A stretch of DNA of 64,000 nt, taken from positions 55,292 to 119,291 of the forward strand of contig MFHE01000010.1 of NCBI GenBank assembly GCA_001778495.1, read 5' to 3'. Below, in pieces: positions 1 to 64,000 of this stretch. The notes beneath the pieces were generated by a model. The model ran no database searches. It was not told the origin of the DNA and was given only the letters and a program-made list of their open reading frames with translations. The position numbers and the translations under genes are program-made. The first letter of the stretch is position 1. Every line of letters starts with the position of its first letter. Source of the DNA: Candidatus Giovannonibacteria bacterium RIFCSPHIGHO2_01_FULL_45_24 (GTDB lineage Bacteria; Patescibacteriota; Minisyncoccia; UBA11713; 2-01-FULL-45-33).

Positions 1-275
1 CATGCTCTCCTTCTTTTGGATTGGCGGCCAAAAAACTGCCTGGCCGAACAATAACGCCCTTGCCAATACTGATTTTGGAAGGGCAAATAAAATAAGAGCC
101 GGGGCGCAATTCCGCGGTCGCGTCAAAATGCCTGAACTTCTTCTTACAAAGCGCGCGCATTGTGGAATTAAAATGCAGTTTCCAATGAGTCCATGGAATA
201 TCAGGCCCGATCCTGTCGGCCGTCCGCCAGAATTTTATCCGATTAAAACATTCTTGAATCTTCATGGCATGTCAT
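1..275 (-). CDS. Partial (runs off window edge) hexapeptide-repeat (LbH) sugar O-acetyltransferase, WcaF-like
   Basis: Minus-strand translation starting at rc(273-275)=ATG reads MKIQECFNRIKFWRTADRIGPDIPW...FDATAELRPGSYFICPSKISIGKGVIVRPGSFLAAN. It shows [LIV]-G-x4 hexapeptide periodicity. It is not in the ORF track because it is open at the window edge. An AT-rich divergent spacer separates it from the + gene at 322. Confidence 0.35.
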
Positions 276-321
276 ATATAATAACCACATTTAAAGCCCG
301 GTTGTTACATTAATTATAATC

Positions 322-1833
322 ATGAAAATTTGCTTTCTGGCCCAGCGGCGCTTTGCTTATATCGCGCATTGTTTGGCAATTACGCTTAAAGAAAAATACG
401 GCATAACCGAATTTTGCGGGTATACTTCGCTTAGGACGAGCCATGATTTTTTGACGAACCAAAAAGAGATTAAATACAGCGCATTAATCTTTGACGAGGA
501 AATCCATGAGCGGTACAAAACAGAGCTGTTGGATTTGGCGTATTTAAATTGGCTGGAGCGCGCCTACGGGATTCCAAATCTCTGGCCGTACATAGCCATT
601 GATAGGGTCGTAATGTTTAACCAGCTGGTGCGCGAGTATCCATACGCCGCTCCACCCTATACTCACGAAGAAATGATGCGCATCCTTCAAGTGAGGGCCA
701 AAGCGATTATTGAATTTTTGGACAAAGAAAAGCCCGATGCTTTGGTGTTTTCGGTGCTCGGCGGCATGGGAGGATATCTTTTGCACGAGATAGCCGCGAA
801 AAAAGGAATCCAGCCGATAGCGATTTTGCCCGGATACACAAAAAATAAAACCATAATCAGCAAAAGATACGACCGCTTTACGGAGGTGGAGGAGATAGCA
901 AAACAAATTATAGCGGCCGGAGATGTGGCAAGGCGATGCCAAAAAGCATCTGATTTTCTGCGCAATTTCAGGAACGCGCCGCATCCCTACTATGACGGAG
1001 TGGACATTAAAAAGCTGGCCGTGAAGAGAGCAAGTCACTTTAATTTTTTAAAACCAAAAAATTTTGTAAGATTCATCAAGGTTTACTCAAAAGAGCTTTA
1101 TGACTACACCGCTAAAATGGATAGAAACGACTATACCTATATTAATCCCTTGTATTCTCTTTATGACCGGCTAAAGCGCAAAATAAGAAATCTCATCGGC
1201 GTGGAAGACCTATACGACGCTTTTAATCCGGACGTGGATTTCGCCTATTACACCCTGCAGATGGAGCCGGAAATTTCCACGCTCCTCCACGCGCCTTTCC
1301 ACGCCAACCAGCTGGTATTGGTCCGGCAAATCGCGCGCTCTTTGCCAGTGCATTTCACGCTTTACGTAAAAGAGCACCCGCAAATGGTGCCTTTCCGGCC
1401 GCGTTCCTATTATAAAGAGCTTAAAAAAATTCCGAATGTTAAATTGCTTGCTCCGTCAATCACAAGTTTTGAGATATTACCGAAAGCAAAGCTGGTGCTA
1501 ACCATCACGAGCACTGCCGGCTGGGAAGCGCTTTTTCTGGGAAAACCGGTCATCACCTTCGGCGACCAATTTTACAACGCCATATCAATGGTAAAAAAAT
1601 GCGAGCAGATAGACCTGTTGCCGTATATCGTAGAAGACCAGCTCCGGCGGTTTAACTTTGATGAAAAAGAGCTTTTGGCGTACATCCAAGGAATGTTGGA
1701 AGACGCCGCTCCGCTGGATCTGTCATATATCTGGGAACATGAAGCGGATTTGGAGAAAAAGCGGGCCGTACTGGAGCCGCTGGCCGATCTCTTGGCAAAA
1801 AAAATCAAGCTGTATGCTGAAAAAAATATATAG
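322..1833 (+). CDS. Capsule polysaccharide biosynthesis protein family (KpsS/LpsZ-like, Capsule_synth)
   Basis: 503-aa ORF with motifs YYTLQMEPEISTLLHAPFHANQLVLVRQIA and LYVKEHPQM, typical of the KpsS/KpsC capsule-synthesis family. Confidence 0.5.
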   Translation: MKICFLAQRRFAYIAHCLAITLKEKYGITEFCGYTSLRTSHDFLTNQKEIKYSALIFDEEIHERYKTELLDLAYLNWLERAYGIPNLWPYIAIDRVVMFNQLVREYPYAAPPYTHEEMMRILQVRAKAIIEFLDKEKPDALVFSVLGGMGGYLLHEIAAKKGIQPIAILPGYTKNKTIISKRYDRFTEVEEIAKQIIAAGDVARRCQKASDFLRNFRNAPHPYYDGVDIKKLAVKRASHFNFLKPKNFVRFIKVYSKELYDYTAKMDRNDYTYINPLYSLYDRLKRKIRNLIGVEDLYDAFNPDVDFAYYTLQMEPEISTLLHAPFHANQLVLVRQIARSLPVHFTLYVKEHPQMVPFRPRSYYKELKKIPNVKLLAPSITSFEILPKAKLVLTITSTAGWEALFLGKPVITFGDQFYNAISMVKKCEQIDLLPYIVEDQLRRFNFDEKELLAYIQGMLEDAAPLDLSYIWEHEADLEKKRAVLEPLADLLAKKIKLYAEKNI

Positions 1834-2650
1834 AGCGCTGTTTTTGCATAAGTTGTTTGACGCTCTGGTTAATGTTTACACTTTTTTTGCCGGATACCAT
1901 TTCCCGAAAAATTATATCAGGCGCTGGAAGTTGGATATGCTCTGCGACCTCTATGAGCAGGAAACAATTTCTCTTTTTAAAAAAATCGTAAAGCCCGGCA
2001 TAGCGGTGGCTGATATCGGAGCTCACATCGGCTATTACACCAGGGTTGCTTCAGGATTGGTTGGAAGCGGCGGAGCGGTTTACGCTTTTGAGCCAGACCC
2101 GGAAAATTTTAAGCTGCTCCAAAAAAATATCGGGCGTATGAAAAACGTAAAACCATACCAGCTTGCCGTATCCGACAAAACCGGCCGGATTGATTTTTAC
2201 CATTACGACGCGCGGAGCGGGGTTCACAGCACACTGCCCAACGTCCCGCTGGATTTTCAAAAAAAGAAAATAAGCGTTGAGGCCACCGACCTTGATTCGT
2301 TTTTTGCTAAATTAGGCGTTTCAAAAATTGACATCATAAAGATGGACATAGAGGGCGGGGAATACGCGGCCCTTCAGGGAATGAAAAAAATACTTTCAGA
2401 AAACAGGAATCTGGTGTTAATCGTTGAATTCGCTCCCGCTTGGGTTCTAGCAGCCGGAAATACTCCGTTAAAATTTTTAAATTTCATAGAATCTTTCGGG
2501 TTTGAAATTTTCGCCATCACAAAACAGGGCTTGTCAAAATTAAGCCCGGCGGCGAACGACGCCGATTACGCGAAATTCATACCCAAATCCGCCAGCGGCA
2601 CCAATTTCGGCGAATTCGTGAATTTATACTGCGTCAAATCAGAGATTTGA
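1814..2650 (+). CDS. FkbM-family SAM-dependent methyltransferase
   Basis: VADIGAHIGYYT...YAFEPDPENF...IDIIKMDIEGGEYAALQG matches the Methyltransf_21 (FkbM) pattern. The start is moved to the ATG at 1814, just inside the end of the upstream ORF. Confidence 0.7.
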   Translation: MLKKIYRALFLHKLFDALVNVYTFFAGYHFPKNYIRRWKLDMLCDLYEQETISLFKKIVKPGIAVADIGAHIGYYTRVASGLVGSGGAVYAFEPDPENFKLLQKNIGRMKNVKPYQLAVSDKTGRIDFYHYDARSGVHSTLPNVPLDFQKKKISVEATDLDSFFAKLGVSKIDIIKMDIEGGEYAALQGMKKILSENRNLVLIVEFAPAWVLAAGNTPLKFLNFIESFGFEIFAITKQGLSKLSPAANDADYAKFIPKSASGTNFGEFVNLYCVKSEI

Positions 2651-3818
2651 GCTTTTCATTCCAAATCGGGATTTGTTTTTGGTAATTCATTGAATCTTCG
2701 CGGATGCGCTTGTAGCAATTTCTGGAAAGCTCGGCGCGGAGGTCGTAGTCGCCAGCCAGTTTTTCTATGGCGCGCGCCAAATCATCGTGAGCGCCGTTTT
2801 TGACGTAGATAGCTGTATCTTTCGCCTGCCACTCAAGCCCTCCGCCGCCGGGCAAAATGGACGGCACTCCGAAAGCCATCGCATAGAGCTGGGAGATAGA
2901 AGTACCTTCCGGCTTCCAGCCCACTTGTATGTAAATATCCGCCTCCTTGTTGTATTGAAGCAGGCGCGGCCACGAAACCCATCCCGGAAACTCCACGTAT
3001 TTTTCTATCCTCAAATCTTTCGCAATTTTTTTGAGCGTCTCCGCTTCCGGCCCGGTGCCGGTCAAAACCATTTTAAAATTTTCTTTGTTTCTGACTCTGG
3101 CGAACCCGTGAAGCAGCAAATCAAACCCCTTTCCGCGGATCATCCGGCTTGAGTAAAAAAGAAGAAAGGGCCCAGCGCGCTTGTTGCGGTTAAGATAAGT
3201 ATCTTCCGAAATTCCGTTTTCCAGCATTATTTTTCCGAAATCAATCAAATCTCCTATCACAAAAGTGTTCGGGTCCTTTCGCAACCCAAAATCCTCGTAT
3301 ACCGTTTTGAGATTCGGGCTCACGAAAGCAAAAACATCAATGCGGTTGGCGAGCGGCATGCCGATGTATTTTTCAATCAGCCAGCGTATTTTCTTTTTTG
3401 CGCGGACAAAAATGTTTTCTTTCGGCTGCAGGGCCATGCTTATCGCTGTGTCGTCCCAGCACATCAGGTAATAATTAAAATACGCCGCCACCGGAATTCT
3501 CCCGCCCAGAAGCTTATAAAGCCCGGCGCCGTATAAAAAAATATGGCCGTCAATGTGGAAAATGTCGGCCATTTTTTCGTACTTCTTTAAAATTTTATAA
3601 AGCTGCCAGGCAATGCCAAAAAGGCGCTTTGAAGTGATTTGCTCCTCTATGACTTCGTACGGGCGTTTTTCCAAAATGACATTACTGGCGGAAAAAGCGG
3701 TTATTGTTTTGACGTCGTTGCCCAGATTCTGCAGGGTCTGCATAAGCAAATCCAGCTCCTCAATTGAGCCGCCGGCGGTTTTGAAATTCAGCTTGGAAGT
3801 TATAAATAAAATTCGCAT
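2634..3818 (-). CDS. GT4 (GT-B fold, family 1) glycosyltransferase
   Basis: C-terminal Rossmann region GFDLLLHGF...VLTGTGPE...PGWVSW...YIQVGW...SISQLYAMAFGVPSILP has the GT4 E-x7-E region layout. Confidence 0.75.
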   Translation of the reverse strand: MRILFITSKLNFKTAGGSIEELDLLMQTLQNLGNDVKTITAFSASNVILEKRPYEVIEEQITSKRLFGIAWQLYKILKKYEKMADIFHIDGHIFLYGAGLYKLLGGRIPVAAYFNYYLMCWDDTAISMALQPKENIFVRAKKKIRWLIEKYIGMPLANRIDVFAFVSPNLKTVYEDFGLRKDPNTFVIGDLIDFGKIMLENGISEDTYLNRNKRAGPFLLFYSSRMIRGKGFDLLLHGFARVRNKENFKMVLTGTGPEAETLKKIAKDLRIEKYVEFPGWVSWPRLLQYNKEADIYIQVGWKPEGTSISQLYAMAFGVPSILPGGGGLEWQAKDTAIYVKNGAHDDLARAIEKLAGDYDLRAELSRNCYKRIREDSMNYQKQIPIWNEKLKSLI

Positions 3819-3842
3819 GTTGCACGTTTCGTGTTTTATGCT

Positions 3843-4433
3843 TCATGCTTTGCGACCATTTGGATACCCGAGCTTGGCGGCGTATTCCAGCATTGTTTCT
3901 TTGGGCCTTTTTTTAACCGGCCTAGCGGGGCTCCCGGCGTAAATCGTCCATGGCTCCGTATCCTTGGTGACAACCGCGCCAGCGCCGACAACCGAACCCT
4001 CGCGCAATGTCACTCCCGGCAAAATAATCGCCCCAGCGCCGACATTGGCGAAATTTTCAAAAACAACGGGCGCGATTTTAAATCTCCGGAATTCTTCGGG
4101 AATCCCCTGCGCCCCGATTAGCCCGTCGCCTAAAAAAGTGTCGGATACGCAAATAATTCTTCCGCCAACCGCGATATTGGTAAAATTGCCCATTTTCAAA
4201 AGTCCCGGTTTGCCGCCGATTACCGCGACATAAGGGCCGATATGTATATAATCTCCCAACTCGGCTTGGGTGGTAAGGTAAAATCCAGAATCAATGTCAA
4301 CATTGCTGCCCAAAGACACCAGCTGCGGCCTTCTGATTTCCACACTCGCGCTTATAAAAACATTCTTGCCAACCGATTTGAGCAAGGATTTATCGTATTG
4401 CGGAGAATTTAATTGATTGGAATTTTTATTCAT
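3843..4433 (-). CDS. Left-handed beta-helix (hexapeptide) acyl/acetyltransferase, sugar N/O-acetyltransferase-like
   Basis: Runs of [LIV]GxxxxI hexapeptides (IAVGGRIICVSDTFLGDGLIGAQGI, VGAGAIILPGVTLREGSVVGAGAVV). Confidence 0.7.
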   Translation of the reverse strand: MNKNSNQLNSPQYDKSLLKSVGKNVFISASVEIRRPQLVSLGSNVDIDSGFYLTTQAELGDYIHIGPYVAVIGGKPGLLKMGNFTNIAVGGRIICVSDTFLGDGLIGAQGIPEEFRRFKIAPVVFENFANVGAGAIILPGVTLREGSVVGAGAVVTKDTEPWTIYAGSPARPVKKRPKETMLEYAAKLGYPNGRKA

Positions 4434-4440
4434 ACGCTTA

Positions 4441-5253
4441 TTATATCAATTTTAATAAATAATGATTGGTCTCGTGAAGTTTAAAGCCAACCTTTTGATA
4501 AAGAGCGTTTGCTGCAATCCTTTTGGGATTGGTTGTTAACTCAACCACCTCTACTCCGTTAGATTTTGCCCACCTTAAAAGATCAAGCAAAATTTTTTCG
4601 CCTAATCCTTTGCCGCGATACCTGTCGTCAACAATCATATCTTCAATTACAGCTTGACGCCGCAACATGGTTTGCCGAGGAAAAATCCAGCCCATGCCGA
4701 TAAATTCGCCGCCTTCTTCAACCGTGCTCACATAGCCATCAAGTATCGCCTTATAGAGCGACTGCTCATTCAATACGGCGGTTGAATCAAGCTGGGAAAC
4801 AAGCTCTCGCGCCTTGTTTAAATCATAAGTAAATTTATTTTTTATAAATTCCAGTATTTTTTGGTTTGAATCAAAAGCAATGTCTATTTCGTCTGGACGA
4901 AGCCAAGCGTATTCCGAATTTTCCTCGTTGAGTTTTATTTCTCCTTTCAATTCAACAAAATAGGCGAAGCACAAAGTCGGATATTCGTACTTTTTATAAA
5001 AACCAACCCCAGTGAAAACCCCGATGTAAAAAAGGGATTCAGCATCAATATTTAATTCTTCTTTAATCTCGCGCCTTAAAGCTTCTTCGGGAGTTTCGTT
5101 CTTCTCAATGTACCCACCCATAAAATCCCACTTATTTTGAAAGGGAGGAATATTTCGCTTCAGCACCAAAAGCCGGCCATTTTTTATGAAAATAGCGGTA
5201 GCGGTGGGTTTTGGGTTCTCAAAAGCGCAAAGCTCGCAGCCAGTGTTTTTCAT
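4441..5253 (-). CDS. NUDIX hydrolase - GNAT acetyltransferase fusion protein
   Basis: N-terminal half carries a canonical Nudix box GYIEKNETPEEALRREIKEELNI (G-x5-E-x7-REUxEE). C-terminal half carries the GNAT motif RYRGKGLGEKILLDLLRWAKSNGVEVVELTTNP...LYQKVGF. Confidence 0.65.
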   Translation of the reverse strand: MKNTGCELCAFENPKPTATAIFIKNGRLLVLKRNIPPFQNKWDFMGGYIEKNETPEEALRREIKEELNIDAESLFYIGVFTGVGFYKKYEYPTLCFAYFVELKGEIKLNEENSEYAWLRPDEIDIAFDSNQKILEFIKNKFTYDLNKARELVSQLDSTAVLNEQSLYKAILDGYVSTVEEGGEFIGMGWIFPRQTMLRRQAVIEDMIVDDRYRGKGLGEKILLDLLRWAKSNGVEVVELTTNPKRIAANALYQKVGFKLHETNHYLLKLI

Positions 5254-5257
5254 ATAT

Positions 5258-5283
5258 TAAAAACCCGCCAGCAGGGCTGGCGG
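5258..5283 (-). terminator. Rho-independent terminator retained downstream of the IMPase gene remnant
   Basis: Minus-strand CCGCCAG-cccug-CUGGCGG followed by GUUUUUAAUAU. Confidence 0.45.
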
Positions 5284-5298
5284 TTGCGTCCATGTATA

Positions 5299-5490
5299 TT
5301 ATCGCAGATGGCGGATGACTTGCCATGCCAAATCAATATTCGCCGCGCTGATGACCGGGAGCGCTTCTTTCTGTCCCCACTCCAGAAATTTTTTTGTTCC
5401 GATGTCGTTTCCGTCAATATCCACCATTACGCCACCGGCCTCTTTGATAATGCCGTAGGCCACGCCGATTTCTAGATTTCCTTCTGTAAA
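5299..5490 (-). pseudogene. 3' remnant of an inositol-monophosphatase-family (SuhB/IMPase/FBPase) gene; no start codon
   Basis: The minus-strand frame reads FTEGNLEIGVAYGIIKEAGGVMVDIDGNDIGTKKFLEWGQKEALPVISAANIDLAWQVIRHLR*. This resembles the IMPase C-terminal WDxAAG...EAGG...D.dG region. An in-frame stop lies immediately upstream, there is no Met, and an intact terminator follows. Confidence 0.35.
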
Positions 5491-5525
5491 ACTACATTCT
5501 AACGTGATAGGTTATACTAATACTC

Positions 5526-6746
5526 ATGAAATGTCAAATCTGCGGGAATAAAAATCTGGAGTCGGTTCTGGATTTGGGGCATCAGCCGATTGTGCAGGCG
5601 TATCTTACAAAAAAGCAGCTCCACGAGCCGGAGGTGACTTATCCGCTGCATTTATGCCGCTGCGCGAAATGCGGCCTTTTGCAACTGGATTCAATAATTG
5701 CTCCGGAGCTTGTTTTCCCGAAAAACTACCCTTACCGCACCGGACTTACTAACATGCTTATCAGAAATTTCCGCGAGCTCGCTGGCTCTTTAGAAACAAA
5801 ATATAATCTTTCCAAAAATGACTTAATCATAGATATCGGTTCAAACGACGGAACGCTCCTTCAGAGTTTTAAAGAAAAGGGCATGCGCGTTTTGGGAGTT
5901 GAACCAACGGACGCCGCGAAAGCCGCGAACAAAAACGGCATTTCCACAATACAAGAATATTTCACAAAAAGCACAGCGAAGAAAATATTAAAAAAATACG
6001 GCAAGGCAAAAATCGTAACTGCAACCAACACTTTTGCGCATATCCCCAACCCAGTAGAACTTACGAAAAACATCAAAAGCGCGCTCGCGCCGGACGGAGT
6101 GTTTGTTTCCGAATCTCAATATCTCATGGACATAGTAGAAAAGTTTGAGTTTGACACAATTTACCACGAGCACCTGCGTTTTTATTCTCTCAAGCCCTTA
6201 ATCAAGCTTTTTGCCCTTGCCGGGATGAGCTTGATTGACGCGGAGCGCATATCGTCCTCTGGCGGCTCAATCAGAATTTTTGCAAAACCCGGTCGGCATA
6301 AAATGAGCGCGGGCGCAAGAAATCTCATGGCCGCTGAGGAGAGGGCGGGGCTTTACAACAAAGCAAAACTCCACAAATTTGCGCAAAAAGCAATAATCGC
6401 GAAAAATAATCTGCTGAAACTTTTGATTGAATTAAAACAAAAAGGCGCGAAAATAGCGGGGATAACAAGCTCCGCGCGCTCCAATACTCTTCTGGGCTTT
6501 ACAAAAATAGACAGCCAGATTCTTGACTACTCCGTGGAAAAAGCCGGGTCGCCGAAAATCGGGCTTTTCACCCCCGGAACGCATATCCCCGTGCTTGAGG
6601 AGGATAAATTATTCAAGGACCAGCCGGACTACGCCTTAGTGCTTTCCTGGCATATCGGAGAAGAGCTTATGAAAATACTTCGCAAAAACGGATATAAGGG
6701 CAAATTTATAATGCCGCTTCCAAAAGCAAGAATTTATGGAAAATAA
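5526..6746 (+). CDS. NDP-hexose C-methyltransferase-like SAM methyltransferase (TylCIII/NovU-type: Zn-ribbon Methyltransf_13 plus C-methyltransferase Methyltransf_14)
   Basis: N-terminal CQICGNKNLESVLDLGHQPIVQAYL...CRCAKCGLLQL double CxxC zinc ribbon, then class-I MTase IIDIGSNDGTLL...VLGVEPT and a C-terminal domain. Confidence 0.7.
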   Translation: MKCQICGNKNLESVLDLGHQPIVQAYLTKKQLHEPEVTYPLHLCRCAKCGLLQLDSIIAPELVFPKNYPYRTGLTNMLIRNFRELAGSLETKYNLSKNDLIIDIGSNDGTLLQSFKEKGMRVLGVEPTDAAKAANKNGISTIQEYFTKSTAKKILKKYGKAKIVTATNTFAHIPNPVELTKNIKSALAPDGVFVSESQYLMDIVEKFEFDTIYHEHLRFYSLKPLIKLFALAGMSLIDAERISSSGGSIRIFAKPGRHKMSAGARNLMAAEERAGLYNKAKLHKFAQKAIIAKNNLLKLLIELKQKGAKIAGITSSARSNTLLGFTKIDSQILDYSVEKAGSPKIGLFTPGTHIPVLEEDKLFKDQPDYALVLSWHIGEELMKILRKNGYKGKFIMPLPKARIYGK

Positions 6747-7827
6747 AAAAATCCCCTGGTGGCAGCCGCAGGTTGAGAAAGAAGATTATGAATTTATCAA
6801 GCGAGCGCTTGACGCCAATTTTGTAAACGAAGGCCCGCTTACGGAAGAATTTGAAAAAAAAATCGCTTATTTTGTCGGGGCAAAACATGCCGTAGCGACT
6901 ACTAGCTGCACGGCCGCGATTTTTTTGTCTTTAAAAGCCGTAGGAGTCGGGCAGGGAGATGAAGTCATCGTGCCGGACGCGACTTTTATAGCGACAGTCA
7001 ATGCAGTTGAGCTTGCAGGCGCGAAACCCGTATTAGTAGATATTGACCCTGAAACACTGGCAATAAGCGTTGAGGCAATAAAAAAAGCAATAACGCCAAA
7101 AACCAAAGCGATAATCCCGGTGCATGTCACCGGAAGAGGTGCCAATATGGAGGCGATTTTAGACATTGCCAAAAAAAATAATATTTTCGTGATAGAAGAC
7201 GCCGCCGAAGCGCTTGGCTCAAAGCACAAAGGAAAATTTCTGGGAACTTTGGGGAGTGCGGGTTGTTTTTCTTTCGCCGCGAATAAAACCCTGGCAACCG
7301 GGCAGGGCGGGATGATTGTGACCGATAGCGACGAGGTTTTTAAAAAATTGCGCCCGTTAAAAGACCATGGCAGGCCAGTCCACGGAACGGGAGGAGACGA
7401 TACGCACGATACTATCGGCTACAATTTCCGCATGACCGATTTGCAGGCCGCCGTAGGGCTTGGGCAATTCGCGCATTTAAAAGAGCGACTCCAGAGAATG
7501 AAAAAAAATTACCAGCTTTACGCCGAAAATTTAAAAGACATTAAAGAGATAAAAATTTTCCACTCCCGAAGCGAGGAGATGCCCCAATGGACGGACGTCG
7601 CAACGGACAAACGGGACGAGCTTGAAAAATATCTTCGCGGAAAAAATATTGATTGCCGAAAATACTGGCATCCTATCCACCGCCAGCTCCCCTACAAGCT
7701 CCCTGATGAAAACTTTCCGGTGAGCTCCGCGCTCCTGCCGAAATCCCTCTGGCTTCCATCCGCTTTCACGCTGACGGATGAAGATGTTTTGCGAGTTTGC
7801 GACGAGATAAAAAAGTTTTTTTGGTAA
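6736..7827 (+). CDS. DegT/DnrJ/EryC1/StrS-family PLP-dependent sugar aminotransferase
   Basis: HAVATTSCTAAIFLSLKAVGVGQGDEVIVPDATFIATVNA...IIPVH..G...FVIEDAAEALGS...GCFSF..NKTL has the PLP-lysine region of DegT-family enzymes. Confidence 0.8.
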   Translation: MENKKIPWWQPQVEKEDYEFIKRALDANFVNEGPLTEEFEKKIAYFVGAKHAVATTSCTAAIFLSLKAVGVGQGDEVIVPDATFIATVNAVELAGAKPVLVDIDPETLAISVEAIKKAITPKTKAIIPVHVTGRGANMEAILDIAKKNNIFVIEDAAEALGSKHKGKFLGTLGSAGCFSFAANKTLATGQGGMIVTDSDEVFKKLRPLKDHGRPVHGTGGDDTHDTIGYNFRMTDLQAAVGLGQFAHLKERLQRMKKNYQLYAENLKDIKEIKIFHSRSEEMPQWTDVATDKRDELEKYLRGKNIDCRKYWHPIHRQLPYKLPDENFPVSSALLPKSLWLPSAFTLTDEDVLRVCDEIKKFFW

Positions 7828-7930
7828 GTAAAACATTGGTCAACCTGCCAGGTTGACCCATTAGAACTCGCCAGCAAAATCATTTTGGATTTTCACGACG
7901 AGTTATTTGCGCCGTAAATTCAAAAATGAG

Positions 7931-7960
7931 AAATAAAAACGGGGAGCGTTGCTCCCTTTT
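7931..7960. terminator. Bidirectional rho-independent terminator between convergent genes
   Basis: GGGAGC-guu-GCUCCC is flanked by AAAUAAAAAC on one side and UUUUCGG on the other. Confidence 0.5.
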
Positions 7961-7976
7961 CGGCGTATCTCGCCTT

Positions 7977-8393
7977 CTACTTGAAAAATATGTTCATCGA
8001 TTCGACGACGAGATCTTTCGGGTCAAATTCCGGAATCGTCGAGGCGATTTGCAGAATTGTATCAGTCTTAAAACGCAGTTCGTGTCTCACGCCTGGCGGG
8101 ATAAGCACCCAAACGCCTTTCTCAAATTCAAAGACGTCTGATTGCGGCCCATTATCTTCCCCCCACCTGCCAGGCTCGTAAAGCGCCATCGTTCCATTGC
8201 CCGAGAGCCCGAAGTAAAGCTCCCATTGCCGGGGATGATAGTGCCCCCCGATTCCGTGTCCGGCATTCCCCCAAAAAGCTGTCACTTTTGGAAATGAGAG
8301 CCCTTGCGGCAAACTTCCCTTAATCCAATCGTTGAGCTCCCTTCTATGATCTTTGTGATTCGGCGGCAGAACCTTTCTCTCCCATCTAGGCAT
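7977..8393 (-). CDS. Cupin-fold sugar epimerase/ketoisomerase-like protein (RmlC/WxcM-like)
   Basis: GHGIGGHYHPRQWELYFGLSGNG...VLIPPGVRHELRF matches the cupin pattern. It is paralogous to 18521..18940 through the shared GGHYHP motif. Confidence 0.5.
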   Translation of the reverse strand: MPRWERKVLPPNHKDHRRELNDWIKGSLPQGLSFPKVTAFWGNAGHGIGGHYHPRQWELYFGLSGNGTMALYEPGRWGEDNGPQSDVFEFEKGVWVLIPPGVRHELRFKTDTILQIASTIPEFDPKDLVVESMNIFFK

Positions 8394-8468
8394 TATTTTG
8401 TCCCCTTTCTTCTTTTTTCTATTCTAAAAAGAATGCTAGCACGAGGAGATTAAATTTGTCAACGCGCC

Positions 8469-9470
8469 CTATTTCTTTTCCGGATTCACCAAATACCAGT
8501 CGTAGGTGCGCTTGAGACCCTCGTCCAAAGGTACTTCGGGTTTCCAGCCTGTCAGAAGTTGAAGTTTTGACACGTCCGCCAAGCGGCGTTTTACGCTTCC
8601 GGGAGGGGCTGTTTTGATGTCCAGCGTTTTCGGCTTCCAGCCGGTAATTTCAAACAGCTTCTCGGCAAGCCCGCGCATCGTGATTTCATGAAAATCGCCG
8701 ATATGCACAGTTTCAATCGGCTGGCCGTCGGTTTTCGGCGAATCCATCAACATCCGCATCGCACGCACAGCATCGGAGATGTAGCAGAAAGTCCTCGTCT
8801 CGTCCGCGCCGTAAATCGGAAACGGATCCACTTTGGCCGCGATTCTTTCTGAAAAATCTGGTATGACATGGCCGTGATACCCCGCGCGCGGGCCGTAAAA
8901 ATTATGCGGCCTCACGATAAGCGCCCGGAAGTTGTATGCTTTGGCGTAATGGATAACGAAGAGTTCCCCGACAAGCTTGGTGGAAGCGTACGACCAGCGC
9001 GCGTTGTAGGGGTCATCAATCACCAAAGGGACTTTCTCCGGCGTGGGAATCGGCAATTTACCGAAAGCGGAGAGAGCGCTGGCATAGGCCTCGTTGGACG
9101 AAGTAAAGCAAAATTTGCCCTTGGCACTATGCTTGCGGAACCACTCCAGCATGTAGATAAGCGAGAGCGCGTTGATGCGCAAAACCTCCTGCGGCATTTC
9201 GTAAAAAAGCTTCGTCCCGTTGATCGCGGCCAGATGATAAACGTGGTCGTAATCCGCGCCAATCCTGGCGTAAGAAGCAGGGTCAGTAAGGTCAAGGTTC
9301 AAAAATATTATCCGTTTATCTTCCAAAAGCTTTTTAAAATCATCGTCCATCCTGCCGCGCTGGAGATTGTCAACCAAAACAAGCTCAACATCGCCGTAAG
9401 TATCCAAAAGATGCCTAGACAAATGGCATCCAATAAACCCCGCTCCGCCTGTAATGAGAATTTTTTTCAT
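8469..9470 (-). CDS. Extended-SDR NAD-dependent nucleotide-sugar epimerase/dehydratase
   Basis: [17 protein letters not shown] Rossmann start, YxxxK region (YASTKLVGE), about 330 aa. Confidence 0.8.
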   Translation of the reverse strand: MKKILITGGAGFIGCHLSRHLLDTYGDVELVLVDNLQRGRMDDDFKKLLEDKRIIFLNLDLTDPASYARIGADYDHVYHLAAINGTKLFYEMPQEVLRINALSLIYMLEWFRKHSAKGKFCFTSSNEAYASALSAFGKLPIPTPEKVPLVIDDPYNARWSYASTKLVGELFVIHYAKAYNFRALIVRPHNFYGPRAGYHGHVIPDFSERIAAKVDPFPIYGADETRTFCYISDAVRAMRMLMDSPKTDGQPIETVHIGDFHEITMRGLAEKLFEITGWKPKTLDIKTAPPGSVKRRLADVSKLQLLTGWKPEVPLDEGLKRTYDWYLVNPEKK

Positions 9471-9506
9471 ATTTTTTCCTCCATTAGCAATATAACACTG
9501 GTTTTT

Positions 9507-11123
9507 TTATTTTGCAAGCCATATCCATAAACTTTTAGAATCTTCTATTTCGTGCTTAATAAATTTAAAACCGGCGGTCTCTGCAATCTGTTTTGCTTCG
9601 GCGGGCGTTACCGAGACGCCATACGCCCAATGCCATTTGTAAGGGCCTCGGCCCGTCCGCAAATGCAATTTAGCAATTCCGCCGGGCTTTAATGTTCTAT
9701 AAATTTCTTTGAATTTAGCCGCCAAAATTCCGCGCGCGGGAATATGCTGAAGCGTCTGGTACGAAAAAACGAAATTAAAATGATTGTCTGGAAAAGCAAT
9801 AATTTTGCCGTCAGATATTTTAAAATCTATATTTTTCGTGTCCGCCAACCTTTTTTTGGCGCTTTCCACCATAACGTCGGAAATATCAATAGCGCAGGTT
9901 TTGGCAAAATGCCGCGGGAAAAACTCAGTCATCCGCCCCAGCCCGCAGCCGATTTCCAAAGTGCTTGAGGGATTAGATTTCGCCAAAACCCGCGCAAGCA
10001 GCGCGTCCCCCGCGACATATTTTTCATAATCCGCCAAACCGGTTTCCCGCAGTTCAAATTCGTTTACGTCCCGTCCGCTCGGCGTTTTTGTATTAGCGTA
10101 ATATCTCGCGTTCTTCTTCGCCAGACCGTTCCAAATTTCCCTAACCTCGCCAAAAGACCTCTCCGGAACAGCGCGCGAGGCGGCGTTCACCAAAAACCTC
10201 AATTTTCTGCGCGCTGATTGGACAGGCGGCGCTGAATTAAATTTATTCCACAAAAAATCCCACGCTCGCATATCGCCAAGTGTCCGCCGCTCCTCCTCCC
10301 AAGATGAAAACCACTCCGGCAGAGAATCGTGCACTGCCTCGTTTTTTTTATGGCGCTCGTTGCTTAAATATGCCGCGCGCATAAGCTCTATGTTATTTTT
10401 ATCCGCCGCATGCGCGCTCCAAAACGCGAAAAGGTCCTTGGGCAAGCAATGCCCGCCAAACGCCTGCCCATATCTTAAGTAATTTTTTTTCTCAAAGACA
10501 AAATCAATAACTGCTTCGTCGCGCGCCAAGTCTCCAAATTCGTTTATAAAAGCGACTCTGGCCGCGTTCCAAAGATTGGAGAGATATTTAACATAGGATG
10601 CCTGTTCCGGCGTACCTTTAAAAACTTTTCTGGCGCGAAGCTGCCACGCCGAAAGGAAACTCGGCTCCGAAAGCCGCCCTTGCCCCTTGCCCAAAACAAA
10701 ATAATGCGGGTTTAAACATTCTTCAACGGCGTGGCGTTCATGCAGAAACTCCGGAACGTAAAAATCAAAATCCAGCGCCTTTAAATTTTGCGGCAAAACG
10801 GTTGAGCGCAAAACAACTCTTCCGCGGGCAGGTTTCAGCGAATCCAGCGATTTTTTTATAAGCGTCACGTCTTGCGAGCCGTCTTCCCTCACCGTGTCGC
10901 CCACGGCGACAATATACCAGGTATTTTGGCCGTCCTTCTCCAAAACTTTTTGGAGGGGGGCTATTTCCGCGTAAAGATTCTGATATTTATCGCCATAGCG
11001 CAAAACCGGCGGCGCGATGTCATAATAAAAAACCGGATATCCCATCCGAGTCAGCGCCAAAGCGTTTGCCTGCCCCACCCAGCCATAGCCAATGATTACG
11101 ATGATTTCTCTGCTACTCTGCAT
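9507..11123 (-). CDS. Fusion: nucleotide-sugar dehydrogenase-like N-terminal domains plus C-terminal class-I SAM methyltransferase
   Basis: N-terminal IIVIIGYGWVGQANALAL NAD-binding start and FGGHCLPKD, the UDP-glucose/GDP-mannose dehydrogenase catalytic-Cys signature GG.C.PKD. C-terminal LEIGCGLGRMTEFF...IDISDVMVE...FNFVFSYQTLQHIP (Methyltransf_11/23). Confidence 0.6.
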   Translation of the reverse strand: MQSSREIIVIIGYGWVGQANALALTRMGYPVFYYDIAPPVLRYGDKYQNLYAEIAPLQKVLEKDGQNTWYIVAVGDTVREDGSQDVTLIKKSLDSLKPARGRVVLRSTVLPQNLKALDFDFYVPEFLHERHAVEECLNPHYFVLGKGQGRLSEPSFLSAWQLRARKVFKGTPEQASYVKYLSNLWNAARVAFINEFGDLARDEAVIDFVFEKKNYLRYGQAFGGHCLPKDLFAFWSAHAADKNNIELMRAAYLSNERHKKNEAVHDSLPEWFSSWEEERRTLGDMRAWDFLWNKFNSAPPVQSARRKLRFLVNAASRAVPERSFGEVREIWNGLAKKNARYYANTKTPSGRDVNEFELRETGLADYEKYVAGDALLARVLAKSNPSSTLEIGCGLGRMTEFFPRHFAKTCAIDISDVMVESAKKRLADTKNIDFKISDGKIIAFPDNHFNFVFSYQTLQHIPARGILAAKFKEIYRTLKPGGIAKLHLRTGRGPYKWHWAYGVSVTPAEAKQIAETAGFKFIKHEIEDSKSLWIWLAK

Positions 11124-11124
11124 A

Positions 11125-12861
11125 TCAATATATAACCCTGTAAAGGTCTATATTGTTGTGCGCAATGAGAAGCTCGAGATTAAGAAAAGACAAATCCCAT
11201 TCGGGATTTTTGTTTTTGTCCCACACAATATACTTGACGCCGTATTTATTCAACAGACCGGCTACCCCGCCATTGGCCGTCAATTGAGAATATTTTTGGC
11301 TAAGCTCTGAAATCAGCCGCTCCCTATGCGGACCTATAACGTTTTTATCGGCTTTCGCCTTATAAATATAATCGTAATAATCCATACCGGAGGAAAACCC
11401 CTCTATAAATCCGTAAAGGCCTTTGTAAAAAGAGTAGTCGGCTCCATCGCTCATCACGCCGCGCAAGTAGCCGGCAAAGTTACCGCGCGCCTCTTTATTT
11501 AAATATGCGTAAACATAAAGCATATCTGAAAAACGTGAAAAAGGTATTATGGTTTGCGAAGCCGCTCCCGCCCAAAACAAATCATGATTAGTATAAATCG
11601 TAGTAAGATAAGCCAAATGATCGTCCGCAGCTAATACAACTCCGGGATTAGCATCTTTTTTTAATTCCGCGATTATCGGCTGATATGATTGCTCGTATTC
11701 CTTCCCCGGCAAAGTTGTCCAAAAAGACCGATATTGCCCGAAGGCGCCGTGCAAAAATACGACAACCAGCATAGACGCAAACAGCTGCCTCCGCAACGCA
11801 AAACCATCCAGCAGTTCCCATAACATGTACAAACCCGTGAGAATGGAAAGCGGGACAATAAAATACCAGTAGTAATGCCCGATCTCAACCGCCTTGCCGG
11901 TGATTATTTGCTGGTTTAAAGAAATCCATCCGGCCAGAACCAGCGCGAAAATCAGAATAATATTCGCATTATCCCTCTTTCGATGCCAAAACAACGCGAA
12001 GAGTAAAAGCATGGCGGCGCCGATTTTACTGAAAATCGGCAGATGCGTGCGGCTTGACCAATGAAAATATGCAATCTGCGCGCCGATGTCGGATTGAAAA
12101 AGCGCCCACATCTGAAAAAGATTATAAAACCCGATCAGCATGCCGACCGCGGAAATAAAGACCAGCGATTTTGCGGGCGCCCATTCACGTTTTAGAAAAT
12201 ACAGCAAAAACAGCGCTCCGTTGAAAGCCAAAGCGAAAGTCCAGGCAAAAAAGTATATGTAAAAAAGCGAACCAAGCGCAACGGCGGAGAAAAATCCGGA
12301 AATAAATTTTTTCGTCCTAAGCCATAAGATTAAAAGGTTTAAATACGCGAAAAAAGCCAGAGAGCTCACGTAAGGAAACATCGGCCGACCGTAAATGTTA
12401 AAGTCGTTGTAAAGAAATTGTCTGTAGACGACATGATATCCGCCAATCGCGGACACGGCCGCGACGGCGGATAAAAGCCTGCTTCCCGAAAGTTGCCAAA
12501 CGAAAAAATAAGCCAGCAGAACCAAAGCAAAAATCCCGATAAAATTATAGATGTTATACAGAGTTATAACATTGATTCTATCGACAAACCCCAGAAACCT
12601 TATCGGCGCAGTAAATACGCGCTCGTTATACATAAACATAATGTCTTGCCGCTCCTTGCCATCGCGCAGCCACGGATTGCCCATGCCGCGCCCTTCCAGC
12701 GCTTCTTTTGCTCGGCTTAAATAAAAATGCGAATCGGTGCCGAAATGTGGGATATTGATGCCTTGATAATTTTTTGAGACAAAAGGAAACACCAAAATCG
12801 GCGCCTCAATCAAAAGAGTCAGTAGCAACCCTAAAATGATAATCAAGCGGTGTTCACGCAT
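11125..12861 (-). CDS. Polytopic membrane protein, GT-C-like glycosyltransferase candidate (paralog family A, member 1)
   Basis: More than 10 predicted TM helices. Acidic first-loop motif (HFGTDSHFY...EGRGMGN). C-terminal soluble domain ending YIVWDKNKNPEWDLS, shared with 25346..27166 and 27171..28907. Confidence 0.45.
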   Translation of the reverse strand: MREHRLIIILGLLLTLLIEAPILVFPFVSKNYQGINIPHFGTDSHFYLSRAKEALEGRGMGNPWLRDGKERQDIMFMYNERVFTAPIRFLGFVDRINVITLYNIYNFIGIFALVLLAYFFVWQLSGSRLLSAVAAVSAIGGYHVVYRQFLYNDFNIYGRPMFPYVSSLAFFAYLNLLILWLRTKKFISGFFSAVALGSLFYIYFFAWTFALAFNGALFLLYFLKREWAPAKSLVFISAVGMLIGFYNLFQMWALFQSDIGAQIAYFHWSSRTHLPIFSKIGAAMLLLFALFWHRKRDNANIILIFALVLAGWISLNQQIITGKAVEIGHYYWYFIVPLSILTGLYMLWELLDGFALRRQLFASMLVVVFLHGAFGQYRSFWTTLPGKEYEQSYQPIIAELKKDANPGVVLAADDHLAYLTTIYTNHDLFWAGAASQTIIPFSRFSDMLYVYAYLNKEARGNFAGYLRGVMSDGADYSFYKGLYGFIEGFSSGMDYYDYIYKAKADKNVIGPHRERLISELSQKYSQLTANGGVAGLLNKYGVKYIVWDKNKNPEWDLSFLNLELLIAHNNIDLYRVIY

Positions 12862-13927
12862 TTAAGATTTTGGCTATCCGCGCCACCTCTCTTGTTTTCA
12901 AAAACGGGTGCATTGGCAAAGAGAAAATTTCTTTGGAATGTTTTTCGGCGTTGGGGAATTTGCCTTTATAATTAAAAACCGGCTGGCGGTGCAAAAGAAG
13001 CGGATAATGAATCATTGTTTGAATGCCATTTTTTTTCAAGTCCGCCATTAAAGCATCACGGTTTTGGACGCGCGCGACAAAGAGATGATAAACGTGTTCG
13101 TTTTCGTTATTTATTGCAGGTAGAATAATATTCTTGTTACTGACCAGTTTTTCATATAATTTAGCGATATCTCTTCTTTTTTGATTCCACTTATCCAAAT
13201 ATTTCAATTTAACGCTTAAAATCGCCGCTTGTTTTTCATCCAAACGGCTGTTGATGCCGAACATCGCGCTTGTTACCCGGTCGTGCGCCCCATAAAAACG
13301 CAATGCCAGCAGTTTTTTATAATAATCCTCGCTATTTGTGGTAATGGCGCCGCCATCCCCGTAAGCGCCAAGATTTTTCGTCGGATAAAAACTAAAACAG
13401 CCAAAATCTCCCCAGCCGCCGACTTTTCTGCCGTTCCATTCCGCTCCGCTGGCTTGGGCGCAATCTTCTATTAAAAATATCTTATGCGCTTTCGCGAGAG
13501 CTTTTAGCTTTTCCATATCGCAGGCGCACCCGTAAAGATGCACAGGCATTATCGCTTTTGTCCTTTTATTTATAAGCGCAGGAATTTTATTTGCGTCTAT
13601 CAAAAAATTCTCATCAGAGTCGCAAAAAACCGGGTTCGCTCCGCTCATCTTAACCGCCATGGCGGTGGCCAAGGCAGTGTTTACGGGCACAATTACTTCA
13701 TCTCCTCGACCGATGCCCAAAGCAAGCAAGCTTAAATAGAGCGCGTCTGTTCCGGATGCGACTCCGACGGCATATCGGACGCCGCAATATTTCGCGAATT
13801 TTTTTTCAAAATTTTCCACTTCCGGTCCCAAAATAAAAAACCCGCGCCGCAACACCCTGCTGATTGCGGCGTCAATTTCTTTTTTGATCAATCGATATTC
13901 GCGATTGAAGTTAACGAAATGTATCAT
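12854..13927 (-). CDS. DegT/DnrJ/EryC1/StrS-family sugar aminotransferase
   Basis: YAVGVASGTDALYLSLLALGIGRGDEVIVP...IMPVHLYG...FLIEDCAQASG...FSFYPTKNLGAYGDGGAI. Confidence 0.8.
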   Translation of the reverse strand: MIHFVNFNREYRLIKKEIDAAISRVLRRGFFILGPEVENFEKKFAKYCGVRYAVGVASGTDALYLSLLALGIGRGDEVIVPVNTALATAMAVKMSGANPVFCDSDENFLIDANKIPALINKRTKAIMPVHLYGCACDMEKLKALAKAHKIFLIEDCAQASGAEWNGRKVGGWGDFGCFSFYPTKNLGAYGDGGAITTNSEDYYKKLLALRFYGAHDRVTSAMFGINSRLDEKQAAILSVKLKYLDKWNQKRRDIAKLYEKLVSNKNIILPAINNENEHVYHLFVARVQNRDALMADLKKNGIQTMIHYPLLLHRQPVFNYKGKFPNAEKHSKEIFSLPMHPFLKTREVARIAKILNA

Positions 13928-13949
13928 AAAATATTTTCATACGCCCACT

Positions 13950-14711
13950 TTATAATTTTTTAGCCAAGCACACAATTGATAAGCCAAAAGGCAAATTTAT
14001 ATAAGGTAACAATCCTGCTTCCGCCGCCAATACATAATATAACCACCGATCCAACCAATATGGCACGTTGAACAAGCTTTTTGTATGATCGTTGCAAGAA
14101 GGAAAAGGCCGTTCCAATAATCTAATCACTAACGCAACAGGAAAAAGAAAAAAATTAACATAACTGGCTTTCATGACTATAAATCCATTATCTTCTAATT
14201 TCTTAATCAATTCTTTTCTAGTATATCGGTGTTTGGTCCAAACCATTCTGTCGTGATGGCTTTGCAGCCAATCAAACGCCGGTTCGCGCAACAATAGCAA
14301 GCCGCCGCGGCGTAATACCCTGGCAAATTCCCGCAAAACCGCTTTGTCGTCGCTAATCGAACTGTGGTATAACACATCGTTGCAGTTCACTAAATCGTAA
14401 GACGCACTCTTGCAAGGCAATTTCTCCAAATTCCCTTCCAGTATCGTGGCTTTCTTCCTAAGATTGGCATATAAAACTGCTTTCGGATTAATATCTACGC
14501 CCGTAACGGTGCCGTAGCGCCCAAGAAGGTCTAGCATACCTCCTGTACCGCACCCTGCATCTAAAATATTATTATCTACACCTCTCACGTATTTATCCAA
14601 AATAATCTTGCTGATTTTTCTCATTCCGCGATACCACCAAAAAGCATCCTCGTGAGCATAAATATCATCGTATACCCTGCTTTCCATAAACAAGTTTACT
14701 TCTTCCTGCAA
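13950..14711 (-). CDS. Class-I SAM-dependent methyltransferase
   Basis: ILDAGCGTGGMLDLL...GVDINPKA...YDLVNCNDVLYH...RVLRRGGLLLL. The N-terminal WWYRG motif is shared with 29650..30447. Confidence 0.7.
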   Translation of the reverse strand: MQEEVNLFMESRVYDDIYAHEDAFWWYRGMRKISKIILDKYVRGVDNNILDAGCGTGGMLDLLGRYGTVTGVDINPKAVLYANLRKKATILEGNLEKLPCKSASYDLVNCNDVLYHSSISDDKAVLREFARVLRRGGLLLLREPAFDWLQSHHDRMVWTKHRYTRKELIKKLEDNGFIVMKASYVNFFLFPVALVIRLLERPFPSCNDHTKSLFNVPYWLDRWLYYVLAAEAGLLPYINLPFGLSIVCLAKKL

Positions 14712-15529
14712 ATAATTGTTTGCATCATGCCGCCGCCGAAAACCGCAGTAAGCGTAAAAACAGCGGCTACTCCGGCGCGATAAACGGCTTCTAAAACCGC
14801 ATTGCTTTTTGGCACATCTAAAGCGGCTAGCGGGAAATTATGATTTCTTTGCAAAAGAATTTCAAATCCGCAGTTTTCCAAAAGTTTTTTCAAAGACGCG
14901 TTTGTATAATGCTGCAGATGCGCGTGGTCATAAAGCCTGTCATACGGACCCATAATGCCAAGCGCTTTCAATAAGTCGGCTAAACGATAAATTAGGCCAT
15001 TGCTGTTAATCGTCGCAACAACAGCTATGCCCTCGCGCCCCAAAGCGCTGAAAATATTTTTAGTAAATAAAACAGGATTTTCCATATGCTCAATAGCCAT
15101 AAGACTGGTAACAACATCAAAATTTTGCTTGAGCTCCATTGTATTAAAATCGCCGTGCATAAAAGAAATGTTTGCGTCTTCAAAAAGCCGGGCGATGTCA
15201 ACTCCATACAGCGCAGTTTTTTTTCGGTAATTGGCAAAAAACTTTAAAAAATCTCCATTTCCGCAGCCAACATCCAAAAGCGCAATATTTTTATGGCCGA
15301 AATGCGCATTGACTTGATCCGCTATAAACCGAAAAAGTTTCGTGTTCGGATTTTTAAACCAATTCTCGTGTTCTTTGGAAAAATAATCATGATTATATTT
15401 TTTTTGCCGGGCCGCAGGTATAACAGTAAACACATGGCTACATAAAGAGCATTCGTAAATGGAGAGCTCGGCATCTTTAGTCAGATTATTGGCGGCGTTG
15501 CTACATATTGTGCATCTGGCTTGATTCAT
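14696..15529 (-). CDS. Class-I SAM-dependent methyltransferase with N-terminal Cys4 zinc ribbon
   Basis: CTICSN...CSLCSH, then LLDVGCGNGDFLKFF...GVDIA...FDVVTSLMAIEHMENP. Confidence 0.65.
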   Translation of the reverse strand: MNQARCTICSNAANNLTKDAELSIYECSLCSHVFTVIPAARQKKYNHDYFSKEHENWFKNPNTKLFRFIADQVNAHFGHKNIALLDVGCGNGDFLKFFANYRKKTALYGVDIARLFEDANISFMHGDFNTMELKQNFDVVTSLMAIEHMENPVLFTKNIFSALGREGIAVVATINSNGLIYRLADLLKALGIMGPYDRLYDHAHLQHYTNASLKKLLENCGFEILLQRNHNFPLAALDVPKSNAVLEAVYRAGVAAVFTLTAVFGGGMMQTIICRKK

Positions 15530-15930
15530 ATTTTTACAAACTTCAAAAACTCGTCGTAATCCCTGATATAATCGCTTGCGTCTTCAAAATCGTCAGCCAC
15601 GACAAGTATAACGCAATCCTTTGAAAAATCCGTCATTGAATGCCACACCCTTTTTTTAAGCCGCATGCCGCGCGCCGGGTCATTCATAGCAACGCTCCAT
15701 TTTTTGTTTCCGTCATCCATATGGAGCGTGAATGAGCCCAGCAGGCAAAAAATTACCTGCTCCCGCTTTTTATGCGCGTGCATCCCGCGCGCGATTTTGC
15801 CGTCCGGGACGTTCCGTATAAAATAAAACTCTTTTATGGCAAACGGTATTTGCTCATAAATCTTGCCGGCGTATAATTCGCCGACTGGACCTTTAATGGA
15901 TTTTAAAATAATTTCGTCTGGATTTGCCAT
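15526..15930 (-). CDS. FdtA/WxcM-type cupin, dTDP-sugar 3,4-ketoisomerase-like
   Basis: FYFIRNVPDGKIARGMHAHKKREQVIFCLLGSFTLHMDDG...WHSMTDFSKDCVILVVADDFEDASDYIRDYDEF closely follows the FdtA family pattern. Confidence 0.7.
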   Translation of the reverse strand: MANPDEIILKSIKGPVGELYAGKIYEQIPFAIKEFYFIRNVPDGKIARGMHAHKKREQVIFCLLGSFTLHMDDGNKKWSVAMNDPARGMRLKKRVWHSMTDFSKDCVILVVADDFEDASDYIRDYDEFLKFVKI

Positions 15931-15942
15931 ATGTTAGCGGCA

Positions 15943-16683
15943 TTATTTTTTTGGATAAGTTTTTAGCAATTTTCTCATTTTGAAAAACAGCTTTACGTCG
16001 CCAATCAGCTTCTCTTTAAGAAGCGTAAAAGCGGTATAACTTGATTTGCCATATTCCCGTTCATAATGATTTACATAAACTTCCGCGAATCTGGCGCCGG
16101 CCAGCTCCAATTTTTTAATCATTTCCGGCAAAATTGAGGCGTTTCCGGACTCCAGAACAATTTTGTCCATAACGCTTTTCCTAATTAAACGAAAATCGCA
16201 ATCAACATCTCTTATTGGCAGTTGAAAGAAGAAGCGTGCCAACACAGCATAACTCTTGCTTAAAAAATCCCGCAAAAAACCATATCTCCTATCTTTTTTA
16301 TAACCGTTAACAACATCTGCGCCTGTTTCTTTGTATTTATTCACCAATTTTGGGAAATCGTCTTCCAAACGATACTGCGCGTCGCCGTCGGTATAAAAAA
16401 CAAATTCTTTGGAGCAAGCCGCAAAACCATATTTAATGACAGCGTATCCTTCCGTGTTGTCCCTTTTATCAACAATTTTGAGCTGTGGAAATTTTTCCTT
16501 CATCTCTAAAATCTTTTTAAATGTCCCGTCTTTTGATGGACCGCCGTGAAGGGCAATAACCTCCAAATCATTTGTGAATTTTAAACCAACCTCGTAAGCG
16601 CTAGCAATCATTTTTTCAACATTGCCTTCTTCGTTATAAAAAGGAAAAAAAATTGAAAGGGAGGATAGTTTACTTTCCGCCAT
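15943..16683 (-). CDS. GT2 glycosyltransferase (paralog of the GT2 domain of the upstream fusion)
   Basis: SIFFPFYNEEGNVEKM...FVFYTDGDAQY.. has the GT2 DxD architecture. The start is moved to the internal MAESK Met. Confidence 0.65.
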   Translation of the reverse strand: MAESKLSSLSIFFPFYNEEGNVEKMIASAYEVGLKFTNDLEVIALHGGPSKDGTFKKILEMKEKFPQLKIVDKRDNTEGYAVIKYGFAACSKEFVFYTDGDAQYRLEDDFPKLVNKYKETGADVVNGYKKDRRYGFLRDFLSKSYAVLARFFFQLPIRDVDCDFRLIRKSVMDKIVLESGNASILPEMIKKLELAGARFAEVYVNHYEREYGKSSYTAFTLLKEKLIGDVKLFFKMRKLLKTYPKK

Positions 16684-18436
16684 GTCGTTTGAGTCCGTCT
16701 TTAAATAAAACCGTCTCCGTCCACAGGCGCATAAGGCGCCAAGCAACCAAAAAAAGGCGCGGAAAATTTAGCGCTTCAGATTTGCCGTAAGTCCTGAAAT
16801 AATGGCTGACTCCGGCTTCGGCATAGCGGAAACCGGCGTTATGCGCTTTTTTAAGCATCTCTATAGAAAGCACGCCGGAGTTATGCGTCAGCTCCAAAGA
16901 ATCAAGGACTTTTTTCCTAAACAGCCGAAACTCGCAATCGGGATCGCTAATCGGCATCCGGAAAAACCATCTTATAAACCTTCTGTAGGCCTCGCTGATA
17001 ATAATTCTGTGCATTGGCTCCATTTGTTTTGAATGATAACCAACCACAATATCCACGTCATCATTTAAACTTTTCACCAAGGCCGGCAAATCTCCAACAT
17101 CATACTGGCCGTCGCCGTCGGTGTAAAAAATAAAATCCTTCGTCGCCGTACTAAAGGCGCTCTTGAGAGCTGCGCCGTAGCCCATTTTCTTTTCATGGAA
17201 AACCAGTTTTAATTCCGGAATGCTTTTTTGAAGTTCTAAAAGAAACTCACGACTTCCGTCAGAAGAATAATCGTCCGCGACGATAATTTCAAAATCATCA
17301 GTAAATGTCTGTGCAACCCTTCTTCCTTCCAAAATCATGGTTGAAATTGTCCCTTTCATATTAATACAGGGAAAAATCATAGATAAAGACGCAACAGACA
17401 AGCCCGCAAAAGCCCTTTTTCTGATGTCCGCGGACGAGCGTCTCATTTGCTCGCTTGTGCTTTCATATTTTCTTAAAGCGCCATTAAGCCATGCATGATT
17501 TTCTTTATACCAATCAATGGTCACCGGGATATGGCTGTCCAGCGAATGCCGCGGGCGCCATCCTAAAGCGAGCAACTTTGACGGATTAACCGCATACCTC
17601 CTGTCATTTGCCGGACGGTCTTCAACGAAAGTAATCAGATTTTCCCGCTTGTTTAAAATTTTTAATATTTTTCCGGCAATATCCATGTTTGAGCATTCTT
17701 CATCTGCGGAAACTCCGTATGTCTCCCCATAAGGGGCTTTTTCCAAAAGAGCGAGAACAGCGCGGGTGTGGTCGTCTACGTGAATCCACGACCGCACATT
17801 CAAACCGCTGCCGTGAATCGGCAAGGGCTTGTTGTCCATTGCCAGCATGGCGAAAAACGGAATTACTTTTTCCGGATGCTGCCTCGGCCCAAAATTATTG
17901 ACCGAACGCGAAATAATCACCGGCAGGCCGTAGGTCTTTTGATAAGCGCGCACCAGCATCTCTCCTGCGGCCTTGGAAGCGGCGTACGGGGAATTCGGCT
18001 TAAGCGGCGACTCTTCGGTGAACTTCTCATGCGACTTAAAATGCAAGTCGCCCCAGACCTCGTCCGTTGAGATATGAACCATTTTTTTAACGTTGGGCGA
18101 GCCCCTCAACGCCTTTAAAAGCGAGTGGACGCCGACGACGTTGGTATGCACAAAATCGTCGGCGTCGGAATGGATTGACCTGTCCACATGGCTCTCGGCA
18201 GCAAAGTTTACTACAAAGTCGGATTCCAGCATCAGCTTTTTTACGAGCTCCGTGTCGCAAATGTCCCCTTTCACAAACCGGTATCTGGACGGCGGCACGC
18301 CGCGAAGATTTTCTTCGTTCCCGACGTAAGTCAAAAGGTCAAGATTTATGACGAAACTTTCGGGGAAATTATCCAAAATATAATGGATAAAATTAGACCC
18401 CATAAACCCGCACCCTCCCGTAACAAGAAAAGTCAT
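16670..18436 (-). CDS. Fusion: dTDP-glucose 4,6-dehydratase (RmlB-like) N-terminal domain plus GT2 glycosyltransferase C-terminal domain
   Basis: MTFLVTGGCGFMGSNFIHYIL...ISTDEVWGDL...YAASKAAGEMLV is the RmlB/extended-SDR signature. The last ~250 aa are IIVADDYSSDGSREFL...FIFYTDGDGQYDVGDL (GT2). Confidence 0.75.
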   Translation of the reverse strand: MTFLVTGGCGFMGSNFIHYILDNFPESFVINLDLLTYVGNEENLRGVPPSRYRFVKGDICDTELVKKLMLESDFVVNFAAESHVDRSIHSDADDFVHTNVVGVHSLLKALRGSPNVKKMVHISTDEVWGDLHFKSHEKFTEESPLKPNSPYAASKAAGEMLVRAYQKTYGLPVIISRSVNNFGPRQHPEKVIPFFAMLAMDNKPLPIHGSGLNVRSWIHVDDHTRAVLALLEKAPYGETYGVSADEECSNMDIAGKILKILNKRENLITFVEDRPANDRRYAVNPSKLLALGWRPRHSLDSHIPVTIDWYKENHAWLNGALRKYESTSEQMRRSSADIRKRAFAGLSVASLSMIFPCINMKGTISTMILEGRRVAQTFTDDFEIIVADDYSSDGSREFLLELQKSIPELKLVFHEKKMGYGAALKSAFSTATKDFIFYTDGDGQYDVGDLPALVKSLNDDVDIVVGYHSKQMEPMHRIIISEAYRRFIRWFFRMPISDPDCEFRLFRKKVLDSLELTHNSGVLSIEMLKKAHNAGFRYAEAGVSHYFRTYGKSEALNFPRLFLVAWRLMRLWTETVLFKDGLKRHGGK

Positions 18437-18470
18437 ATCCCTTATAACTTAGCAGACGAACTCAAGGTTT

Positions 18471-18501
18471 AGCAAATAAAATAGCGCGCAGGGCGCGCTA
18501 T
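18471..18501 (-). terminator. Rho-independent terminator downstream of the cupin gene
   Basis: Minus strand: AUAGCGCGC-ccu-GCGCGCUAU followed by UUUAUUUGCU. Confidence 0.5.
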
Positions 18502-18520
18502 CTATGAGGTATTCCGGACG

Positions 18521-18940
18521 CTATAGCTTTTTACAGGCACAAGACGGAAGACTTGAAATCGATTCCGCGGGATTGTAATTTGTTGAAGCAATGCAGATTA
18601 AAACAGTGCCTGGATCGAGCCGGGCATCATGCCAAACATCGCCCGGTATAAAAAGAGCCCGATCGCGGCTATCCAAAACCACCTCTTGGCATTCTTTCGC
18701 ACTATGAAGGTTTGTCGTGACTCTTCCCACGGGGACGAGCCAGATCTCTTGTTTCCCTCCATGAGGATGGTAGTGCCCGCCACGTTTAATAGCATCTCCA
18801 GTGTTGTTGACGATGTAATAAACCCTGCGAGCGGCCTCGAAAGCGCCATTTGTATCTCTAATAACTTCGGACGCCACCAATACCCCGCCGCGCTTTTGAT
18901 CAACGAATTCCAAAAATTTGACAACGGCCCATTTAGTCAT
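18521..18940 (-). CDS. Cupin-fold sugar epimerase/ketoisomerase-like protein (WxcM/RmlC-like)
   Basis: RGGHYHPHGGKQEIWLVPVGRV...ALFIPGDVWHDARL. Paralogous to 7977..8393. Confidence 0.5.
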   Translation of the reverse strand: MTKWAVVKFLEFVDQKRGGVLVASEVIRDTNGAFEAARRVYYIVNNTGDAIKRGGHYHPHGGKQEIWLVPVGRVTTNLHSAKECQEVVLDSRDRALFIPGDVWHDARLDPGTVLICIASTNYNPAESISSLPSCACKKL

Positions 18941-18975
18941 TGTTTGCGCCTCTCCTTTCTGGTTACAAAGCTATA

Positions 18976-19662
18976 TTACTTTATTGGCTTAGTCAAGAGC
19001 AGGTGGAATGTATTAAAATATAACGGACGAAGTAATGTAAAATATAAAACAAAAAACGGCAAGCGCGTAGCGCCGAAGAATTTTCTGATTTTTTCTTTTC
19101 GAATGTCTTCTGCGGAAAAACCGGCGGCGCGGACAAGCTTCGCGGCGCGGCTATAAGTGTAATAATGCATCGTAGTCAGTTTCTGGCGGCCGGCGGAGCC
19201 GTCCTCTTTTTGTTTTCCTAAAAATTTTAAAATCGGCCCGGTCCACGCTCTTGGCATCCAATTAATAAAATGCAAATGATAATGGTAATCGTAGACGCCC
19301 CAGCGGTTGTGGAAACTTATGTAGCATCTGCAGCCGGGCTTCAATACGCGGAAAATTTCCTGAAGCATGCGCGCCGGATTATCTACGTGCTCGCTGACCT
19401 CGGCGCAATTGACAAAATCAAAATGATTATCTGGAAACGGCAAATTTTCCGCGCTTGCTCGGACAACTTTTCCGCCTATGGCGGAAAAAACGCGCTCTGG
19501 GCTTGACTCCACTCCGTACGCATCAAATCCCAAGCCGGCCATCTCGCGCAAAAAATTTCCTTTGCCGGAGCCCACGTCCAAAACCTTGCCGCCAATCGGA
19601 ACAAATTGTCCGCAATATTCAGCGTGGCTCATTTTTATTAAAAACAAAAAACTTATAGCCAA
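18976..19662 (-). CDS. Class-I SAM-dependent methyltransferase
   Basis: VLDVGSGKGNFL...GVESSPE...FDFVNCAEVSEHVDNP...RVLKPGCRCYISF. Confidence 0.65.
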   Translation of the reverse strand: MAISFLFLIKMSHAEYCGQFVPIGGKVLDVGSGKGNFLREMAGLGFDAYGVESSPERVFSAIGGKVVRASAENLPFPDNHFDFVNCAEVSEHVDNPARMLQEIFRVLKPGCRCYISFHNRWGVYDYHYHLHFINWMPRAWTGPILKFLGKQKEDGSAGRQKLTTMHYYTYSRAAKLVRAAGFSAEDIRKEKIRKFFGATRLPFFVLYFTLLRPLYFNTFHLLLTKPIK

Positions 19663-20224
19663 GGAAGTTACCCATGGCGGATGCCGGTATCAGAACCAAA
19701 AGCGCGAGATTCGCCCAAACTTTCAAATCAAAACCGGAGGGAGCGCCGATGGTGTTTATCATCAAGTGCATAAATAAGAGCCCCAAAAGGGATGTGGCAA
19801 TCGTTATGCTGAAAAATTTTGCGTACTGGGCGTGCGCGCTGTCCAAATCGTTCGCCTTAAAAATCCAGAATTTATTCCACAAAAAACTTTGCGTTATCGT
19901 TATCGCAAAAGCCATGATTATAAAAACGTCCACCAGCCAGCCGCTGGCAACGCCCGTAATCAAAATGAAAAAGTTGAAAATGCCCGCGTCCAGAAAAAAA
20001 TTGAAGCATCCGACGAGGCCGTATTTTCCCAGCTCCAGCAAGACAGGCCGCCTCGCCGACATCAAATAAATCAAATAAAAACCGGCGGACACTGCTGCGG
20101 GCATGAAAATCAGCCAGACGACGACAAATGCCGGCTCAAAAAAATTTATATTTTTTAACGTCGGCAAAGTCAAAAGCGCGATAGCTTCCCCAACGATTGC
20201 TACCCTCAAAAGTTCAAGCCGCAT
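19619..20224 (-). CDS. GtrA-family membrane protein (polyprenyl-phosphate-sugar translocase/flippase-like)
   Basis: GKYGLVGCFNFFLDAGIFNFF...FLWNKFWIFK...NFLGYKFFVF has the GtrA four-TM pattern. The true start may be an internal Met near 20104. Confidence 0.6.
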   Translation of the reverse strand: MRLELLRVAIVGEAIALLTLPTLKNINFFEPAFVVVWLIFMPAAVSAGFYLIYLMSARRPVLLELGKYGLVGCFNFFLDAGIFNFFILITGVASGWLVDVFIIMAFAITITQSFLWNKFWIFKANDLDSAHAQYAKFFSITIATSLLGLLFMHLMINTIGAPSGFDLKVWANLALLVLIPASAMGNFLGYKFFVFNKNEPR

Positions 20225-20227
20225 AAC

Positions 20228-21271
20228 TCAAAAAAAATGCTTAGCGATTTTTAAAATCCCCTGTTTCCACGGGACGCGGTGGGATACTCCGGTCTGTCCC
20301 TTGAATTTATCCACGTTAGCCAAATACCATTCATAGTTGCGGACGAGCGCTTCTTTGTTGGAATATTTTGGGCGGAACCCCAAAATTCGTTCAGCTTTCT
20401 CCACTGACACAAAAGAGTCCTTGCCTGCGGTTTCATAAACCCATCTGTAAAGCGGCGAAAGCTTTAAAAGCTCCAAAAATCTCAAAGTCCAAATCATGAG
20501 AGAGGCCGGAAAACCGATGATTTTTTTCCCGTATCCGGCGCGGTCTAAAACCGCCTGGTAATCTTCGCGCATGGTAGCAAATTCTTTCGCGCCGATATTA
20601 AAGACGCCATTTGTTTTTTCTTTCGGCAAAGTCGCCGAAAGCCAAATCGCCTCGCATAGGTCTTCCACATCCAAAAGCTGGTAGCGGTTTTTGCCGTTGC
20701 CGATCATCGGGAAGCCGTGCCCCGTGCTCACCCAATCGTAAAAAAGCGCAAATACTCCCAGGCGCTCGGGCCCCACAAAAGATTTCGGCCGCAAAATGGT
20801 TACGCGTAGTCCGCGCTTCCGCGCCTCTTCGCAAATACGCTCTGCCAAAATTTTCGCCTCGCCGTATGGTCCCACCCCTTGCAATTTATCATTTTCGTAA
20901 ATCGGGTGATGGTCTGGAATTCCATAAACCGCCGTGCTGGAAATATGTATGAATCTGTCAACGTTGCGCCGCCTGGCGCTTTCTAAAACATTTTTCGTCC
21001 CGTCCACTTCCGTGGAGTATATATCTTTTTTAGAATACAGCGGCAATGCGGCCGCCGTATGGACAACGATGTCAATTCCATCCATCGCTTTATCAACGTC
21101 CGATTTATCTCTTGTGTCCCCGACCAGCGCCTCAACATTGTTTTTTTCAGGGTAGTCAAACGAGGCTAAATCCAGAATTCTTACTTTCTGCCCTTTTTTG
21201 AGCAAAAAACGCGCGAGGTTAATTCCCAAAAACCCGGCGCCTCCGGTGATTAAATATTTTTTTGCTTCCAT
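20228..21271 (-). CDS. Extended-SDR NAD-dependent epimerase/dehydratase
   Basis: [19 protein letters not shown]...VVHTAAA...ISSTAVYG...YGEAKILAE. Confidence 0.75.
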
Positions 21272-21663
21272 AATATAGATGAAATAAAATCGTCAATTAA
21301 ATATGTGACTTTAACAAAAAAATTCTCCCGGCCGGAAATTTTTCTTCGGACTTTAATGAATTCGGCTCCGATATTCTTCGCGAACAGCCCGTCTGTCAAA
21401 AATTTATCGCCTATCACCACAACTTTTTTGCCGGCTATGTCAACACCCTCGGCAGCTTCGCGGCTCGGCTTTTTTGCGCCGTTGCTTTTATTGCTGATTA
21501 AATGAACTTCGTTTTTGGCCTTAAGCTCCGCCAGCTTTTTTAGAACCTCCGGACTCATTTCCCGGTCTCCGTCCGGCCGCAAAGTGCCGTCAATGTCCAG
21601 AAAAATCGTAGCGCTTGACCACGGCGTATCCAGCTCCTCAAAAAACCTTTCACTATCCAGCAT
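21250..21663 (-). CDS. HAD-superfamily phosphatase (HAD-IIIA-like)
   Basis: [11 protein letters not shown] (DxDxT motif I)...HLISNKSNG...[12 protein letters not shown] (motif IV). Confidence 0.6.
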
Positions 21664-22519
21664 AAAGAATTATTGCGGCAGACACTGCCAGCCAGATAAA
21701 AACGGTGAGCGTCAAATTTTTGTCTGAAAGCAAATCGTCCGTCGGGCCGTCGTCGCTCCGCGTTTTTATATTTATCAAAAATAAATACCGAAAAAGCCCG
21801 TAAAGCACGATGGGGATTGTAATCATAAGAAGCTTGCTGTGCTCGGAGCTGAATGTATAAAAAGCGTAGGTGATAATCGTGGAGGGCAAAACAATCGCGT
21901 TCATCTGGTCAAGCAATGCAAGAGAATACCTGCCAAGCCCCTCGCGCGCTTCGGCCTCCTCCGCATGCATAAGCTCATTTTTTCTCTTGGAAATCGCCAA
22001 AAAAAGCGTCAGGAAAAAAGTCGCAAGAATCAACCATTCCGAGAACCGGACATTTATGGCAACGGCGCCGGCGATGACGCGAATCACAAACCCCAAAGCG
22101 ATTGTTATCACGTCAATTATCACGAAACGCTTGAGATAAAACGAATATAAAACATTAAGCGCCAGAAATCCGACGACGGTGAGCGCGAAAAAATTATTTA
22201 TGTAAAAACTCCAGAAAATGGATAATGCCCCAAAAACCACGGCGGCAAAAACGGCTGCGGATTCCGGAAGCTCTCCCGAAGCAATCGGCCTTAAGCGTTT
22301 TTGCGGATGCCTGCGGTCATACGGCGCATCCACCACGTCGTTGAGCAGATAAATAGCGCTTCCGGCGAGGCAGAAAATTATGAAGGCCTCAAAGACGGTT
22401 GCCAGCTTCTCAATATCAAAAAACTGCTTTACGAAAATTATGGCGGCAAAAAGAAACAGGTTTTTAACCCATTGCTTCGGCCGCATTGAGATTATCAAAT
22501 TTTTAGCTAAATCAATCAT
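21653..22519 (-). CDS. UbiA-family prenyltransferase, decaprenyl-phosphate phosphoribosyltransferase (DPPR synthase)-like
   Basis: YLLNDVVDAPYDRRHPQKRLRPIASGEL is the NDxxDxxxD...DR.HP.KR.RPIA.G signature shared with Rv3806c-type enzymes. Eight or more TM helices. Confidence 0.7.
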   Translation of the reverse strand: MIDLAKNLIISMRPKQWVKNLFLFAAIIFVKQFFDIEKLATVFEAFIIFCLAGSAIYLLNDVVDAPYDRRHPQKRLRPIASGELPESAAVFAAVVFGALSIFWSFYINNFFALTVVGFLALNVLYSFYLKRFVIIDVITIALGFVIRVIAGAVAINVRFSEWLILATFFLTLFLAISKRKNELMHAEEAEAREGLGRYSLALLDQMNAIVLPSTIITYAFYTFSSEHSKLLMITIPIVLYGLFRYLFLINIKTRSDDGPTDDLLSDKNLTLTVFIWLAVSAAIILYAG

Positions 22520-22522
22520 AAC

Positions 22523-24382
22523 TTATTTTAACCACTTTTCGCGCCAAAGCTGAAGCGCGATTAAATTCCATAATTCAATTCTGCGATCAACTTTTCCTTT
22601 TTGGTGCTCATTCCACAGTTTATCAATTTCCCTGCCGTTAAACCACATGCTTGTTTTAAGAGCGGAAATTTTTTCGGCTCCAAAACTATACAATTCATTT
22701 TTAAGCCACAAACCAAGCGGCATAGCGAAACCCTGTTTTTTTCTTTGGGCTATGCGTGGAGGGAAATATTTTGAAGCAACGCAGCGCAAAAGATATTTAG
22801 TTGTAAGGCCTCTGAGATGAAAATCTGTGGGCAACTTCAGAGCGTATTCTACCAAATTATGATTCAAAAGCGGAGAGCGCACCTCTAAAGAATTGGCCAT
22901 GCTGGCGCGGTCAATTTTGGCCAAAACCTGATCACCCAAATAAAACTTTCTGTAAAAAGCGATTATGCGCGCCCAGTCATTCAAGTACCCGCTGCGCGGC
23001 AGAGATTCATCAATCAGCTCCGTTACAGGATTCCCGGATAAGGCCGTGTGATGGATATCAGGAGAAAGAATCGCCGCAAGAGTGTCGGTGTGGTTATTAG
23101 CAAGCCATTGCTGATGCCTTAAAACCGCGTCCGATTCAGCAACTAAAAAAAACCTGCGAAGTTTAAAATCCAGCGGCATATACTTGTCCGATGCCGGTAT
23201 AAAGTCGGCTGCCGCCGCATACGCCATCCGCAATACCGGCATAAAAAACTTAAACTTCTGCCACAGCCTTTCAGCGATAAATGTCTGGTAACCCATGAAT
23301 ATTTCATCTCCGCCGTCCCCGCCGACCGCGACTTTTATTTTCGACCCGGCAAAGCAGGATAAAATAAAGGTTGGTATTATTGATGTGTCCGCCAAAGGCT
23401 CGTCAGAAATATCGGCAACTCGCGGGAGAAAGCCCAATACCTCTTCGGAGCCGATAACTTTTTCATTGTGGCGAGTCGCAAGAATGCCAGCGACTTCGCG
23501 CGCGTAAGAAGACTCGTCGAACGATTTTTCTTTGAATCCAATAGAAAAAGTTTCCAGTTCGGGATTTATTTGTTTCGCAAAACAGGCAACTAAACTGGAA
23601 TCTAGCCCGCCGGAAAGGAAAACGCCTAGCGGGACGTCGGCAACCATTGTTTTTTTAACACTGGCGGCAATTCTGCTTTCCAGTTCCTCTCCGGCCTTTT
23701 CCAAACTCAACTCAGAAAATTTTTTATTAAAATCCGGCTGCCAATATGTTTTTGCCGCGATTCTGCCGTCGTTCAACATCAATAACGTTCCGGCTTCCAG
23801 CTTTAGAATGTTTTTCAAAATAGATTTCGGCGCCGGCACTTGCCCGAAGGACAAATAAAGATATAAAGACTCTGGGTCAATTTCACGCCGGATTACTGGA
23901 ACCTCTAAGAGGCCTTTTAGTTCCGAAGCGAAAGCAAATAAATTTTTATCATGAAAATAGTATAAAGGTTTTTCTCCCATTCGGTCGCGCGCCAAAATCA
24001 ACGTTTTTGTTCTCCCGTCCCAAATTCCGATAGCGAACATTCCTTCCAGTTTGCCGAACACATCCAGCCCCCATTTTAAATAACCGCTTAAAATAACCTC
24101 GGTATCGCTTTTGGTTCCGAACCCGTATCCAAGTTCAAGCGTCTTTTTTAATTCCTGAAAATTATAAATCTCGCCGTTAAAAACCACGGCCACTTTGCCG
24201 TCCGGAGAAACCATGGGTTGGCGCCCGCCTTCAATATCAATAATTGAAAGGCGGCGATGCCCAAGCCAAATATTGTTATCTTGAAAAAAATTTTCGTCAT
24301 CGGGCCCGCGATGACGAAGCGCGGCAGTCATTGTTCTGATAGTTCTTTCGTCACCCCCGATTAAACCGGCAATACCGCACAT
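22523..24382 (-). CDS. asnB: Asparagine synthetase (glutamine-hydrolysing) family amidotransferase
   Basis: MCGIAG N-terminal Cys nucleophile...HRGPDD...SGGLDSS PP-loop...618 aa. Confidence 0.8.
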   Translation of the reverse strand: MCGIAGLIGGDERTIRTMTAALRHRGPDDENFFQDNNIWLGHRRLSIIDIEGGRQPMVSPDGKVAVVFNGEIYNFQELKKTLELGYGFGTKSDTEVILSGYLKWGLDVFGKLEGMFAIGIWDGRTKTLILARDRMGEKPLYYFHDKNLFAFASELKGLLEVPVIRREIDPESLYLYLSFGQVPAPKSILKNILKLEAGTLLMLNDGRIAAKTYWQPDFNKKFSELSLEKAGEELESRIAASVKKTMVADVPLGVFLSGGLDSSLVACFAKQINPELETFSIGFKEKSFDESSYAREVAGILATRHNEKVIGSEEVLGFLPRVADISDEPLADTSIIPTFILSCFAGSKIKVAVGGDGGDEIFMGYQTFIAERLWQKFKFFMPVLRMAYAAAADFIPASDKYMPLDFKLRRFFLVAESDAVLRHQQWLANNHTDTLAAILSPDIHHTALSGNPVTELIDESLPRSGYLNDWARIIAFYRKFYLGDQVLAKIDRASMANSLEVRSPLLNHNLVEYALKLPTDFHLRGLTTKYLLRCVASKYFPPRIAQRKKQGFAMPLGLWLKNELYSFGAEKISALKTSMWFNGREIDKLWNEHQKGKVDRRIELWNLIALQLWREKWLK

Positions 24383-24386
24383 ATAA

Positions 24387-25331
24387 TTATTGATTCACTA
24401 TTTTTTCCTTAATTAAAAAGTCCGTGTTTTTCTGCTCATCGCTTCTTTGACGCACAAAAATTTCGGCGAGCAATCCCATCAGTATAAATTGAACTCCAAT
24501 AATAGAGAAAATGGCTACAATTATCGGCAATGGAGTTGAAATAAAACTTTTATCGCCAAAATATTTGAAGTACACCATTCCCAAAAAAGAAATAAACGCC
24601 AGAAAAAAGCTGGCGAAGCCAATTCCTCCGAAAAAGTGAATTGGCCTTTCAGAATAACGATGGAAAAAGTTTAAAGCCAAAACATCAAGCAGAACTTTGA
24701 ATATTCGCATCATGCCGTATTTCGATTCGCCGAATTTCCGCGGCGAGTGTCGGACTTCCATCTCGGCCAATCGCGCCCCTAAAATATGAGCGTAAGCGGC
24801 AACAAGTCGGTGCTCTTCTCCTTTCAGTTTTATATGATCTAGCACTCCGCGTCGATACACCCTAAGAGTGCAGCCAAAATCATTCAATTTTGCCCCGGAC
24901 ACATAGGCAATCAATCTGTTAGCCAAGAGTGACGGAATTTTTCGCAAAAGCATCTGATTATTCCAACGGCTCTTGCGCCAGCCAGAAACGACGTCATGCC
25001 CATCCATTAACTTGGAAATCATATCCGGTATGTCTTCTGGGTAGTTTTCTAAATCGGCGTCAATTGTTACTATGACGTCTCCTTTGGCACTTTTTATCCC
25101 AGCGGCCAAAGCGGCGCTCTGCCCTGAATTTTTTCTTAACCTTAGCACCGTAACCGGCTGAAGATGTTTCATTTTCTCAAAAGTGCCGTCTGTTGAGTCG
25201 TCGTCAACAAAAATTATTTCATATTCCGATCCAATATTTTTTAAAACCATAACCAAACGATCATGGAGTTCATTGACAGTGTCTTGTTCGTTAAAAAGCG
25301 GCACGACAACAGATATAAGTTTGGGCTTCAT
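24387..25331 (-). CDS. GT2 polyprenyl-phosphate glycosyltransferase (ArnC/GtrB/Dpm1-like) with two C-terminal TM helices
   Basis: ISVVVPLFNEQDTV...IIFVDDDSTDGT...VTIDADLENYPEDIP, plus C-terminal hydrophobic helices, as in ArnC/GtrB. Confidence 0.75.
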   Translation of the reverse strand: MKPKLISVVVPLFNEQDTVNELHDRLVMVLKNIGSEYEIIFVDDDSTDGTFEKMKHLQPVTVLRLRKNSGQSAALAAGIKSAKGDVIVTIDADLENYPEDIPDMISKLMDGHDVVSGWRKSRWNNQMLLRKIPSLLANRLIAYVSGAKLNDFGCTLRVYRRGVLDHIKLKGEEHRLVAAYAHILGARLAEMEVRHSPRKFGESKYGMMRIFKVLLDVLALNFFHRYSERPIHFFGGIGFASFFLAFISFLGMVYFKYFGDKSFISTPLPIIVAIFSIIGVQFILMGLLAEIFVRQRSDEQKNTDFLIKEKIVNQ

Positions 25332-25345
25332 ATTAAAAAAGTACA

Positions 25346-27166
25346 CTATTTACTAAACGCATACAAATAAATATTGTTTGACGCGGCAACCTCTCTTAAA
25401 TTTTCAGAAAGGGGCGATAAATCCCATTCCGGATTTTTGTTTTTGTCCCAAACGATGTAATTGACCTCGCCCTTCTTCAAAATGCCCGCAATGCCTTCCG
25501 GACTGGCTACTTTTTGATATTCTCGGAAAAGCAAAGCAGACATTTCGGCCCTGCTTTTAATCACCGCCGGGTCGCCCTTAGCCAAACGAAAACCATATTC
25601 TTCGTAATCAAAACCGGAGTTAAAACCAGCCACAAAAAAGTAAATAAGCGGGTAAAAACTAGTCCCCCATTCGCCCCCGACTCCGTATCCGGCATCCACA
25701 TCGCGAAGCCGGCCCAAAAAATTGTCTCTCGCGTCCTTATCCAAATACATATACACGTATAGCGAGTCGGTAATTCTCTCCATTGGCGTGTTATAAACTA
25801 AAGCCGTAGCATGGCCCCAAAATAAATCATGATGCGTGTACACCGGAAATAACATTGCGTAGGGTAGGGATGACGCGAGAACAACTCCCGGTTCGGCGTC
25901 CGATTTCAATGCGTCAATAATCGGGCGGTAGTTCTGCCTGTATTCTTTGGCCTCCCGCGTAATCAGCGTCACCTGATACTGCCGCGAAGCCGCATTAAAA
26001 TAAGCGGCAATAATCAGCGCCGCCAAAAAAATGGTTCCGTATTTTCGCAACATTAATTTCCCGCGCTCCGCGCCACATACAAGCGCCCATCCGAGGTAAG
26101 CCCCGACGACGATAGAAGTTGGTATTGTAAAATACCAAAAATAGTGCATTAGTTGCGGGACTCGTCCGGTAATTACCTGCTGGTTCAATGCTATCCAATT
26201 TGCGAGAACAACAGACAAAAGCAGCGGAGCGTTCTTGCCCCATTTATTCCGGTACGCAAAAATAATGGACAAAATCAAAACCAAAAATAAAATTTTGCTG
26301 AACGGCGCCGGGGCATGATTCAAAGTAGTCCCATAATACAAAATCTGCTTGCCGATTTCGGAATACTGAAATGAAAATGTTTTAAAAAGAGTGTAAGCGC
26401 CAACGGCAAGCCCGATGGCTGAAACCCAAAAAACTTTTTTCGCTGATTCCCAATCGCGCAGACAAAGATAAATCAAAAACAAGCTCCCTGTCAGCGCCGA
26501 GGCGAAAGTCCATGTGTAGGGGTAAACGTAAAACAGCGCTCCGAATGCAATGCCGGACCAAAGAACATGTTTTCTCTCCGATGATTTCAAACTTCTTGCA
26601 AGCAAATTAATGTAAATAAAAAGCGCAAGAAGCCCGTAAACTGGCATTATTGGCCGGGAAAATATGTTGGGGTCCGGATTGGTTGCAGTAATCGGCACAT
26701 GATAAAGCTTCACTAAACTGTAGCCGCCTATGGTAAATAGCGCTATCGCCGCGGACAGCAACTTATGCGCGGAGAGGCGCAGTATGAAAAAGTAAATAGA
26801 GAAAATCAAAAGAACAACGCCCAAAAAAGCGTAAAGAGTGTATACAGGAACAATATAATCTACCGCTGCGCGAGAAAGCCCCAGCAGTTTAACCGGCGCG
26901 AGAAGAAGATATTCTATATAAACCTGGTGCGGGTCGGACGAATCGTTTTTGCCGATTTTAAGAAAAATATTGCCCAAAGAGTGGCCTTCCAGAATTTCCC
27001 TGCCTTTGGCGATATAGTGGAAGTCGTCCGACCACTCGCCAATATTTATGCCCTTATACGCATCGCCGGCCATAAACGGGAAAAGCAGGGCCGGCGATAT
27101 CACCAAAAGCGCCAAACCGACGGCGGAGCTCAATATAAATTTATGTTCGGTAAAAAAATTAGACAT
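25346..27166 (-). CDS. Polytopic membrane protein, GT-C-like glycosyltransferase candidate (family A, member 2)
   Basis: About 60% identical to the adjacent 27171..28907. GEWSDDFHYIAKGREILEGHSLGN first-loop acidic motif. C-terminal ...YIVWDKNKNPEWDLSPL. Confidence 0.45.
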   Translation of the reverse strand: MSNFFTEHKFILSSAVGLALLVISPALLFPFMAGDAYKGINIGEWSDDFHYIAKGREILEGHSLGNIFLKIGKNDSSDPHQVYIEYLLLAPVKLLGLSRAAVDYIVPVYTLYAFLGVVLLIFSIYFFILRLSAHKLLSAAIALFTIGGYSLVKLYHVPITATNPDPNIFSRPIMPVYGLLALFIYINLLARSLKSSERKHVLWSGIAFGALFYVYPYTWTFASALTGSLFLIYLCLRDWESAKKVFWVSAIGLAVGAYTLFKTFSFQYSEIGKQILYYGTTLNHAPAPFSKILFLVLILSIIFAYRNKWGKNAPLLLSVVLANWIALNQQVITGRVPQLMHYFWYFTIPTSIVVGAYLGWALVCGAERGKLMLRKYGTIFLAALIIAAYFNAASRQYQVTLITREAKEYRQNYRPIIDALKSDAEPGVVLASSLPYAMLFPVYTHHDLFWGHATALVYNTPMERITDSLYVYMYLDKDARDNFLGRLRDVDAGYGVGGEWGTSFYPLIYFFVAGFNSGFDYEEYGFRLAKGDPAVIKSRAEMSALLFREYQKVASPEGIAGILKKGEVNYIVWDKNKNPEWDLSPLSENLREVAASNNIYLYAFSK

Positions 27167-27170
27167 GTAT

Positions 27171-28907
27171 TTATTTCAACGCATACAAATAAATATTGTT
27201 TGACGCGGCAATTTCTTGAAGTTTGTCGGCAAGCGGGGAGAGGTCCCACTCCGGATTGGTATTCTTGTCCCAGACAATGTAATTAACGTCAGCTTTCTTT
27301 AAAATATTAATGATTCCTTCGGGGTCGTCAACTATCTTTTTGTATTCGCCGGAAAGCAAATCTATGGTTTTCTCTCTGCTTAAAGCGGCATAGATTGATG
27401 AGTAGTGGCGCCCATATGCTTTTTTAATCCCGCCGGCGTCTATCTTATAAAGCGCGCCGGCAAAGTCGCCTCTGGCCTCCTTATCCAAATACGCGTACAC
27501 ATAAAGCGCGTCTTTCATTCTTTCTGCAGGGGTAGCGAAATTGAACGCGTGCATGGCCCAAAATAAATCATGGTCGGTATAGACTGAAAAAAATCTTCCA
27601 TAAAAAAGATCGGAACTTAAAATGACCCCGGGCGCGGTATCGCGGTTTAATGCGTCAATAATCGGGCGGTAGTTTTGCGCGTATTCTTTGGCATCCCAAA
27701 TCACAAGCATTCTAGCGTATTGCCGGCTGGCAGTATTTAAAAAAGCGATGACGATTACAATGCCGAGCAAAGCGCTTCCGTATTTTCGCAATATTAATTT
27801 CCCGCGCTCCGCGCCCCACACAAGCGCCCACGAAACATAAGACCCCACCACAATGGAAGTAGGAATGGTAAAGTACCAAAAGTAATGGTCAACGCCTTGC
27901 GGATCGCGCCCGGTAATTACCTGCTGATTCAGAGCTATCCAGCTGGCTAGAATAATCGCCAAAAGAATCGGGTAATCTTTTTTGCCGCGGTTTCTGAAAG
28001 CGTAAATAATTGCCATAATCAAAATCAAAAAAGAGAGCTTGCTGAAGGGCGCGGGGGCGTGAGAAATAAACGTTGTAAAGCCGGCGATTTGTTTGCCGAT
28101 TTCCGAAGACATAAGCAACGCTAATAAAACAAGGGCGTAAGACCCGATGGCAAGCCCGATGGCTGAAACCCAAAAAACTTTTTTCGCTGATTCCCAATCG
28201 CGCAGACAAATATAAATCAAAAACAAGCTCCCTGTCAGCGCGGCGGCAAACGTCCATGTAAAAGGATAGACGTAAAACAACGCGCCGAAAGAAATTCCCG
28301 CCCAAAAGACGCGCCTCCATCCCGATTCACGCAAACTTTTTGCCAGTAAATTTATATAAATAAAAAGCGCAAGAAGCCCGTAAACGGGCATTATTGGTCG
28401 GGAAAATATGTTGAAATTATAGGCGACGGCGGTAACTGGAAGGTGGTAAAGCTTTACTAACTCATAGCCGCCCACTGTAAATAAAGCGGCGGCGGCTGAC
28501 AGCAATTTATTGTCGGACAAATGCAGAATAAAAAAATAAATAAATAAAACCAACAAAGCAACTCCCAAAAAAGTATAAAAGCCGTAAAGCACCACGATAT
28601 GATTTTTCGCGACGCCGGAAAGCCCCAATAGTTTTACCGGCGCCAGCAATAGGTAGTCTATATAAGTCTGGTGCGGGTCGGACGAATCGTTTTTGCCGAT
28701 TTTCAAAAAAGTATTTCCCAAAGAATGGCCTTCCAGAATTTCCCTTCCTCTGGCGATGTATGCCGCGTCGTCGTCCCATTCGCCAAGATTGATGCCATTA
28801 TACGCATCGCCGGCCATAAACGGGAACATCCACGAAGGCAAGAGGATTAAAAACGCAAGCAAAATCGCGCAAACAAAAATAAATTTATGCTCTGTAAAAA
28901 ATTTCAT
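27171..28907 (-). CDS. Polytopic membrane protein, GT-C-like glycosyltransferase candidate (family A, member 3; tandem paralog)
   Basis: GEWDDDAAYIARGREILEGHSLGN. C-terminal NYIVWDKNTNPEWDLSPL. A 93-nt near-identical tract is shared with member 2. Confidence 0.45.
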   Translation of the reverse strand: MKFFTEHKFIFVCAILLAFLILLPSWMFPFMAGDAYNGINLGEWDDDAAYIARGREILEGHSLGNTFLKIGKNDSSDPHQTYIDYLLLAPVKLLGLSGVAKNHIVVLYGFYTFLGVALLVLFIYFFILHLSDNKLLSAAAALFTVGGYELVKLYHLPVTAVAYNFNIFSRPIMPVYGLLALFIYINLLAKSLRESGWRRVFWAGISFGALFYVYPFTWTFAAALTGSLFLIYICLRDWESAKKVFWVSAIGLAIGSYALVLLALLMSSEIGKQIAGFTTFISHAPAPFSKLSFLILIMAIIYAFRNRGKKDYPILLAIILASWIALNQQVITGRDPQGVDHYFWYFTIPTSIVVGSYVSWALVWGAERGKLILRKYGSALLGIVIVIAFLNTASRQYARMLVIWDAKEYAQNYRPIIDALNRDTAPGVILSSDLFYGRFFSVYTDHDLFWAMHAFNFATPAERMKDALYVYAYLDKEARGDFAGALYKIDAGGIKKAYGRHYSSIYAALSREKTIDLLSGEYKKIVDDPEGIINILKKADVNYIVWDKNTNPEWDLSPLADKLQEIAASNNIYLYALK

Positions 28908-29635
28908 TTGTAAAACCCTCTTAATTGGTTAATTTTTATTTGCATAAGTTCTTTCAAAGAAATAACAATGTCACGGGCGGCTCTTACTTTTGAATCATCA
29001 TCATGCGACCATTCTACCGGCATCTGGCGGATAGGTATGCGTTTTAATTTTGCGACATATAGAAGCTCCGTGTCAAACGCCCATCTGTTTATCCGCGCAA
29101 TAGGGAAAATCTCCGCGGCCGCCTCGCGGGAAAAACATTTAAACCCGCAGGTAAAATCGGCTACCTCGCGAACGAAAACGCGGGACAGCGCGCTGAATCC
29201 GGCGCCGAGAAATTCGCGCAGCCAATGCTCGCGCTTGTTTATGCGCGAATCCGTCATCCGGCGGCTGCCGATAACTATTTGATCGCCGTCCGAAACGAAA
29301 GATTTAAAATGCTGGAACTCGCTTAAGGGAACCGCCAAATCAATGTCAAAAAAAATTATCCAGCGCCCGCTGGCCCCGAGGGTGCCTTGTCTTACCGCAT
29401 AACCCTTCCCGCGATTTTTGCCGTATTTTATGATTTTAAAATCATGCTTTCCCTGATAACTTTCCAGAACTTTTTCCGTGTCATCAGTGGACCCGTCGTT
29501 AACAAAAATCACCTCCACCGCATCTCCGCAGCTATTAAAAAAATTGAAAATTTGGTCTATACTTCTCGGTATGCGCTTCGCTTCATTATACACCGGCACT
29601 ATGATGGAAAAATCGGTTTTTGGCATAACAATCAA
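28904..29635 (-). CDS. GT2 Dpm1-like polyprenyl-phosphate sugar synthase
   Basis: FSIIVPVYNEAKRI...VIFVNDGSTDDT...IIFFDIDLAVP...VIGSR. Confidence 0.7.
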   Translation of the reverse strand: MIVMPKTDFSIIVPVYNEAKRIPRSIDQIFNFFNSCGDAVEVIFVNDGSTDDTEKVLESYQGKHDFKIIKYGKNRGKGYAVRQGTLGASGRWIIFFDIDLAVPLSEFQHFKSFVSDGDQIVIGSRRMTDSRINKREHWLREFLGAGFSALSRVFVREVADFTCGFKCFSREAAAEIFPIARINRWAFDTELLYVAKLKRIPIRQMPVEWSHDDDSKVRAARDIVISLKELMQIKINQLRGFYK

Positions 29636-29649
29636 AATAAAATTATAGC

Positions 29650-30447
29650 ATGGAAAGAGCCCAATATATAGAGCTTTATAACACTGAAAAAGACCATTGG
29701 TGGTTCCGCGGCCGCCGCAGGATTATCTCCGAATGCTTGCGATTATTCTGCCCTCAAAAAGTTGAAAGAGCCCTGGACATCGGCTGCGGCACGGGTTTTA
29801 ACGCCGTCCTCCTTGGCAATTTCTCAAAAAACGTTTTTGGGCTTGATTTTTCTGACGTTGCCGCTGATCTCGCAAAAAAGCTAAACCCGGACTTTACGTT
29901 AATTAAAGGCGAGTTTCCCGAAATCAAACTGGATGAACAATATAACGTCATCACTCTGCTGGACGTTTTGGAGCACATTGAAGACGACGTCGCGGCGCTC
30001 AAACGGATAGAAGAACTGCTCGCGCCCGGCGGATTGGCGCTTATAACCGTGCCCGCATTTGATTTTTTATGGACCGAGCACGATAAACTGCTTCATCATA
30101 AACGCCGATACGCAAAACCGGGCCTGATGAGCTTAATACGCTCCAGAACAAATCTGACCATAAAAAAAATAAGTTATTTTAACGCGTTTATGTTCCTGCC
30201 GATACTTGTTTTCAGATATTTAAGAAGGGCGTTTAATTTGGGCGAGGGTGAGTCTGACTTCTTTATGCTGCCTAAACCGCTGAATTACGCTCTTGAGAAA
30301 ATTTTTTCTCTGGAGGCGAAGATTCTTCGCCTGGCGAACTTCCCTTTCGGCGTTTCAATAATCTGCGTGCTCCAAAAACCGGCGCGAAGCTCACCAATAA
30401 GTGTAAAACAGAATCTGCAAAGTAATAATCTGAAAAAACAACAATGA
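29650..30447 (+). CDS. Class-I SAM-dependent methyltransferase
   Basis: HWWFRGRR...ALDIGCGTGFNAVLL...GLDFSD...YNVITLLDVLEHIEDD...LAPGGLALITVP. Confidence 0.65.
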   Translation: MERAQYIELYNTEKDHWWFRGRRRIISECLRLFCPQKVERALDIGCGTGFNAVLLGNFSKNVFGLDFSDVAADLAKKLNPDFTLIKGEFPEIKLDEQYNVITLLDVLEHIEDDVAALKRIEELLAPGGLALITVPAFDFLWTEHDKLLHHKRRYAKPGLMSLIRSRTNLTIKKISYFNAFMFLPILVFRYLRRAFNLGEGESDFFMLPKPLNYALEKIFSLEAKILRLANFPFGVSIICVLQKPARSSPISVKQNLQSNNLKKQQ

Positions 30448-31830
30448 CAAAAGCGCGTTAAACCGCAAGGGCTCCCAATCTTTTACTATTTTCATCAGCG
30501 GCAAAATGAAAAGCGGGGTCAAAAAGAGCCATATTCTCTCAACCTCGCCCTGGAAAATACCCATGAGCAAAAAAAGCCCTACCATGATAAATCCGAGCGA
30601 TGCGGCCAAATTCTCGCGCCGCCAAAATTCCTTAATCCGCCCGACCAGCAAAAAAACGTTCGGGAGACCTAGATAGACGGCAAATGCAGATAAATTCATA
30701 AAAAAGTAAACAAAATATATCAAGAGCGATTCAAAGTTGCTTTTGATTTCCGCATTTTGCGCGGCGCGCGAAACCCAAAAATTTTCCCAAATTGAATAAT
30801 CGTAAACCAAATAAAGGGCCGCAAAAAAAAGCGCGAGGCCGGCAACAGCCGCGGCGGTTCTGAAAATCAAGCGCTTGGCCTCACCGCTTTTTCCGTAAAC
30901 CATAAAAAGCAGAATCAAAAAGAGCGGGGCAGCGAGCAAAAACAAATAATTTAAAAATAGCGCGGCGGCGGCGGCCACCCCGCCCAAAAAAGATAAAACC
31001 GCGCTTCTCATCCAGCCGGCATAGATTAAAAATATGGCGATCCAAACAAAAAACAAAAAAACCGCGTCCATTGAAGTCGCGCTCATCATCGCAAAACTTG
31101 GGAAAAAGACAAAAAGCTCAAGTCCCCTTCTTGTTTCCCTCTCGGTGGCAAAATTCTTTAAAAAATAGTAAAGTGGGAAAACGGCAAGCCCGCCGAGCAT
31201 AACCGTAAGCGCCGCCATACCGCCGAAACCCGCGTGCAAGTATTTCTGGAAAAAATAAAGAATAAGTGTATACCCCGGCGGATGTATGCGGGTGTGTATT
31301 GACAAGGACTGGCTTAAATCAATGAAGTTCTTCAGAAAATCAGATGTGTTTCTTATCAAATAAAGATTCCCGGTGTACTCAAAATGAGTGCGGGTAAACG
31401 GCTCATAAACGCTAAAAAAACCTTCGCGCACGGCCGCCACGCCGATGCTGAAAAATACAAAAAAAACGTAGAGCGCGAAGAGGAATTTAAAAACAGCAAC
31501 TCGCTCCATCCTCTCCCGAAAACGCAAAAATAGCATGAAAAGGAGCGTAGTGCCGGCCAGCCACAGCCACCCAAGCGCCTTGGGCGAAGGGATGGCGTAA
31601 AAAACCAGCCGATCGGCGATGTAATTATAAGGATACATATAAAAAATTACGAGCTTTAGGAACGCAAGCGCAAAAAGCGAGATCGCGGAAATGTAAAAAA
31701 GTTTTTTAGAAAATTGGTCGTTCCTAAAATAGCCGAAGTAAAAAAGAGCAAAAATAACAGCAAATAAAAAAGCAACAATGCCCCCCCAAAAAGCAACCGC
31801 AAGCTTAGCGCCGGAGATTTCTATCATCAT
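30391..31830 (-). CDS. GT-C-type membrane glycosyltransferase (ArnT/PMT_2-like)
   Basis: Polytopic. IHPPGYTLILYFFQKYLHAGFGGMAALTVMLGGLAVFPLYYFL matches the GT-C HPPL...fG pattern. Confidence 0.5.
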   Translation of the reverse strand: MMIEISGAKLAVAFWGGIVAFLFAVIFALFYFGYFRNDQFSKKLFYISAISLFALAFLKLVIFYMYPYNYIADRLVFYAIPSPKALGWLWLAGTTLLFMLFLRFRERMERVAVFKFLFALYVFFVFFSIGVAAVREGFFSVYEPFTRTHFEYTGNLYLIRNTSDFLKNFIDLSQSLSIHTRIHPPGYTLILYFFQKYLHAGFGGMAALTVMLGGLAVFPLYYFLKNFATERETRRGLELFVFFPSFAMMSATSMDAVFLFFVWIAIFLIYAGWMRSAVLSFLGGVAAAAALFLNYLFLLAAPLFLILLFMVYGKSGEAKRLIFRTAAAVAGLALFFAALYLVYDYSIWENFWVSRAAQNAEIKSNFESLLIYFVYFFMNLSAFAVYLGLPNVFLLVGRIKEFWRRENLAASLGFIMVGLFLLMGIFQGEVERIWLFLTPLFILPLMKIVKDWEPLRFNALLSLLFFQIITLQILFYTYW

Positions 31831-32521
31831 TCCAGTTTATAACGATGCCGCCCACATCGGCAAGAGCGTGGAGGCGCTGATGAATTTTATCCAGAGCGAA
31901 AATTTAAACGCTGAAGTTTTGATAATAAATGACGGAGGCAAAGACGCCACGGCAAAAATAGTTGAAGAGAAATTAAAAAAATATCCGGCGATCCGTTTTA
32001 TAAATAGGGCAAAAAATATAGGCAAAGGCGCGAGTGTGCGCGAAGGCATCGCCACCTCCTCCGGTAACGTCATTATTTTTACCGACGCAGATTTGCCGTA
32101 CGGCACAAAGCATTTTAAAGAAATGATTGAGTTTCTGCGTTCATGGAAAGCTGATTTGGTTATCGCAAACCGCCACCTGTGGTCAACCTGGCAGGTTGAC
32201 CAATTTGGCATTAGCACTGTAAGACGTCTTACTCATTGGAGCTTCGGGTTTTTAGTCCGAAATCTTTTGCATTTGAGATTTTCAGACACCCAAGCGGGAC
32301 TTAAAGGAATGAGTCATAAAGCGGCGGGGGTGATTCTCCCGAAATTAAATATCAACGGCTTTGCTTTTGATTTGGAGCTTTTGGTTGAAGCCCAAAAAGC
32401 CGGCCTAAAAATCCAGGAGGTTCCGGTGGTTTTGGAAAACGCCGGCCAGTCAAATATCAAAATAGCCAGAGATTCTCTCCGGATGCTTATAGATATAATT
32501 AAAATCTGGCTTAGCTACTGA
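31778..32521 (+). CDS. GT2 Dpm1-like polyprenyl-phosphate sugar synthase
   Basis: ISIIIPVYNDAAHI...VLIINDGGKDAT...IIFTDADLPYG...VIANRH. Confidence 0.7.
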   Translation: MPPQKATASLAPEISIIIPVYNDAAHIGKSVEALMNFIQSENLNAEVLIINDGGKDATAKIVEEKLKKYPAIRFINRAKNIGKGASVREGIATSSGNVIIFTDADLPYGTKHFKEMIEFLRSWKADLVIANRHLWSTWQVDQFGISTVRRLTHWSFGFLVRNLLHLRFSDTQAGLKGMSHKAAGVILPKLNINGFAFDLELLVEAQKAGLKIQEVPVVLENAGQSNIKIARDSLRMLIDIIKIWLSY

Positions 32522-33909
32522 CTAAGTTTTCTATATAAAGAGTAGTGGCCGATTTGTTTTTGTATTTCGTAATCAGACTCTAGAGTATTGACGAATATAT
32601 CAACTGGCGCGCTTTGAACAGCAACATAATTATAATTTTCTATATCGGTTTTTCCAAAAGACAAAACAGGGTTTATTCGCAGATACTGATAAACTTGCCG
32701 GCTTTCAATCAAAAAAGCTGCGCTTGAGGCGTTGATAATAAAAATTTTATCATCTAGTGTGGTTGTTTCCATGACATATTTGGAAAAAATTTCAGTTTCA
32801 TCGGAATAATATAAACTGGAGTTCCGCTGGCTTATGGTGTAGGAGGTCTGGAAAATAAAAAGCAGGGCGATCAGAGAGACGGCGGCTTTTCTGCCAATCA
32901 AGCGGAGTGCGGCGGCCGGAAAGACCAGAAACAAAACCATATGCGCGGGGAAAAAGTAGCGGTACCAGCCCGGGGTTTTGAGGTAAAAAGCCAGGACCAG
33001 CAAAATAAAAGCAGCTAAAATAATTTCAACTTTTTTTACATCTTCGCCTTTTTTGTTTTTCCAAAAAATGAACGCGGCGGACGCCAAAAAAAGCAATAAG
33101 AAATGAATTGGCGTGGACTCCGTGAAAAATCTCAAAAAATTCGCGGAAATCAGGTCGCCGAAATTAACAGAAGCGTAGGAATTTGAATAATAGTTAAACG
33201 CTGGAAAAAGTCCGGCTAAAGAAAAACTCGGCAAAATCGTGTATAGCCAAAAAATCAGCGGAAACAGGGCTCCGGAGGCAATGAGCAAGAACCGTTTCAG
33301 CAAAATTTTAAAATCGTTTTTATAGTAGACGATTTCGCCAACCAAAACCGCCGCAGGAACAATCAAAAAAACCGGCTTGGCGGCGGCGGAGAGGCCGGTG
33401 AAAAGTCCGGCTAAAAACAATTTGTTAAAATTAAATTCCGGCGCGAGCAGCAGCAATGCGCATAAAAAGTAAAACAACCCCGGAATTTCCCCCAAAACGG
33501 CTTTACCATTGCCGTAAAAAGGCGTAAAAGATACAATCAGTGCGACGCTCATAAGAGCCGCAGTTTTTCCGTAAAGCATTTTTACTAAAAAATAGGCGGC
33601 GAGCGAGAATAAAAACAAAAACAAAACCATAGGCGCTCTGGCGGCAACCAAATTAAAGCCGAATAATTTCATTGATAAAGCCGCCGGCAGCAAAACAGGA
33701 TAATTGCTGGTAATCAAAAATTGGCGCGTCTCAACAAATTCGCCGGGCGCAATCTCCAAACTAAAAACTCCGTGATTTATTAATCCTTTGGCAATGCCTA
33801 AATTAATCCCCTCGTCAAACCAAGTGGCAGGGCTGTAAGGCAAGCGCCATACGCCAAACAAAATCAAAATGACAAATAGAAAAGTTAAAATCAGGTTATC
33901 TCGCGGCAT
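32515..33909 (-). CDS. GT-C-type membrane glycosyltransferase
   Basis: WFDEGINLGIAKGLINHGVF (first-loop DE motif)...ARAPMVLFLFLFSLAAYFLVKMLYG. More than 10 TM helices. Confidence 0.5.
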   Translation of the reverse strand: MPRDNLILTFLFVILILFGVWRLPYSPATWFDEGINLGIAKGLINHGVFSLEIAPGEFVETRQFLITSNYPVLLPAALSMKLFGFNLVAARAPMVLFLFLFSLAAYFLVKMLYGKTAALMSVALIVSFTPFYGNGKAVLGEIPGLFYFLCALLLLAPEFNFNKLFLAGLFTGLSAAAKPVFLIVPAAVLVGEIVYYKNDFKILLKRFLLIASGALFPLIFWLYTILPSFSLAGLFPAFNYYSNSYASVNFGDLISANFLRFFTESTPIHFLLLFLASAAFIFWKNKKGEDVKKVEIILAAFILLVLAFYLKTPGWYRYFFPAHMVLFLVFPAAALRLIGRKAAVSLIALLFIFQTSYTISQRNSSLYYSDETEIFSKYVMETTTLDDKIFIINASSAAFLIESRQVYQYLRINPVLSFGKTDIENYNYVAVQSAPVDIFVNTLESDYEIQKQIGHYSLYRKLSQ

Positions 33910-35134
33910 ATTTTTTATAAATAAAATTAAATCCGGCGCCGGCGAATAAAAGAATAAAAGGCGTCAAAGGCAGCATATACCTGCTCATGTCCGCGCCCAA
34001 CCCTAAAGCTCCTACCGAAGCGGCATTTACCAAAAAAAAGAGAAAGATCAAATAAAACCAAATCCTCGCTTTTTTTTCAAAAAAAAGCAAGAGCGCAAAC
34101 GCGTAAAGCAGCGCCCAGAATGCCCAAACCGCCGCGGCGGCGGCAAAAATCCACTTTCCAAAATTCTCGTCAAAAAGCTGCGGCAATTTCGGTTTTAAAA
34201 CATAATTAGTGAGATAAAAGTACGGATTTTTAGAAAGCGACTCCAGAACCACAGAGGCGTAAAATTTGGCGTAGGCCCATGGCCTTTCTTTAAAAATTTC
34301 AAAAAAATGCCTCTGGTAAAATGGGATATTTGCCGGATCGTAAGGCGGAAGTTGCGGGCGCGGCAGTATAAACCCTTCTCTATCCGCGAATATCGACGTA
34401 ACAACGCCGTAAAGGTTATACCACGAAGCGGAAGATAATTGCCACGTATCAAAAACAATTTTATTGCGAAGCATCCATGGGAAAAGCACGGCCAAAAACA
34501 GCGTGGTGGACACAATAATTTTTTTCAAGCCGATCTGTCTCCAAAACATCATAATTAGAAATAGCGGGAAAAAGTATATGCCAACGGAGCGCGTAAGCGT
34601 TGCCAAACCAAAAAATAGAGTAAACTGGTAATAACGCCTTAAAACAAAATAATAAAAGGCCAGAATAAACAAAAAGGCAAACAAATAATCTGACATCAAA
34701 AGATTATTCCAATAAACAGACATTGGCTCAACACTCATAAAAACTGCCGCAAAAAAGCCCACATTCCGCGAATTAAAAATTAAAATGCCGATGCGGTAAA
34801 CTAAAACCGCCATGAACCCGGCCAAGACATTTTGCGCGAAAACAATTGCAAAAATCGGCAACTTAAACCACAAAAACGATGCCAAAAAAAGCGGATAGAG
34901 AGGCGTGCGATAGGCGTCGGGCACGTACGGCGGGGCCGCACTCATGCTGAAAATATGATTTTCGACTAGATTCTTCGCCAGAGGAAGATAAAAAGAAAAA
35001 GCGTCCGAGTAAGCCAGAAATCCCTGCGATCCAAATTTAACCTGCACAGAAACCGCGTACAAGAACCTGACCCCGAACGCCAGAAAAAAAATCCAAATCT
35101 CGGTTTTATGATTTTTGAGCCAGCTCAAAATCAA
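33896..35134 (-). CDS. GT-C-type membrane glycosyltransferase
   Basis: YVPDAYRTPLYPLFLASFLW...NVLAGFMAVLVYRIGILIF. Polytopic. Confidence 0.5.
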   Translation of the reverse strand: MILSWLKNHKTEIWIFFLAFGVRFLYAVSVQVKFGSQGFLAYSDAFSFYLPLAKNLVENHIFSMSAAPPYVPDAYRTPLYPLFLASFLWFKLPIFAIVFAQNVLAGFMAVLVYRIGILIFNSRNVGFFAAVFMSVEPMSVYWNNLLMSDYLFAFLFILAFYYFVLRRYYQFTLFFGLATLTRSVGIYFFPLFLIMMFWRQIGLKKIIVSTTLFLAVLFPWMLRNKIVFDTWQLSSASWYNLYGVVTSIFADREGFILPRPQLPPYDPANIPFYQRHFFEIFKERPWAYAKFYASVVLESLSKNPYFYLTNYVLKPKLPQLFDENFGKWIFAAAAAVWAFWALLYAFALLLFFEKKARIWFYLIFLFFLVNAASVGALGLGADMSRYMLPLTPFILLFAGAGFNFIYKKYAAR

Positions 35135-35835
35135 TCAAATAAATTAAATCTGATAATAGCCGAGATGGCGTAAAGGCCGTCACGCCAGCCGATTTTTTTC
35201 CCTTCGGCGTAAGTCCGGCCGCTGTAGGAAATACCAACCTCGTAAACGCGGAGTTCGGCCTTGGCGACTCTGGCGACGATTTCCGGTTCAATGCCGAACC
35301 TGCTGCTTTTGAGTTTCGGCAGGATTTTCAAGAGCGCCGTGCGCCTGAAAGCTTTATACCCCGTCTCCATATCGGTTAAATTGAGGTCCGTAAAAATATT
35401 GGAAAGCGTAGTCAGAATTTTATTGCCGACATAGTGCCAGAAAAATAAAACCCGGTGCGCCGAGGCACCCATAAAACGCGAGCCGAAAACCACGTCAGCC
35501 CGACCGTCCAAAAGCGGAGCCAGCAAAATTTTATATTCGTTGGGATCATATTCCAAATCTGCGTCTTGAACAATAATAAAGTCGCCGAGAGCTTCCTGAA
35601 ACCCGCGCCGGAGAGCCGCGCCCTTGCCTTTATTTTTATCCTGGTAAAGTATTCTGTATTTGCCTGTTTTTTCTAAATGTTTTAAAACTTCGCGCGTGCC
35701 ATCGCTTGAGCCGTCATCAACAACCACAATTTCTTTTTGCGATTCGCCGACATCAGCGCCCTCCGCGCGTTTCAAAATCTCCGCAATAGTATTTTTCTCG
35801 TTGTACGCTGGGACAATAATGGAAAGTTTAAACAT
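35131..35835 (-). CDS. GT2 Dpm1-like polyprenyl-phosphate sugar synthase
   Basis: LSIIVPAYNEKNTI...VVVDDGSSDGT...IIVQDADLEYDP...VFGSRF. Confidence 0.75.
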   Translation of the reverse strand: MFKLSIIVPAYNEKNTIAEILKRAEGADVGESQKEIVVVDDGSSDGTREVLKHLEKTGKYRILYQDKNKGKGAALRRGFQEALGDFIIVQDADLEYDPNEYKILLAPLLDGRADVVFGSRFMGASAHRVLFFWHYVGNKILTTLSNIFTDLNLTDMETGYKAFRRTALLKILPKLKSSRFGIEPEIVARVAKAELRVYEVGISYSGRTYAEGKKIGWRDGLYAISAIIRFNLFD

Positions 35836-35879
35836 GCTATGGATTATAACCTAAATTTTCTATATAGTTAAATGTAATT

Positions 35880-37499
35880 ATGAACTTGAGAACATGGCTT
35901 ATTTCTATTTTGGCTTTGGCGTTTCTGATAAGAATCGCTGGTGTAAGCTATGGGCTTCCTCTTTGGCTAGTTGATGATGAACCTCCTTTCGTATTGGCAG
36001 CGCTTAAAATGCTTGAACTAAAAACTCTGTTGCCGGCGCTCCATTTTGCTGATTTTAAGACCGTTCTTTACTATCCGCCGTATCTCGCCTATTTATATTT
36101 GCCGTTTTTTGCGGCACTTGCCGCGGTAAAATTTTTATTCTATAAAGGCGCGGCGAATCTTTTCGCGGCGTATTTATTGAGCGACCTCTCTGGATTTTTT
36201 ATAATCGCGCGAGTAATAAATATTCTCTTGGGCGTCGCATCGGTTTATTTAATTTATAAAATAGCAAAAAATATTTTCACAGACGAAACTCCAGCTCTGT
36301 TTACCGCCTTTTTTGTTTCAACCAGTTTAATCCATACCGCGCTATCCATGACTAGCAGGCACTGGCTTTCCGTTTTTTTCTTCTCCGCACTCACTCTTTT
36401 TTGGCTTTCTCATCAAAAAGTCTCCGACAAAAAGAGATATCTGCTAGCAGCTCTTAGCGCGGGCGTCGGCGTGGGTTTTGCGATAACAAATATCCTTTCG
36501 GCCCTACTTATTGTCTTTTGGTACCTACTTTACGAAAAAAAATCTATTTTAGGGTTGTTAAAAGAAAAATTTTTCTACGGTTTATGCGCCCTTTTTGCGG
36601 TGCTGGCCATGCTCCCCTACTTGCTTTACCCAGGAAGCCTGGGTTTCAGAGCGGATACAACAGAGAGTGCCGCAAAAACTGTCCGGGGGCTCATTTCAAG
36701 CCCATTTTACTTCGCAAAAACCATTGCCGCCTCGGAGTTTGTGTTAATCGCGTTCGCTACGGCGGGCCTGGCTTTCGCGTTTAAAAAATCGCGCGGCGTT
36801 TTCTGGGCTTTCGCCGCGTTCATCTGCGCCTACAGCGTGATTTTTTATCTAATTTTCCGTTTTGAGCCGCGATTTTTCATGGGAATACTGCCAATCTTCA
36901 TAATTCTCGCTGGGTATGGGTTTTATGAAACACAAAAAAAAATGTCTTCCGCCGCCTTATCAAAATCGCTTATGATCCTGCTACTGCTCCCTCTTATTTT
37001 CTCGTTGCGGCTCGGCTGGTTGGCCTTAAAAAATGACTCGCGCACCATGGCGCGCTCTTGGGCTGAAGCAAACCTACCCGCCGGGGCAAAAATAATAACG
37101 CTGGCTCGGCTCACACGTTTTTCCACAAACAAAAGCGCCGTTGATGAGCAGAGGAAAATAGATTCATCTTCTTTAAGAAAAGTTGACTTAGCGGACGCGG
37201 AGCTGGGGAGGCCGAATTTTCACGCCCTGAACTTATTTGACGCCAACAATCAAAATTTCTACGAAAACTTGGAAAACTATGTTAAAGAAAACAACTACGA
37301 ATACGTGATTATTCAGCCGAACTATCGCAATGGCCAATATTTTAAAAAGGCGATGGGGAACGGAAAGCTTATAAAAACTTTCGGCTCCGGCGAATCGGAT
37401 ATGTCCGTGGCTGAAAGTCAATTTTTAAAGAATCCCTTGGCCTTGTTTCAAATAAAAGAATTTGGGCCAAAAATAGAAATATATAAATTAAACCGGTGA
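35880..37499 (+). CDS. GT-C-type membrane glycosyltransferase (ArnT/PMT-like)
   Basis: LPLWLVDDEPPFVLAA...RVINILLGVASVYLIYKIAKNIF. Large C-terminal soluble domain. Confidence 0.6.
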   Translation: MNLRTWLISILALAFLIRIAGVSYGLPLWLVDDEPPFVLAALKMLELKTLLPALHFADFKTVLYYPPYLAYLYLPFFAALAAVKFLFYKGAANLFAAYLLSDLSGFFIIARVINILLGVASVYLIYKIAKNIFTDETPALFTAFFVSTSLIHTALSMTSRHWLSVFFFSALTLFWLSHQKVSDKKRYLLAALSAGVGVGFAITNILSALLIVFWYLLYEKKSILGLLKEKFFYGLCALFAVLAMLPYLLYPGSLGFRADTTESAAKTVRGLISSPFYFAKTIAASEFVLIAFATAGLAFAFKKSRGVFWAFAAFICAYSVIFYLIFRFEPRFFMGILPIFIILAGYGFYETQKKMSSAALSKSLMILLLLPLIFSLRLGWLALKNDSRTMARSWAEANLPAGAKIITLARLTRFSTNKSAVDEQRKIDSSSLRKVDLADAELGRPNFHALNLFDANNQNFYENLENYVKENNYEYVIIQPNYRNGQYFKKAMGNGKLIKTFGSGESDMSVAESQFLKNPLALFQIKEFGPKIEIYKLNR

Positions 37500-38233
37500 A
37501 AATAATAACGATTATACCAACTTATAACGAAAGCGAATTAATAGGCCAGCTTTTGGACGCGCTTTTTGAGAAAACATTTAAAGATATCCAGAACCACCAA
37601 ATGGGAGTGTTAGTCGTGGATGGGAATTCCCCCGACGGAACCGCGGAAATCGTAAAAACAAAATCGGCGAAATATCCGAATCTCAATTTAATAGTTGAAA
37701 AAGAAAAGCGCGGCATCGGCGCCGCGTATATCGCGGGCATAAAATACGCTATAGAAAAATTAAGAGCTGACGCGGTGATAGAGTTTGACGGCGACTGGCA
37801 GCACAATCCGGAGGATATAAAAAGATTGGTTGCCGAATTTGATAAAGGATACGATTACGTAATCGGCTCGCGCTATGTCGCGGGCGGCTCCATTCCGAAA
37901 GAATGGGCGCTTTGGAGAAAATCTTTAAGCCGACTTGGCGGTTTAACCGCCAAATTTGTTTTAGGGCTTCCGGTAAACGACGCGACCTCCGGCTTCAAGC
38001 TTTCCCGCGTAAAAAATTTCGCGGAACGCCTGCCGCTTGATGAAAGCAGGATTTTATCAAAATATTACGCCTATAAAATCCAGTTTCTCTACGAAATGCT
38101 GCGCCTGGGCGCAAAAACCAAAGAAATCTCGATTAAATTTCTGGAGCGCCGAGGCGGCTCCTCAAAAAGCACCCTCCGCGATATTTTTGACTCGCTTTAC
38201 GTGGTGCTCGCGCTCCGCTTTAGGAAAAAATAA
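37496..38233 (+). CDS. GT2 Dpm1-like polyprenyl-phosphate sugar synthase
   Basis: ITIIPTYNESELI...VLVVDGNSPDGT...VIEFDGDWQHNPEDI...VIGSRY. Overlaps the upstream GT-C gene by 4 nt. Confidence 0.75.
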   Translation: MKIITIIPTYNESELIGQLLDALFEKTFKDIQNHQMGVLVVDGNSPDGTAEIVKTKSAKYPNLNLIVEKEKRGIGAAYIAGIKYAIEKLRADAVIEFDGDWQHNPEDIKRLVAEFDKGYDYVIGSRYVAGGSIPKEWALWRKSLSRLGGLTAKFVLGLPVNDATSGFKLSRVKNFAERLPLDESRILSKYYAYKIQFLYEMLRLGAKTKEISIKFLERRGGSSKSTLRDIFDSLYVVLALRFRKK

Positions 38234-38268
38234 AAATAGCCGGGAGTGAGTTGTTCACTCAACCGGCT
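38225..38268. terminator. Hairpin terminator between convergent GT2 (+) and GT4 (-) genes; stem overlaps both stop regions
   Basis: AGCCGG-GAGUG-aguuguu-CACUC-aa-CCGGCU nested hairpin. On the minus strand it is followed by AUUUUUAUUUU. Confidence 0.45.
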
Positions 38269-39413
38269 AAATTGACTATAAAGTCAAGTGCCCGTCTTGC
38301 TCGCTTTGCCCAAGTGTAATTTTGGGCTTTTCGGAGGGCGTTGCGGGAAAGTTCTTCGGCAAATGAGACGTTTTCTAAAACCTTTTTTATCGCGCGTGTT
38401 AAGTCCATAGAATCGTTAGGTCTAAAAAACTCCGCTTCTTTTTCGGTTAAAATCTCGCGGAGAGACGGCAAATTGGAAGCGACAATCGGCCTGCCGGAGA
38501 CCATATATTCAAAAAGTTTCAATGGCGAAGTATGCTGCTCCGACATTTTGTGCCCTGCTTTATTCGGCAATACCAAAACATCGGCGGATTTCAGATAATA
38601 CGGAATTTCAGTGTAGGGTTTATGCTCCGTCAGCAGAACATTGCTTAAATTATTATATTTAGATTTTATTTGCTCAATTTCTTCGCCACTTCCGCCGACA
38701 AAAAGAAACAAAAAATCTTCGCCGAAATTTTTAGCCGATTCCAACAAAATATCTACTCCCTTCCAATCATAAAGATAAAAACTCCCGGTGTAGAGAATTA
38801 TTTTTTTATCTTGCGGCAAGCCAAGTTTTCTCCTTGCCTCTTCTTTAGAGATTTTTATGTCAAATTTTGCTAAATCCACCGCGTCAGGGAGAACAAGAAC
38901 CTTATTTTCCGGCACTCCGAATTTAACAAGTTCGTTTTTAATAAAACTCGTCAAAACCAAAAGCGCCCTAGCTCTTCGCCACGCTTTTTTATGAAAAAAA
39001 TTTGGCTTCGCCGGCAAAGAGTGAATCTCCAGCACTATGTTTCTGAAAAATAGCCCAGCCAGCCATTCGCGAGTGTACAAAATATCGTATTTTCCGAAAA
39101 GCAGACAAATCGTTGATGAAATTAAAAACAATATCGTTTCAATGAAAAACCCCAAGCTCCCGAATCCAAAGGTAATTAAATCCAGTGTTGGCAATCTTGT
39201 AATCTTAAAATTTCGGCGAACACCATAATAGTCAAACGGGTCTTGTTTGATGGGATTTAGGCGCCGAGGCACTAATAATTCAATTTCCCCGCCTTCGCCA
39301 AGGCTTCGGCGGGCAAGCAACTCTCCAAAACTTTCGCACATTTTCATAATCTGGATACCGTGCGCTTTTTCGGTGGGAATGCGAGCATTGGCTATGTAAA
39401 TTAATTTTTTCAT
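38259..39413 (-). CDS. GT4 glycosyltransferase
   Basis: KKIILYTGSFYLYDWKGVDILLES...LFVGGSGEE...LVLPNKAGHKMSEQHTSPLKLFEYMVSGRPIVAS. Confidence 0.7.
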   Translation of the reverse strand: MKKLIYIANARIPTEKAHGIQIMKMCESFGELLARRSLGEGGEIELLVPRRLNPIKQDPFDYYGVRRNFKITRLPTLDLITFGFGSLGFFIETILFLISSTICLLFGKYDILYTREWLAGLFFRNIVLEIHSLPAKPNFFHKKAWRRARALLVLTSFIKNELVKFGVPENKVLVLPDAVDLAKFDIKISKEEARRKLGLPQDKKIILYTGSFYLYDWKGVDILLESAKNFGEDFLFLFVGGSGEEIEQIKSKYNNLSNVLLTEHKPYTEIPYYLKSADVLVLPNKAGHKMSEQHTSPLKLFEYMVSGRPIVASNLPSLREILTEKEAEFFRPNDSMDLTRAIKKVLENVSFAEELSRNALRKAQNYTWAKRARRALDFIVNLAG

Positions 39414-41194
39414 AATTTAATTTTATAAAGTTTCGCCCAAACCTGGAAATTTATCAGCGCCCATAAAATCGTGAGATTGTATCTTTTGCCTTCAACGTGG
39501 CCCTTTAAAATTTCCTCAATATTTTTCCAATTAAATACCGGCGCGGTCTCTGTGTAATAATTTTGGGAGAGAATGTTTTGAACGGCGGCGTGAATTTTGG
39601 GGGCTCTTAACCATTTTGCCGCAGGAGAGAACCATCCGCGCTTGGGCTGGTGCAACAAAAAATCAGGAATCCGGCCGCGAAACGCTTCTTTTAAGATAAT
39701 TTTTGTGTTAAACGCGCCTAGCTTATATTTTCTAGGGATTTTCGCCGCGAATTCAACAAGATTTTTGTCCAAAAGCGGCACTCTCGCCTCAACCGCAGAA
39801 AACATGGACATCTTGTCCGTGCGCAAAAGCGACTCGTCTACAAGCCATGACTGCCTGTCCACGGACATGAAAAGCTCCTCAAAAGTTTTGGACTGGTTGT
39901 TGCGAAAATAATTTTTTGAAAAAAAAGATTTTGTAATGTTTCTTTCAAAAAATTCTTTCTGCAAGACCTCGCTTAAAATCGGATTTTTTTGAAACATGAA
40001 TCGCGCGAATCTGTCCGTTTCTTTCGGCAGAAAAAACTTCGGCAAAAAACTCAAAATTCTGCTCAAGCGGTATCTTTCGTACCCGCCGAAGAGCTCGTCT
40101 CCGCCGTCTCCACCCAAGACCACATCCACCCCCCCGCTTTTGGTAAATTCAGCCAGCTTCATCATCGGAATAGCGGTTGGGTTGGCAATCGGCTCGTCCA
40201 ACTGGTAAAAAACTTTTTCCAAAAAATCAGGAATTGCTTCCTCTTTGAGCAAAACTTCGTGGTGGCGCGCGCCGTAGCGCGCAGCGGTGCGCTTTGCCAG
40301 ATAAAAATCCTGGTTGAATTTTTCTTCGTCATTTTTATTGGGCAGAGTGAACCCGATGGAAAAAGTGTCTATGTTCCCGCGGGCCGCGCTCATCGCGTCC
40401 AGTACGGCGCTGGAATCAATCCCGCCGGAAAGGTAAAGCCCTACGGGGCGGTCGGAAACCAGTTGTCGCTCTACGCTTTTCAAGATTTCTCCGCGCAAAT
40501 CTTCCGCCAAATCTTGAAGCGGCTTATCAAAATATCTTATTTCCGGAATCCTCCAATATTTAGTAAGTTTAAGCTTGCCGTCCCCGAAAACGCCGTAATG
40601 CGCCGGCGGAAATTTATAAATCCATTCAAACATAGTAAGCGGCTCCGGCGCGTATAAAGCCCTAAAATAAACACTAAATGCCGCGCGGTTTAATTTTCCG
40701 GGGACATCGTGTTTCAGAATGGCCTTTATTTCGGAAGAGAAAATAAATTTGGAACCGTCCGAATAATAATACAATGGCTTTATGCCAATATGGTCCCGTG
40801 CTAAAAACAATTCTTGTTTTAATTTATCCCAAATCGCGAAGGCAAAAATCCCGTTAAATTTCTTCACCGTGCCATATCCCCATTTTTGATAAGCCGCCAA
40901 AATCACCTCGGTATCGCTTGAGGTTTTAAAATTATAAGAGCCGGCAAGCTCATGTTTTAATTCTTTAAAATTATAAATCTCGCCGTTAAAAATAATCACT
41001 AAATTTCCATCCGCGCTTGTCATGGGCTGCGCGGCCGCATCGCTTAGGTCAATGATGCTTAGACGGTTATGCCCCAAAGAAATTTTGTCGTCCAAAAAAA
41101 TTCCGGTGCCGTCGGGCCCCCTGTGGCGCGTTGCCTGATTCATCTTTAAAATCAGCCTTTCGTCTTTGAAATTAAAGCCGTTTACTGCGCACAT
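39410..41194 (-). CDS. asnB: Asparagine synthetase family amidotransferase (second copy)
   Basis: MCAVNG...HRGPDG...LSGGIDSS...594 aa. Confidence 0.8.
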   Translation of the reverse strand: MCAVNGFNFKDERLILKMNQATRHRGPDGTGIFLDDKISLGHNRLSIIDLSDAAAQPMTSADGNLVIIFNGEIYNFKELKHELAGSYNFKTSSDTEVILAAYQKWGYGTVKKFNGIFAFAIWDKLKQELFLARDHIGIKPLYYYSDGSKFIFSSEIKAILKHDVPGKLNRAAFSVYFRALYAPEPLTMFEWIYKFPPAHYGVFGDGKLKLTKYWRIPEIRYFDKPLQDLAEDLRGEILKSVERQLVSDRPVGLYLSGGIDSSAVLDAMSAARGNIDTFSIGFTLPNKNDEEKFNQDFYLAKRTAARYGARHHEVLLKEEAIPDFLEKVFYQLDEPIANPTAIPMMKLAEFTKSGGVDVVLGGDGGDELFGGYERYRLSRILSFLPKFFLPKETDRFARFMFQKNPILSEVLQKEFFERNITKSFFSKNYFRNNQSKTFEELFMSVDRQSWLVDESLLRTDKMSMFSAVEARVPLLDKNLVEFAAKIPRKYKLGAFNTKIILKEAFRGRIPDFLLHQPKRGWFSPAAKWLRAPKIHAAVQNILSQNYYTETAPVFNWKNIEEILKGHVEGKRYNLTILWALINFQVWAKLYKIKL

Positions 41195-42002
41195 GAGCGA
41201 CTCTCGTTTTTATGAATAAATATAAAAGATAAAAATGGTACCACAAAGTCAGAAACTGAATCCGCGCCGGCATGGAATCTTCAAATCCGTAAAGCAGATA
41301 CATTTTGGGAATTCGATACAGATATCCGGCGATTATGCGAAGCCGGCGCCAGACGCACCAGTAGAGAAACGGCCCTAGCGGACCATATTCTAAAAGCTCC
41401 GTTTCCCAGCTTGCGTACATTTTCAAGTATTGCCAGTAATTTTCGGCGCGTTCCCGCGACCAGTGAAAATCGTAATAGCTTTGAAGTTCGCCCACTTTAT
41501 ATCTTGCGCGGTCAAACTTCAGACGCTCGTGCACCTTCCCCTTAAAATACGGATTGATTTTTCGGTTTATCAATCTTATTTGATACGAAGGGTAGCTCGC
41601 TTCGTGTTTTATTTCTTTGCTGTCTATAAAAATCCTTGTGGGCATGCGGTAAACAAAAAATTCCGGACGTGGATTCGCGGCTATCTTTTTAATTTCTTCA
41701 ACAACTTCCGCGGATAAAGCATCGTCTGAATCCATAAAAAAATACCAATCGTAAGAAGCCGCGTCCATATTTTTTTGCCGGACATTCGCCTTGTCTTTGA
41801 CGCAACGCAAATTGGGCTCGTCCGAATCGTATTGCTTTACTATTTTGGCTCCGTATTCGCGGGCAATTTCCAAAGTACTATCGGTGCTGTTGCCGTCACA
41901 AATTACAATCTCCGCGAAGGCCTTGAGCGAATCCAAGCAGCGGCGCAATGTGGCGCCGGAGTTCAGAGTCAGTATTCCAACGGAGCATGGTATTTTATTC
42001 AT
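41172..42002 (-). CDS. GT2 glycosyltransferase
   Basis: SVGILTLNSGATL...VICDGNSTDST...FFMDSDDALS. Confidence 0.6.
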   Translation of the reverse strand: MNKIPCSVGILTLNSGATLRRCLDSLKAFAEIVICDGNSTDSTLEIAREYGAKIVKQYDSDEPNLRCVKDKANVRQKNMDAASYDWYFFMDSDDALSAEVVEEIKKIAANPRPEFFVYRMPTRIFIDSKEIKHEASYPSYQIRLINRKINPYFKGKVHERLKFDRARYKVGELQSYYDFHWSRERAENYWQYLKMYASWETELLEYGPLGPFLYWCVWRRLRIIAGYLYRIPKMYLLYGFEDSMPARIQFLTLWYHFYLLYLFIKTRVAHVRSKRL

Positions 42003-42997
42003 CTCATATTGGCGATAATTGTTTCAATCAGGTTTTCAAGATTGTGATTTTTTATAACCAACTCGCGCAAAGCCAAATTTTTTCCGGCGCCGGCCGTTTG
42101 AACAATTTTTCCCGCAATCACTGCGGCGTCCTTCGGCAAAACTGCAAGCAGACTTTTAAACGCTTCGCTGGTGGTTATTATCGGAAGCCCGCAGGACATT
42201 GCTTCCAGCACCACCTTGTCCATGCTGCCGGTTTCGCTCGCATGAAGCAAAATATCGTGGCTGTTGTAGATATCCTGCATTTCGTCTTGATTCTTTGCGC
42301 CCAAAAATATAACTCTGCCGCGCAAATTTTTCTCCAAAACCAGCATTTCCAGCTTCCTTTTATATGTAACGTCCGCCTTTGTAATTGGTTCCCCAACTAT
42401 ATCTAAAACCGCATTCCCGCTTGCTAAACTAACAACTTCAAGAATAAACTCGTAATCTTTGGATGGAGTAATCCTCCCCACGCTAAGAAGTTTAAGCGCC
42501 CCGGTTTTCAGCATATTTTTCGGCTTAAAACGCTCGGTATCAATGCCGTGTCCAGTGACCATAATTTTTTTAGAGCGGAGCCGGCAGCTTTCCGGCGAAG
42601 CCGTGAAAATTTTTGCAACTAGTTTTTCGGCGAGCCGCAAAGAAGATGTCACTGATTTGTGAGTATACCATAAATATATTTTTTTTTTGAAAATCGCCGC
42701 CGCAGGCCAAGCGAGAATAACCCAGATTTGGATCATATGCACAAACACGGCGTCGGCTTTTGGCAGTGCAGAAAACAGATATTTATAAAAATTTATATAG
42801 CGCATGATTCTGCCAATTTTCTTTTCTTTTCCCAAAGAAAAAACTTGAACGTTAGCCGGCAAGCTGTATTTGCCAATAAAATTCGCCACGACAAAAACTT
42901 TGTCGGCTCTTTCTGCAAGCTCCTCCAGCCAGCGATGGAAAAATCCTAAATTGTCGTCCTCCTTATCAACTTTTTGAGTGAAAATTAAAAGATTCAT
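41999..42997 (-). CDS. GT4 glycosyltransferase
   Basis: C-terminal ...FLGAKNQDEMQDIYNSHDILLHASETGSMDKVVLEAMSCGLPIITT. Confidence 0.65.
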   Translation of the reverse strand: MNLLIFTQKVDKEDDNLGFFHRWLEELAERADKVFVVANFIGKYSLPANVQVFSLGKEKKIGRIMRYINFYKYLFSALPKADAVFVHMIQIWVILAWPAAAIFKKKIYLWYTHKSVTSSLRLAEKLVAKIFTASPESCRLRSKKIMVTGHGIDTERFKPKNMLKTGALKLLSVGRITPSKDYEFILEVVSLASGNAVLDIVGEPITKADVTYKRKLEMLVLEKNLRGRVIFLGAKNQDEMQDIYNSHDILLHASETGSMDKVVLEAMSCGLPIITTSEAFKSLLAVLPKDAAVIAGKIVQTAGAGKNLALRELVIKNHNLENLIETIIANMR

Positions 42998-44019
42998 TTT
43001 TTATGCGCGCATACTTCAAAACTGCTTTTATATAACCTTAAATAATCTTCTTTTGTTTGAGAAACAAGCGGCTTGGGGGGAGGCAATTTCAGGTTTAAAG
43101 CCGAGCTCAATTTTTCGGCCAAATCGCTTTTGTCGCCGACTTTGAAAACACATTCCGACTCCAAAATTTCCGACGCGATACCGACATCGCTTGATACAAT
43201 TTTTGCACCCGCAGCAGCGGCCTCAACCAGCGTGCGCCCATACCCTTCGTAATTGGAAGTTAGCAAAAATAAATCACAAGTTTTGTAGTAAGAAACAAGG
43301 TCGGGGGCGTGAGGTTCAAATTTAACATTTCTTTCCAACTTTTCACTTTGAACTTTTAACTTTAAACTTTCTAGCTCCGGCCCGTTTCCGACAATAAGAA
43401 GTAGGGAGCTTAAGGGGTGGGTTATTAGCCCCCCCACCGCCTCAATCGCCAATCCGATATTTTTTTCTTTTGTTATCCGCGAAGCCATTAAAATTATGAA
43501 CCGCCCGGGATATTTTTTATAGAGGTCTGTTTTGATAAGCGCGTTTCTTATTTTTTCAATATCAACAAAAATTGGTAAAGCGGTGATGTTAGAAATTAGA
43601 AATTGGAAATTAGAAATTAGCGAAAGTTTAATTCTTTCTGAAACAACTCTTATGCAGTCCGCCCTCGGAATCAAAAACTTCGCCAACGCCACCCTCAATT
43701 TGTTCAAAACCGAGCTTTCAACAAATTGATGGCTAAAAATATCGGCGTGTATTTGCATTTGAAATGGAACCTTAAAAAATTTTGAAAACGCCCACGCCAG
43801 AAGCGCGTGTTCAACATCCTGCGCCGTAATCACATCGTATTTTTTATGCCAAAGTTTCTTAAAACCGGAAAAAACTGCGCCAATAAATCTAAAAATGTTT
43901 CCGTAAGCGAGCAAAACATCCAGCCCGCCGAGCGTTTTGCGATATTCTTCCATTCTTTTGCACGCTTCTGACCGCGGATTTACAATACTCGGGTCTCCAC
44001 TTATCATTAGGACTTTCAT
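42994..44019 (-). CDS. GT4 glycosyltransferase containing two internal heptanucleotide tandem arrays
   Basis: IVGNGPELESLKLKVQSEKLERNVKFEP...LLTSNYEGYGRTLVEAAAAGAKIVSSDVG (GT4 EX7E region). Confidence 0.6.
   Translation of the reverse strand: MKVLMISGDPSIVNPRSEACKRMEEYRKTLGGLDVLLAYGNIFRFIGAVFSGFKKLWHKKYDVITAQDVEHALLAWAFSKFFKVPFQMQIHADIFSHQFVESSVLNKLRVALAKFLIPRADCIRVVSERIKLSLISNFQFLISNITALPIFVDIEKIRNALIKTDLYKKYPGRFIILMASRITKEKNIGLAIEAVGGLITHPLSSLLLIVGNGPELESLKLKVQSEKLERNVKFEPHAPDLVSYYKTCDLFLLTSNYEGYGRTLVEAAAAGAKIVSSDVGIASEILESECVFKVGDKSDLAEKLSSALNLKLPPPKPLVSQTKEDYLRLYKSSFEVCAHKK
43336..43370. repeat. Imperfect heptanucleotide tandem array (NNACTTT x5) inside a GT4 coding sequence
   Basis: caacttt tcacttt gaacttt taacttt aaacttt. 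The 7-nt period is incompatible with codon periodicity. Confidence 0.55.
43590..43617. repeat. Heptanucleotide tandem array TAGAAAT x4 (one unit TGGAAAT) inside a GT4 coding sequence
   Basis: tagaaat tagaaat tggaaat tagaaat. Encodes LISNFQFLISN on the minus strand. Confidence 0.6.
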
Positions 44020-46241
44020 AATAATATTTTAATAGTTTTATTAATCATCCTCTCTTTTGAAAATTCGCTGGATTTTTGGGAGGCAGCTTCGCTAAGTTTT
44101 TTGGCAAATTCAGGATTTTTCAAAATATCCAGAATTTTTGTTTTTAGTGCCTCCTTATCATTGAATTTTACCAAAAAACCTTCTTTGTTGTTTTCAATAA
44201 GCTCCGGATTGCCGCCGGCGTCAGTAGTCACAATGGGAACGCCGAGTGCCATCGCTTCTAAAATCTGGTGTGAAAATCCTTCGTAGGCGGTGTTGAGCGT
44301 AAAAATATCGGCGGTGCAGAGATATTCCAAAACTTTTTCGCGAGGAAGATTGCCAGCAAGAATAACGGTTTTTTGTAATTTGTAATTTGTAATTTGTAAT
44401 TTGAGCTTCTCATGCTCCGGCCCATCACCAACTATTACCAATTTTGCATCCGGCGCTTCTTTTAAAATCTCCGGCATAATCTCAAGTAAAGCGTCAAACC
44501 CTTTCCATGGAACAAGACGGCCGGCTGAAACAATCAACTTAGACGTCGGACGTCTAAGTTGATGTCCGGCGCCTTCAAAATCAAACGCATTATAAATAAC
44601 ATGAATCTTTTTTGGATTTACGCCCCACGCCGTAACAACCTTTTTTAAATACTCGCTCGGCACAATGACTTTCTCTGCACGATTTGCAACAAATTTTTGG
44701 ATTTTACGCAAAAGCTCAACTTCCCACCGATACTTATTTTTCGAAAAATCATCTAAAACTTCCTTCACTCCAAATCGCTGAACCCCCTGCTCCCAAGCGT
44801 AATCGCCGACGATTTTGAGCAAAAACTTCTTGCGCAAGATTTTAGCGGCGAGCGCGGCCGGTAATCCAACGCTCGCCGGGTCCTGTGCGAAAATAATATC
44901 TGCATTTCTGCCGCAAGCCATAAGCTTCAAGCCGTAGATAAAATGGCGAATTATTTTCGGCCAGCGCCGAACTGACCTGAAATTTAAAATCCTCGCTCCA
45001 AAGTTTTTTTTTGGCAGCTCATCCAATAAAGTTTTGCTGTAAGTTGCAGGTCCTCCAACTTCCGGCGGGAAAATGCCGGTCGCAATCAAAACTCGTTTTT
45101 TAATATTAAACTCATGATTAAAAATGTCCGCGTAATTTTTTGCGATTTTACCCCAAGAAAATCTTTCCTCAATCATTTTTCTGCCGTTTGCGATAATTTT
45201 TTGTACCAGCGCTCTATCCTCCAGCAAAATTTTTATTTTACCCGCCAAATCTTTCGGGTCATCAACTTTGGCAAATAATCCAGTTTCGCCATCTTTTATA
45301 ATATCCGAAATCCCTCCGACAGGCGTGCCGATAATCGGCAACCCTGCGGCCAGCGCCTCCACAAATGCGTTGCCCATCCCTTCCGAGCGCGACGGGCGCG
45401 CGAAAACATCGGCTTGGGCGAGGCATTTCGGTAAATCATCATAAGGAACTTCGTCGAAAAACTCTACATCTGCCTTAAGCTTTAAGCCATACGTCATATG
45501 CTCAAGCCGTTTACGCTCCGGGCCGTCGCCAATTATATGCAGCTTAACAGCCAGAGTGTCTTTTTTGAGTTCGGCAACCGCCTTAATTAAAATGTCCACG
45601 CCGTTTTTCGGAACAAGCCGGCCGACGGTGATTATCGTTTTAAAATTTGCTTGAAATTTGGAATTTAAATTTTGGAATTTTCGTATATCTACTCCGTTAT
45701 GTATTACCGCCCCATCGCCGATATAACCGTATTGCTTGCACAAATTAAGCAAATAATTTGATATTGCAGTGACATAGTCCGCTTGCATTAAAATAAGCCG
45801 AAACGCCAAATTCATAAGCCCGAGTCTGCCCTTAGTCACTCTTTCCTCTCCGTAGCCGTACTGAATTGTAAAAACTAAGGGGATTTTTGAATAAAAAACT
45901 TTCAGAAGTCCGGCTGTAGCGGCTCCGAAGGAAAAATCCACAACCCAAAAAATTATTCTGCCGCGGTGTTTTTTCGCCTCTCGTAAGACCCTAAACCACC
46001 CAAAAAACAAAAGCCAAAATTTATCAAAGCGATTTCCAAATCCAACTCTAACCACCAATCCCTCATCTCTCACTTCCCTTTTCGGCAAATCACGGCGCAT
46101 GCTGGAAGTAAAAATTATAAAATCAAACCTGTCTTTGAGTCTTTTCGCAACTTGTTCAATCGCAACCTCCGCTCCGCCGATGAACGGCAAATAGGCAGTA
46201 GAAAAAACAAAAATCACGGGCTTTTTGAGCTCATCTTTCAT
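44016..46241 (-). CDS. Double GT4 glycosyltransferase (two tandem GT-B/GT4 modules in one 741-aa protein)
   Basis: Two complete GT4 units, each with ...GRLVP.KG...GDGPE...EGF...EA.A.G.PI. patterns. Confidence 0.7.
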   Translation of the reverse strand: MKDELKKPVIFVFSTAYLPFIGGAEVAIEQVAKRLKDRFDFIIFTSSMRRDLPKREVRDEGLVVRVGFGNRFDKFWLLFFGWFRVLREAKKHRGRIIFWVVDFSFGAATAGLLKVFYSKIPLVFTIQYGYGEERVTKGRLGLMNLAFRLILMQADYVTAISNYLLNLCKQYGYIGDGAVIHNGVDIRKFQNLNSKFQANFKTIITVGRLVPKNGVDILIKAVAELKKDTLAVKLHIIGDGPERKRLEHMTYGLKLKADVEFFDEVPYDDLPKCLAQADVFARPSRSEGMGNAFVEALAAGLPIIGTPVGGISDIIKDGETGLFAKVDDPKDLAGKIKILLEDRALVQKIIANGRKMIEERFSWGKIAKNYADIFNHEFNIKKRVLIATGIFPPEVGGPATYSKTLLDELPKKNFGARILNFRSVRRWPKIIRHFIYGLKLMACGRNADIIFAQDPASVGLPAALAAKILRKKFLLKIVGDYAWEQGVQRFGVKEVLDDFSKNKYRWEVELLRKIQKFVANRAEKVIVPSEYLKKVVTAWGVNPKKIHVIYNAFDFEGAGHQLRRPTSKLIVSAGRLVPWKGFDALLEIMPEILKEAPDAKLVIVGDGPEHEKLKLQITNYKLQKTVILAGNLPREKVLEYLCTADIFTLNTAYEGFSHQILEAMALGVPIVTTDAGGNPELIENNKEGFLVKFNDKEALKTKILDILKNPEFAKKLSEAASQKSSEFSKERMINKTIKILL
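44373..44400. repeat. Perfect heptanucleotide tandem array TTGTAAT x4 inside the double-GT4 coding sequence
   Basis: ttgtaat x4, preceded by tttt. Encodes KLQITNYKLQ on the minus strand, in the GT4 C-domain upstream of the EX7E motif. Confidence 0.65.
44532..44562. repeat. 31-nt perfect palindrome ATCAACTTAGACGTC-G-GACGTCTAAGTTGAT inside the double-GT4 CDS (copy 1 of 2)
   Basis: Arms of 15 nt around one central base. The 24-nt core is identical to 58597..58620. Confidence 0.6.
45651..45678. repeat. Imperfect heptanucleotide array (TTGAAAT/TTGGAAT-like x4) inside the double-GT4 CDS
   Basis: ttgaaat ttggaat ttaaatt ttggaat. Confidence 0.4.
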
Positions 46242-46261
46242 CTAGTTAATTATATAACGCT

Positions 46262-47773
46262 CTAAGCCCAATATCGTTTGCCCAAAAAGAAAATGAGAGC
46301 CGCCACTACGCCGACGCCGAGTCCAGCGAAAAGCCAGAAGTAATCTCTGCCCCAAAAAGCTCGCGTGCCTCCTGGGTTCTCAATATTTATTACGGAAGCT
46401 GTTTGGGAAAGCGGACTTTTGAGCGCGTCCGCCGGCTTTGCTGCCGAAGCAATGGGCGCTGTTTTTTTGGCGATTTCATTCTTTGCCCCAGGAGTTGCGC
46501 GAGCCACAATCCAAGCGTTGTTTTCAAAATTTAAGCTTTCCTCCTTAGCAAGCGCCAAAACCGGGTAATTTAAAGAAGACATAATGGAACCGTTTGGATA
46601 AATAAATTTTACTTCTCCCCCGTAAGCAGGTAGCAAGAAGCCGAGAGTGGTGGTGCCCAAAACCAGCGCCGCGTAAGGGGCAACAAATGTATTTTCTGAA
46701 AATGTAAATACTTTATCTCCGCATGAGAGGCCAAATCTTGATATTTCAATTTTCCGCGAGGAATTATTTTTGATTTCAATCCAGCCATCCGGCCCAGTTT
46801 TAATTTCTGAAATCGTGAGCGGGCTCGCCATGACAGCAATATTGACCGTATCCATTGCAGAATACTCGCCCGACGAAACATTCAAAGAAACTGTGTATAC
46901 GCCCGGATAAAGAAAAACGTGTCCAATTTTTTCGCCGTCTAAAATAGGCGAGCCATCACCGAAATTCCACGAAAATCTTGCGCCGTCCAAAGGCTCGCCG
47001 GCAAGGCCCTCCGCAAACCCGTCAAAAAATATTGTTGCCCCGGCTATCGCCGAGCGGTCCTCTCCCGCATAGGCCTTGATTTGCGCAACCGGCCTGGGCG
47101 CAACCGAACCACTGGTTTGAGTTTCAGAAACGGACGCGTCCGTAGCGTCGCTTTCTTCCGCTGGCGGCGTTGAGTCCGGAGCCGGATCGGATATAGTCCA
47201 GCCGATTATGCTTGCGCGCTGATTGAAATCGTTTAACTTTAAAACTTTTCCTTCGTATCCCCCGGAAATATCAATGAAAGCCCCGGCAGTCCAGATACCA
47301 GCGCTTGCGGCAGTTGTCTCCCAAGTTTTTTTTTCGGAACTCCCGGGATTATGGTATCTTACATAAGAAACAATTGTGTCCTTGGAATGAGTCGTGCTTG
47401 AAAAAAGCGCAAGCGAGCCGGAGGAATTTCCCATATTGCCGGAAGCGGCCGGAAAATATAAATTTGCGTCGTCGTCCGCGCCGCTTGCGCGGAGGTGGAT
47501 TTCAACTGACGCCCCGGCGTTCAAAACAAAGTCCGGAAAGGCAAAATAGCCAATGCCGTCCGGATATAAATGCCAGCCGGATAGATTTATCTGCGAAGCG
47601 CCAAAATTTTTTACGACAACGTATTCCAAACTCGTATCATTTACTCCAGCCGGGTCAGATAAGATTTCATATATCGCCACATCGCCAGCGGCCCCAAAAG
47701 CAAAATCTGCTCCGCCAAGCAACGCCATAACCAACAAAAACCGCCACCGTTTCATTACCGATGAGTTTAACAT
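46262..47773 (-). CDS. Secreted, membrane-anchored surface protein: signal peptide, lamin-tail domain (LTD), Ser/Thr/Pro-rich linker, PKD domain, second LTD, C-terminal TM anchor
   Basis: N-terminal signal peptide MKRWRFLLVMALLGGADFAFGAAG. VAIYEILSDP...EYVVVKNFGASQINLSGWHL and LTISEIKTGPDGWIEIKNNSSRKIEISRFGL are LTD-like. FSWNFGDGSPILDGEKIGHVFLYPGVYTVSLNV is PKD-like. The linker is DPAPDSTPPAEESDATDASVSETQTSGSVAPRP. C-terminal WLFAGLGVGVVAALIFFLGKRYWA. Confidence 0.6.
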   Translation of the reverse strand: MLNSSVMKRWRFLLVMALLGGADFAFGAAGDVAIYEILSDPAGVNDTSLEYVVVKNFGASQINLSGWHLYPDGIGYFAFPDFVLNAGASVEIHLRASGADDDANLYFPAASGNMGNSSGSLALFSSTTHSKDTIVSYVRYHNPGSSEKKTWETTAASAGIWTAGAFIDISGGYEGKVLKLNDFNQRASIIGWTISDPAPDSTPPAEESDATDASVSETQTSGSVAPRPVAQIKAYAGEDRSAIAGATIFFDGFAEGLAGEPLDGARFSWNFGDGSPILDGEKIGHVFLYPGVYTVSLNVSSGEYSAMDTVNIAVMASPLTISEIKTGPDGWIEIKNNSSRKIEISRFGLSCGDKVFTFSENTFVAPYAALVLGTTTLGFLLPAYGGEVKFIYPNGSIMSSLNYPVLALAKEESLNFENNAWIVARATPGAKNEIAKKTAPIASAAKPADALKSPLSQTASVINIENPGGTRAFWGRDYFWLFAGLGVGVVAALIFFLGKRYWA

Positions 47774-47790
47774 AGCAAAATTTTACAATC

Positions 47791-47825
47791 AATAAAAAAA
47801 CGCTCGGGGGTTACTCCCTCAAGCG
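47791..47825 (-). terminator. Rho-independent terminator downstream of secD
   Basis: Minus strand: CGCUUGAGGG-aguaa-CCCCCGAGCG (9/10 bp) followed by UUUUUUUAUUG. Confidence 0.5.
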
Positions 47826-47888
47826 CATGAGATCAAAAAACTACATGCTAGCAAAAATCAATGTTGGCGTCAAGCTCTCCAGCCAAAA

Positions 47889-49160
47889 CTATTTTGAAAG
47901 TCCAGCGCTGAAGAGGAAGCGGGTCAGGCGGCCGGTGCCGGTATGCGGCAAAGAGCGCAAAAAATAGCGGGAGGCGGTAATTGCTGAAAACATACTTACC
48001 AAAATTCCCAGCCCCAGAGTTAATGCGAACCCGCGCACCAAGCTTGTGCCGAAATAATAAAGAATCGCGGCGGTAATCAAACTGGAAACATTTGAGTCGC
48101 GTATGGACGTCCATGCCCGGCGGAAGCCCTCGGCCATCGCCGTATCCAGCGACCGCCCGGAACGGAGCTCCTCTTTCATGCGCTCAAATATCAAAATATT
48201 GGCGTCCACCGCCATACCCACCGACAAAATAAATCCGGCAATGCCCGCGGACGAAAGCGTCACCGGAATCAATTTAAACAAAAGCAAAGTAATCGCGCCG
48301 TAAACGCCGAGCGCCAAAACCGAGATGACGCCGGGAAGCCGGTACCATAAAATCATAAAGAGCATGACGGCGAGCGTCCCGTAAATCGCGGCGCGCAGGC
48401 TTTTTATAAGCGCGTCCTTGCCCAAAGAAGCGCCGACGCTTTCCTGCGAAAGCAAGGTGATTGGAACCGGCAGCGCTCCGGCGTTAAACCGTCTAACCAG
48501 CTGTTTCGCTTCCTCCAGAGTGAATCGCCCGGTTATCTGCGCCTGGCCGCCGCTAATGCGCTCCTGCACCACCGGCGCGCTGATTGGAGCGCCGTCCAAA
48601 AAAATAGCCACTGGGCTGCCGACATTTTTCTCGGTAATCCTTTCAAATATTTCCGCGCCCTCGTCGTTAAACTCCAAAAAAATCTGCGGCTCGCCCAAAT
48701 TTTGCTCAAAACTCAAAGAGGCGCGCTTTAAATACCTGCCGGTCAGATTCGTGGCCACGAAACCTTCCCCTTTTAATTCCCTAAATTCCAAATAGGGCGT
48801 TTCGCCAATCGCTTTTATGGCCTCTTTTATGTCAAAAACGCCCGCAAGCTCCACAATGAGCCGCCGCTCTCCTCCGACGTTTTCCGTCTGCACAACCGGT
48901 TCGGAGACGCCGAAAAGATTTACGCGCCTTTCAATAACATCCCGCACTCCGGCCATAGCCTCGCTGGCTTCGGCGGAAGAAACCAAAGATATGTCCGCGC
49001 GGTAAACCAAGTGCGCTCCGCCCTGCAAATCCAGCCCCAGCCGGAACGGCCACCGCAAAAAATCCGGCAAAAACCGTGCCTGCCTGCCGGCAGGTAGGTC
49101 GTAAAGCCCCGCCAAAACGCCGAGAAGTAAAATGATTAATGCCAAAACACGAATTTTCAT
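47889..49160 (-). CDS. secD: Protein translocase subunit SecD
   Basis: GLDLQGGAHLVY signature, periplasmic domain, six C-terminal TM helices (...LSVGMAVDANILIFERMKEE...). Confidence 0.8.
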   Translation of the reverse strand: MKIRVLALIILLLGVLAGLYDLPAGRQARFLPDFLRWPFRLGLDLQGGAHLVYRADISLVSSAEASEAMAGVRDVIERRVNLFGVSEPVVQTENVGGERRLIVELAGVFDIKEAIKAIGETPYLEFRELKGEGFVATNLTGRYLKRASLSFEQNLGEPQIFLEFNDEGAEIFERITEKNVGSPVAIFLDGAPISAPVVQERISGGQAQITGRFTLEEAKQLVRRFNAGALPVPITLLSQESVGASLGKDALIKSLRAAIYGTLAVMLFMILWYRLPGVISVLALGVYGAITLLLFKLIPVTLSSAGIAGFILSVGMAVDANILIFERMKEELRSGRSLDTAMAEGFRRAWTSIRDSNVSSLITAAILYYFGTSLVRGFALTLGLGILVSMFSAITASRYFLRSLPHTGTGRLTRFLFSAGLSK

Positions 49161-49234
49161 ATATCTTGATAATTTACAGCAAGTTTGCTAATTTGCCAAT
49201 AGAAGAAAATTTACAAAGAGAGGAGAAACAAGTA

Positions 49235-49762
49235 ATGGATATGGGTATAAAAATTTCCATAATCGTTGCGATGGCAAAAAATAGCAAGGTGATCGGGCAA
49301 TCCGGAGAAGTCCCTTGGCGTCTGTCTGCCGACCTTAAGCGCTTTAAAGAGTTGACCTTGGGGCACGCGGTGATAGTCGGGAGAAAAACACATGAATCGA
49401 TACTGAAGCGGCTTGGTAAACCCCTGCCTAACCGAAAAACCATTGTGCTGACCAGGCAACAGGGCCGGCACGCCGGCGGATGCCTAGTTGCGCATTCATG
49501 GAAAGAGGCGCTGAAGCTGGCCGAGGGCGAAGAAGAAATATTCGTCATCGGCGGAGCGGAAATATATAAGCTGGCGCTTCCCTACACCGACACTATTCAC
49601 TTAACACTGGTGCATGCCGACGTAGCCGGCGACGTTTTTTTCCAGAACTTTAACGCGCTGGAGTGGGAGTGGACCGACTACGAACCGCGGCCAAAAAACG
49701 AAAAGAACGAATACAATTTCACTTGGTGGCGTCTCAAAAGAAAATATAGGAAAGGAGAATAA
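49235..49762 (+). CDS. folA: Dihydrofolate reductase
   Basis: ISIIVAMAKNSKVIGQSGEVPWRLSADLKRFKELTLGHAVIVGRKTHESI is the classic DHFR N-terminus. AGGAGA Shine-Dalgarno 8 nt upstream of the ATG at 49235. The track ORF starts at 49139, but the internal Met with an RBS is preferred. Confidence 0.8.
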   Translation: MDMGIKISIIVAMAKNSKVIGQSGEVPWRLSADLKRFKELTLGHAVIVGRKTHESILKRLGKPLPNRKTIVLTRQQGRHAGGCLVAHSWKEALKLAEGEEEIFVIGGAEIYKLALPYTDTIHLTLVHADVAGDVFFQNFNALEWEWTDYEPRPKNEKNEYNFTWWRLKRKYRKGE

Positions 49763-49764
49763 AG

Positions 49765-50364
49765 ATGCGCAAGATTAAGAAACCTAACTTCCAGAACAAT
49801 TCCTTGTCAGACCTGGTTCTCACCCTTCAGAAAAAGGTCGTTCGCGATTACCGAACCCTCACAAAAATCGTGGACGGGCTCCGCGCGGCCGGCTATAAAA
49901 TAGTGCTCACGATCGGTTCCTGGGATATGCTCCATATCGGGCATGTCCGCTATCTCATCGCCGGAAAAAATAGAGGAAATATCCTGGTGGTGGGGACCGA
50001 CAGCGACCGCATAGTTAAAAAAACCAAGGGCGCGCACCGCCCCATCATTCCTGAAGAGGAACGGATGGAAATGTTGAGTTATCAGCTCCCCGTTGACTTT
50101 GTAACGCTGCTTGATGACATGGATGAGCAAGGGAGATGGAAATGCGACCTTTTGAAGTGCATCCGGCCAGATGTGTTCATAGCGGTTAAGGGAAACAGCT
50201 ATTCAGCGAAGCAGAAGCGGGAGATAAAGAAATACTGCCGCAAGCTGATAGTGCTCCCGAGGCAAGCGGAAAACACCTCCAGCACTACCATCATCCAAAA
50301 CGCTTTTAAAAAAAATCTCTCCGGCTTGATGGAAATTTTAGACACGAGAGGGGGCAAGCCATGA
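49765..50364 (+). CDS. Cytidylyltransferase-like nucleotidyltransferase (TagD/RfaE-domain-II-like HxGH fold)
   Basis: KIVLTIGSWDMLHIGHVRYL...ILVVGTDSD matches G.FD..H.GH....vgv.sD. Confidence 0.55.
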   Translation: MRKIKKPNFQNNSLSDLVLTLQKKVVRDYRTLTKIVDGLRAAGYKIVLTIGSWDMLHIGHVRYLIAGKNRGNILVVGTDSDRIVKKTKGAHRPIIPEEERMEMLSYQLPVDFVTLLDDMDEQGRWKCDLLKCIRPDVFIAVKGNSYSAKQKREIKKYCRKLIVLPRQAENTSSTTIIQNAFKKNLSGLMEILDTRGGKP

Positions 50365-51173
50365 AAACCCTCCTTGTGCTTTACATTCCGGTCATCCACC
50401 AGGGCTATATCAAGCTCTTTGAGAAATACTCCAGACAAGTTGACGGGCTCATGGTTCTTGGAGAAACCCTGGTAGAAGAATGTAAATTTCTGGAACGGGA
50501 AATCCGCGCACTTGACCCTTTGACGATGAGGAGAATCATCGCGAGCATGGGGTTTTTTAAAAAAGTGGAAATTCTGGAGGATTACGCGGTAAAACTGCTG
50601 GAAGGCTCCGAAGTCATCACAAGCAGGGAATGCATCACCAGGCGCTTCGCCGAAAAATACCTGACCGCAAGCCGAGTTCGCTATGATTCCTCATTCCTGC
50701 GCTGGGATGAAAGCCACATTGTCTCTCGAACAGACATAAAATACGACAGAAAGTCCGCGGATCCTTTTGACCGAGAGATTGTGCGCCAAGCGACAGAGGA
50801 AGGCGAGAAAAGCCCGGATTGGTGGCGCCAAGTGGGAGCAGTGGCAGTAAAAAATGGGGTGGTGATTGGAAAAGCCCATAACAAAGACCCTATAAGCGAA
50901 TACAGACCTTATGCTTTCGGAAACATAAGGGACTTCGTTGAAGCCGGCCAGCATAGCGAAATCACTCCGACAATCCACGCGGAACAAGTTTTGGCGGCGA
51001 AGGGCGGAATAAAAGAAGCTGATATTTACGTGTCTGTGTTCCCGTGCATCACCTGTTCCGGCATACTTGCCGAAGCCGGCATCAAACGATGCTTCTTCGC
51101 CTCCGGAAACGCCTATCTGGATGTTGAGAACATCCTTAAAGCCAGAGGCATTGAACTGATTTTTGTGAAATAA
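50361..51173 (+). CDS. dCMP/cytidine deaminase-family zinc enzyme with an ~130-aa N-terminal extension of unknown function
   Basis: C-terminal VGAVAVKNGVVIGKAHN...HAEQVLAAKGG...FPCITCSGILAEAGIK has the H-A-E / P-C-x-x-C zinc motifs. 4-nt ATGA overlap with the upstream gene. Confidence 0.6.
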   Translation: MKTLLVLYIPVIHQGYIKLFEKYSRQVDGLMVLGETLVEECKFLEREIRALDPLTMRRIIASMGFFKKVEILEDYAVKLLEGSEVITSRECITRRFAEKYLTASRVRYDSSFLRWDESHIVSRTDIKYDRKSADPFDREIVRQATEEGEKSPDWWRQVGAVAVKNGVVIGKAHNKDPISEYRPYAFGNIRDFVEAGQHSEITPTIHAEQVLAAKGGIKEADIYVSVFPCITCSGILAEAGIKRCFFASGNAYLDVENILKARGIELIFVK

Positions 51174-51220
51174 AAAAAGCCCGGCCAGCTGCAGCGCAGC
51201 CGCCGGGTCGTTTTATTTTT
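51172..51220. terminator. Bidirectional rho-independent terminator between convergent genes
   Basis: AAAAAAA-GCCCGGC-cagcugcagcgcagc-GCCGGGU-cgUUUUAUUUUU. Confidence 0.5.
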
Positions 51221-51223
51221 GCT

Positions 51224-51661
51224 TCAACCAATCGGGAAATTCACCACAAGCGCCTTGCCTCTTCTACCCAATTTAGGAACTATAAGATGAAAGTGGAGAT
51301 GGCGTACAGTCGCCCCCGTGTGAGCCGTGTCCCCGAAGCGCAGACTTAGCGCGCCGCCAGCTATGCCAAATCTCTTAATGGCCCAACGGAGGAGGAAAAG
51401 TATGTCGTGAAAATCCACGGCCGTTAATCTCTGCACCTTATCCGTGTGCTTTCCTCCAATAATGAGAAAGTGGAATTTGGCATTTTTATAAGGCCAGGCT
51501 GCTTCCGTGATTAACCATCTGCCGTAACGCCGCAGAAGCGGCTTTCTGTGCCACCTAAAATTCTTCGGGCAAAATGGGCATTTGCCTCCGGCAGCAATTT
51601 CTTTAAGGACGGCGCGGTAGTCCTCACTTCTGGCGTTTTTCGGGTCAACAACATCTCCCAT
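51224..51661 (-). CDS. HIT-family nucleotide hydrolase/transferase
   Basis: GATVRHLHFHLIVP is a histidine-triad HxHxHxx motif. N-terminal CPFCP. Confidence 0.6.
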   Translation of the reverse strand: MGDVVDPKNARSEDYRAVLKEIAAGGKCPFCPKNFRWHRKPLLRRYGRWLITEAAWPYKNAKFHFLIIGGKHTDKVQRLTAVDFHDILFLLRWAIKRFGIAGGALSLRFGDTAHTGATVRHLHFHLIVPKLGRRGKALVVNFPIG

Positions 51662-51701
51662 TAATGCATTTTATCACATCGATTGCCATCTTACATATGA
51701 A

Positions 51702-52535
51702 TCACACCCCCACTGGAATCCCTTTGATGGGCGGGTGCGGGTCATAGCCATCCAGCGTGAAATCCTCAAACCTAAATGAAAACAGATCCTTTGTTTCCTG
51801 GTTCAACTTTACCCGCGGAAGCGGCCGGGGATCACGCGAGAACTGAAGTTTGGCAAACTCAACCTGGTCAAAGTAAATATGGACGTCGGAGAGATGATGC
51901 ACAAACTCTATCGGCTTCAAACCCACGACCTGCGCTACCATCCGAAGCAAAAGCGCGTACTCGGCAATGTTAAAAGGTACGCCAACGAGAAGATCGGCGC
52001 TCCGTTGCCAGAGATTCAGGTAAAGCCCGCCCTCCGCCACGGTAAATTTGAATATCACATGGCATGGAGCAATAAACACTTTATCAATATCTTCTGGGTT
52101 CCAGGCCGTGACCGTCATGCGCTTTGAATCCGGAAAATTTGTGATCTCGTGGAGTACATTACTGATTTGGTCAATCTCGCCGCCATCCCGCGTTCTCCAA
52201 TGACGCCATTGAGGCCCATAAATCGGGCCGAGTTTCCTCGGCCCAAGACCATAACGAGCGCATATCTCCGGAGCTGCCCAAGAATCCCAAAGGTGAACCC
52301 CGTTTTTATGCAGCTCGGAGACGTCATCAGAGCCAGACAAAAACCATAAAAGTTCGTGTACCATCGCTTTCCAAGAACCCTTCAAGCTTCTTGTGGTAAT
52401 AAGCGGAAAACCATCCTCCATCCGAAAACGCATCTCATACCCCGGGTATACGATAGTGCCTGGCCCTTGGACGCTCGACATTCTTTTCTTCCCTTTGGTC
52501 AGAACCGTGTCAATCAAATTCAGAAACTGCTCCAT
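51702..52535 (-). CDS. thyA: Thymidylate synthase (ThyA-type)
   Basis: LGPIYGPQWRHWR, FIAPCHVIFKF (catalytic Cys) and SADLLVGVPFNIAEYALL are canonical ThyA motifs. Confidence 0.85.
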   Translation of the reverse strand: MEQFLNLIDTVLTKGKKRMSSVQGPGTIVYPGYEMRFRMEDGFPLITTRSLKGSWKAMVHELLWFLSGSDDVSELHKNGVHLWDSWAAPEICARYGLGPRKLGPIYGPQWRHWRTRDGGEIDQISNVLHEITNFPDSKRMTVTAWNPEDIDKVFIAPCHVIFKFTVAEGGLYLNLWQRSADLLVGVPFNIAEYALLLRMVAQVVGLKPIEFVHHLSDVHIYFDQVEFAKLQFSRDPRPLPRVKLNQETKDLFSFRFEDFTLDGYDPHPPIKGIPVGV

Positions 52536-52578
52536 GATTTATTCCTCCTATATTTCAGCAGCGTTGGCATTCGGTTAG

Positions 52579-52609
52579 AAATCTAAAAATCTTTTCAAAT
52601 CCTAGCAAA
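52579..52609 (-). promoter_or_regulatory. Conserved upstream motif (minus strand TTTGCTAGGATTTGAAAAGATTTTTAGATTT) 5' of thyA; copy 1 of 4
   Basis: Similar blocks recur 5' of the Nudix-like gene, the Tmk-like gene and gyrB. Confidence 0.3.
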
Positions 52610-52613
52610 TTTT

Positions 52614-52652
52614 AAATAAAAAAACAAGCCCCGCTACAACAGCACGGGCTTG
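52614..52652 (-). terminator. Rho-independent terminator whose stem includes the last codons (IKPVLL*) of the Nudix-like gene
   Basis: Minus strand: CAAGCCC-gugcuguuguagcg-GGGCUUG followed by UUUUUUUAUUUAA. Confidence 0.5.
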
Positions 52653-53266
52653 ATGGATTGGAGATGCAGAAGTAAAATCTGCGACCAAGATTCAAGAGAT
52701 TTTTTCTTTTTCAAAACCTCCGGAAGCGCAACGAACCGCCCGCCCCTCTCGGCCAACTCTTCGCCGACTCCCTCAAACCCATCGATCTCTATTTTATAAA
52801 CCAACCCAAGATGCACCCTGTCCACCGGCGGGTCGCTGCTGCAGATGAATCCTGCGAAGCTTCGGGAAATCAGATTTTGGAAGTGAAGCTCCTCGCAAAG
52901 TTCCCGATCTGCGCCGGCGACAAGCCCCTCGTATGAAGGATCGCCGTTGTTGAATTCAAAAAAATCTTTTCGCTCAATATGTCCGCCGACTCCTACGGAA
53001 AAAAGCCCTGAAAGCCGCTTCTCTCCAATATTTTCTCCGCGCTGATAGATGAAAATCCTTCCCCGCTGGTCAAATACGAGCTGGTAAGAGATAAAATGCC
53101 TCCAGCTTTCGTCTGCCTCAAGCGCGTCGTTGCGCACGCGGAAGCTGGCTACTTTCAAAAGTTTCTTCAGCGTCGCTTCAGTTCCTTCAGAGAATGGGCT
53201 GGAAATCAAATACGCTTTTAGTATTTGAACATCAACTCCAATAATAGGTTGCCCTTTGCTAGACAT
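52634..53266 (-). CDS. NUDIX-like hydrolase with an atypical Nudix box
   Basis: GDPSYEGLVAGADRELCEELHF reads G-x4-E-x7-RE-L-x-EE-L-H-F, one residue short in the first spacer and with H for the conserved G. AAAGGAG RBS. Confidence 0.4.
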   Translation of the reverse strand: MSSKGQPIIGVDVQILKAYLISSPFSEGTEATLKKLLKVASFRVRNDALEADESWRHFISYQLVFDQRGRIFIYQRGENIGEKRLSGLFSVGVGGHIERKDFFEFNNGDPSYEGLVAGADRELCEELHFQNLISRSFAGFICSSDPPVDRVHLGLVYKIEIDGFEGVGEELAERGGRFVALPEVLKKKKSLESWSQILLLHLQSIKPVLL

Positions 53267-53294
53267 AATTTGCTCCTTTCACTCAAAATAACGC

Positions 53295-53319
53295 AAATCT
53301 TATTCAAACTTAGCAAACC
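53295..53319 (-). promoter_or_regulatory. Conserved upstream motif (TTTGCTAAGTTTGAATAAGATTT) 5' of the Nudix-like gene; copy 2
   Basis: See 52579..52609. Confidence 0.3.
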
Positions 53320-53369
53320 TATTCCGCAATATCAATGCCCATTGAGCAGGCTGTGCCTTCGATAATTTT
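53319..53369 (-). pseudogene. Duplicated, degenerate 3'-end fragment of rplK (last ~16 codons)
   Basis: Minus frame KIIEGTACSMGIDIAE* versus the true rplK end [16 protein letters not shown]. About 73% nt identity over 51 nt, followed by the same downstream motif. Confidence 0.4.
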
Positions 53370-53370
53370 T

Positions 53371-53407
53371 TAAATAAAAAAACAAGCCCTGTTAGAGCAA
53401 GGGCTTG
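53371..53407 (-). terminator. Rho-independent terminator whose stem includes the last codons (IKPLL*) of the Tmk-like gene
   Basis: CAAGCCC-uugcucuaaca-GGGCUUG followed by UUUUUUUAUUUAA. Confidence 0.5.
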
Positions 53408-53943
53408 ATGGCGGCGATGGCCGAGGAAAGCACTTCTTCCCAGGACACACCATCGAAGTTGATCACATGAATATTGCCAAAACATTTTGCCTCGGCAAGC
53501 CGGATATAATTAGAATCCTCCGGCGCGTCTAAAATTATAGAAAGATGCGGGAAAATCATTTCTTCGCCGATAATCTCCCGATGCAATTGCAGGCATTGTT
53601 CCAAAGAGCCGTCCAACATCCCGTGAGCGAGCGTGGAAAGCCAATATCCGACAGAGAGCACGCAGTTCCCCAGCAGAATATGGGGCCGGATGCAGGTTTT
53701 GATGTGTTCAAGCCGGTCTTCAACGCACAGCCGCCGAAACTCATAATTTGTCTTGGGCGCGGGCAGTTTTCCGTCAATAATTTTCCGAATACGATGTCCA
53801 ATAATCCCGTCGCTCGGCTCTTTTACCGCCACGGCGGCCAAACCCAGCTCAACGGCAAAGTAAACCTCCAGCTCATCTGAAAGTGCTTTTTGGGCAACGT
53901 TACTAACTCCTTCAATAGCGACAAACAGCGGAGTTTTTTTCAT
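53392..53943 (-). CDS. Thymidylate kinase (Tmk) homolog with degenerate P-loop and DRY motifs
   Basis: FVAIEGVSNVAQKA, where Tmk has IEGxDGxGKST. EFRRLCVEDRLEHIKTCIRPHILLGNCVLSVGYWLSTLAHG aligns with the Tmk LMFAADR..H....I.PAL..G..VI.DRH..ST.AYQ block, but DR(H/Y) is replaced by GYW. The start is moved to the ATG at 53941-53943, preceded by GGAGGA (the track uses an upstream TTG). Confidence 0.55.
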   Translation of the reverse strand: MKKTPLFVAIEGVSNVAQKALSDELEVYFAVELGLAAVAVKEPSDGIIGHRIRKIIDGKLPAPKTNYEFRRLCVEDRLEHIKTCIRPHILLGNCVLSVGYWLSTLAHGMLDGSLEQCLQLHREIIGEEMIFPHLSIILDAPEDSNYIRLAEAKCFGNIHVINFDGVSWEEVLSSAIAAIKPLL

Positions 53944-53958
53944 ATATCCTCCGATTAG

Positions 53959-53983
53959 GAATCTCTGAATAAATTCTAGCAAA
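53959..53983 (-). promoter_or_regulatory. Conserved upstream motif (TTTGCTAGAATTTATTCAGAGATTC) 5' of the Tmk-like gene; copy 3
   Basis: See 52579..52609. Confidence 0.3.
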
Positions 53984-53984
53984 T

Positions 53985-54410
53985 CTACTCCGTAACCTCA
54001 ATCCCCATGTTGCGGGCGGTGCCTTCTATGATTTTCATGGCCGCCTCAACGTCATTGGCGTTTAGGTCTTCCATTTTCCGTTCCGCAATCTCGCGGATTT
54101 TAGCGCGCGAAACTTTGCCGACTTTGCCCGCAAGAGAATTTGCCGCGCCTTTTTCAACCCCTGCGGCTTTGCGCAAAAGGTCGGAGGCCGGCGGCGTCTT
54201 TAATTTAAAATCAAAAGTCCGGTCTTGGTAGATTGTAATTTCCGCGGGGATGATGTCACCTCCCATTTGGGCGGTGGCTGCGTTGAATTTGCTGACGAAC
54301 TCTCCAATGTTCACTCCGTGCTGGCCCAGCGCCGGGCCCAAAGGAGGAGCAGGGGTGGCTTTGCCCGCCGGCAGCTGAATTTTTATTATTGTTTTTATTG
54401 CTTTTGCCAT
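53985..54410 (-). CDS. rplK: 50S ribosomal protein L11
   Basis: [43 protein letters not shown]... is unmistakable L11. Confidence 0.9.
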
Positions 54411-54465
54411 AATATAATACTAATCTACAAATTTATGCGAATGATACAAATATTAAGAATAAAAA

Positions 54466-54918
54466 TCAAGCTTCCAAAAATGGGTCTTCCTGCGTCAGCG
54501 CGCTATTTATGTTTTTCCAAAAAACACTTTGTAATCTTTTAGGAAAAACTTTAATGCCCCGAATTTCTTCTTTATCAAACCAGCGCACATCTCCTACTCG
54601 GCCGTCATCGTTGTCTTGGGCACCAACCCCATTGAAATTGGCGTTGGCTTGAGGCCACCCTAACCAAAATATCTCAAATGAGATAGAATCTGGCTTGTCA
54701 TGAAATTCCTGAACATAAAGCAACCGCCCAATGTTAACATTTAAACTGGTTTCCTCTTTAACCTCTCGCTTTGCGCCTTGAATAATACGTTCTGTCTCAT
54801 ATTCCCATCCTCCGCCTGGCGGATACCAAAAATTTTGACCCCTATTGCGTACGAGTAAAACTTTATTACTATTGTTGTCATAAACCACAACACGATTTGC
54901 TATCCTCAATTTTTTCAT
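54466..54918 (-). CDS. NUDIX hydrolase
   Basis: GGGWEYETERIIQGAKREVKEETSL is a canonical Nudix box. Confidence 0.75.
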   Translation of the reverse strand: MKKLRIANRVVVYDNNSNKVLLVRNRGQNFWYPPGGGWEYETERIIQGAKREVKEETSLNVNIGRLLYVQEFHDKPDSISFEIFWLGWPQANANFNGVGAQDNDDGRVGDVRWFDKEEIRGIKVFPKRLQSVFWKNINSALTQEDPFLEA

Positions 54919-54925
54919 AAATTTC

Positions 54926-55312
54926 TTAATTCAGAATCCGCTTTGGGCTTAAGTATTTTTGCCTAAAATTAACTATAAGTCCTAGTTTCTTTCCGCTAGC
55001 TGTTAAATATCTTTTCATTTGAAAATAATCTTCTTTTGAAACTATTCTTTTGGCTTTTAAATCAACTACAACCCTGTCTTCTATCATAAAATCTGGAATA
55101 TTTCTTCTCTCATTTTCTCCCTCAAACGATGCGCCTAACGATTTCTCTCGCTGATAAGACATTCCGGCTGTTTTTAACGCCTCTTCCAAAGCATCCGTAT
55201 ATGATTTCTCACTTCTAAATTGGCCTAAATCGTTATGTATTTTAAAGCACAAACCGCAAATTTTGTACGATAGTTCCGGATATATTACTTTATCCATTCG
55301 TTGCATTCGCAT
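54926..55312 (-). CDS. GxxExxY-family protein (PD-(D/E)xK-like fold)
   Basis: About 125 aa. Pattern ...DFMIEDRVVVDLKAKRIVSKEDYFQMKRYLTASGKKLGLIVNF typical of the GxxExxY family. Confidence 0.45.
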   Translation of the reverse strand: MRMQRMDKVIYPELSYKICGLCFKIHNDLGQFRSEKSYTDALEEALKTAGMSYQREKSLGASFEGENERRNIPDFMIEDRVVVDLKAKRIVSKEDYFQMKRYLTASGKKLGLIVNFRQKYLSPKRILN

Positions 55313-55353
55313 ATTTGCAGCATTCGAATATTATTCGCAGATTTGTATTATAT

Positions 55354-55899
55354 TTATAACTTCTTCACTTGCAGGAAATCCAGCTCCACGGGGGTCTCGC
55401 GCCCGAAAACGGAAACGAACACCTTGACTTTGCCGCGCGCCTCGTCAATCTCCCCGACTTTGCCCTCAAAATCCTTGAACGGCCCGTCTATGATTCTAAC
55501 CGGCTCGCCCACGCCGACGTCAATTTTATGCGTCGGCTCTTCTTTGCCCATTCTAGCGAAAAGCGAATCAATTTCCTCTTTCTCCAGAGGCACCGGGGTC
55601 GTTCCCGAGCCCACAAAACCGGTGACCCGCGGCGTGTTGCGGACAATATACCACGAAGCGTCGGTTACAATCATCTCAACCAGAACATATCCCGGATAGA
55701 TTTCCTCTTCAACCACCCGGCGCTTGCCGCTTTTGATTTTTATCTTTTTTTCTTTGGGCACCACAACCTGAAAAATCTGGTCCTCCATCCCCAAAGATTC
55801 AATGCGCTGGCGCAAATTGCGGGCGACCGCGTCTTCGTAGCCGGAGTAGGTGTGCACCGCATACCAATTTTTTCCGAATTCGGATGTTTGCTTCGGCAT
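55354..55899 (-). CDS. nusG: Transcription termination/antitermination factor NusG
   Basis: WYAVHTYSGYE...NGN and KOW domains (GEPVRIIDGPFKDFEGKVGEID). Confidence 0.9.
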   Translation of the reverse strand: MPKQTSEFGKNWYAVHTYSGYEDAVARNLRQRIESLGMEDQIFQVVVPKEKKIKIKSGKRRVVEEEIYPGYVLVEMIVTDASWYIVRNTPRVTGFVGSGTTPVPLEKEEIDSLFARMGKEEPTHKIDVGVGEPVRIIDGPFKDFEGKVGEIDEARGKVKVFVSVFGRETPVELDFLQVKKL

Positions 55900-55911
55900 A
55901 AATTTAAAAAA

Positions 55912-56094
55912 TTAAATAAATATCCTGATTACGCGCGAAAATATAAAATCAAACGCGCCCAAAACCGCGGCCACGGCCAAAGAAACCGCGATTACAGTAA
56001 TGGTATATCGCAATGTTTCCTGCCTCGTCGGCCAGTTCACCTTTTTCATCTCCAGCCGGGTTTCTTTAAAATAATTTGTTAACTTCGTAAACAT
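55912..56094 (-). CDS. secE: Preprotein translocase subunit SecE
   Basis: 60 aa. ...ETRLEMKKVNWPTRQETLRYTITVIAVSLAVAAVLGAFDFIF single TM. Immediately upstream of nusG. Confidence 0.75.
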   Translation of the reverse strand: MFTKLTNYFKETRLEMKKVNWPTRQETLRYTITVIAVSLAVAAVLGAFDFIFSRVIRIFI

Positions 56095-56131
56095 AATACT
56101 AATTTACAAACGTGAATTTGTGTTATTTACC

Positions 56132-56156
56132 ATTTTTAAAAGCCCCGCGGGGCTCT
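56132..56156 (-). terminator. Rho-independent terminator downstream of gyrB
   Basis: Minus strand: AGCCCCG-CGGGGCU palindrome followed by UUUAAAAAUGG. Confidence 0.45.
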
Positions 56157-56189
56157 TACATTTCAATAATACTCCGCGCGCGAAATATG

Positions 56190-58169
56190 TCAAATGTCCA
56201 GATTCTTCACCGCTTTGGCGTGGGTTTGAATAAAAAGTTTCCTCGGCTCCACTTCATCACCCATCAAAACGTCAAAAATATGGTCGGCCGCTTTGGCGTC
56301 TTCAATAGTCACCTGCTTAAGCACCCTTCGCGCCGGGTCCATGGTCGTCTCCCAAAGCTGCTCGGCGTTCATCTCGCCCAAACCCTTGTAGCGCTGGATG
56401 TTTTGCCCGTCAACTCCTTTCGTCATTTTGTTTTTTTCTTCTTCGGCGTAAGCGTATTTTACATCCTTGCCTTTTTGGATTTTATAAAGCGGCGGCTGGG
56501 CAATATAAACATATCCTTGCTGAACCAGCGGCAGGTAGTATCTGTAAAAAAGCGTTAAAAGTAGCGTCCGTATGTGCGCGCCGTCCACGTCCGCGTCCGT
56601 CATAATCACAACGCGGTGGTAGCGGAGCTTGGATATGTCAAAGCTCTCCGCGATTGCCGCGCCCAAGGCAATCACCAGCGCTTTGATCTCCTGCGAGGTC
56701 AGCATCTTGTCCAGACGCGCTTTCTCAACGTTTAAGATTTTGCCACGCAGAGGCAAAATCGCCTGGAATCTTCTGTCTCTGGCCTGCTTGGCCGTGCCCC
56801 CGGCGGAATCTCCCTCAACTATGAAAATTTCCGACTCGGCGGCGTTCTTGGACTGGCAATCCGCCAGTTTTCCGGGGAGCGCCAGGCCCTCCAAAGCGCC
56901 TTTCCGCAAAATAGTGTCTTTGGCCGCCTTGGCCGCCTTGCGCGCCTTGAGAGCCAAGATGACTTTTTCCAAAATCGCCCGCGCGTCCTGCGGCTGCTCT
57001 TCCAAAAACGCGTCAAATGCTTTCCCGAATACGTCTTCCACCGCCGTGCGCGCCTCGGGGTTGCCGAGTTTCGCTTTAGTTTGCCCTTCAAACTGCGGAT
57101 TTTTAAGTTTTACGGAAATTACGGAAGTCAGCCCCTCGCGGACGTCCTCCCCAGTCAGATTTTCTTCGGATTCCTTAAGATACCCGTTTTTGCGGGCGTA
57201 TGAATTCAAAGAGCGCGTCAGCGCCGTCCGAAAACCGGTTGCGTGCTGGCCGCCTTCCTGGTTTAAAATATTATTTGCGAAAGCGAGCTCCCTCGTTTGA
57301 AGGTCGTCAACATACTGCAAAGCAATTTCAACCATAATTCCTTCGGATTCTTTTTGGGTATAAAAAATTGTGTCGTGCTTGGGCTGGAAATCCTCGTTAA
57401 GGTACGTCACGTAAGAAGCCACGCCGCCTTCAAAGTAAAAGGCATAGGATTTATGCTCCGTTTTGTCTTTGGCGCGCTCGTCATGCACGGAAATTTTTAT
57501 GCCCTTGGTAAGATAGGCCTGCTGGCGCATGCGCTCCAAAATCCTTTTCCAGTCAAATTCCGGAATCTTGCCTCCGCCGGCTGGCGGATTTACCGGCATA
57601 AAAATTTCCGTGTCCGGCTCAAAAGTAACGGCTGTGCCGATACGCGAGCATCTGCCTACTTTCTGAACTTTGGTTTTTGGTTTGCCTCTTTGGTATTCCT
57701 GCGCCCACTGCTCGCCCTCGCGGCAAACCTCCACGCGCATCCAGGAAGACAAAGCGTTGACCACGGAAACTCCGACTCCGTGTAGCCCCCCTGAAACTTT
57801 ATACCCCGCTCCGCCGAATTTTCCTCCGGCGTGGAGCATCGTCATTACGGTTTCCAGCGCAGATTTTTTGGTATGCTTATGGATTTCAATGGGTATTCCC
57901 CGGCCGTCGTCAATAACGCGGACGTGGTGAGCCGGCAGCAAAGTTACGGCGATATTTTTGGCGTACCCGGCCATCGCCTCGTCAATGGAGTTGTCCACCA
58001 CCTCCCAAATCAAGTGATGAAGCCCGTCCGGGCCGGTTGAGCCGATATACATCCCCGGGCGCTTCCTGACGGGCTCCAAACCCTCCAATACAAAAATGTC
58101 TTTGGCGGTATAACTCCCTCCCTTTCCCTCCGTATTTTGGGGCTTTGTTTTTGGCACTTTTTTAGGCAT
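56190..58169 (-). CDS. gyrB: DNA gyrase subunit B
   Basis: GHKL ATPase ...LHGVGVSVVNALS..., Toprim ...IVEGDSAGG..., C-terminal ...GLGEMN... Confidence 0.9.
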   Translation of the reverse strand: MPKKVPKTKPQNTEGKGGSYTAKDIFVLEGLEPVRKRPGMYIGSTGPDGLHHLIWEVVDNSIDEAMAGYAKNIAVTLLPAHHVRVIDDGRGIPIEIHKHTKKSALETVMTMLHAGGKFGGAGYKVSGGLHGVGVSVVNALSSWMRVEVCREGEQWAQEYQRGKPKTKVQKVGRCSRIGTAVTFEPDTEIFMPVNPPAGGGKIPEFDWKRILERMRQQAYLTKGIKISVHDERAKDKTEHKSYAFYFEGGVASYVTYLNEDFQPKHDTIFYTQKESEGIMVEIALQYVDDLQTRELAFANNILNQEGGQHATGFRTALTRSLNSYARKNGYLKESEENLTGEDVREGLTSVISVKLKNPQFEGQTKAKLGNPEARTAVEDVFGKAFDAFLEEQPQDARAILEKVILALKARKAAKAAKDTILRKGALEGLALPGKLADCQSKNAAESEIFIVEGDSAGGTAKQARDRRFQAILPLRGKILNVEKARLDKMLTSQEIKALVIALGAAIAESFDISKLRYHRVVIMTDADVDGAHIRTLLLTLFYRYYLPLVQQGYVYIAQPPLYKIQKGKDVKYAYAEEEKNKMTKGVDGQNIQRYKGLGEMNAEQLWETTMDPARRVLKQVTIEDAKAADHIFDVLMGDEVEPRKLFIQTHAKAVKNLDI

Positions 58170-58203
58170 AAATCTTATCCAAATTTGTACTTAAATCTTA
58201 GCA
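58170..58203 (-). promoter_or_regulatory. Upstream motif (minus strand GTGCTAAGATTTAAGTACAAATTTGGATAAGATTT) abutting the gyrB start; copy 4
   Basis: Shares GCTAAG...TTTG.ATAAGATTT with the three motifs near thyA. Confidence 0.25.
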
Positions 58204-58209
58204 CAATTA

Positions 58210-58731
58210 TCACCCGATTACCACTACCTTTCCTTTCCAGATTTTTAGAAATTCCGACAGATTTAAAAACTTAAATTCGCCGTCTTTGCGGGTATAGGCG
58301 TTTGGGTCGTGAATATAAAATCCCTCCGGAACATCACCGCCCTCTTCCAGCCCGACAATCAAAACAAGGTGCCCCCCGCCAGTGTTTTTCATGGAAGCCA
58401 AAACCGGAATTTCTTTTTTTAAAAATTCAGCCAGATATTTTACGGCTTCATTCTTTTTGTCCTCCGCCCATTCTTTCCTAAACGAATTTTCAAATCCGTG
58501 TTTTTTGGCAAGCTCCACCAACCCCTGATGAATCCAGCCGACACCGTTTAAATACGCGCCGGATGCAAGCCCTTCTTTTATTAAATCATCCAAATTCCCT
58601 AACTTAGACGTCGGACGTCTAAGTGAATCCATAGCCATCGCAAGCGCGCAAATCCCGCAGCTGCGCCATTTCCATTCGGGGTCTAAGATGTCCAAACGTT
58701 GGGAATAATATGGCGCGCCGAGTTTCATCAC
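58210..58731 (-). CDS. Peptidase C39-like (papain-fold) domain protein
   Basis: PYYSQRLDILDPEWKWRSCGICALAMAM matches the Peptidase_C39_2 pattern (YYQ...CGpaslaM). Confidence 0.55.
   Translation of the reverse strand: MMKLGAPYYSQRLDILDPEWKWRSCGICALAMAMDSLRRPTSKLGNLDDLIKEGLASGAYLNGVGWIHQGLVELAKKHGFENSFRKEWAEDKKNEAVKYLAEFLKKEIPVLASMKNTGGGHLVLIVGLEEGGDVPEGFYIHDPNAYTRKDGEFKFLNLSEFLKIWKGKVVVIG
58597..58620. repeat. 24-nt palindromic core AACTTAGACGTC-G-GACGTCTAAGT inside the C39-like peptidase CDS (copy 2 of 2)
   Basis: Identical to the core of 44532..44562. Both copies encode LRRPTSKL in frame. Confidence 0.6.
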
Positions 58732-59855
58732 CTCACTTCGGCGTTAAATTGCTTTTGTGTTTCGGAGTAGATTTTGGGCATTATCTCATCAACCTCGCCA
58801 GAGGTTAAAGTTCTGTCGTTGCTTCGGAAAACTATCCGGTAAGCATAGCTGGTTTTTGCTTCCCCGAACTTTTCGGGGTTTTCATATTTATCAATCAGCT
58901 TAACTTCCTCAACCAAATCGCCGCCCAAGTCGCGTATCAGGTCAAAATAATTATTTGGGATAAAATCTTTTGAAACCACAAAAGATATGTCGCGGGTAAT
59001 CGGCGGGTATTTGCTCACCGGAATATATTTATTGCCGAGTTTGAGCTGCTTTTTGATGCGCGGGTCTTCCGACCATAAAAGCCGGATGTCGGGCAGACTC
59101 ATAGAAGCCATAGCCAGCCTCTCTAAACCAAAACCAAAAGCCCAACCGTGGTATCCGGTGAGCCCAAAATTTGCCAGTACGCTCTTTCTGGCCATGCCGG
59201 AGCCGAGCATTTCTATCCACTCACCGCCAATTTCTGCCTCCATCTCAAAACTTGGATCCGTGTAAGGAAAATTATGATCGTAAAATCTAAAGTTAATGTT
59301 TCCAAAAATACTTCTGGCAACTTCTGAAAGAGCATTTTTTAAGTCCTCCGGCGTTATGTTTTTTTTGTCGTCAGGCCCAATATAAAGCCCCCCAAACTGG
59401 TGGAATACGTTCATGTGGCTCCGGTCAATTTCGTCTTTTCGATATACTTTTCCATAACAAATTACGCCCAAGGTTTCCTTGTTTTCGATTCTTTTTTTAA
59501 TTTCCGGGTGATTTAAATAATAGTACCAAAATACCGTATCGTGGGTTCTCAACACATAACCGTCGCCGATATAATAAGTATCTGATTTGCTGCGGGCAGG
59601 ATGCCCCGGCGGCATATTAAATAGATCAAACAAAATATTGGTGGGTATAATTTCCGGAATTTGGATTATATCGAATTCCTCAAGGCTTTTGACCTTTGAG
59701 GCTCTCTCAACTATTTCTTTGAGCGGACTCCCTTCGGTGCGCGACAAATCCGGCATATTCAAAAAGTGCAAAATCCGCCTTGCTTCGGCGTCTTCCCGCG
59801 CCTCAAGCGCTTTTTTCAATTTCGCCTCCTCCGGCGATTTGATTTCAATATTCAT
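58728..59855 (-). CDS. pheS: Phenylalanine--tRNA ligase alpha subunit
   Basis: ...PPGHPARSKSDTYY...FRKDEIDRSHMNVFHQFGG...AFGFGLERLAMA are class-II motifs 1 to 3. Confidence 0.8.
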   Translation of the reverse strand: MNIEIKSPEEAKLKKALEAREDAEARRILHFLNMPDLSRTEGSPLKEIVERASKVKSLEEFDIIQIPEIIPTNILFDLFNMPPGHPARSKSDTYYIGDGYVLRTHDTVFWYYYLNHPEIKKRIENKETLGVICYGKVYRKDEIDRSHMNVFHQFGGLYIGPDDKKNITPEDLKNALSEVARSIFGNINFRFYDHNFPYTDPSFEMEAEIGGEWIEMLGSGMARKSVLANFGLTGYHGWAFGFGLERLAMASMSLPDIRLLWSEDPRIKKQLKLGNKYIPVSKYPPITRDISFVVSKDFIPNNYFDLIRDLGGDLVEEVKLIDKYENPEKFGEAKTSYAYRIVFRSNDRTLTSGEVDEIMPKIYSETQKQFNAEVR

Positions 59856-60304
59856 TTGATTATCCGCTTAACCACGATAAGAGGTCCGTATTTTTTTATG
59901 ACATAATTCAAATCTTTTTCTTCAACCTCGCCGCGCTCCGCGACTTCCGGATTTTCTTGGATTCTTTCGGAAGCTGCGTGGATGGCTTTGCCGTCCCCCG
60001 CGTATAAAACCACGTGCCCAACGCCAGCCGGAAATTTTTTGTTGTAAAAACCGCGCTCGCCGTGGAGAAATATTAAATCCCCCGGCTGGATGTTTTCCAA
60101 ATCAACCTCCGCCCCTTCGTCTGCCTGCAGTATCGTGCTTCGCGGGATGTCCACGTCAACCTGCTTAAAAACGTATTGAGTAAAAAGCGAGCAGTCAAAA
60201 AAGTCCGGGGCTTCATCCGTATTCGCCCCATATTTGTATGGTTTCCCAACCAAACTTTTAGCAATTTTAACAAGCCGGGAAATTTTATTTTCTTTTTCCG
60301 CCAT
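59852..60304 (-). CDS. NlpC/P60 (C40) family peptidoglycan endopeptidase
   Basis: YKYGANTDEAPDFFDCSLFTQYVF...GHVVLYAGDGKAIHAA is the Cys-His catalytic layout. Confidence 0.7.
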   Translation of the reverse strand: MAEKENKISRLVKIAKSLVGKPYKYGANTDEAPDFFDCSLFTQYVFKQVDVDIPRSTILQADEGAEVDLENIQPGDLIFLHGERGFYNKKFPAGVGHVVLYAGDGKAIHAASERIQENPEVAERGEVEEKDLNYVIKKYGPLIVVKRIIK

Positions 60305-60360
60305 TTCTTAAAATAATAATACAAAAAAAATCCCGAATCAAGCGCAGAAAAATTCACACA

Positions 60361-61038
60361 TTATGTTCCATTGCGGCGTTCGCGCTTTTTGTATTCGTTT
60401 ACGATGTTTTCAAACTCTTCTTTGGTAAATTCCGGCCAGAAAGTTTTCGGGAAAAAAAGCTCGCTGTAAGCCGCCTGCCACAAAAGAAAATTGGAGAGGC
60501 GCTGCTCGCCGCCAGTGCGGATGATAATATCGGGGTCCGGCATTCCTGCAGTCCACAAATTGCGCGCTAAAGATTCTTCGCTTACGGCTTCACCTTTTTT
60601 GGCGAGAGCGCCCGCCGCTTGGGCAATATCCGCCCGCCCGCCGTAGGAAAGCAATATCCAGATTGTGATTTTTGGGTCAGCGGGGCTTTTTTCTTCCGTC
60701 TCGCGCATCAATTTTTGGAGATTTTCGGAAAAGCGCCGAAGCTGGCCCACAAAGCGGACTCTGGCTCCTTCTTTTGCAAGCCGGCTGGCTTTGTCTTTGG
60801 CCATTGTCTCAAAAAGCGACATGAGCATGGAAACTTCTTCCTCGGGCCTCTCCCAGTTTTCGGTGGAGAAAGCGTAGAGAGCCAAATGCTTTATCCCCAT
60901 GTCGCGCGCGGCAAGCGCTATCGGCTCAACGTTGTTAAGCCCTTGCCGGTGGCCTTCAAAAAATGGGAGCCCGCGCTCCTTTGCCCAACGGCGGTTTCCG
61001 TCCAAAATAATGCCCACGCATAACGGCGTATCCTGCAT
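60361..61038 (-). CDS. uppS: Isoprenyl transferase (undecaprenyl-diphosphate synthase)
   Basis: GIILDGNRRWAKERGL...HLALYAFSTENWERP...IIIRTGGEQRLSNFLLWQAAYSELFF. Confidence 0.85.
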   Translation of the reverse strand: MQDTPLCVGIILDGNRRWAKERGLPFFEGHRQGLNNVEPIALAARDMGIKHLALYAFSTENWERPEEEVSMLMSLFETMAKDKASRLAKEGARVRFVGQLRRFSENLQKLMRETEEKSPADPKITIWILLSYGGRADIAQAAGALAKKGEAVSEESLARNLWTAGMPDPDIIIRTGGEQRLSNFLLWQAAYSELFFPKTFWPEFTKEEFENIVNEYKKRERRNGT

Positions 61039-61115
61039 ATATAGGTATAATCTTAATACAGAATTATAAAGTCACTATATTTCCTTTGTTTCAATACGCC
61101 ACCCGTCTGGCGCAT

Positions 61116-61523
61116 TCACAACATTCCAATATTCTCAAGAATGTTGGAATGTTGTTTTGGGCGATAAGTAACGGCGTGGCCGGCTTCCCCGACTTGTTCT
61201 ATTTTGCCTTCTTTCTCTAGCTCGTCCAGATAGCGCACGGCGGTGCGCGAGGATACGCCGAGCGCCTTGCGGATTTCGGCGTTGGAGAGCTTCTTTGTCT
61301 CGCCGGAGCCCTGCGCGGAGGCGGACGGCTTTTCAAAAAGCTCAATAATCTTTTGTTTGCGGGCTTCTTTTTGCGAAGCCGTTTCAAGCGCTGACTTGCA
61401 AATGCCGACAAATTCCTCGCCAACAGCCGTGCCATGCTTCCCCGCCTCCCTACGCGACACCACCAACACAAAACCGACAATGATAATAACCAGCGCGATT
61501 ATGAATAATAGTATTTGCCCCAT
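61116..61523 (-). CDS. Membrane-anchored winged-helix (HTH) protein
   Basis: N-terminal TM ILLFIIALVIIIVGFVLVV. C-terminal LSNAEIRKALGVSSRTAVRYLDELEKEGKIEQV is a winged-helix motif. Confidence 0.4.
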   Translation of the reverse strand: MGQILLFIIALVIIIVGFVLVVSRREAGKHGTAVGEEFVGICKSALETASQKEARKQKIIELFEKPSASAQGSGETKKLSNAEIRKALGVSSRTAVRYLDELEKEGKIEQVGEAGHAVTYRPKQHSNILENIGML

Positions 61524-61583
61524 AAATTTATTTTACCGCTTTTCGTTTTTTAAGCCAAAATCCCGCAAAAATCACGCAAAGAA

Positions 61584-61751
61584 CTACGCCTTTTTATTCT
61601 CCTCGGCGTGAGCGGTGATCTCAATATTGCAACTCTTATGCTCCCGGCACCACGCTTCGCATTTCTCTGCCCATTCTTTTTCGACATAATGAAAACCGCA
61701 CTCCTCGCATTGGTATAACTCTTGATTTTCTTTTTGAATAACTTTGACCAT
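61584..61751 (-). CDS. Small Cys-rich (putative zinc-ribbon) protein, 55 aa; not in ORF track
   Basis: MVKVIQKENQELYQCEECGFHYVEKEWAEKCEAWCREHKSCNIEITAHAEENKKA has CxxC...CxxxC...C spacing. Confidence 0.3.
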   Translation of the reverse strand: MVKVIQKENQELYQCEECGFHYVEKEWAEKCEAWCREHKSCNIEITAHAEENKKA

Positions 61752-61757
61752 ATTTGA

Positions 61758-61871
61758 TTAAAGAAAATCGGCGAGTTCTTCGCGCTCGTCTTCGTCAAAT
61801 TCGTCAGGATCAAGCCCCTCGCTTTCCAATTTTGCTCTTATTTCTTTTTGCCGGTCTTTTTCTTCGTCCAT
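61758..61871 (-). CDS. Small acidic ORF, 37 aa; not in ORF track
   Basis: MDEEKDRQKEIRAKLESEGLDPDEFDEDEREELADFL. Its stop lies 6 nt upstream of the zinc-ribbon ORF's start (minus strand). Confidence 0.2.
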   Translation of the reverse strand: MDEEKDRQKEIRAKLESEGLDPDEFDEDEREELADFL

Positions 61872-61954
61872 AATTTTATTTGCTTGCCCCGCCCTCCCCG
61901 TGCGCGCATTATGTATTTTTGCCGATTTAATAGATCGGCAAACTCCCTTTCTTC

Positions 61955-62653
61955 TTACAACTTACTGGCGACAGTCCAAATGCTGTCAAAATAACCTTTA
62001 AGTATCCTTCCAACGCCCTTGTCCACCTTAAAAATATATGACGACTTCTTACCGCCCAAAGAATGGAGTGATGTTCCGGCCGCAAAGTAGTCGCCATCTA
62101 TCATAAAAAAGCGGTCGTGAACAATATTGGATTTTCGCGCCTCAAATCCCGGAAACTCTTTTTTGAATCTGGGTAACCCCCTCATAAACTTCCCATAGGT
62201 GTTGTTTGTTAGCAGTTTAATTTTGGCTTTGGGGAAAACCGAGGATAAAATATCCAAAGTTCCTTCTTCTACATAGCCATCAAAAATTAGCATCTCCTTC
62301 TTGGTTTTAGAGAATAAACCCGTTAATACTTGATAGGCAGTAAAGGGTTTACTTGGGTCAAAAATAAAAGTGCTATTGCCTGTTAGCTTTGAATTACTCA
62401 ATGCTTTTCTAACGACCCAAAGATTTTTGAGCCATCGTTTCTTTACAAGCCGTTGATTGCTGACAGATTTAGATAAATACCTAAGAGCCGTAACTGCCTT
62501 TGGATGTCCAGATAAGGTGTTGGCTAATTCTTGGTGGTATTCATCAATCCAACTCTCGGCCGTATCCCGAACACTCTTTTCAGAGATTGTGGCTGAACTT
62601 TTAGAAATCACCTTTATCAATTCATCGGTCGCTTTAATAATTTCTTGGTGATT
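61955..62653 (-). CDS. Hypothetical protein with a PLD-like HxK-type motif variant (HDRx4Dx6GTS)
   Basis: ...NIVHDRFFMIDGDYFAAGTSLHSLGG... resembles the phospholipase-D/nuclease HxKx4Dx6GS signature with R for K. The start is moved to an internal Met to avoid overlapping the upstream gene; the track ORF extends to 62761. Confidence 0.35.
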   Translation of the reverse strand, partial: NHQEIIKATDELIKVISKSSATISEKSVRDTAESWIDEYHQELANTLSGHPKAVTALRYLSKSVSNQRLVKKRWLKNLWVVRKALSNSKLTGNSTFIFDPSKPFTAYQVLTGLFSKTKKEMLIFDGYVEEGTLDILSSVFPKAKIKLLTNNTYGKFMRGLPRFKKEFPGFEARKSNIVHDRFFMIDGDYFAAGTSLHSLGGKKSSYIFKVDKGVGRILKGYFDSIWTVASKL

Positions 62654-62663
62654 CATAAGGGTA

Positions 62664-63032
62664 TTAGTTTTTCTGTTTATATCGCCAAGGATGTTTTTTT
62701 GTCCCCTCGCCATCGCGTTGAAGGAGACCGTGGGCGGGACTGGCGAATCTCCTAAGAACATTAGATATGGAGGCGCGCTTGGCGGTTAATACTTGCTGTT
62801 TCAATTTCTTGACGACATCGTTGTCGGTTTTCCAATCACGAAAGAAACCGCTCTCAATCAATTTTTTTACTGGTGTCCCAAGGTCGGTTTTCACTCTCTT
62901 GGATTTCTTTCGTTTCTTTCCGGTAGCGGCCTCTGCTATCGTCGCGTCAGAATCGCCCCGCTCAAGTTTGGCAATTCTTGTCTCAATACCATCTAACCTT
63001 TTTAAGATTTTTTTGGCGATGTCGTTATTCAT
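62664..63032 (-). CDS. Small modular protein: N-terminal coiled coil, Lys-rich linker, C-terminal GFF domain
   Basis: MNNDIAKKILKRLDGIETRIAKLER...GKKRKKSKRVK...KKLIESGFFRDWKTDNDVVKKLKQQ...NVLRRF...HPWRYKQKN. Confidence 0.35.
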   Translation of the reverse strand: MNNDIAKKILKRLDGIETRIAKLERGDSDATIAEAATGKKRKKSKRVKTDLGTPVKKLIESGFFRDWKTDNDVVKKLKQQVLTAKRASISNVLRRFASPAHGLLQRDGEGTKKHPWRYKQKN

Positions 63033-63432
63033 ATACTTCCTTCCAAGCGTTTGTTAAGCAATAAGTCCCGTGTGCTTTAGAATCCGCCCAACCTTGGGTT
63101 TTTGCCTCATTGGGATAGAAGCGGTTAAACTTACCCAGTAAGTTTTTAGCACTCATTTTACTCCACTCGTTTCTAACTTTCTCTAACTCTACATCAACGC
63201 CGACCTCGCTTTTGGTTAAGAAAGCAAGAAGCAAAACAAATCTCTTTGGTCCGCTTTTTCCTGCGGCGTATCTTTTGACGAAGGCCCTGATGTTTAAGGA
63301 GAAATCGGGTTCTTGATGAGAACTCCCTTTTATTTTTGGCTTTGGACGGTTATTACCAAAGACGGCTTTTTTTAAGTCGGCTATATCTTTCTCTGCTTTT
63401 TCTACGCGGGTAATGAGTTGGTTGTCGTTCAT
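63025..63432 (-). CDS. Small modular protein: similar N-terminal coiled coil, different C-terminal domain
   Basis: MNDNQLITRVEKAEKDIADLKKAVFG... N-terminus parallels 62664..63032. 8-nt overlap with the downstream gene. Confidence 0.35.
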   Translation of the reverse strand: MNDNQLITRVEKAEKDIADLKKAVFGNNRPKPKIKGSSHQEPDFSLNIRAFVKRYAAGKSGPKRFVLLLAFLTKSEVGVDVELEKVRNEWSKMSAKNLLGKFNRFYPNEAKTQGWADSKAHGTYCLTNAWKEVYE

Positions 63433-63441
63433 AGTGATAAA

Positions 63442-63789
63442 TTATTTTCTTATTACATACTCCCAGTTTTTGGTTTCTTTATTTTTGAATCGGTTAAGGA
63501 TGCGGCGTTTGGTTAAGTTTAATAGATTCATAGCGACTGCCGGAGGGGTATGGTAATGCCCAACCTGCTTTAGCTTATCCATAATCGTAGATATCTCTTT
63601 GGGCGCATCAAAGAATCCTTCCTCAATAAGCATTGAGACCGCGCCAAATGCTCCTTTGGGAACTGAACGGGCGGCGACGCCTCGTGATGGCTTTAAGGAA
63701 GCTCGTGATGGTTGAACGCCGAGGGACGCTTCAAGTTCTGCTACAAGCTCTTTAATTCCGGCCATTATTACTTTCGGGCTTCTATTCAT
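63442..63789 (-). CDS. Small modular protein: different N-terminus, C-terminal GFF domain paralogous to 62664..63032
   Basis: ...SMLIEEGFFDAPKEISTIMDKLKQV...RILNRFKNKETKNWEYVIRK aligns with LIESGFFRDW...KLKQQ...NVLRRF...KHPWRYKQKN. Confidence 0.35.
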   Translation of the reverse strand: MNRSPKVIMAGIKELVAELEASLGVQPSRASLKPSRGVAARSVPKGAFGAVSMLIEEGFFDAPKEISTIMDKLKQVGHYHTPPAVAMNLLNLTKRRILNRFKNKETKNWEYVIRK

Positions 63790-64000
63790 AGTTTTAGTGG
63801 TTTAATGGTTAATCTTATTGAACAAGGTCATCTTATATCTTTTAGAAAACGGTGTCAAGCCCATAAGTAGGCACTTTTTCTGCTATAACCGGCCACCGCT
63901 ATAAATCAGCTTATTAAATGTCGGTTTATATGTCAATAGCTGACCCCCCAAAACGCCATAAAATAAAGGAAAAACGGCCATTTCTGCCGTTTAGTTTAAC

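Follow-up and report, generated by a model that had tools for sequence, protein, structure and literature searches.

The window is a 64,000-nt stretch of a contig from Candidatus Giovannonibacteria, an ultra-small groundwater bacterium (CPR/Patescibacteria). It carries seven GT2 genes (G1-G7) and seven polytopic GT-C genes (M1-M7) between positions 11125 and 38233, a region that forms the core of an island of >56 kb devoted to glycan biosynthesis; all intergenic gaps between 9507 and 46241 are ≤84 bp. Within 24387-38233 (13.8 kb) lie five Dpm1/GtrB/ArnC-like GT2 genes, six polytopic genes and one methyltransferase gene, such that 11 of 12 genes fall into two classes. Every gene cited in a first-pass annotation of this DNA is present as an ORF at its coordinates, and the classes assigned there are upheld. 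Its counts were too high: the ~14 kb credited with seven GT2 genes holds five, all seven being reached only across 15943-38233, and the "eight or more" polytopic GT-C-like proteins number seven, across 11125-38233. The GT2 genes are:

15943..16746, minus strand: G1, Dpm1/ArnC-like GT2 (PF00535, 4e-16; best NCBIfam matches ArnC and PgfS; DGD and REYGKSS motifs)
16670..18436, minus strand: G2, fusion of an N-terminal dTDP-glucose 4,6-dehydratase (TIGR01181, 399 bits, cutoff 365) to a C-terminal Dpm1/ArnC-like GT2 (PF00535, residues 375-511)
24387..25346, minus strand: G3, ArnC/GtrB-type GT2 with two C-terminal TM helices (PDB ArnC 9hwj, E 1.6e-50, residues 8-313; GtrB 5eke, 6e-28)
28904..29635, minus strand: G4, short soluble Dpm1/GtrB-like GT2 (PF00535, 3e-29; best PDB matches DPMS 5mlz, GtrB 5eke and ArnC)
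31778..32521, plus strand: G5, short Dpm1-like GT2 (PF00535, 3e-24; 32% identity to G4)
35131..35835, minus strand: G6, short Dpm1/AglJ-like GT2 (PF00535, 3.5e-35; PDB DPMS 5mlz, 4.8e-20; AglJ TIGR04182, 121.7 bits, under cutoff)
37496..38233, plus strand: G7, short Dol-P-Man-synthase-like GT2 (PDB 5mlz, 8.6e-22, residues 1-234 including the RRGGSSK region; GTGA overlap with M7)

PF00535 (Glycos_transf_2) matches all seven, at 16670 in the C-terminal half, and all seven have a DxD motif; an R..G.SK-type motif is found in G1, G2, G3 and G7. Among solved structures, G4, G6 and G7 come closest to the Dol-P-Man synthase of P. furiosus and then to ArnC, with GtrB also matched by G4 and G6. The best NCBIfam scores are to ArnC or PgfS for G1, the GT2 domain of G2, G4 and G7; PgfS is among the best matches of G1, G4, G5 and G7, and for G5 it is nearly tied with AglJ and PpgS behind PgaC (63.4 bits). 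Judged by these comparisons, the nearest named relatives of all seven, in PDB or NCBIfam, are polyprenyl-phosphate sugar synthases, with the processive synthase PgaC narrowly ahead for G5. The comparisons back the earlier assignment to the polyprenyl-phosphate type, the proteins having Dpm1-like features rather than those of cytoplasmic polysaccharide synthases. None of the NCBIfam scores comes near an equivalog cutoff, all being far below, and they therefore identify no donor sugar. The TM segments of G3 span residues 242-260 and 275-293; G4-G7 have no TM segments, and their membrane association is therefore assumed. The G2 fusion ORF is called identically on contigs from three independent assemblies, and its GT2 domain is 38% identical to G1.

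The polytopic genes, and the methyltransferase gene that lies among them, are:

11125..12861, minus strand: M1, polytopic GT-C-fold protein of the M123 family, full-length paralog of M2 (41% identity) and M3 (39%)
25346..27166, minus strand: M2, GT-C fold, M123 family, ~11 TM helices, C-terminal alpha/beta domain predicted to be extracytoplasmic
27171..28907, minus strand: M3, M123 family, tandem paralog of M2 (64% identity), ATGA overlap with G4
29650..30447, plus strand: SAM methyltransferase inside the array (Methyltransf_23, 1.8e-18)
30391..31830, minus strand: M4, divergent PMT_2-type GT-C (homologs with PMT_2 or GT39/ArnT names)
32515..33909, minus strand: M5, PMT_2-type GT-C (PF13231, 29.3 bits, cutoff 26.1; FDE motif after TM1)
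33896..35134, minus strand: M6, divergent PMT_2/GT39-type GT-C (many homologs with PF13231 or PF02366, named GT39 or ArnT family)
35880..37499, plus strand: M7, PMT_2-type GT-C whose C-terminal domain is predicted to be extracytoplasmic (PF13231, 35.6 bits, cutoff 26.1; PF02366 weak; DDE motif after TM1)

From family matches and structure models, the polytopic proteins all seven resemble GT-C glycosyltransferases rather than transporters. M5 and M7 exceed the Pfam PMT_2 threshold, M4 and M6 have homologs named PMT_2 or GT39/ArnT, and both polytopic proteins modelled with AF2 have a GT-C fold, with no transporter or Wzy/O-antigen-ligase type among their top 20 matches; the fold of M1 is taken from the M2 model. 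None of the seven was assigned to a transporter or permease class, and by Pfam none is of YfhO or Gtr* type. Crude hydropathy analysis gave inconsistent topologies for M4-M7, and the evidence that the DE/DD loop faces outward is indirect.

M1-M3 are a new, previously unannotated family with no Pfam or NCBIfam model (a search of both with M1 gave no match), and its relatives were retrieved solely from contigs that look like Patescibacteria/CPR. The family conserves acidic residues in the first loop (D47, E57 and E60 in M2), an invariant R171, an NQQ motif and H341. With N-in topology assumed, K and R account for 11 of 56 residues in predicted-inside loops and 6 of 89 in predicted-outside loops. 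Some relatives are fused to an N-terminal GT2 (seven cases), to GtrA (one) or to a methyltransferase (one, P0287), the last being of the type encoded at 29650..30447. In 76 related loci of other genomes, a Dpm1-like GT2 lies no more than two genes from 40 of 96 M123 genes, and the frequency of GT2 genes is 13-14% at distance 1-2, as against ~5% at distance ≥5. GT2 subtyping across loci revealed no fixed GT2/GT-C partner pairs. The densest of these 76 loci has four GT2 and four GT-C genes per ~21 kb, compared with six and six here; we conclude that the present locus stands at the far end of a pattern that recurs elsewhere and did not cluster by chance. The 4-nt GT2/GT-C overlaps reported by the first-pass annotation are present for G4/M3 (ATGA) and M7/G7 (GTGA), and possibly for G6/M6 (TTGA), which depends on an uncertain TTG start. 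M2 and G3, in contrast, are more likely ~14 nt apart; the true start of G3 is probably an ATG 15 nt downstream of the called start. The fold and family assignments, the linkage of the genes and the gene fusions are what the data show.

Genes for sugar tailoring, lipid carriers and cytoplasmic glycosyl transfer surround the array:

12854..15930, minus strand: nucleotide-sugar tailoring block, consisting of the next four genes
12854-13927, minus strand: DegT aminotransferase (PF01041, 391 bits)
13950-14711, minus strand: SAM methyltransferase (Methyltransf_11/23)
14696-15529, minus strand: second SAM methyltransferase (Methyltransf_11/23)
15526-15930, minus strand: FdtA-type ketoisomerase (PF05523, 123.5 bits)
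18521-18940, minus strand: second FdtA-like cupin (PF05523, 9.4e-13)
18976-19662, minus strand: SAM methyltransferase (Methyltransf_11, 2.7e-21)
19619..20224, minus strand: GtrA-family small membrane protein, putative polyprenyl-P-sugar flippase (PF04138, 48.3 bits, cutoff 26.1)
20228..21271, minus strand: extended SDR enzyme of epimerase/dehydratase type, candidate lipid-pentose epimerase (PF01370, 1.4e-44; TGGAGFLG and YGEAK motifs)
21250..21663, minus strand: small HAD-IIIA phosphatase, candidate 5-phosphoribose phosphatase (PF13242; TIGR01662, 43.1 bits, just under the cutoff of 44.6; DIDGT motif I)
21653..22519, minus strand: UbiA-family polyprenyl-phosphate phosphoribosyltransferase of DPPR-synthase type (NF008977, 243 bits, cutoff 234; NF008978, 210.3 bits, cutoff 207; NDVVD Asp-rich motif)
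22523..24382, minus strand: AsnB-type glutamine amidotransferase (PF00733, 285 bits; TIGR01536, 461 bits)
38259..46241, minus strand: cytoplasmic Leloir block by Pfam, with 4-nt overlaps between most genes, consisting of the next six genes
38259-39413, minus strand: GT4
39410-41194, minus strand: second AsnB amidotransferase
41172-42002, minus strand: G8, non-Dpm1 GT2
41999-42997, minus strand: GT4
42994-44019, minus strand: GT4
44016-46241, minus strand: double GT4
46262-47773: LTD/PKD surface protein with a signal peptide, an S/T/P-rich linker and a C-terminal TM anchor, directly adjoining the island
60361..61038, minus strand: undecaprenyl-diphosphate synthase (UppS), maker of the polyprenyl carrier (PF01255, 258.8 bits)

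The UbiA protein exceeds curated cutoffs for decaprenyl-P phosphoribosyltransferase, and its gene is adjacent to those for the HAD phosphatase, the SDR enzyme and GtrA in one operon. Together these four are a candidate lipid-pentose donor route, whose logic agrees with the pathway in Kelly et al. 2024 (PMC11127046). The GtrA protein, already recognised in the first-pass annotation, is the sole member of its family in the window. The AsnB-type protein at 22523..24382 probably amidates a sugar acid. A Capsule_synth protein and a CMP-sugar synthetase are further products of the island. No initiating phosphoglycosyltransferase, Wzx/Wzy or ABC exporter turned up in the window ORFs of ≥100 aa that we scanned.

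We consider the array, with a probability of about 0.78, to be a multiplexed lipid-linked-sugar system in which GT2s load sugars inside the cell and GT-Cs transfer them outside. At the cytoplasmic face, each of the seven Dpm1/GtrB/ArnC-type GT2s would load polyprenyl phosphate with a single sugar taken from a nucleotide sugar, the carrier being presumably of undecaprenyl type since UppS is encoded in the window. The dehydratase fusion of G2 and the neighbouring FdtA isomerase, DegT aminotransferase and methyltransferases suggest that its sugar is probably a modified 3-amino-3,6-dideoxyhexose. An eighth lipid donor, polyprenyl-P-pentofuranose, would be derived from PRPP, with the UbiA-type phosphoribosyltransferase, HAD phosphatase and SDR epimerase as its enzymes. 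The lipid-linked monosaccharides would then be flipped outward. The only candidate flippase encoded here is GtrA, one protein for up to eight proposed donors, and flippase activity of GtrA is unproven in the literature (PMC11127046). At the outer face, the four PMT_2-type and three M123 GT-Cs would put single sugars on an exported acceptor, most likely a glycopolymer or glycolipid with a core made by the adjacent cytoplasmic GT4s, and/or surface proteins. We infer the donor chemistry, the flipping, the pairing of single GT2s with GT-Cs and the acceptor. An elaborate multi-sugar extracytoplasmic machinery, as first proposed for this locus, is a reasonable reading.

It is possible, if rather unlikely, that the array serves mainly protein O-glycosylation, with M4-M7, and possibly M123, transferring sugars from polyprenyl-P donors directly to Ser/Thr-rich regions of surface proteins, resembling actinobacterial Ppm1/Pmt and streptococcal PgfS/PgfM1 and GtrB/PgtC2. 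Consistent with this, M7 matches PMT_2 and, weakly, PMT, and its gene shows translational coupling with that of the Dol-P-Man-synthase-like G7; PgfS gives good scores with several GT2s; the adjoining LTD/PKD protein has an S/T/P-rich linker; and streptococcal GT2/GT-C pairs target Ser/Thr-rich disordered regions of membrane proteins (PMC12041528). However, PMT_2 also includes ArnT-type lipid/glycan transferases and so does not specify a protein acceptor, and the many cytoplasmic GT4s, the Capsule_synth protein and the CMP-sugar synthetase point to a polymer or oligosaccharide. Improbable, in our view, is an oligosaccharyltransferase-like role for M123, following archaeal Haloferax AglJ/AglB logic inside a bacterium: a Dpm1/AglJ-like GT2 would start an oligosaccharide on polyprenyl monophosphate, GT4s would extend it and M123 would transfer it en bloc. 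AglJ is the closest match to G6, and six GT4 domains coexist with no phosphoglycosyltransferase among the scanned window ORFs, although an initiating enzyme may lie elsewhere in the genome. Against this, M1-M3 lack WWDxG, having only a conserved VWDKN close to the C terminus and well away from the final TM helix, and M123 fusions to GT2 and GtrA are the expectation for single-sugar three-component systems. A generic polysaccharide locus, with ordinary cytoplasmic polysaccharide glycosyltransferases and polytopic polymerases, ligases or permeases, would suit the breadth of PF00535, the similar PgaC/EpsD and Dpm1-type NCBIfam scores of G4 and the best match of G5 to the processive synthase PgaC, but is very improbable and largely refuted by the fold data, given that the nearest structures of G3, G4, G6 and G7 are DPMS, ArnC and GtrB rather than processive synthases, that both modelled polytopic proteins are GT-Cs, and that GT2-M123 and GtrA-M123 fusions exist.

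Several known systems resemble this locus. GtrA/GtrB/Gtr* systems, as outlined in PMC11127046 and PMC8035078, add a single side-chain sugar with one GT2, one GtrA and one GT-C. The class includes Shigella/Salmonella O-antigen glucosylation, CsbB/GtcA/YfhO LTA glycosylation and GacI/GacL-type side-chain addition. The present locus likewise links a polyprenyl-P-sugar GT2, a GtrA-family protein and a GT-C genetically, with GT2/GT-C genes translationally coupled, but has seven GT2s, seven GT-Cs and one GtrA, and three of its GT-Cs belong to the M123 family. Kelly et al. 2024 (PMC11127046) describe the pentofuranose three-component system of Citrobacter youngae O1/O2, which comprises PPPRS, MATE and GT136 and may include an SDR epimerase. 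Here too, a UbiA-type phosphoribosyltransferase, a HAD phosphatase and a GalE-like SDR (TGxxGxxG, YxxxK) adjoin GT-C genes; however, the phosphatase is a separate gene rather than fused to the UbiA domain, and GtrA takes the place of the MATE transporter as candidate flippase, a role also suggested for Rv3789 in M. tuberculosis. Streptococcal Pgf (PgfS/PgfE/PgfM1/PgfM2) and GtrB/PgtC2 (PMC12041528) similarly combine a GT2 synthase with more than one GT-C per operon in a cell without an outer membrane, but their GT-Cs are YfhO-type, not PMT_2-type and M123, and the scale here is seven plus seven.

G3 is a full-length homolog of ArnC, and the G2 module resembles the Arn pathway in passing from dehydratase/isomerase/aminotransferase tailoring to an amino sugar on polyprenyl phosphate and then to a GT-C. 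Unlike in ArnC/ArnT, the sugar would be dTDP-hexose-derived rather than UDP-Ara4FN, the dehydratase is fused to the GT2, and ArnD deformylase and ArnE/F flippase are absent here. CPR bacteria are not known to have an LPS outer membrane, so a lipid A acceptor is not expected.

Mycobacterial LM/LAM and arabinogalactan synthesis uses the cytoplasmic GT4s PimA/B, Ppm1, the DPPR synthase Rv3806c, Rv3807c, DprE1/E2 and Rv3789, together with the GT-Cs PimE, Mpt, Emb and Aft. The likeness, which draws partly on what is established for mycobacteria, lies in cytoplasmic GT4 steps followed by many GT-C steps on polyprenyl-P-hexose and polyprenyl-P-pentose donors. In contrast to the dispersed mycobacterial components, those here occupy one compact island of a very small CPR genome; a single extended SDR is present, and no homolog of FAD-dependent DprE1 was seen here; and the GT-Cs are PMT_2-type and M123, not Emb or GT87. 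The description of this locus as far more elaborate than typical holds against O-antigen and LTA systems but not against mycobacterial envelope synthesis, which has a comparable number of GT-C enzymes. We conclude that the proposed mechanism is of a known kind, extracytoplasmic glycosylation of the three-component and mycobacterial types, multiplexed here to an unusual degree.

An open reading frame is present at every coordinate reported in the first-pass annotation, and the gene classes recognised there hold; the counts needed correction. The interval 24387-38233, said to contain seven GT2 genes, has five, together with six genes for polytopic proteins and one for a methyltransferase. The full set of seven Dpm1/GtrB/ArnC-like GT2 genes (G1-G7) and seven genes for polytopic, putative GT-C proteins (M1-M7; roughly 6-12 hydrophobic segments per protein) spans 11125-38233, and a separate GT2 gene (G8) lies beyond it.

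Glycosyltransferase genes of the array:
11125-12861, M1, polytopic protein
15943-16746, G1, GT2 with PF00535 (Glycos_transf_2)
16670-18436, minus strand, G2, with PF00535 in the C-terminal half
24387-25346, G3, GT2 with PF00535
25346-27166, M2, polytopic protein
27171-28907, M3, polytopic protein
28904-29635, G4, GT2 with PF00535
30391-31830, M4, polytopic protein
31778-32521, G5, GT2 with PF00535
32515-33909, M5, polytopic protein
33896-35134, M6, polytopic protein
35131-35835, G6, GT2 with PF00535
35880-37499, M7, polytopic protein
37496-38233, G7, GT2 with PF00535
41172-42002, G8, SunS-like GT2 type, left out of the GT2 count

All intergenic gaps from 9507 to 46241 are ≤84 bp. Several GT2/GT-C pairs had been described as overlapping by 4 nt; this is clear for G4/M3 (ATGA) and M7/G7 (GTGA), while the G6/M6 overlap (TTGA) hinges on a TTG start. 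The GtrA gene is at 19619-20224 (PF04138, 48.3 bits against a cutoff of 26.1), a single copy compared with seven GT2 genes. We found the same locus on at least 12 contigs in ENA and NCBI assemblies. GC content is ~41-52%; composition does not change abruptly at the locus, and the window has no tRNA genes. Genes beyond 46.3 kb have housekeeping functions (SecD, DHFR, ThyA, GyrB, L11, NusG, PheS and UppS).

The best-supported model for this gene set has four steps. Nucleotide sugars would be tailored in the cytoplasm; G1-G7 would load single sugars on polyprenyl phosphate, with a UbiA route loading a pentose; the lipid-linked sugars would be flipped outward, GtrA being the sole candidate flippase encoded here; and M1-M7 would transfer the sugars outside the membrane to an exported acceptor. 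The earlier interpretation of the locus as a multi-sugar extracytoplasmic glycosylation machinery is supported. The polyprenyl carrier required by all GT2 and GT-C enzymes here would be supplied by UppS, the undecaprenyl-diphosphate synthase (60361-61038, minus strand; 258.8 bits), encoded 14 kb from the island. The adjacent block of GT4 genes suggests that a core glycan or glycolipid may first be built in the cytoplasm, by analogy with mycobacterial PIM, LM and LAM synthesis.

Homology alone places the GT2 proteins in the Dpm1/GtrB/ArnC clade. ArnC structures align with G3 from end to end (E 1.6e-50), GtrB also aligns (6e-28), and G3 has two C-terminal TM helices, typical of the ArnC/GtrB group. 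Among solved structures, G4, G6 and G7 are closest to the Pyrococcus Dol-P-Man synthase; ArnC ranks next, and then GtrB in the case of G4 and G6. Residues 1-234 of G7 were aligned, with its RRGGSSK region opposite the R..GESK of the Dol-P-Man synthase. The top NCBIfam match is ArnC or PgfS for G1, the GT2 domain of G2, G4 and G7 (ArnC for G1 and G2), and PgaC for G5 (63.4 bits, with PgfS, AglJ and PpgS nearly tied). Since all of these scores fall below the equivalog cutoffs, no sugar can be assigned. The DxD motif is at the expected position in all seven GT2s, which share only 22-38% pairwise identity; G1-G7 are old paralogs rather than recent duplicates, presumably with differing specificities.

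Two donor-making modules accompany these enzymes. The segment 19619-22519, on whose route the first-pass annotation was silent, encodes GtrA, an extended SDR, a small HAD phosphatase and a UbiA protein. The last is a UbiA-type polyprenyl-phosphate 5-phosphoribosyltransferase that exceeds the curated NCBIfam cutoffs for the decaprenyl-phosphate enzyme (NF008977, 243 bits against a cutoff of 234; NF008978, 210.3 bits against 207) and has an Asp-rich NDVVD motif. The HAD-IIIA-like protein encoded beside it (137 aa), a candidate for removal of the 5-phosphate, has a DIDGT motif and scores 43.1 bits against TIGR01662, slightly below the cutoff of 44.6. Given this UbiA/HAD/SDR/GtrA gene set, we propose that the locus can make an eighth lipid-linked donor, for which a pentofuranose is the candidate. 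The pentofuranose pathway of Kelly et al. 2024 consists of PPPRS, a flippase, a GT-C and an optional SDR epimerase that turns Ribf to Xylf, and the segment corresponds to the donor-making part of that system and also of mycobacterial DPR/DPA synthesis (PMC11127046). No C. youngae-type MATE flippase was found among the scanned window ORFs; the locus has GtrA instead, which is a flippase candidate much as proposed for M. tuberculosis Rv3789 (PMC11127046). The mycobacterial DPA route uses two enzymes, DprE1 (FAD) and DprE2, for 2'-epimerisation, and no FAD-oxidase-type protein was found in the locus, whose single extended SDR, with GalE-like motifs, is nearer to C. youngae ORF13.

The second module centres on G2, a single ORF (16670-18436, minus strand) that joins a dTDP-glucose 4,6-dehydratase (RmlB; 399 bits with TIGR01181, over its cutoff) to a Dpm1/ArnC-like GT2. 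The fusion is called as one ORF on contigs of three independent assemblies, and its companions are two FdtA-type isomerases, a DegT aminotransferase, three methyltransferases, G1 and M1. The fusion implies that a dTDP-6-deoxyhexose-derived sugar would be placed on polyprenyl phosphate. By analogy with Arn, the whole module looks like one that would load a tailored 3-amino-3,6-dideoxyhexose on this carrier. The fusion is also a compact handle on which unusual sugars pass via polyprenyl phosphate. The methyltransferase at 13950-14711 was considered as a TylM1/DesVI-type sugar N,N-dimethyltransferase, which would give a mycaminose-like sugar; its PDB matches are only generic methyltransferases, and we rejected this assignment. 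A thymidylate cluster at 49139-53982 (DHFR, a cytidylyltransferase-like protein, dCMP deaminase, a HIT protein, thymidylate synthase and a thymidylate-kinase-like protein) is notable in a reduced CPR genome; the dTMP supply would feed dTDP-sugar pathways.

The polytopic proteins had been predicted to be GT-C-fold transferases, and our results agree with this; no transporter fold is among the strong hits for either structural model. M5 (29.3 bits) and M7 (35.6 bits) pass the gathering score of 26.1 for PF13231 (PMT_2, GT39/GT83), with FDE and DDE, respectively, following TM1. M4 and M6 have no Pfam match of their own; many of their homologs match PF13231 or PF02366, with names of the GT39 or ArnT-like kind. 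NCBIfam gave no match for M4, the M4-family profile matched no PDB sequence, and M7 alone had no meaningful match among PDB sequences. For M4-M7, neither the number of TM segments nor their orientation came out consistently from crude Kyte-Doolittle hydropathy combined with positive-inside counting.

M1-M3 form a separate group of paralogs (39-64% identity), here called the M123 family. None of the three matches Pfam, including PF13231, or NCBIfam, and a Pfam scan of 42 aligned members revealed no consistent family and none that reaches PF13231. The best PDB sequence match of the M123 profile, an LptG fragment (E 0.012), is not meaningful, and profile-profile alignment with hhalign detected no sequence relationship to the M4 family (probability 5.8%). 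Conserved features include acidic residues in loop 1 (D47, E57, E60 and E85) and the invariant or nearly invariant R171, NQQ328-330, H341 and Y342. With helix boundaries taken from an AF2 model of M2 in place of crude hydropathy, K+R make up 11/56 residues in predicted cytoplasmic loops and 6/89 in predicted outside loops, a bias that fits an N-in topology, in which loop 1 and the C-terminal domain would be extracytoplasmic.

Searching 1.84 billion representative proteins with the M123 profile returned 2,600 clusters at E≤1e-3 (clusters at 50% identity; 752 at ≤1e-30). The relatives retrieved from species-representative genomes have Patescibacteria titles (Giovannoni-, Magasanik-, Falkow-, Peregrini-, Kaiser-, Portnoy-, Azam-, Nealsonbacteria and others), and a few are under generic TPA metagenome-bin labels, such as 'uncultured Gammaproteobacteria', that are probably unreliable. 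Seven relatives have an N-terminal GT2 fusion (P0254, P0268, P0275, P0321, P0378, P0029 and P0066), and another has GtrA fused N-terminally (P0358). That both other parts of a three-component system (GT2 polyprenyl-P-sugar synthase, GtrA-family protein and GT-C transferase) occur fused to M123 is strong independent evidence that the family works with polyprenyl-P-sugars. We propose that M123 is a large GT-C family, so far unannotated, and a candidate for a new family in CAZy/Pfam; its retrieved relatives in genome collections are only in CPR-looking contigs. A SAM methyltransferase is fused N-terminally to one further relative (P0287), and a Methyltransf_23 gene of the same type (29650-30447, plus strand) adjoins G4-M3-M2, suggesting that methylation is functionally tied to M123 transferases. 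The GT2, GtrA and methyltransferase fusions supply a ready functional hypothesis for the family.

In 76 other loci, a Dpm1-like GT2 is the immediate neighbour of 20 of the 96 M123 genes and lies within two genes of 40, and GT2 frequency is 13-14% at distances of 1-2 genes and ~5% at ≥5. The densest of these loci have 4 GT2 + 4 GT-C genes per ~21 kb, compared with 6 + 6 here. A triplet of M5-like, M123 and M6-like GT-C genes recurs in distant Patescibacteria (loci L034, L042 and L056), which suggests a conserved multi-GT-C module. Fixed partnerships between GT2 subtypes and GT-C proteins were also considered; among GT2s near M123 genes in the 76 loci we found no stable pairing, identities (21-64%) being too low.

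The array is part of an island of more than 56 kb, which reaches at least 10 kb upstream of the window and down to 46241, and which also encodes six GT4 domains, a Capsule_synth protein, two AsnB amidotransferases, a C-methyltransferase and acyltransferases. The stretch of this contig that precedes the window (1-9944 of L080) has genes for a CMP-sugar synthetase (CTP_transf_3), a HisH/HisF-like glutamine amidotransferase and cyclase, a hexapeptide acyltransferase, a sulfotransferase, two MocA oxidoreductases and two methyltransferases, which may be a nonulosonic-acid or Kdo-type branch. The Capsule_synth (KpsC/KpsS-like) protein (322-1833, plus strand) adjoins an FkbM methyltransferase and, by comparison with group 2 capsules, may be a sign of a lipid-anchored polymer primer. 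The AsnB-type glutamine amidotransferases, both full-length and inside glycan operons (22523-24382 and 39410-41194, both minus strand), probably amidate uronic acids rather than make asparagine. Directly downstream of M1, an unusual fusion (9507-11123, minus strand) combines partial N-terminal UDP-glucose/GDP-mannose dehydrogenase domains with a C-terminal SAM methyltransferase. PheS is flanked by a Peptidase_C39-like cysteine protease and an NlpC/P60 cell-wall hydrolase (58210-58731 and 59852-60304, both minus strand). Our scan of window ORFs turned up no initiating phosphoglycosyltransferase, no Wzx/Wzy and no ABC exporter.

A serious alternative or addition to sugar transfer onto an exported glycan is that PMT_2-type enzymes O-glycosylate proteins directly. 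Streptococcal GT2/GT-C pairs do exactly this (PMC12041528), and a possible acceptor adjoins the island: the product of 46262-47773 (minus strand) has a signal peptide, two lamin-tail (LTD) domains, a PKD domain, an S/T/P-rich linker (DPAPDSTPPAEESDATDASVSETQTSGS) and a C-terminal TM anchor.

We consider it unlikely that M123 is instead an STT3/AglB-like GT-C lineage that, with Dpm1/AglJ-like GT2 initiators and neighbouring GT4s, forms an archaeal-style pathway in which polyprenyl monophosphate carries oligosaccharides during their assembly and surface proteins receive them en bloc. Although the fold data are compatible with an oligosaccharyltransferase-like role, M1-M3 lack WWDxG, the search for the STT3/AglB/PglB (GT66) motif W[WYF]DxG finding none in these proteins, and the GT2 and GtrA fusions also argue against it. 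M1-M3 have no sequence match to solved OSTs; a conserved VWDKN lies ~30 residues from their C terminus. If true, such a pathway would add to bacterial protein glycosylation a system that had gone unrecognised, and it would shape the cell surface of ultra-small episymbionts.

To our knowledge, all cultivated CPR/Patescibacteria live attached to other microbes, and the cell surface is therefore central to CPR biology. Here, surface glycans take up an island of more than 56 kb in a bacterium of a small-genome lineage, and the design combines as many as eight lipid-linked sugar donors with seven putative extracytoplasmic GT-C transferases. In our literature searches on CPR together with GT-C or polyprenyl glycosylation, neither the locus nor the M123 family was described in any paper found, and a 2024 study of Saccharibacteria pili terms CPR glycosylation processes 'unexplored' (PMC11623550). 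Three-component extracytoplasmic glycosylation is a known kind of system; what is new is the extent to which a CPR bacterium with a reduced genome multiplexes it in a single compact island, the large unannotated M123 family, found here only in CPR-looking contigs, and the dehydratase-GT2 fusion.

What the first reader, a model, noticed from the sequence alone, without database searches (positions are those of the whole stretch)
43336..45678. Heptanucleotide tandem arrays inside two adjacent GT4 genes: candidate slipped-strand phase-variation switches
Two neighbouring GT4 glycosyltransferase genes carry four separate arrays with a 7-nt period. They are TTGTAAT x4 (perfect, 44373..44400), TAGAAAT x4 with one variant unit (43590..43617), NNACTTT x5 (43336..43370) and an imperfect TTGRAAT x4 (45651..45678). 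A 7-nt period cannot come from amino-acid repeats, so these are DNA-level slippage products. Gain or loss of one unit would frameshift the enzyme upstream of its catalytic EX7E region. This is the logic of contingency loci that switch surface-glycan genes on and off in pathogens, not previously a feature expected in this kind of genome.
Basis: partly seen in the sequence, partly recalled or inferred. Interest (0 to 1): 0.65.

Follow-up and report, generated by a model that had tools for sequence, protein, structure and literature searches.

The report
Length-locked 7-base repeats in glycosyltransferase genes
Three glycosyltransferase modules of a groundwater Giovannonibacteria (CPR) genome carry short in-frame 7-base tandem repeats; the same kind of repeat sits at the same spots of related genes across Parcubacteria, so they are real DNA-level repeats that could act as frameshift switches, but no copy-number change or switched-off allele was found.

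Summary
The fourth, at 45651-45678, is not above chance on its own. Period-7 arrays are the only tandem repeats of period 2-15 in 233 kb of the window plus related loci. All 20 found lie in intact GT4 genes of Parcubacteria. Sixteen of the 20 sit either just after the GxGPE strand (12) or in the linker after NGVD (4).

A few unit types recur: AATTACA, AATCTCA, AAAGTTT and AGAATCT. The exact 32-nt (AATTACA)x4.6 array of the window is also in a paralogue of about 47% identity from a German aquifer. Arrays whose pure unit would give an in-frame stop all carry interrupting substitutions; in the two window arrays checked, A1 and A2, the variant base replaces the would-be TAA.

So these are DNA-level, slippage-type repeats, and one unit gained or lost does frameshift upstream of EX7E. 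However, copy number is nearly fixed at 4.3-5.4. It was identical in 12 assemblies of this population, and every array is in frame. A search of about 15 billion proteins found no frameshifted allele of gene B. Known heptanucleotide switches in the papers read have up to 38 units (pglE 15) and vary between strains.

Verdict: a lineage-wide, length-locked coding microsatellite. It is at most a low-rate switch, and phase variation is unproven.

The parts
44372..44403 (-). Perfect heptanucleotide array. Coding strand: CAAATTACAAATTACAAATTACAAATTACAAA, unit AATTACA, 4.6 copies. Encodes LKLQITNYKLQK, aa 613-624 of gene B (second GT4 module), directly after the VGDGPE strand.
   Evidence: The identical array is at the homologous site in L026 and in an A-type paralogue in L035.
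43589..43620 (-). Heptanucleotide array. Coding strand: CTAATTTCTAATTTCCAATTTCTAATTTCTAA, unit ATTTCTA, 4.6 copies with one variant unit. Encodes LISNFQFLISN, aa 134-144 of gene A. The variant unit turns an in-frame TAA into CAA.
   Evidence: The AF2 model places it in the C-terminal half of helix 128-138 plus the loop before strand 145-147. One end of the 54-aa deletion variant P0122 lies here.
43337..43370 (-). Degenerate heptanucleotide array, AAAGTTN x4.9. Encodes SLKLKVQSEKLE, aa 218-229 of gene A, directly after the VGNGPE strand. The pure unit AAAGTTT would give an in-frame TAA, which reads CAA here.
   Evidence: L029 has the same unit at the same site with the same length. In the model it covers helix 216-225 plus the following loop.
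45651..45681 (-). Weak array with a period of about 7-8 (AAATTCC-like). Encodes RKFQNLNSKFQ, aa 187-197 of gene B, in the interdomain linker after NGVD of the first GT4 module. Probably a decayed array.
   Evidence: Not significant alone. The same linker site holds clear 7-nt arrays in L032, L034 and L035.
42994..44019 (-). Gene A: GT4 glycosyltransferase, 341 aa, EX7E at 258-266.
   Evidence: Pfam Glycos_transf_1, 1.1e-27. AF2 model pLDDT 92.7..
44016..46241 (-). Gene B: fusion of two GT4 modules, 741 aa, EX7E at 287-295 and 654-662. The fusion is conserved in Giovannonibacteria and Sungbacteria. The two halves are separate genes in L013 and L033.
44533..44563 (.). Perfect 31-nt palindrome ATCAACTTAGACGTC-G-GACGTCTAAGTTGAT. 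It lies in the interdomain linker of gene B module 2 (peptide HQLRRPTSKLI, aa 560-570). This linker is a hypervariable site of the same kind as those that hold the arrays.

Best explanation
The arrays are genuine heptanucleotide microsatellites embedded in frame in GT4 genes. They belong to a class found across Parcubacteria. In that class a run of about 30 nt (4-5 units of 7 nt) occupies one of a few structurally permissive helix-loop or linker sites of the GT-B fold. The commonest site is the helix and loop right after the GxGPE strand.

Shown: the arrays are DNA-level, specific to period 7, specific to GT4 genes and to these sites, and always in frame.

Inferred mechanism:
- The arrays are kept repetitive by replication slippage or by misalignment-templated conversion.
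- Each base of a homogenised 7-nt unit is read in all three codon positions, so no site is silent. Selection on the peptide therefore constrains the whole unit.
- Selection for an open frame locks the length. It also forces point interruptions wherever a pure unit would create TAA or TAG.

Mechanically, each perfect array is a frameshift hotspot: plus or minus one unit truncates the enzyme before EX7E, and the change is reversible. In the sampled populations the ON length is fixed. Any switching is therefore rare, and its adaptive use as a contingency switch is not demonstrated.
For: - Period specificity: in 233 kb (the window plus 17 loci) the only tandem arrays of period 2-15 are 11 of period 7. 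With L034 and L035 the total is 20, all in intact GT4 ORFs.
- Gene specificity: 11 of 11 strong arrays lie in GT4 genes, which make up 25.6% of the Parcubacteria DNA scanned; p = 3e-7.
- Protein-level echo in 240 homologues: runs of 3 or more residues with s[i]=s[i+7] number 109, against 19-50 for other periods. Runs of 4 or more number 27, against 2-9.
- Site specificity: 12 arrays after GxGPE, 4 in the post-NGVD linker, 3 before the (V/I)LPxF(V/I)D strand at the end of the N-terminal domain (ALPIFVD in gene A), 1 elsewhere. The AF2 model shows each covers a helix end plus a loop.
- DNA-level identity beyond the peptide: the identical 32-nt array is in window gene B, in L026 (68% aa identity) and in an A-type paralogue of about 47% identity in L035.
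- Different units at homologous sites with no length change (AATTACA vs AGAATCT at the gene B module 2 site) point to concerted turnover.
- Stop avoidance: 9 of 9 arrays whose pure unit contains a stop are interrupted. All 6 perfect arrays have stop-free units.
- Length lock: 2.7-5.4 copies in GT4 genes, against 3.3-14.3 for the same unit in mostly non-coding viral DNA.
- No variation: 12 assemblies are identical at all arrays, and there is no OFF allele in the protein collection.
- Frameshift consequences were simulated.
Against: - Why only period 7 occurs (never 4, 5, 8 or the frame-neutral 3, 6, 9) is not explained by slippage plus tolerance alone.
- Perfect arrays that persist in distant paralogues need ongoing homogenisation, or selection for repetitiveness itself. 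The latter would favour a true contingency function.
- The same unit appears at different sites and in several genes of one locus (L034, L035). This hints at ectopic copying or a sequence-specific role that this model does not predict.
- Consensus assemblies cannot show minority variants, so rare switching is neither shown nor excluded.
Confidence: 0.5

Rival explanations
1. Classical contingency loci. The arrays are selected for their mutability and switch GT4 modules on and off at useful rates by slipped-strand mispairing. This diversifies the surface glycan of a CPR episymbiont against phages or for host attachment.
For: - Non-triplet unit inside the ORF, with frameshift before EX7E.
- Several GT modules of one glycan cluster are affected.
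- Repetitiveness is retained across Parcubacteria and in distant paralogues, as expected if mutability is selected.
- Constant ON length with unit turnover is what ON-OFF-ON cycling under a strict length constraint would leave behind.
- Precedent: the heptanucleotide switch in the pilin-glycosylation gene pglE (PMC7157529, PMC1976384).
Against: - 0 of 20 arrays are out of frame, including about 8 in neighbouring genes that were not used for retrieval.
- No length difference among 12 assemblies, nor within the 90% clusters of P0001 and P0007.
- No OFF product among about 15 billion proteins.
- Tracts are 4-5 units, and half are necessarily interrupted. Known or candidate heptanucleotide tracts reach 6-38 units (pglE 15) and vary between strains (PMC2651432, PMC1976384).
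- The arrays lie mid-gene at a fixed structural site rather than early in the ORF.
Confidence: 0.22
2. Sequence-specific recombination joints. The shared ~30-nt arrays, and the palindromes at the same sites, serve as in-register crossover points. Homologous or site-specific recombination at these points would swap segments between GT4 paralogues or strains, in the manner of a shufflon or cassette system.
For: - The same array, in the same register, is found in different paralogues.
- An inverted pair of AATTACA arrays lies 3.6 kb apart in two opposed GT4 genes of L034.
- The genes are mosaics, with blocks of 90-98% nt identity next to blocks of 40-60%.
- BLAST blocks against L028 end at the B1 array and at the palindrome.
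- A divergent 160-nt patch in L012 ends 35 nt from the palindrome.
- P0245 diverges right after GDGPEH, a few residues before the array.
Against: - No rearranged or inverted arrangement was seen in any locus.
- In the window all four arrays have different units and all the genes are co-directional.
- 30 nt is short for RecA-dependent exchange, and no recombinase gene was found in the cluster.
- Block boundaries may simply reflect hypervariable sites that break alignments.
Confidence: 0.1
3. Chance low-complexity sequence, or a peptide-level heptad repeat of an amphipathic helix in an AT-rich genome, with no DNA-level process involved.
For: The arrays encode K/L/N/Q/I-rich helix-loop peptides at tolerant surface sites. 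The fourth array is within chance expectation.
Against: - Shuffles give zero arrays of this strength.
- No other period is enriched at the DNA or the protein level.
- Perfect identity at silent codon positions, including the non-preferred TAC, across distant paralogues.
- A peptide repeat does not require the 7-nt sub-period.
Confidence: 0.03
4. An RNA- or transcription-level element inside the coding region, such as an internal promoter, a terminator, a riboregulator or a ribosome-pausing signal.
For: The position at domain and sub-domain boundaries could suit co-translational pausing. The palindrome at 44533-44563 would form a strong hairpin in RNA.
Against: - No Rfam family anywhere in the window.
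- No promoter-like or terminator-like site at any array, and counts in the region are at or below shuffle expectation.
- Unit sequences differ between sites, so only the periodicity is conserved. No known RNA or promoter element needs that.
- Tandem AATTACA has no self-complementarity.
Confidence: 0.05

Closest known systems
Neisseria pglE (pilin/protein O-glycosylation gene) phase variation by a CAAACAA heptanucleotide tract
   Same: A 7-nt unit sits inside the ORF of a gene whose product adds a sugar to a surface glycan. One unit gained or lost shifts the frame. Several genes of one glycan pathway carry repeats (PMC7157529, PMC1976384, PMC10425976).
   Different: The pglE tract lies early in the ORF. 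It is long (15 copies in the gonococcal strain studied), differs between isolates, and is found in both ON and OFF states. Here the tracts are 4-5 units, lie mid-gene at fixed fold positions, have invariant length, and are always ON in the data available.
Haemophilus influenzae simple-sequence contingency loci, including heptanucleotide SSRs (hmw1A/hmw2A promoters, TonB-dependent receptor genes)
   Same: Non-triplet SSRs are associated with surface-structure genes. Heptanucleotide units of similar AT-rich composition occur, for example an AATTTTG x14 tract inside an hmw1A ORF (PMC2651432).
   Different: Those tracts range from 1 to 38 units and differ between strains, with frameshifted alleles observed. 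No such variation was found here.
Ordinary neutral microsatellites of AT-rich genomes
   Same: The very unit AATTACA forms tandem arrays in AT-rich viral contigs.
   Different: There the arrays are mostly outside long ORFs and span 3.3-14.3 copies. In Parcubacteria they lie inside GT4 ORFs, at defined sites, with 4.3-4.7 copies for this unit.
Selfish palindromic insertions in coding regions (Rickettsia palindromic elements; recalled from memory, not tested)
   Same: Compared with the palindromes seen in passing, not with the arrays. An identical 23-nt palindrome is read in frame in two unrelated genes.
   Different: RPEs are about 100-150 bp and have many copies per genome. Here there are 23-34 nt and two copies in 64 kb. 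No link to the 7-nt arrays is shown beyond the shared sites and the tandem GACGTC heptamers within the palindrome arms.

Membership tests
SSR-mediated contingency (phase-variable) locus | Tandem repeat tract, with a unit not divisible by 3, inside the ORF or promoter of the regulated gene | tested here: met
   Period-7 arrays inside genes A and B.
SSR-mediated contingency (phase-variable) locus | Tract length differs between strains, isolates or samples | tested here: not met
   12 assemblies are identical. The 90% clusters show no length variants at the arrays. There are 4.3-4.7 copies of AATTACA in 6 genes from 5 organisms. Minority variants in reads could not be examined.
SSR-mediated contingency (phase-variable) locus | Out-of-frame (OFF) alleles exist alongside ON alleles | tested here: not met
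   0 of 20 arrays are out of frame. No protein carries the frameshift tails of gene B.
SSR-mediated contingency (phase-variable) locus | Uninterrupted tract long enough for high slippage rates | tested here: inconclusive
   One perfect 32-nt tract; the others have 12-16 nt perfect runs. Known or candidate heptanucleotide tracts reach 6-38 units, with pglE at 15 (PMC2651432, PMC1976384). No rate data exist for 4-5 units.
SSR-mediated contingency (phase-variable) locus | Measured reversible switching of phenotype or expression | not testable with these tools
   The organism is uncultivated and no reads were available.
SSR-mediated contingency (phase-variable) locus | Frameshift abolishes function | tested here: met
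   A change of +/-7 or +/-14 nt gives stops at aa 139, 219-228, 190-203 and 659-676. All are before, or run out of frame through, the EX7E of the module.
GT4 glycosyltransferase (GT-B fold, Pfam Glycos_transf_1) | Significant match to Glycos_transf_1 / Glyco_transf_4 profiles | tested here: met
   Gene A 1.1e-27. Gene B 1.9e-93 with two stretches of each domain.
GT4 glycosyltransferase (GT-B fold, Pfam Glycos_transf_1) | EX7E motif in the C-terminal domain | tested here: met
   A 258-266 EGYGRTLVE, with E258 and E266 invariant in 45 homologues. B 287-295 and 654-662.
GT4 glycosyltransferase (GT-B fold, Pfam Glycos_transf_1) | Two Rossmann-like beta/alpha/beta domains | tested here: inconclusive
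   The AF2 model of gene A (pLDDT 92.7) has alternating strand-helix elements in two halves. No fold comparison was run.
Site-specific recombination shufflon (e.g. hsdS-type) | Inverted repeats in paralogous genes, a nearby recombinase, and alternative arrangements | tested here: not met
   The window arrays have different units and its genes are co-directional. No recombinase domain was found in the 17 ORFs scanned with Pfam, between 30391 and 59855. No alternative arrangement was seen in 12 assemblies. One inverted pair exists in L034 only.

The most novel reading that the evidence does not exclude
Parcubacteria (CPR) may carry a conserved, built-in glycan-diversification device. Length-locked cassettes of 4-5 heptanucleotide units would sit at fixed permissive positions of many GT4 modules. 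They would be kept perfectly repetitive because they act as reversible frameshift switches, or as in-register recombination joints. The result would be combinatorial variation of the cell-surface glycan in uncultivated episymbionts. This would be the first contingency system described in the CPR, and one whose ON length is dictated by the protein fold.
Probability: 0.25. Interest if true: 0.8.

Novelty: new variant of a known kind. Interest (0 to 1): 0.58.

Why it matters
Phase variation is known almost only from host-associated pathogens and commensals. Full-text searches of the paper library found no paper that links it to CPR/Patescibacteria.

A repeat class that is specific to period 7, to GT4 genes and to a few fold positions, and that is conserved from a Colorado aquifer to a German one, is hard to explain by chance or by peptide selection. 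It points either to a new, fold-constrained form of contingency locus, or to an unrecognised mutational or recombination process in these reduced genomes.

It is directly testable with existing deep metagenomic reads. It also gives a simple sequence signature for finding more cases: a 7-aa self-match in the peptide just after GxGPE.

Tried and rejected
- Rfam scan of the whole window: no family found.
- Promoter and terminator scan of 42900-46400: nothing at the arrays, and counts at or below shuffle expectation.
- Search for OFF alleles: the out-of-frame tails of gene B after +/-1 unit matched nothing. The 90% cluster members of lengths 614, 141 and 123 aa are contig-end fragments or allelic variants, not frameshifts. 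P0245 ends in GDGPEHGNLN and may carry a different array allele, but its DNA is not on record.
- The idea that the arrays are insertions: rejected. Three of the four sites have the same length as in the 53%-identity orthologue L013, which has no repeats.
- The idea that the conserved array in L026 proves long-term stability: weakened. It lies in a short block of high third-position identity (0.8-0.9) inside a gene of 70-79% identity, so recent exchange is possible.
- The contig end of L026/L027 just after gene B: it is not a break in an A orthologue. A different small gene and a terminator lie there.
- Viral contigs: the palindrome is absent. AATTACA arrays there are unrelated, mostly non-coding microsatellites, and were used only as a length control.
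Full report
**What is there**

The window is from Candidatus Giovannonibacteria (Parcubacteria, CPR) of the Rifle aquifer. The proteins of both genes are identical to entries named RIFCSPHIGHO2_01_FULL.

The finding lies on the minus strand of a glycan-synthesis cluster. The cluster holds PMT_2-type transferases, GT2 and GT4 genes, and an asparagine-synthase homologue. It is followed by a lamin-tail/PKD protein gene and SecD.
- Gene A (42994-44019, 341 aa) is a single GT4.
- Gene B (44016-46241, 741 aa) is a fusion of two full GT4 modules. The fusion is conserved in Giovannonibacteria and Sungbacteria, while L013 and L033 have two separate genes.

**Check of the observation**

- TTGTAAT x4 is perfect. 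Its full extent is 44372-44403, 4.6 copies.
- TAGAAAT x4 has one variant unit (43589-43620).
- NNACTTT x5 is degenerate (43337-43370).
- The array at 45651-45678 is weak. TRF calls it period 8 with indels.

Shuffles give no period-7 segment as strong as the first three. A Markov control expects 0.04 segments of score >=12 per 64 kb, against 3 seen. The fourth array is within chance.

On the coding strand the units are AATTACA, ATTTCTA, AAAGTTN and roughly AAATTCC. They encode:
- LKLQITNYKLQK (gene B, aa 613-624);
- LISNFQFLISN (gene A, aa 134-144);
- SLKLKVQSEKLE (gene A, aa 218-229);
- RKFQNLNSKFQ (gene B, aa 187-197).

All are upstream of the EX7E of their module. Adding or removing one or two units gives a stop before, or out of frame through, that motif. 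In A1 and A2 even an added three units gives a stop, when the first unit is the one duplicated, because the pure unit contains TAA.

**Where the arrays sit in the protein**

An AlphaFold model of gene A (pLDDT 92.7) puts A1 on the end of helix 128-138 and the loop before strand 145-147. It puts A2 on helix 216-225 and the loop before strand 232-235.

The gene B module 2 array is at the position equivalent to A2, directly after the GxGPE strand. The gene B module 1 array is in the linker after NGVD, between the two Rossmann-like halves.

Compared with L013 (53% identity, no repeats), three of the four sites have the same length. The arrays therefore replace sequence rather than add to it.

**Population and orthologue evidence on copy number**

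Twelve loci from independent assemblies of Rifle samples carry this region. All are 98.2-100% identical without gaps, and every array is identical. The 31 differences of L012 are confined to 44597-44754.

Because the look-up is by exact protein, only the partner gene is an unbiased sample. That still gives about 10 observations of the gene B module 2 array and at least 2 of the gene A arrays.

The 90% clusters of gene B and of its 68%-identity orthologue P0007 hold no member with a different length at the array. A query made of the two out-of-frame tails that gene B would acquire after +/-1 unit found nothing among about 15 billion proteins.

**The wider pattern**

This is the main result. Orthologous and paralogous GT4 genes from other Parcubacteria carry the same kind of array at the same sites.
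- L026 has (AATTACA)x4.3 at the homologous site, and an AACTACT-type array in module 1.
- L029 has AGAATCT/AGAATTT x4.9 and AAAGTTT x4.4.
- L031 has AAATCTC x5.4.
- L032 has a perfect AGCTACA x4.7, plus CAAATTA x2.7.
- L033 has ACTATAA x4.6 and AAAATTT x3.9.
- L034 has two AATTACA arrays and a CTAAAAG array.
- L035 has a perfect CAAATTA x4.6 identical to the window array, plus two AATCTCA arrays.

In 233 kb (the window plus 17 loci, including non-CPR outgroups) the only arrays of any period from 2 to 15 that pass a three-copy criterion are 11 of period 7. All are in Parcubacteria GT4 genes. Those genes make up 25.6% of the Parcubacteria DNA scanned, so p = 3e-7.

The pattern is visible in proteins alone. 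Among 240 homologues, runs of three or more residues with s[i]=s[i+7] number 109, against 19-50 for other periods. Runs of four or more number 27, against 2-9. Typical peptides are KLQITNYKLQ, NLKFKIKNLKL, NLKSQISNLK, SYKLLVKSYKL and NLESRIKNLEL.

**What this says about mechanism**

1. The repeats are a DNA-level feature. A peptide repeat needs no 7-nt sub-period. The 32-nt array is identical at silent positions in window gene B, in L026, and in an A-type paralogue of about 47% identity from the Hainich aquifer.

2. Homologous sites hold different units without any length change. At the gene B module 2 site, AATTACA stands against AGAATCT, matching at 2 of 7 positions in register. So the units turn over in concert, by slippage cycles or by misalignment-templated conversion.

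3. The open reading frame shapes the arrays. All nine arrays whose pure unit contains TAA or TAG are interrupted; in the two window arrays checked, A1 and A2, the variant base replaces the would-be TAA. All six perfect arrays have stop-free units.

4. Length is locked. There are 2.7-5.4 copies, mostly 4.3-4.9. The same AATTACA unit spans 3.3-14.3 copies in 41 mostly non-coding arrays of viral contigs.

5. In a homogenised 7-nt array every base serves as codon position 1, 2 and 3 in turn. No unit-wide change is silent, which can explain why a few unit types persist.

**Is it a phase-variation switch?**

The logic is sound, and there is a direct precedent: pglE of Neisseria, switched by a CAAACAA tract (PMC7157529, PMC1976384). 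But the defining behaviours of contingency loci were not found. There is no length variation between samples, strains or species. There is no OFF allele in 20 arrays, about eight of which lie in neighbouring genes not used for retrieval.

The tracts have only 4-5 units, and half are interrupted. Phase-variable or candidate heptanucleotide tracts in the papers read reach 6-38 units (the AACAACC tract ranges 1-13 between strains; pglE has 15), differ between strains, and pglE's lies early in the ORF (PMC2651432, PMC1976384).

On the other hand, retaining perfect, frameshift-prone repeats in many GT4 modules over deep divergence is what selection for mutability would produce. A constant ON length with unit turnover is what ON-OFF-ON cycling under a strict fold constraint would leave.

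I therefore rate a live, length-locked coding microsatellite that is at most a rare switch as most likely (0.5). A true adaptive contingency function rates 0.22, a recombination-joint role 0.1, an RNA or transcription element 0.05, and chance 0.03.

**Still unexplained**

- Only period 7 occurs.
- The same unit appears at different sites and in several genes of one locus (L034, L035).

**Other tests**

- No Rfam family anywhere in the window.
- No promoter-like or terminator-like site at the arrays.
- No paper in the library links SSR phase variation to CPR or Patescibacteria.

**Related things seen**

The same hypervariable sites sometimes hold perfect palindromes instead of arrays.
- A 31-nt palindrome lies at 44533-44563 in the gene B module 2 linker. 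It is also in L026 and L031, and its 23-nt core is in a C39-like peptidase gene at 58602-58624.
- L028 has a 34-nt palindrome of GGACGTC heptamers where the window has array A1.
- From the peptide TWRLGRQVA I predicted a palindrome, and then found one in L031.

The GT4 genes are also mosaics of near-identical and divergent blocks between species.

Noticed in passing
window 44533-44563 and 58602-58624; L026 4706-4736; L031 7461-7483: A perfect palindrome, ATCAACTTAGACGTC-G-GACGTCTAAGTTGAT, lies in gene B. Its 23-nt core recurs in frame in an unrelated C39-like peptidase gene (58210-58731) and encodes LRRPTSKL in both. None is expected by chance. The core is also present in two other Giovannonibacteria species. 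RPTSK-like peptides occur in the same hypervariable loop of some peptidase homologues (P0259, P0287).
   Followed up: partly
L028 5641-5674; L031 8403-8435: At the site of window array A1, other species carry perfect palindromes instead. L028 has GGACGTCGGACGTCCGTTCGGACGTCCGACGTCC (peptide RTSDVRSDVRRP), whose arms are tandem 7-nt units. L031 has ACTTGGCGGCTCGGCCGCCAAGT overlapping a second palindrome (peptide TWRLGRQVA). The palindromic nature of the second was predicted from the peptide before the DNA was seen.
   Followed up: partly
window 44016-46241 compared with L026, L028 and L029; L012: The GT4 genes are mosaics between species. Blocks of 90-98% nt identity (third codon positions 0.8-0.93) alternate with blocks of 40-60%. 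L012 is identical to the window except for a 160-nt patch of about 20% divergence (44597-44754), which ends 35 nt from the palindrome. This suggests frequent short-patch recombination among co-occurring Giovannonibacteria.
   Followed up: partly
protein P0122 (SRR3989344) vs window 43596-43760: A variant of protein A carries an in-frame 54-aa deletion (PFQ|...|ISN). One end point is inside array A1 and the other is at a similar TTTCAA(A)T motif. This is either a microhomology deletion or an assembly artefact.
   Followed up: no
window 7838-7858 and 32180-32202: A second repeated palindrome, (T)GGTCAACCTG-C/G-CAGGTTGACC(A), occurs twice. The first copy lies between convergent ORFs, so it is probably terminator-like. 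The second lies inside overlapping ORFs of the glycan cluster.
   Followed up: no
B-type homologues P0003, P0006, P0008-P0011, P0013, P0014, P0016-P0018, P0020, P0022, P0023, P0027 (alignment; second block): Many orthologues of gene B lack a whole segment in one of the two modules, about 25 aa in module 2 and about 25-47 alignment columns in module 1. The missing segment runs from GxGPE through the array-bearing helix and the next strand (for example KLFILSNEPK--EK and LKIVSD--VP). This is a recurrent deletion of exactly the segment that carries the repeat.
   Followed up: no
L034 3033-3065 (minus-strand gene) and 6661-6691 (plus-strand gene): Two AATTACA arrays form an inverted pair 3.6 kb apart in two opposed GT4 genes. 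One is in the interdomain linker of its gene and the other is after GxGPE. This geometry could allow inversion between the arrays. No alternative arrangement was available to check.
   Followed up: no
window 25346-28907: Two adjacent ORFs of about 600 aa (25346-27166 and 27171-28907) share many exact 14-16-mers at a constant offset of about 1744 nt, so they are a recent tandem gene duplication.
   Followed up: no

Follow-up and report, generated by a model that had tools for sequence, protein, structure and literature searches.

REP elements and their RAYT transposases are among the most abundant repeat systems of bacteria, and both the movement of REPs and the matching of each transposase to its repeat are still debated. 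In the described REP/REPIN-RAYT systems, such as TnpA_REP of E. coli and the REPINs of Pseudomonas, copies of a short palindromic repeat stand on either side of a Y1 HUH transposase gene and are also scattered over the genome as non-autonomous elements; the repeat differs from one transposase lineage to the next, and intergenic copies lie beside the 3′ ends of genes. These features recur in the 23-nt palindrome described here, named P1. The REPs of E. coli are also bound by host proteins. REPs inside ORFs are on record as a minority (PMC3733652).

Other short mobile elements offer partial parallels. The IS200/IS605 insertion sequences (IS608, ISDra2) employ transposases of the same superfamily as the one reported below, as seen in Pfam Y1_Tnp and in fold matches. 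They have distinct, imperfect left- and right-end hairpins, insert beside a defined target of 4–5 nt and in many cases carry tnpB, whereas here the same symmetric palindrome stands at both ends, no target motif is definable and the dispersed unit is a bare hairpin. By analogy with this family, P1 would be expected to have end hairpins recognised on single-stranded DNA and to produce no target-site duplication. The RPEs of Rickettsia are palindromic repeats that lie in frame within housekeeping genes of a reduced genome and are translated, as is the case here. They are reportedly tolerated on protein surfaces, and by analogy the same would hold for P1. The classic RPE-1 measures about 100–150 bp and encodes 30–50 residues, while P1 has 23 nt, contributes about 7–8 residues and possesses an identifiable cognate transposase gene; by length alone, P1 is therefore not of the classic RPE-1 type. 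The GC-cluster and byp elements of yeast mitochondria are likewise short, hairpin-forming mobile elements in coding regions, but they are unrelated to P1 by sequence and host, and ribosomes skip byp elements whereas the ORFs considered here are read straight through. Di Nocera et al. equated RPE-4 and RPE-6 with CGTC-type REPs, and no dedicated transposase was found for CGTC-type repeats, these two included (Di Nocera et al.).

The window, a stretch of 64,000 nt from a Candidatus Giovannonibacteria genome, contains two copies of P1, the core of which is ACTTAGACGTC-S-GACGTCTAAGT (Table 1). A sequence-only reading had already noticed both copies; their existence was confirmed, and their positions were corrected from 44532–44562 to 44533–44563 and from 58597–58620 to 58601–58624. 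The common 24-mer, AACTTAGACGTCGGACGTCTAAGT, has exact matches at 44536–44559 and 58601–58624. Chance was assessed with 100 shuffles of the window that preserved dinucleotide composition; as no shuffle contained a match to the 24-mer, even when up to three mismatches were tolerated, the pair is not due to chance. Within the window, the half-site TTAGACGTC is confined to the two P1 palindromes.

Table 1. Positions of the palindromic repeats in the window and of the genes that host P1 (REP-type assignment probable, as argued in the text).
Feature	Coordinates	Strand	Sequence	Description
P2, putative REP copy	7835..7861		ATTGGTCAACCTG-C-CAGGTTGACCCAT	Intergenic, between convergent genes
P2, putative REP copy	32179..32204			Orientation opposite to the 7835 copy; inside GT2 ORF 31778..32521 (+); reads WSTWQVDQ
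P3, putative REP copy	37933..37955		ACTTGGCGGTT-T-AACCGCCAAAT	Inside GT2 ORF 37496..38233 (+); reads LGGLTAK
P1, putative REP copy 1	44533..44563		ATCAACTTAGACGTC-G-GACGTCTAAGTTGAT	31-nt perfect palindrome, 15+1+15
23-nt core of P1 copy 1	44537–44559		ACTTAGACGTC-G-GACGTCTAAGT	Extended to 31 nt by symmetric flanks ATCA/TGAT, peculiar to copy 1
P1, putative REP copy 2	58602–58624			23-nt perfect palindrome; common 24-mer from 58601
Host gene of copy 1	44016..46241	-		741-aa protein with two GT4 modules (ORF and Pfam)
Host gene of copy 2	58210..58731	-		173-aa C39-like peptidase between pheS and gyrB (PF13529)

The labels previously given to the host genes were upheld, as two Pfam GT4 modules were found in the first product and PF13529 (Peptidase_C39_2) in the second and in its homologues. 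Both copies are translated on the minus strand in one and the same frame, giving QLRRPTSKL in the 741-aa ORF and SLRRPTSKL in the 173-aa ORF. Copy 1 occupies the inter-domain linker of the second GT4 module, where GT4 homologues have an unrelated and mostly longer linker. In the AlphaFold model of the peptidase, copy 2 corresponds to residues 37–44, a predicted loop joining helices 25–36 and 47–56 with pLDDT below 50 at residues 40–43. Folded as single-stranded DNA, copy 1 has a predicted energy of −13.8 kcal/mol (z = −6.5), and over the repeats computed the hairpin energies range from −9 to −14 kcal/mol with z from −3.4 to −6.5. On 10 contigs, assembled independently of one another, the exact GT4 protein of the window is encoded together with the palindrome, which is therefore not an assembly artefact; samples that contain the window include ERZ4903072. 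An Rfam scan of the window matched no family.

Two further families, P2 and P3, are represented in the window. The intergenic P2 copy begins 8 nt past the stop codon of a DegT-like aminotransferase ORF (6736..7827), and the P3 copy is one mismatch away from a perfect palindrome; the P3 family also includes the repeats at L016:1025 and L035:2554. In 16 of 30 metagenome loci, P2 flanks a gene for a RAYT homologue, with paired copies about 706 nt apart, and it stands on both sides of the transposase gene in L051, L056, L074, L080 and L061. P1 is part of a wider superfamily: in about 460 kb, the motif CTTRG-N11-CYAAG occurs 67 times, with a palindromic interior in 66 of these, while every other spacing gave 0–3 matches, none of them palindromic. 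The conserved ends, ACTTRG...CYAAGT, are symmetric and belong to the stem; the symmetry of the flanks is only partial beyond the consensus Y-C/A-A...T-G/T-R. CGTC is present in P1 solely at the centre, and a relative in L024 carries GTAG on both arms.

P1 is dispersed over many genomes. A scan of species-representative genomes with the pattern CTTAGACGTCNGACGTCTAAG returned 43 loci, nearly all titled as CPR/Patescibacteria MAGs, against a chance expectation that we estimated at less than one; no match was found in the viral contigs searched. There are 2–10 perfect copies per genome, and genomes that carry the RAYT gene contain the repeat in several places, with 10 copies in NVSU01, 4 in MFHO01 and 8 in MFIM01, three of the latter at its own RAYT gene. 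The CPR genome CP066687.1 (651,549 bp) has a P1 copy in trmD together with two RAYT paralogues. About 30 of 52 copies lie inside ORFs of at least 150 aa, in genes including argS, trmD, tsaD, rsmA, murD, mpg, GT4 and C39, and the remainder between genes. Intergenic copies of the repeats come directly after stop codons, between convergent genes or beside A/T runs, and one P1 copy itself provides a stop codon. The common reading frame of the two window copies, which the sequence-only reading had noted, is real, but less striking than it appeared, as each strand offers two open frames out of three, one of which is preferred across sites: LRR[P/R]TSK was counted at about 11 unique sites against about 2 for the other open frame, and the frame that contains TAG is unused inside genes. 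LRRRTSK, LDVGRLS and LDVRRLS are among the other readings. This preference may reflect which peptide is tolerated.

Comparison of orthologous sites argues for events at the DNA level. P1 is nucleotide-identical in orthologues whose flanks show 59–81% identity; at the site of copy 1, for example, the orthologue in L003 is identical at 31 of 31 positions between flanks of 74% and 81%. Mutated copies are rare, and the variation observed includes a flip of the central base between C and G among orthologues, as in mpg of L006 and L009. The earlier proposal of a DNA-level origin, rather than protein-level conservation, thus stands, because the same 23 nt are found in other frames and in intergenic regions and remain identical amid diverged flanks. 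Coincidence or chimerism would have been indicated by orthologues with divergent codons and a palindrome found nowhere else in the genome; instead, the codons are identical among orthologues, and more than 50 further occurrences of the palindrome were found.

P1 is carried by some lineages of a gene and missing from others, and its in-frame presence in conserved genes whose orthologues lack it is a trait shared with RPEs. The syntenic pheS–C39–gyrB orthologues in L044 and L046 lack P1 and have GPEK or DGEK instead, and alignment of the P1-bearing TrmD of L082 with S. aureus TrmD opens a 10-residue gap at QLRRPTSKSE. A site with P1 in L031 and without it in L029, with a left flank 88% identical, differs by a net +15 nt, and the P3 site in GT2 by approximately 0 nt. 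The clean insertion of eight codons that had been envisaged is contradicted by the C39 gene, which is only 9 nt longer than its syntenic orthologues without P1. Among these comparisons no clean empty site with a defined insert length or target was found (net differences +9, +15 and about 0 nt), and neither insert boundaries nor a target motif could be defined, given partly symmetric flanks and empty sites that differ in net length. A GT4 pair that resembled a filled and an empty site, P0071 and P0051, proved to be an unrelated local inverted duplication and not a member of the family. Where protein models are available, intragenic copies fall in predicted loops.

The cognate gene of P1 encodes a Y1 HUH transposase of 214 aa. 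In L034, the ORF at 4695..5339 (-) matches Pfam Y1_Tnp (PF01797) with 29.6 bits against a cut-off of 23 (E = 8.5e-7), and PF01797 is present in the precomputed annotation of most of the 120 homologues listed; about 2,900 homologues were detected in total, and some bear the JGI label 'REP element-mobilizing transposase RayT'. The best and only NCBIfam match was REP_Tyr_transpos (NF047646), with 27.3 bits and thus far below the equivalog cut-off of 80, and a sequence profile of the clade retrieved no PDB chain at E ≤ 0.01; the gene is therefore assigned to a divergent RAYT-like clade and not to the canonical equivalog. The HUH motif reads NPNHYHMIL. Across 51 aligned homologues N84, H85, H87 and Y145, in the numbering of that alignment, are invariant, and Y145, within the segment SAYVNLN, is from its position the candidate catalytic tyrosine. 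The AlphaFold model (pLDDT 83.3, pTM 0.82) has as its top Foldseek match in the PDB 4ER8_A (E = 7e-6, probability 1.00, TM-score 0.61 on the target), followed by the TnpA of IS608 and ISDra2. The entry 4ER8 shows E. coli TnpA_REP, a REP-associated tyrosine transposase, in complex with a REP hairpin, so that a described RAYT provides the closest solved fold; this link came from the fold search only. The sequence-only reading contained no link to a transposase.

The layout of the palindromes around this gene is consistent across lineages. In L034, L027 and L042 the transposase gene has P1 ahead of it, within it and behind it, and in L011, where the contig ends just ahead of the gene, P1 is present inside and downstream; bracketing P1 copies are 4–19 nt from the gene ends. 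Other transposase lineages have palindromes of their own, at all three positions in L025 and L081, inside and downstream in L082, and on both flanks in L083, where an identical asymmetric variant is shared by all three copies. With repeats on both sides (L034, L027, L042, L025, L081 and L083) the distances are 1–69 nt, and in L011 and L082 the flanking copy is downstream only. The palindromes of the different lineages match dispersed repeats of CPR genomes.

The internal P1 copy is in frame and immediately precedes the HUH motif, a feature unlike known RAYTs. In the clade as a whole the internal copy consists of seven codons, Leu-x-x-[Arg/Pro]-x-x-Lys, running from CTT to AAG. Its codons 2/6 and 3/5 show reverse-complement covariation, and the dispersed copies match the internal one. 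The seven-residue segment before the HUH motif is palindrome-compatible in 27 of 74 unique variants, whereas 2000 shuffled trials averaged 5.5 such variants and never exceeded 13. Within the literature examined, the CPR family and this in-frame, covarying copy appear to be undescribed. A literature search for a connection between CPR bacteria and RAYT or REPIN yielded nothing pertinent, CPR phyla are not mentioned in a 2018 phylogenomics paper on HUH enzymes, and text searches for TTAGACGTC, GACGTCTAAG, LRRPTSK, GACGTCGGACGTC and GGTCAACCTG gave primer-like chance matches only.

Taken with this layout, P1 is very probably a REP-type, non-autonomous hairpin of 23 nt tied to a RAYT-like Y1 HUH transposase of Parcubacteria and other CPR bacteria. 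Both earlier suggestions of a tiny palindromic mobile element and of a protein-binding or recombination site tolerated in coding DNA fit such a hairpin. If P1 behaves like the substrates of IS200/IS605 TnpA and E. coli TnpA_REP, its hairpin would form on single-stranded DNA, and the transposase would recognise and cut it, moving or copying it in trans; transposition of P1 is inferred from these systems. An intragenic insertion would presumably persist only where the frame is kept, the TAG frame is avoided and the heptapeptide falls in a tolerant loop, and where a genome has next to no intergenic space, many surviving copies would therefore be inside genes. A RAYT gene was not found in the window, where tblastn matches were REP-encoded peptides only, and in several P1-bearing genomes no P1-flanked RAYT was found in the loci retrieved; the window copies would be either inherited relics or substrates of a RAYT that is encoded at another genomic site and acts in trans.

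Several features depart from the classical systems. The hosts are CPR bacteria, a group not linked to RAYT or REPIN in the literature searched; the transposase scores under the NCBIfam RAYT cut-off; copies number tens per genome rather than hundreds; and about half are intragenic, at odds with the extragenic definition of REPs. Classical REPs have imperfect stems with loops of 4–5 nt and a one-sided GTAG/CGTC tag, whereas the CPR repeats are perfect 23-nt palindromes around one central base and lack such a tag. The absence of a terminal tag and the perfection of the palindrome count against the REP assignment, as do the low NCBIfam score, the empty profile search of the PDB, the failure to find a clean empty site and the lack of a RAYT in the window. 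Moreover, a purely selfish relic should decay, yet mutated copies are rare, and some maintaining force is therefore invoked for copies that stay perfect amid diverged flanks: selection, conversion or re-templating.

One possible source of such re-templating is the transposase gene itself, although the idea that it holds a master copy of its own mobile hairpin is tentative and, on present evidence, rather unlikely. If true, genomic copies would be made or corrected from the internal hairpin as donor or template, or the enzyme would bind this hairpin to regulate its own gene. Conservation of the REP ends would then follow from their being Leu and Lys codons, and the near absence of decayed copies and the perfect copies in housekeeping genes amid flanks of 59–81% identity would likewise be explained. 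The result would be a self-referential transposase–substrate pair, with a specificity legible from thousands of natural variants.

The main competitor is selection on a host function, in which P1 would be the site of a dimeric nucleoid or regulatory protein, a terminator or an mRNA-stability hairpin, and the transposase link would be historical or incidental. Perfect orthologous copies within drifting flanks and the scarcity of decayed ones speak for it, as do the placement of intergenic copies at gene ends and A/T runs, the copy that supplies a stop codon and the modest number of perfect copies per genome. We nevertheless regard it as improbable, because it leaves unexplained that every RAYT lineage has a palindrome of its own both around and within the transposase gene, that the interior sequence changes while the symmetry and the 23-nt length are kept, and that P1 is completely absent from close syntenic orthologues; it is, however, compatible with the REP reading, and the two are not mutually exclusive. 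parS, matS and Noc sites occur inside genes, and a site of this kind was considered in view of the adjacent gyrB and the intragenic position; the transposase layout and variable interiors disfavour it. A DNA uptake sequence was rejected, as the window has no solitary 9-mer half-site and the density is far too low, and so was a spliced or bypassed element, the ORFs being read through in frame with the TAG frame unused inside genes.

Palindromes could also arise and spread without any transposase, by template switching during replication that perfects quasi-palindromes in place or by short-patch gene conversion between dispersed copies. The flip of the central base in mpg is what strand switching leaves behind when it inverts a hairpin loop, the linker of another GT4 (L049 against L050) contains 21 additional in-frame nucleotides that are a local inverted duplication of this kind, and the net length changes are unlike a clean insertion. 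In-place formation, however, cannot account for one 23-mer shared by dozens of unrelated loci across many lineages, or for the identical asymmetric variant in all three L083 copies, and gene conversion requires flanking homology that these unrelated genes lack, which makes this origin very improbable. The probability of a sequencing, assembly or adapter artefact, or of a chimeric junction, is smaller still and close to negligible: amplification chimeras and linkers can yield perfect palindromes, but the same sequence is found in MAGs of many independent projects, nearly all CPR-titled, the GT4 protein with its insert recurs on independent contigs, reading frames are preserved and the sequence is linked to a specific gene family. 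Equally remote is convergent acquisition of LRRPTSKL under selection on the peptide, for instance as a basic site of the RRxS/T-like type; although one frame is favoured, the nucleotides are identical including wobble positions, intergenic copies and the LDVGRLS and LDVRRLS readings exist, and the residues lie in low-confidence loops of the AlphaFold models.

The REP-type reading of P1 has consequences for the study of these transposases and of their hosts. With some 2,900 homologues and a symmetric repeat of 23 nt, the CPR family constitutes a compact natural data set, and since the repeat is written into the coding sequence of the transposase, changes in the enzyme can be set directly against changes in its substrate. 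The intragenic copies further show that a genome which is ultra-small and dense in genes can accommodate selfish or semi-domesticated hairpins where they encode loops of essential proteins (argS, trmD, tsaD, murD and others), as Rickettsia likewise hosts hairpins in protein genes. The resulting heptapeptides will mimic lineage-specific 'insertions' in CPR alignments and structure models, and the repeats could be used as markers for binning and strain typing.

P1, the 23-nt palindrome core, is read in the same frame in the double-GT4 and C39-like peptidase ORFs, both on the minus strand. The sequence-only reading had reported a 31-nt palindrome, a second copy of its 24-mer and a shared minus-strand LRRPTSKL translation; all three are confirmed, with the palindrome lying one base and the second copy four bases further rightward, and the interpretation as a DNA-level event was judged correct, the finding being real. 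The 24-mer was matched 0 times in 100 shuffles of the window, with up to three mismatches permitted, and an assembly artefact as the source of the palindrome is ruled out, since ten independently assembled contigs encode the exact 741-aa GT4 protein. Upon folding, all five window copies, namely those of P1 and of the further palindrome families P2 and P3, form stable single-stranded DNA hairpins (z -3.4 to -6.5).

Palindromes, host genes and compared sites (plain coordinates refer to the window; L-numbers are loci fetched from other genomes or metagenomes)
Feature	Position	Strand or placement	Description
P1 copy 1, ATCAACTTAGACGTC-G-GACGTCTAAGTTGAT	44533-44563		perfect 15+1+15 palindrome (palindrome census)
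24-mer AACTTAGACGTCGGACGTCTAAGT	44536-44559 and 58601-58624		exactly two occurrences in the window
Double-GT4 ORF, 741 aa	44016..46241	minus	P1 translated QLRRPTSKL
Peptidase_C39_2 ORF, 173 aa	58210..58731	minus	P1 translated SLRRPTSKL
P2 copy	7835-7861	intergenic	8 nt past stop codon of DegT-like gene
P2 copy, reverse orientation	32179-32204	in frame within GT2 gene	translated WSTWQVDQ
P3, ACTTGGCGGTT-T-AACCGCCAAAT	37933-37955	within second GT2 gene	one mismatch; translated LGGLTAK
P1 sites, 3-methyladenine glycosylase	L006:7169, L009:5700, L020:5383, L036:2393, L043:4599		
Window vs L003 (GT4)			flank identity 74% and 81%; P1 core 31/31
Window vs L014 (C39)			flank identity 59-67%; P1 core 23/23
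RAYT-like ORF, 214 aa	L034 4695..5339	bracketed by three closely spaced P1 copies	motif NPNHYHMIL
L025 transposase palindrome TGTCCGAAACT-T-AGTTTCGGTCA		upstream, inside, downstream	
L081 transposase palindrome CTTGGCAACC-G-GGTTGCCAAG		upstream, inside, downstream	
L082 transposase palindrome CTTAGCAATC-G-GATTGCTAAG		inside, downstream	
L083 transposase palindrome CTTGGCGGTC-G-GACCCCCAAG		both flanks, third copy 462 nt downstream	asymmetry identical in all

A scan with the pattern CTTAGACGTCNGACGTCTAAG (twenty specified bases; one genome per species, 596 Gb) returned 43 loci, where about 1 or less would be expected by chance according to our estimate. The P1-bearing metagenome-assembled genomes are nearly all titled as CPR/Patescibacteria (Giovannonibacteria, Wolfebacteria, Zambryskibacteria, Moraniibacteriota, Parcubacteria, 'Saccharibacteria'), the exceptions being one named only 'bacterium' and one Bdellovibrionales. 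P1 is a repeat family of near-exclusive CPR occurrence, with up to 10 copies per genome. Across 52 copies the core ACTTAGACGTC-S-GACGTCTAAGT hardly varies and has only C or G at its centre, and the positions next outward are C/A and then Y, mirrored on the opposite side; in some copies, copy-specific symmetric flanks lengthen the palindrome by up to 9 bp.

About 30 of these 52 copies lie within ORFs of at least 150 aa and the remainder are intergenic; among the host genes that can be recognised are argS, trmD, tsaD, rsmA, murD, 3-methyladenine glycosylase, other C39-like peptidases and GT4. On either strand of P1, one frame out of three contains TAG and is unused within genes; the frame LRR[P/R]TSK is favoured (about 11 unique sites vs about 2), a preference that probably reflects which peptide is tolerated. 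P1 often lies a few bases from a related palindrome, AAGACGTC-S-GACGTCTT (L082:2440-2490, L022:6446-6495, L001:3290-3345, L025:731-775), and in trmD and argS the pair, translated ...LRRPTSKSEKTSDV..., constitutes a doublet of REPs (the short hairpin repeats of REP-associated Y1 (HUH) tyrosine transposases, RAYTs) within housekeeping genes. Two REP families lie in frame within the TsaD-like ORF of L019: P1, translated LRRPTSK, and, at L019:1793, CTTAGCAATC-C-GATTGCTAAG. LSNRIAK appears at a second REP-type position in the translation of this ORF.

The presence of P1 varies among orthologues. The C39 orthologues of L044 and L046, found in the same pheS - C39 - gyrB context, lack P1 and read EFLGPEKINLDD vs DSLRRPTSKLGNLDD in the window, while P1 occupies the same loop in three other lineages (proteins P0001, P0002/L048 and P0010/L014). 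The window gene differs from that of L044 by a net +9 nt, so a clean insertion of 24 nt does not account for its history. The GT4 site is common to P0015, L003 and L040, and in more than 100 other GT4 homologues this position is taken by a linker of unrelated sequence, usually a longer one. Against S. aureus TrmD, the P1-bearing TrmD of L082 shows a 10-residue gap at QLRRPTSKSE, and P1 is found at the equivalent position in trmD of L022 and L025. For the filled locus L031 and the empty locus L029, whose left flanks are 88% identical, the empty site reads ACTTAAAATTC, so that insertion and hairpin deletion are both possible. The net difference between L031:5960-5995 and L029:3767-3785 is 15 nt, and the L031 copy supplies the TAG stop of a 160-aa ORF directly upstream of a tRNA-like sequence. 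In another lineage, the same GT4 linker bears a 21-nt in-frame insertion (SAGRPVLK; L049:272-1408 vs L050:1501-2646), which was rejected as a REP family member: it duplicates neighbouring sequence locally and in inverted orientation, in the manner of a template switch; the linker seems to be an indel hot spot.

Where P1 was inherited from a common ancestor, it has remained intact while the sequence on either side drifted apart (window vs L003 and vs L014, see table). Overall, 46 perfect 23-mers were counted at the P1 loci and just one or two internally mutated copies. A simple 'selfish relic' picture does not explain this maintenance. P1 is located in loops: residues 37-44 of the window's C39-like protein, which the REP encodes, connect helices 25-36 and 47-56 as a loop in the AlphaFold model, where confidence is lowest at residues 40-43. 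At one orthologous site of the 3-methyladenine glycosylase gene the P1 centre is C or G depending on the genome, giving Pro vs Arg.

P1 is physically and evolutionarily coupled to a RAYT-like Y1 transposase, and by architecture and fold it is a REP/RAYT system. The L034 ORF matches Pfam Y1_Tnp above threshold, and its only NCBIfam match is 'REP-associated tyrosine transposase', with a score well under the cut-off. Using tblastn, homologues were found adjoining P1 copies in L027, L042, L011 and L024, with paralogues in L022 and L025; among about 2,900 homologues some are named RayT by JGI, and in a profile from 51 of them the HUH histidines and one tyrosine are invariant. The AlphaFold model (pLDDT 83) best matches 4ER8_A, the E. 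coli TnpA_REP bound to a REP hairpin (E = 7e-6), followed by the IS608 and ISDra2 TnpA structures. The layout is constant, with an upstream copy 9-18 nt before the start codon, one within the gene (QLRRPTSKL, residues 59-67) and one 4-19 nt past the stop codon. A search of the 64-kb window for a RAYT found none. L082 (CP066687.1), a complete 651,549-bp Giovannonibacteria genome, has at least two RAYT paralogues, P0182 (LSNRIAK) and P0199. A P1-type RAYT from L082 is absent among the best 120 of about 2,900 homologues, though its trmD carries P1, and this copy may be an orphan REP.

Every transposase lineage has its own palindrome, and those of L025, L081, L082 and L083 match dispersed palindromes of the fetched loci. 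In about 460 kb of these loci, CTTRG-N11-CYAAG occurs 67 times with a palindromic interior in 66, and the other spacings from 7 to 17 gave 0-3 matches each, none palindromic. The seven residues preceding the HUH motif, L-[RGS]-x-[RP]-x-[SAPT]-K, are translations of such palindromes (e.g., LGNRVAK, LSNPIAK, LGGRTPK), which is why the CTT/AAG ends of the REPs are the Leu/Lys codons of the segment. Full palindrome compatibility, defined as codons 1/7, 2/6 and 3/5 being reverse complements, was found in 27 of 74 unique variants (shuffled mean 5.5, maximum 13). In the AlphaFold model the segment falls in a low-confidence loop (residues 61-73) directly ahead of the strand leading into the HUH strand.

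P2, ATTGGTCAACCTG-S-CAGGTTGACC, was found through censuses of perfect palindromes and of repeats, with two copies in the window. It occurs at 30 metagenome loci, 16 of which have an adjoining RAYT homologue (35-41% identity with the P1 enzyme), with bracketing P2 pairs about 706 nt apart. In this more distant clade the final codons of the ORF are supplied by the downstream copy, and an internal copy at the site equivalent to that of P1 is absent. On visual comparison with its paralogue at 31778..32521, the P3-bearing GT2 seems unchanged in length, as if P3 had replaced native codons rather than been added to them. A 12-nt perfect palindrome, TAAGACGTCTTA (32220-32231), follows the GT2-borne P2 copy by 16 nt; it resembles a P1-related variant, TAAGACGTC-S-GACGTCTTA, collapsed through deletion between the two GACGTC repeats, or it could be due to chance. 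Elsewhere, the interval 25356-28728 contains a tandem pair of paralogous segments (74-84% identical, spaced about 1.74 kb apart), and a third, more distantly related segment lies near 11189-11711.

REPs within ORFs have already been catalogued (PMC3733652), and P1 is like the Rickettsia RPEs in that it has colonised housekeeping genes. In contrast to known REP/RAYT systems, the P1 repeat is perfectly symmetric over its 23 nt and bears no one-sided tag (GTAG or CGTC), about half of its copies are intragenic, its hosts are CPR bacteria, and its transposase both scores under the NCBIfam RAYT cut-off and has its repeat, in a co-varying copy, built in frame into its gene. The searchable open-access literature yielded no paper linking RAYTs or REPINs to CPR/Patescibacteria, and none with these palindrome sequences.

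For IS608 and ISDra2 TnpA and E. coli TnpA_REP, hairpin extrusion on single-stranded DNA, binding and tyrosine cleavage are established. By analogy with these enzymes, the P1 hairpin would be extruded on single-stranded DNA and bound by the transposase, whose tyrosine would cleave it before it is moved or copied in trans. Selection would then sieve the intragenic insertions by reading frame, by avoidance of the TAG frame and by location in loops. The C/G flip of the P1 centre, seen in orthologues and likewise in RAYT genes (LRRPTSK vs LRRRTSK), fits hairpin-loop inversion by strand switching.
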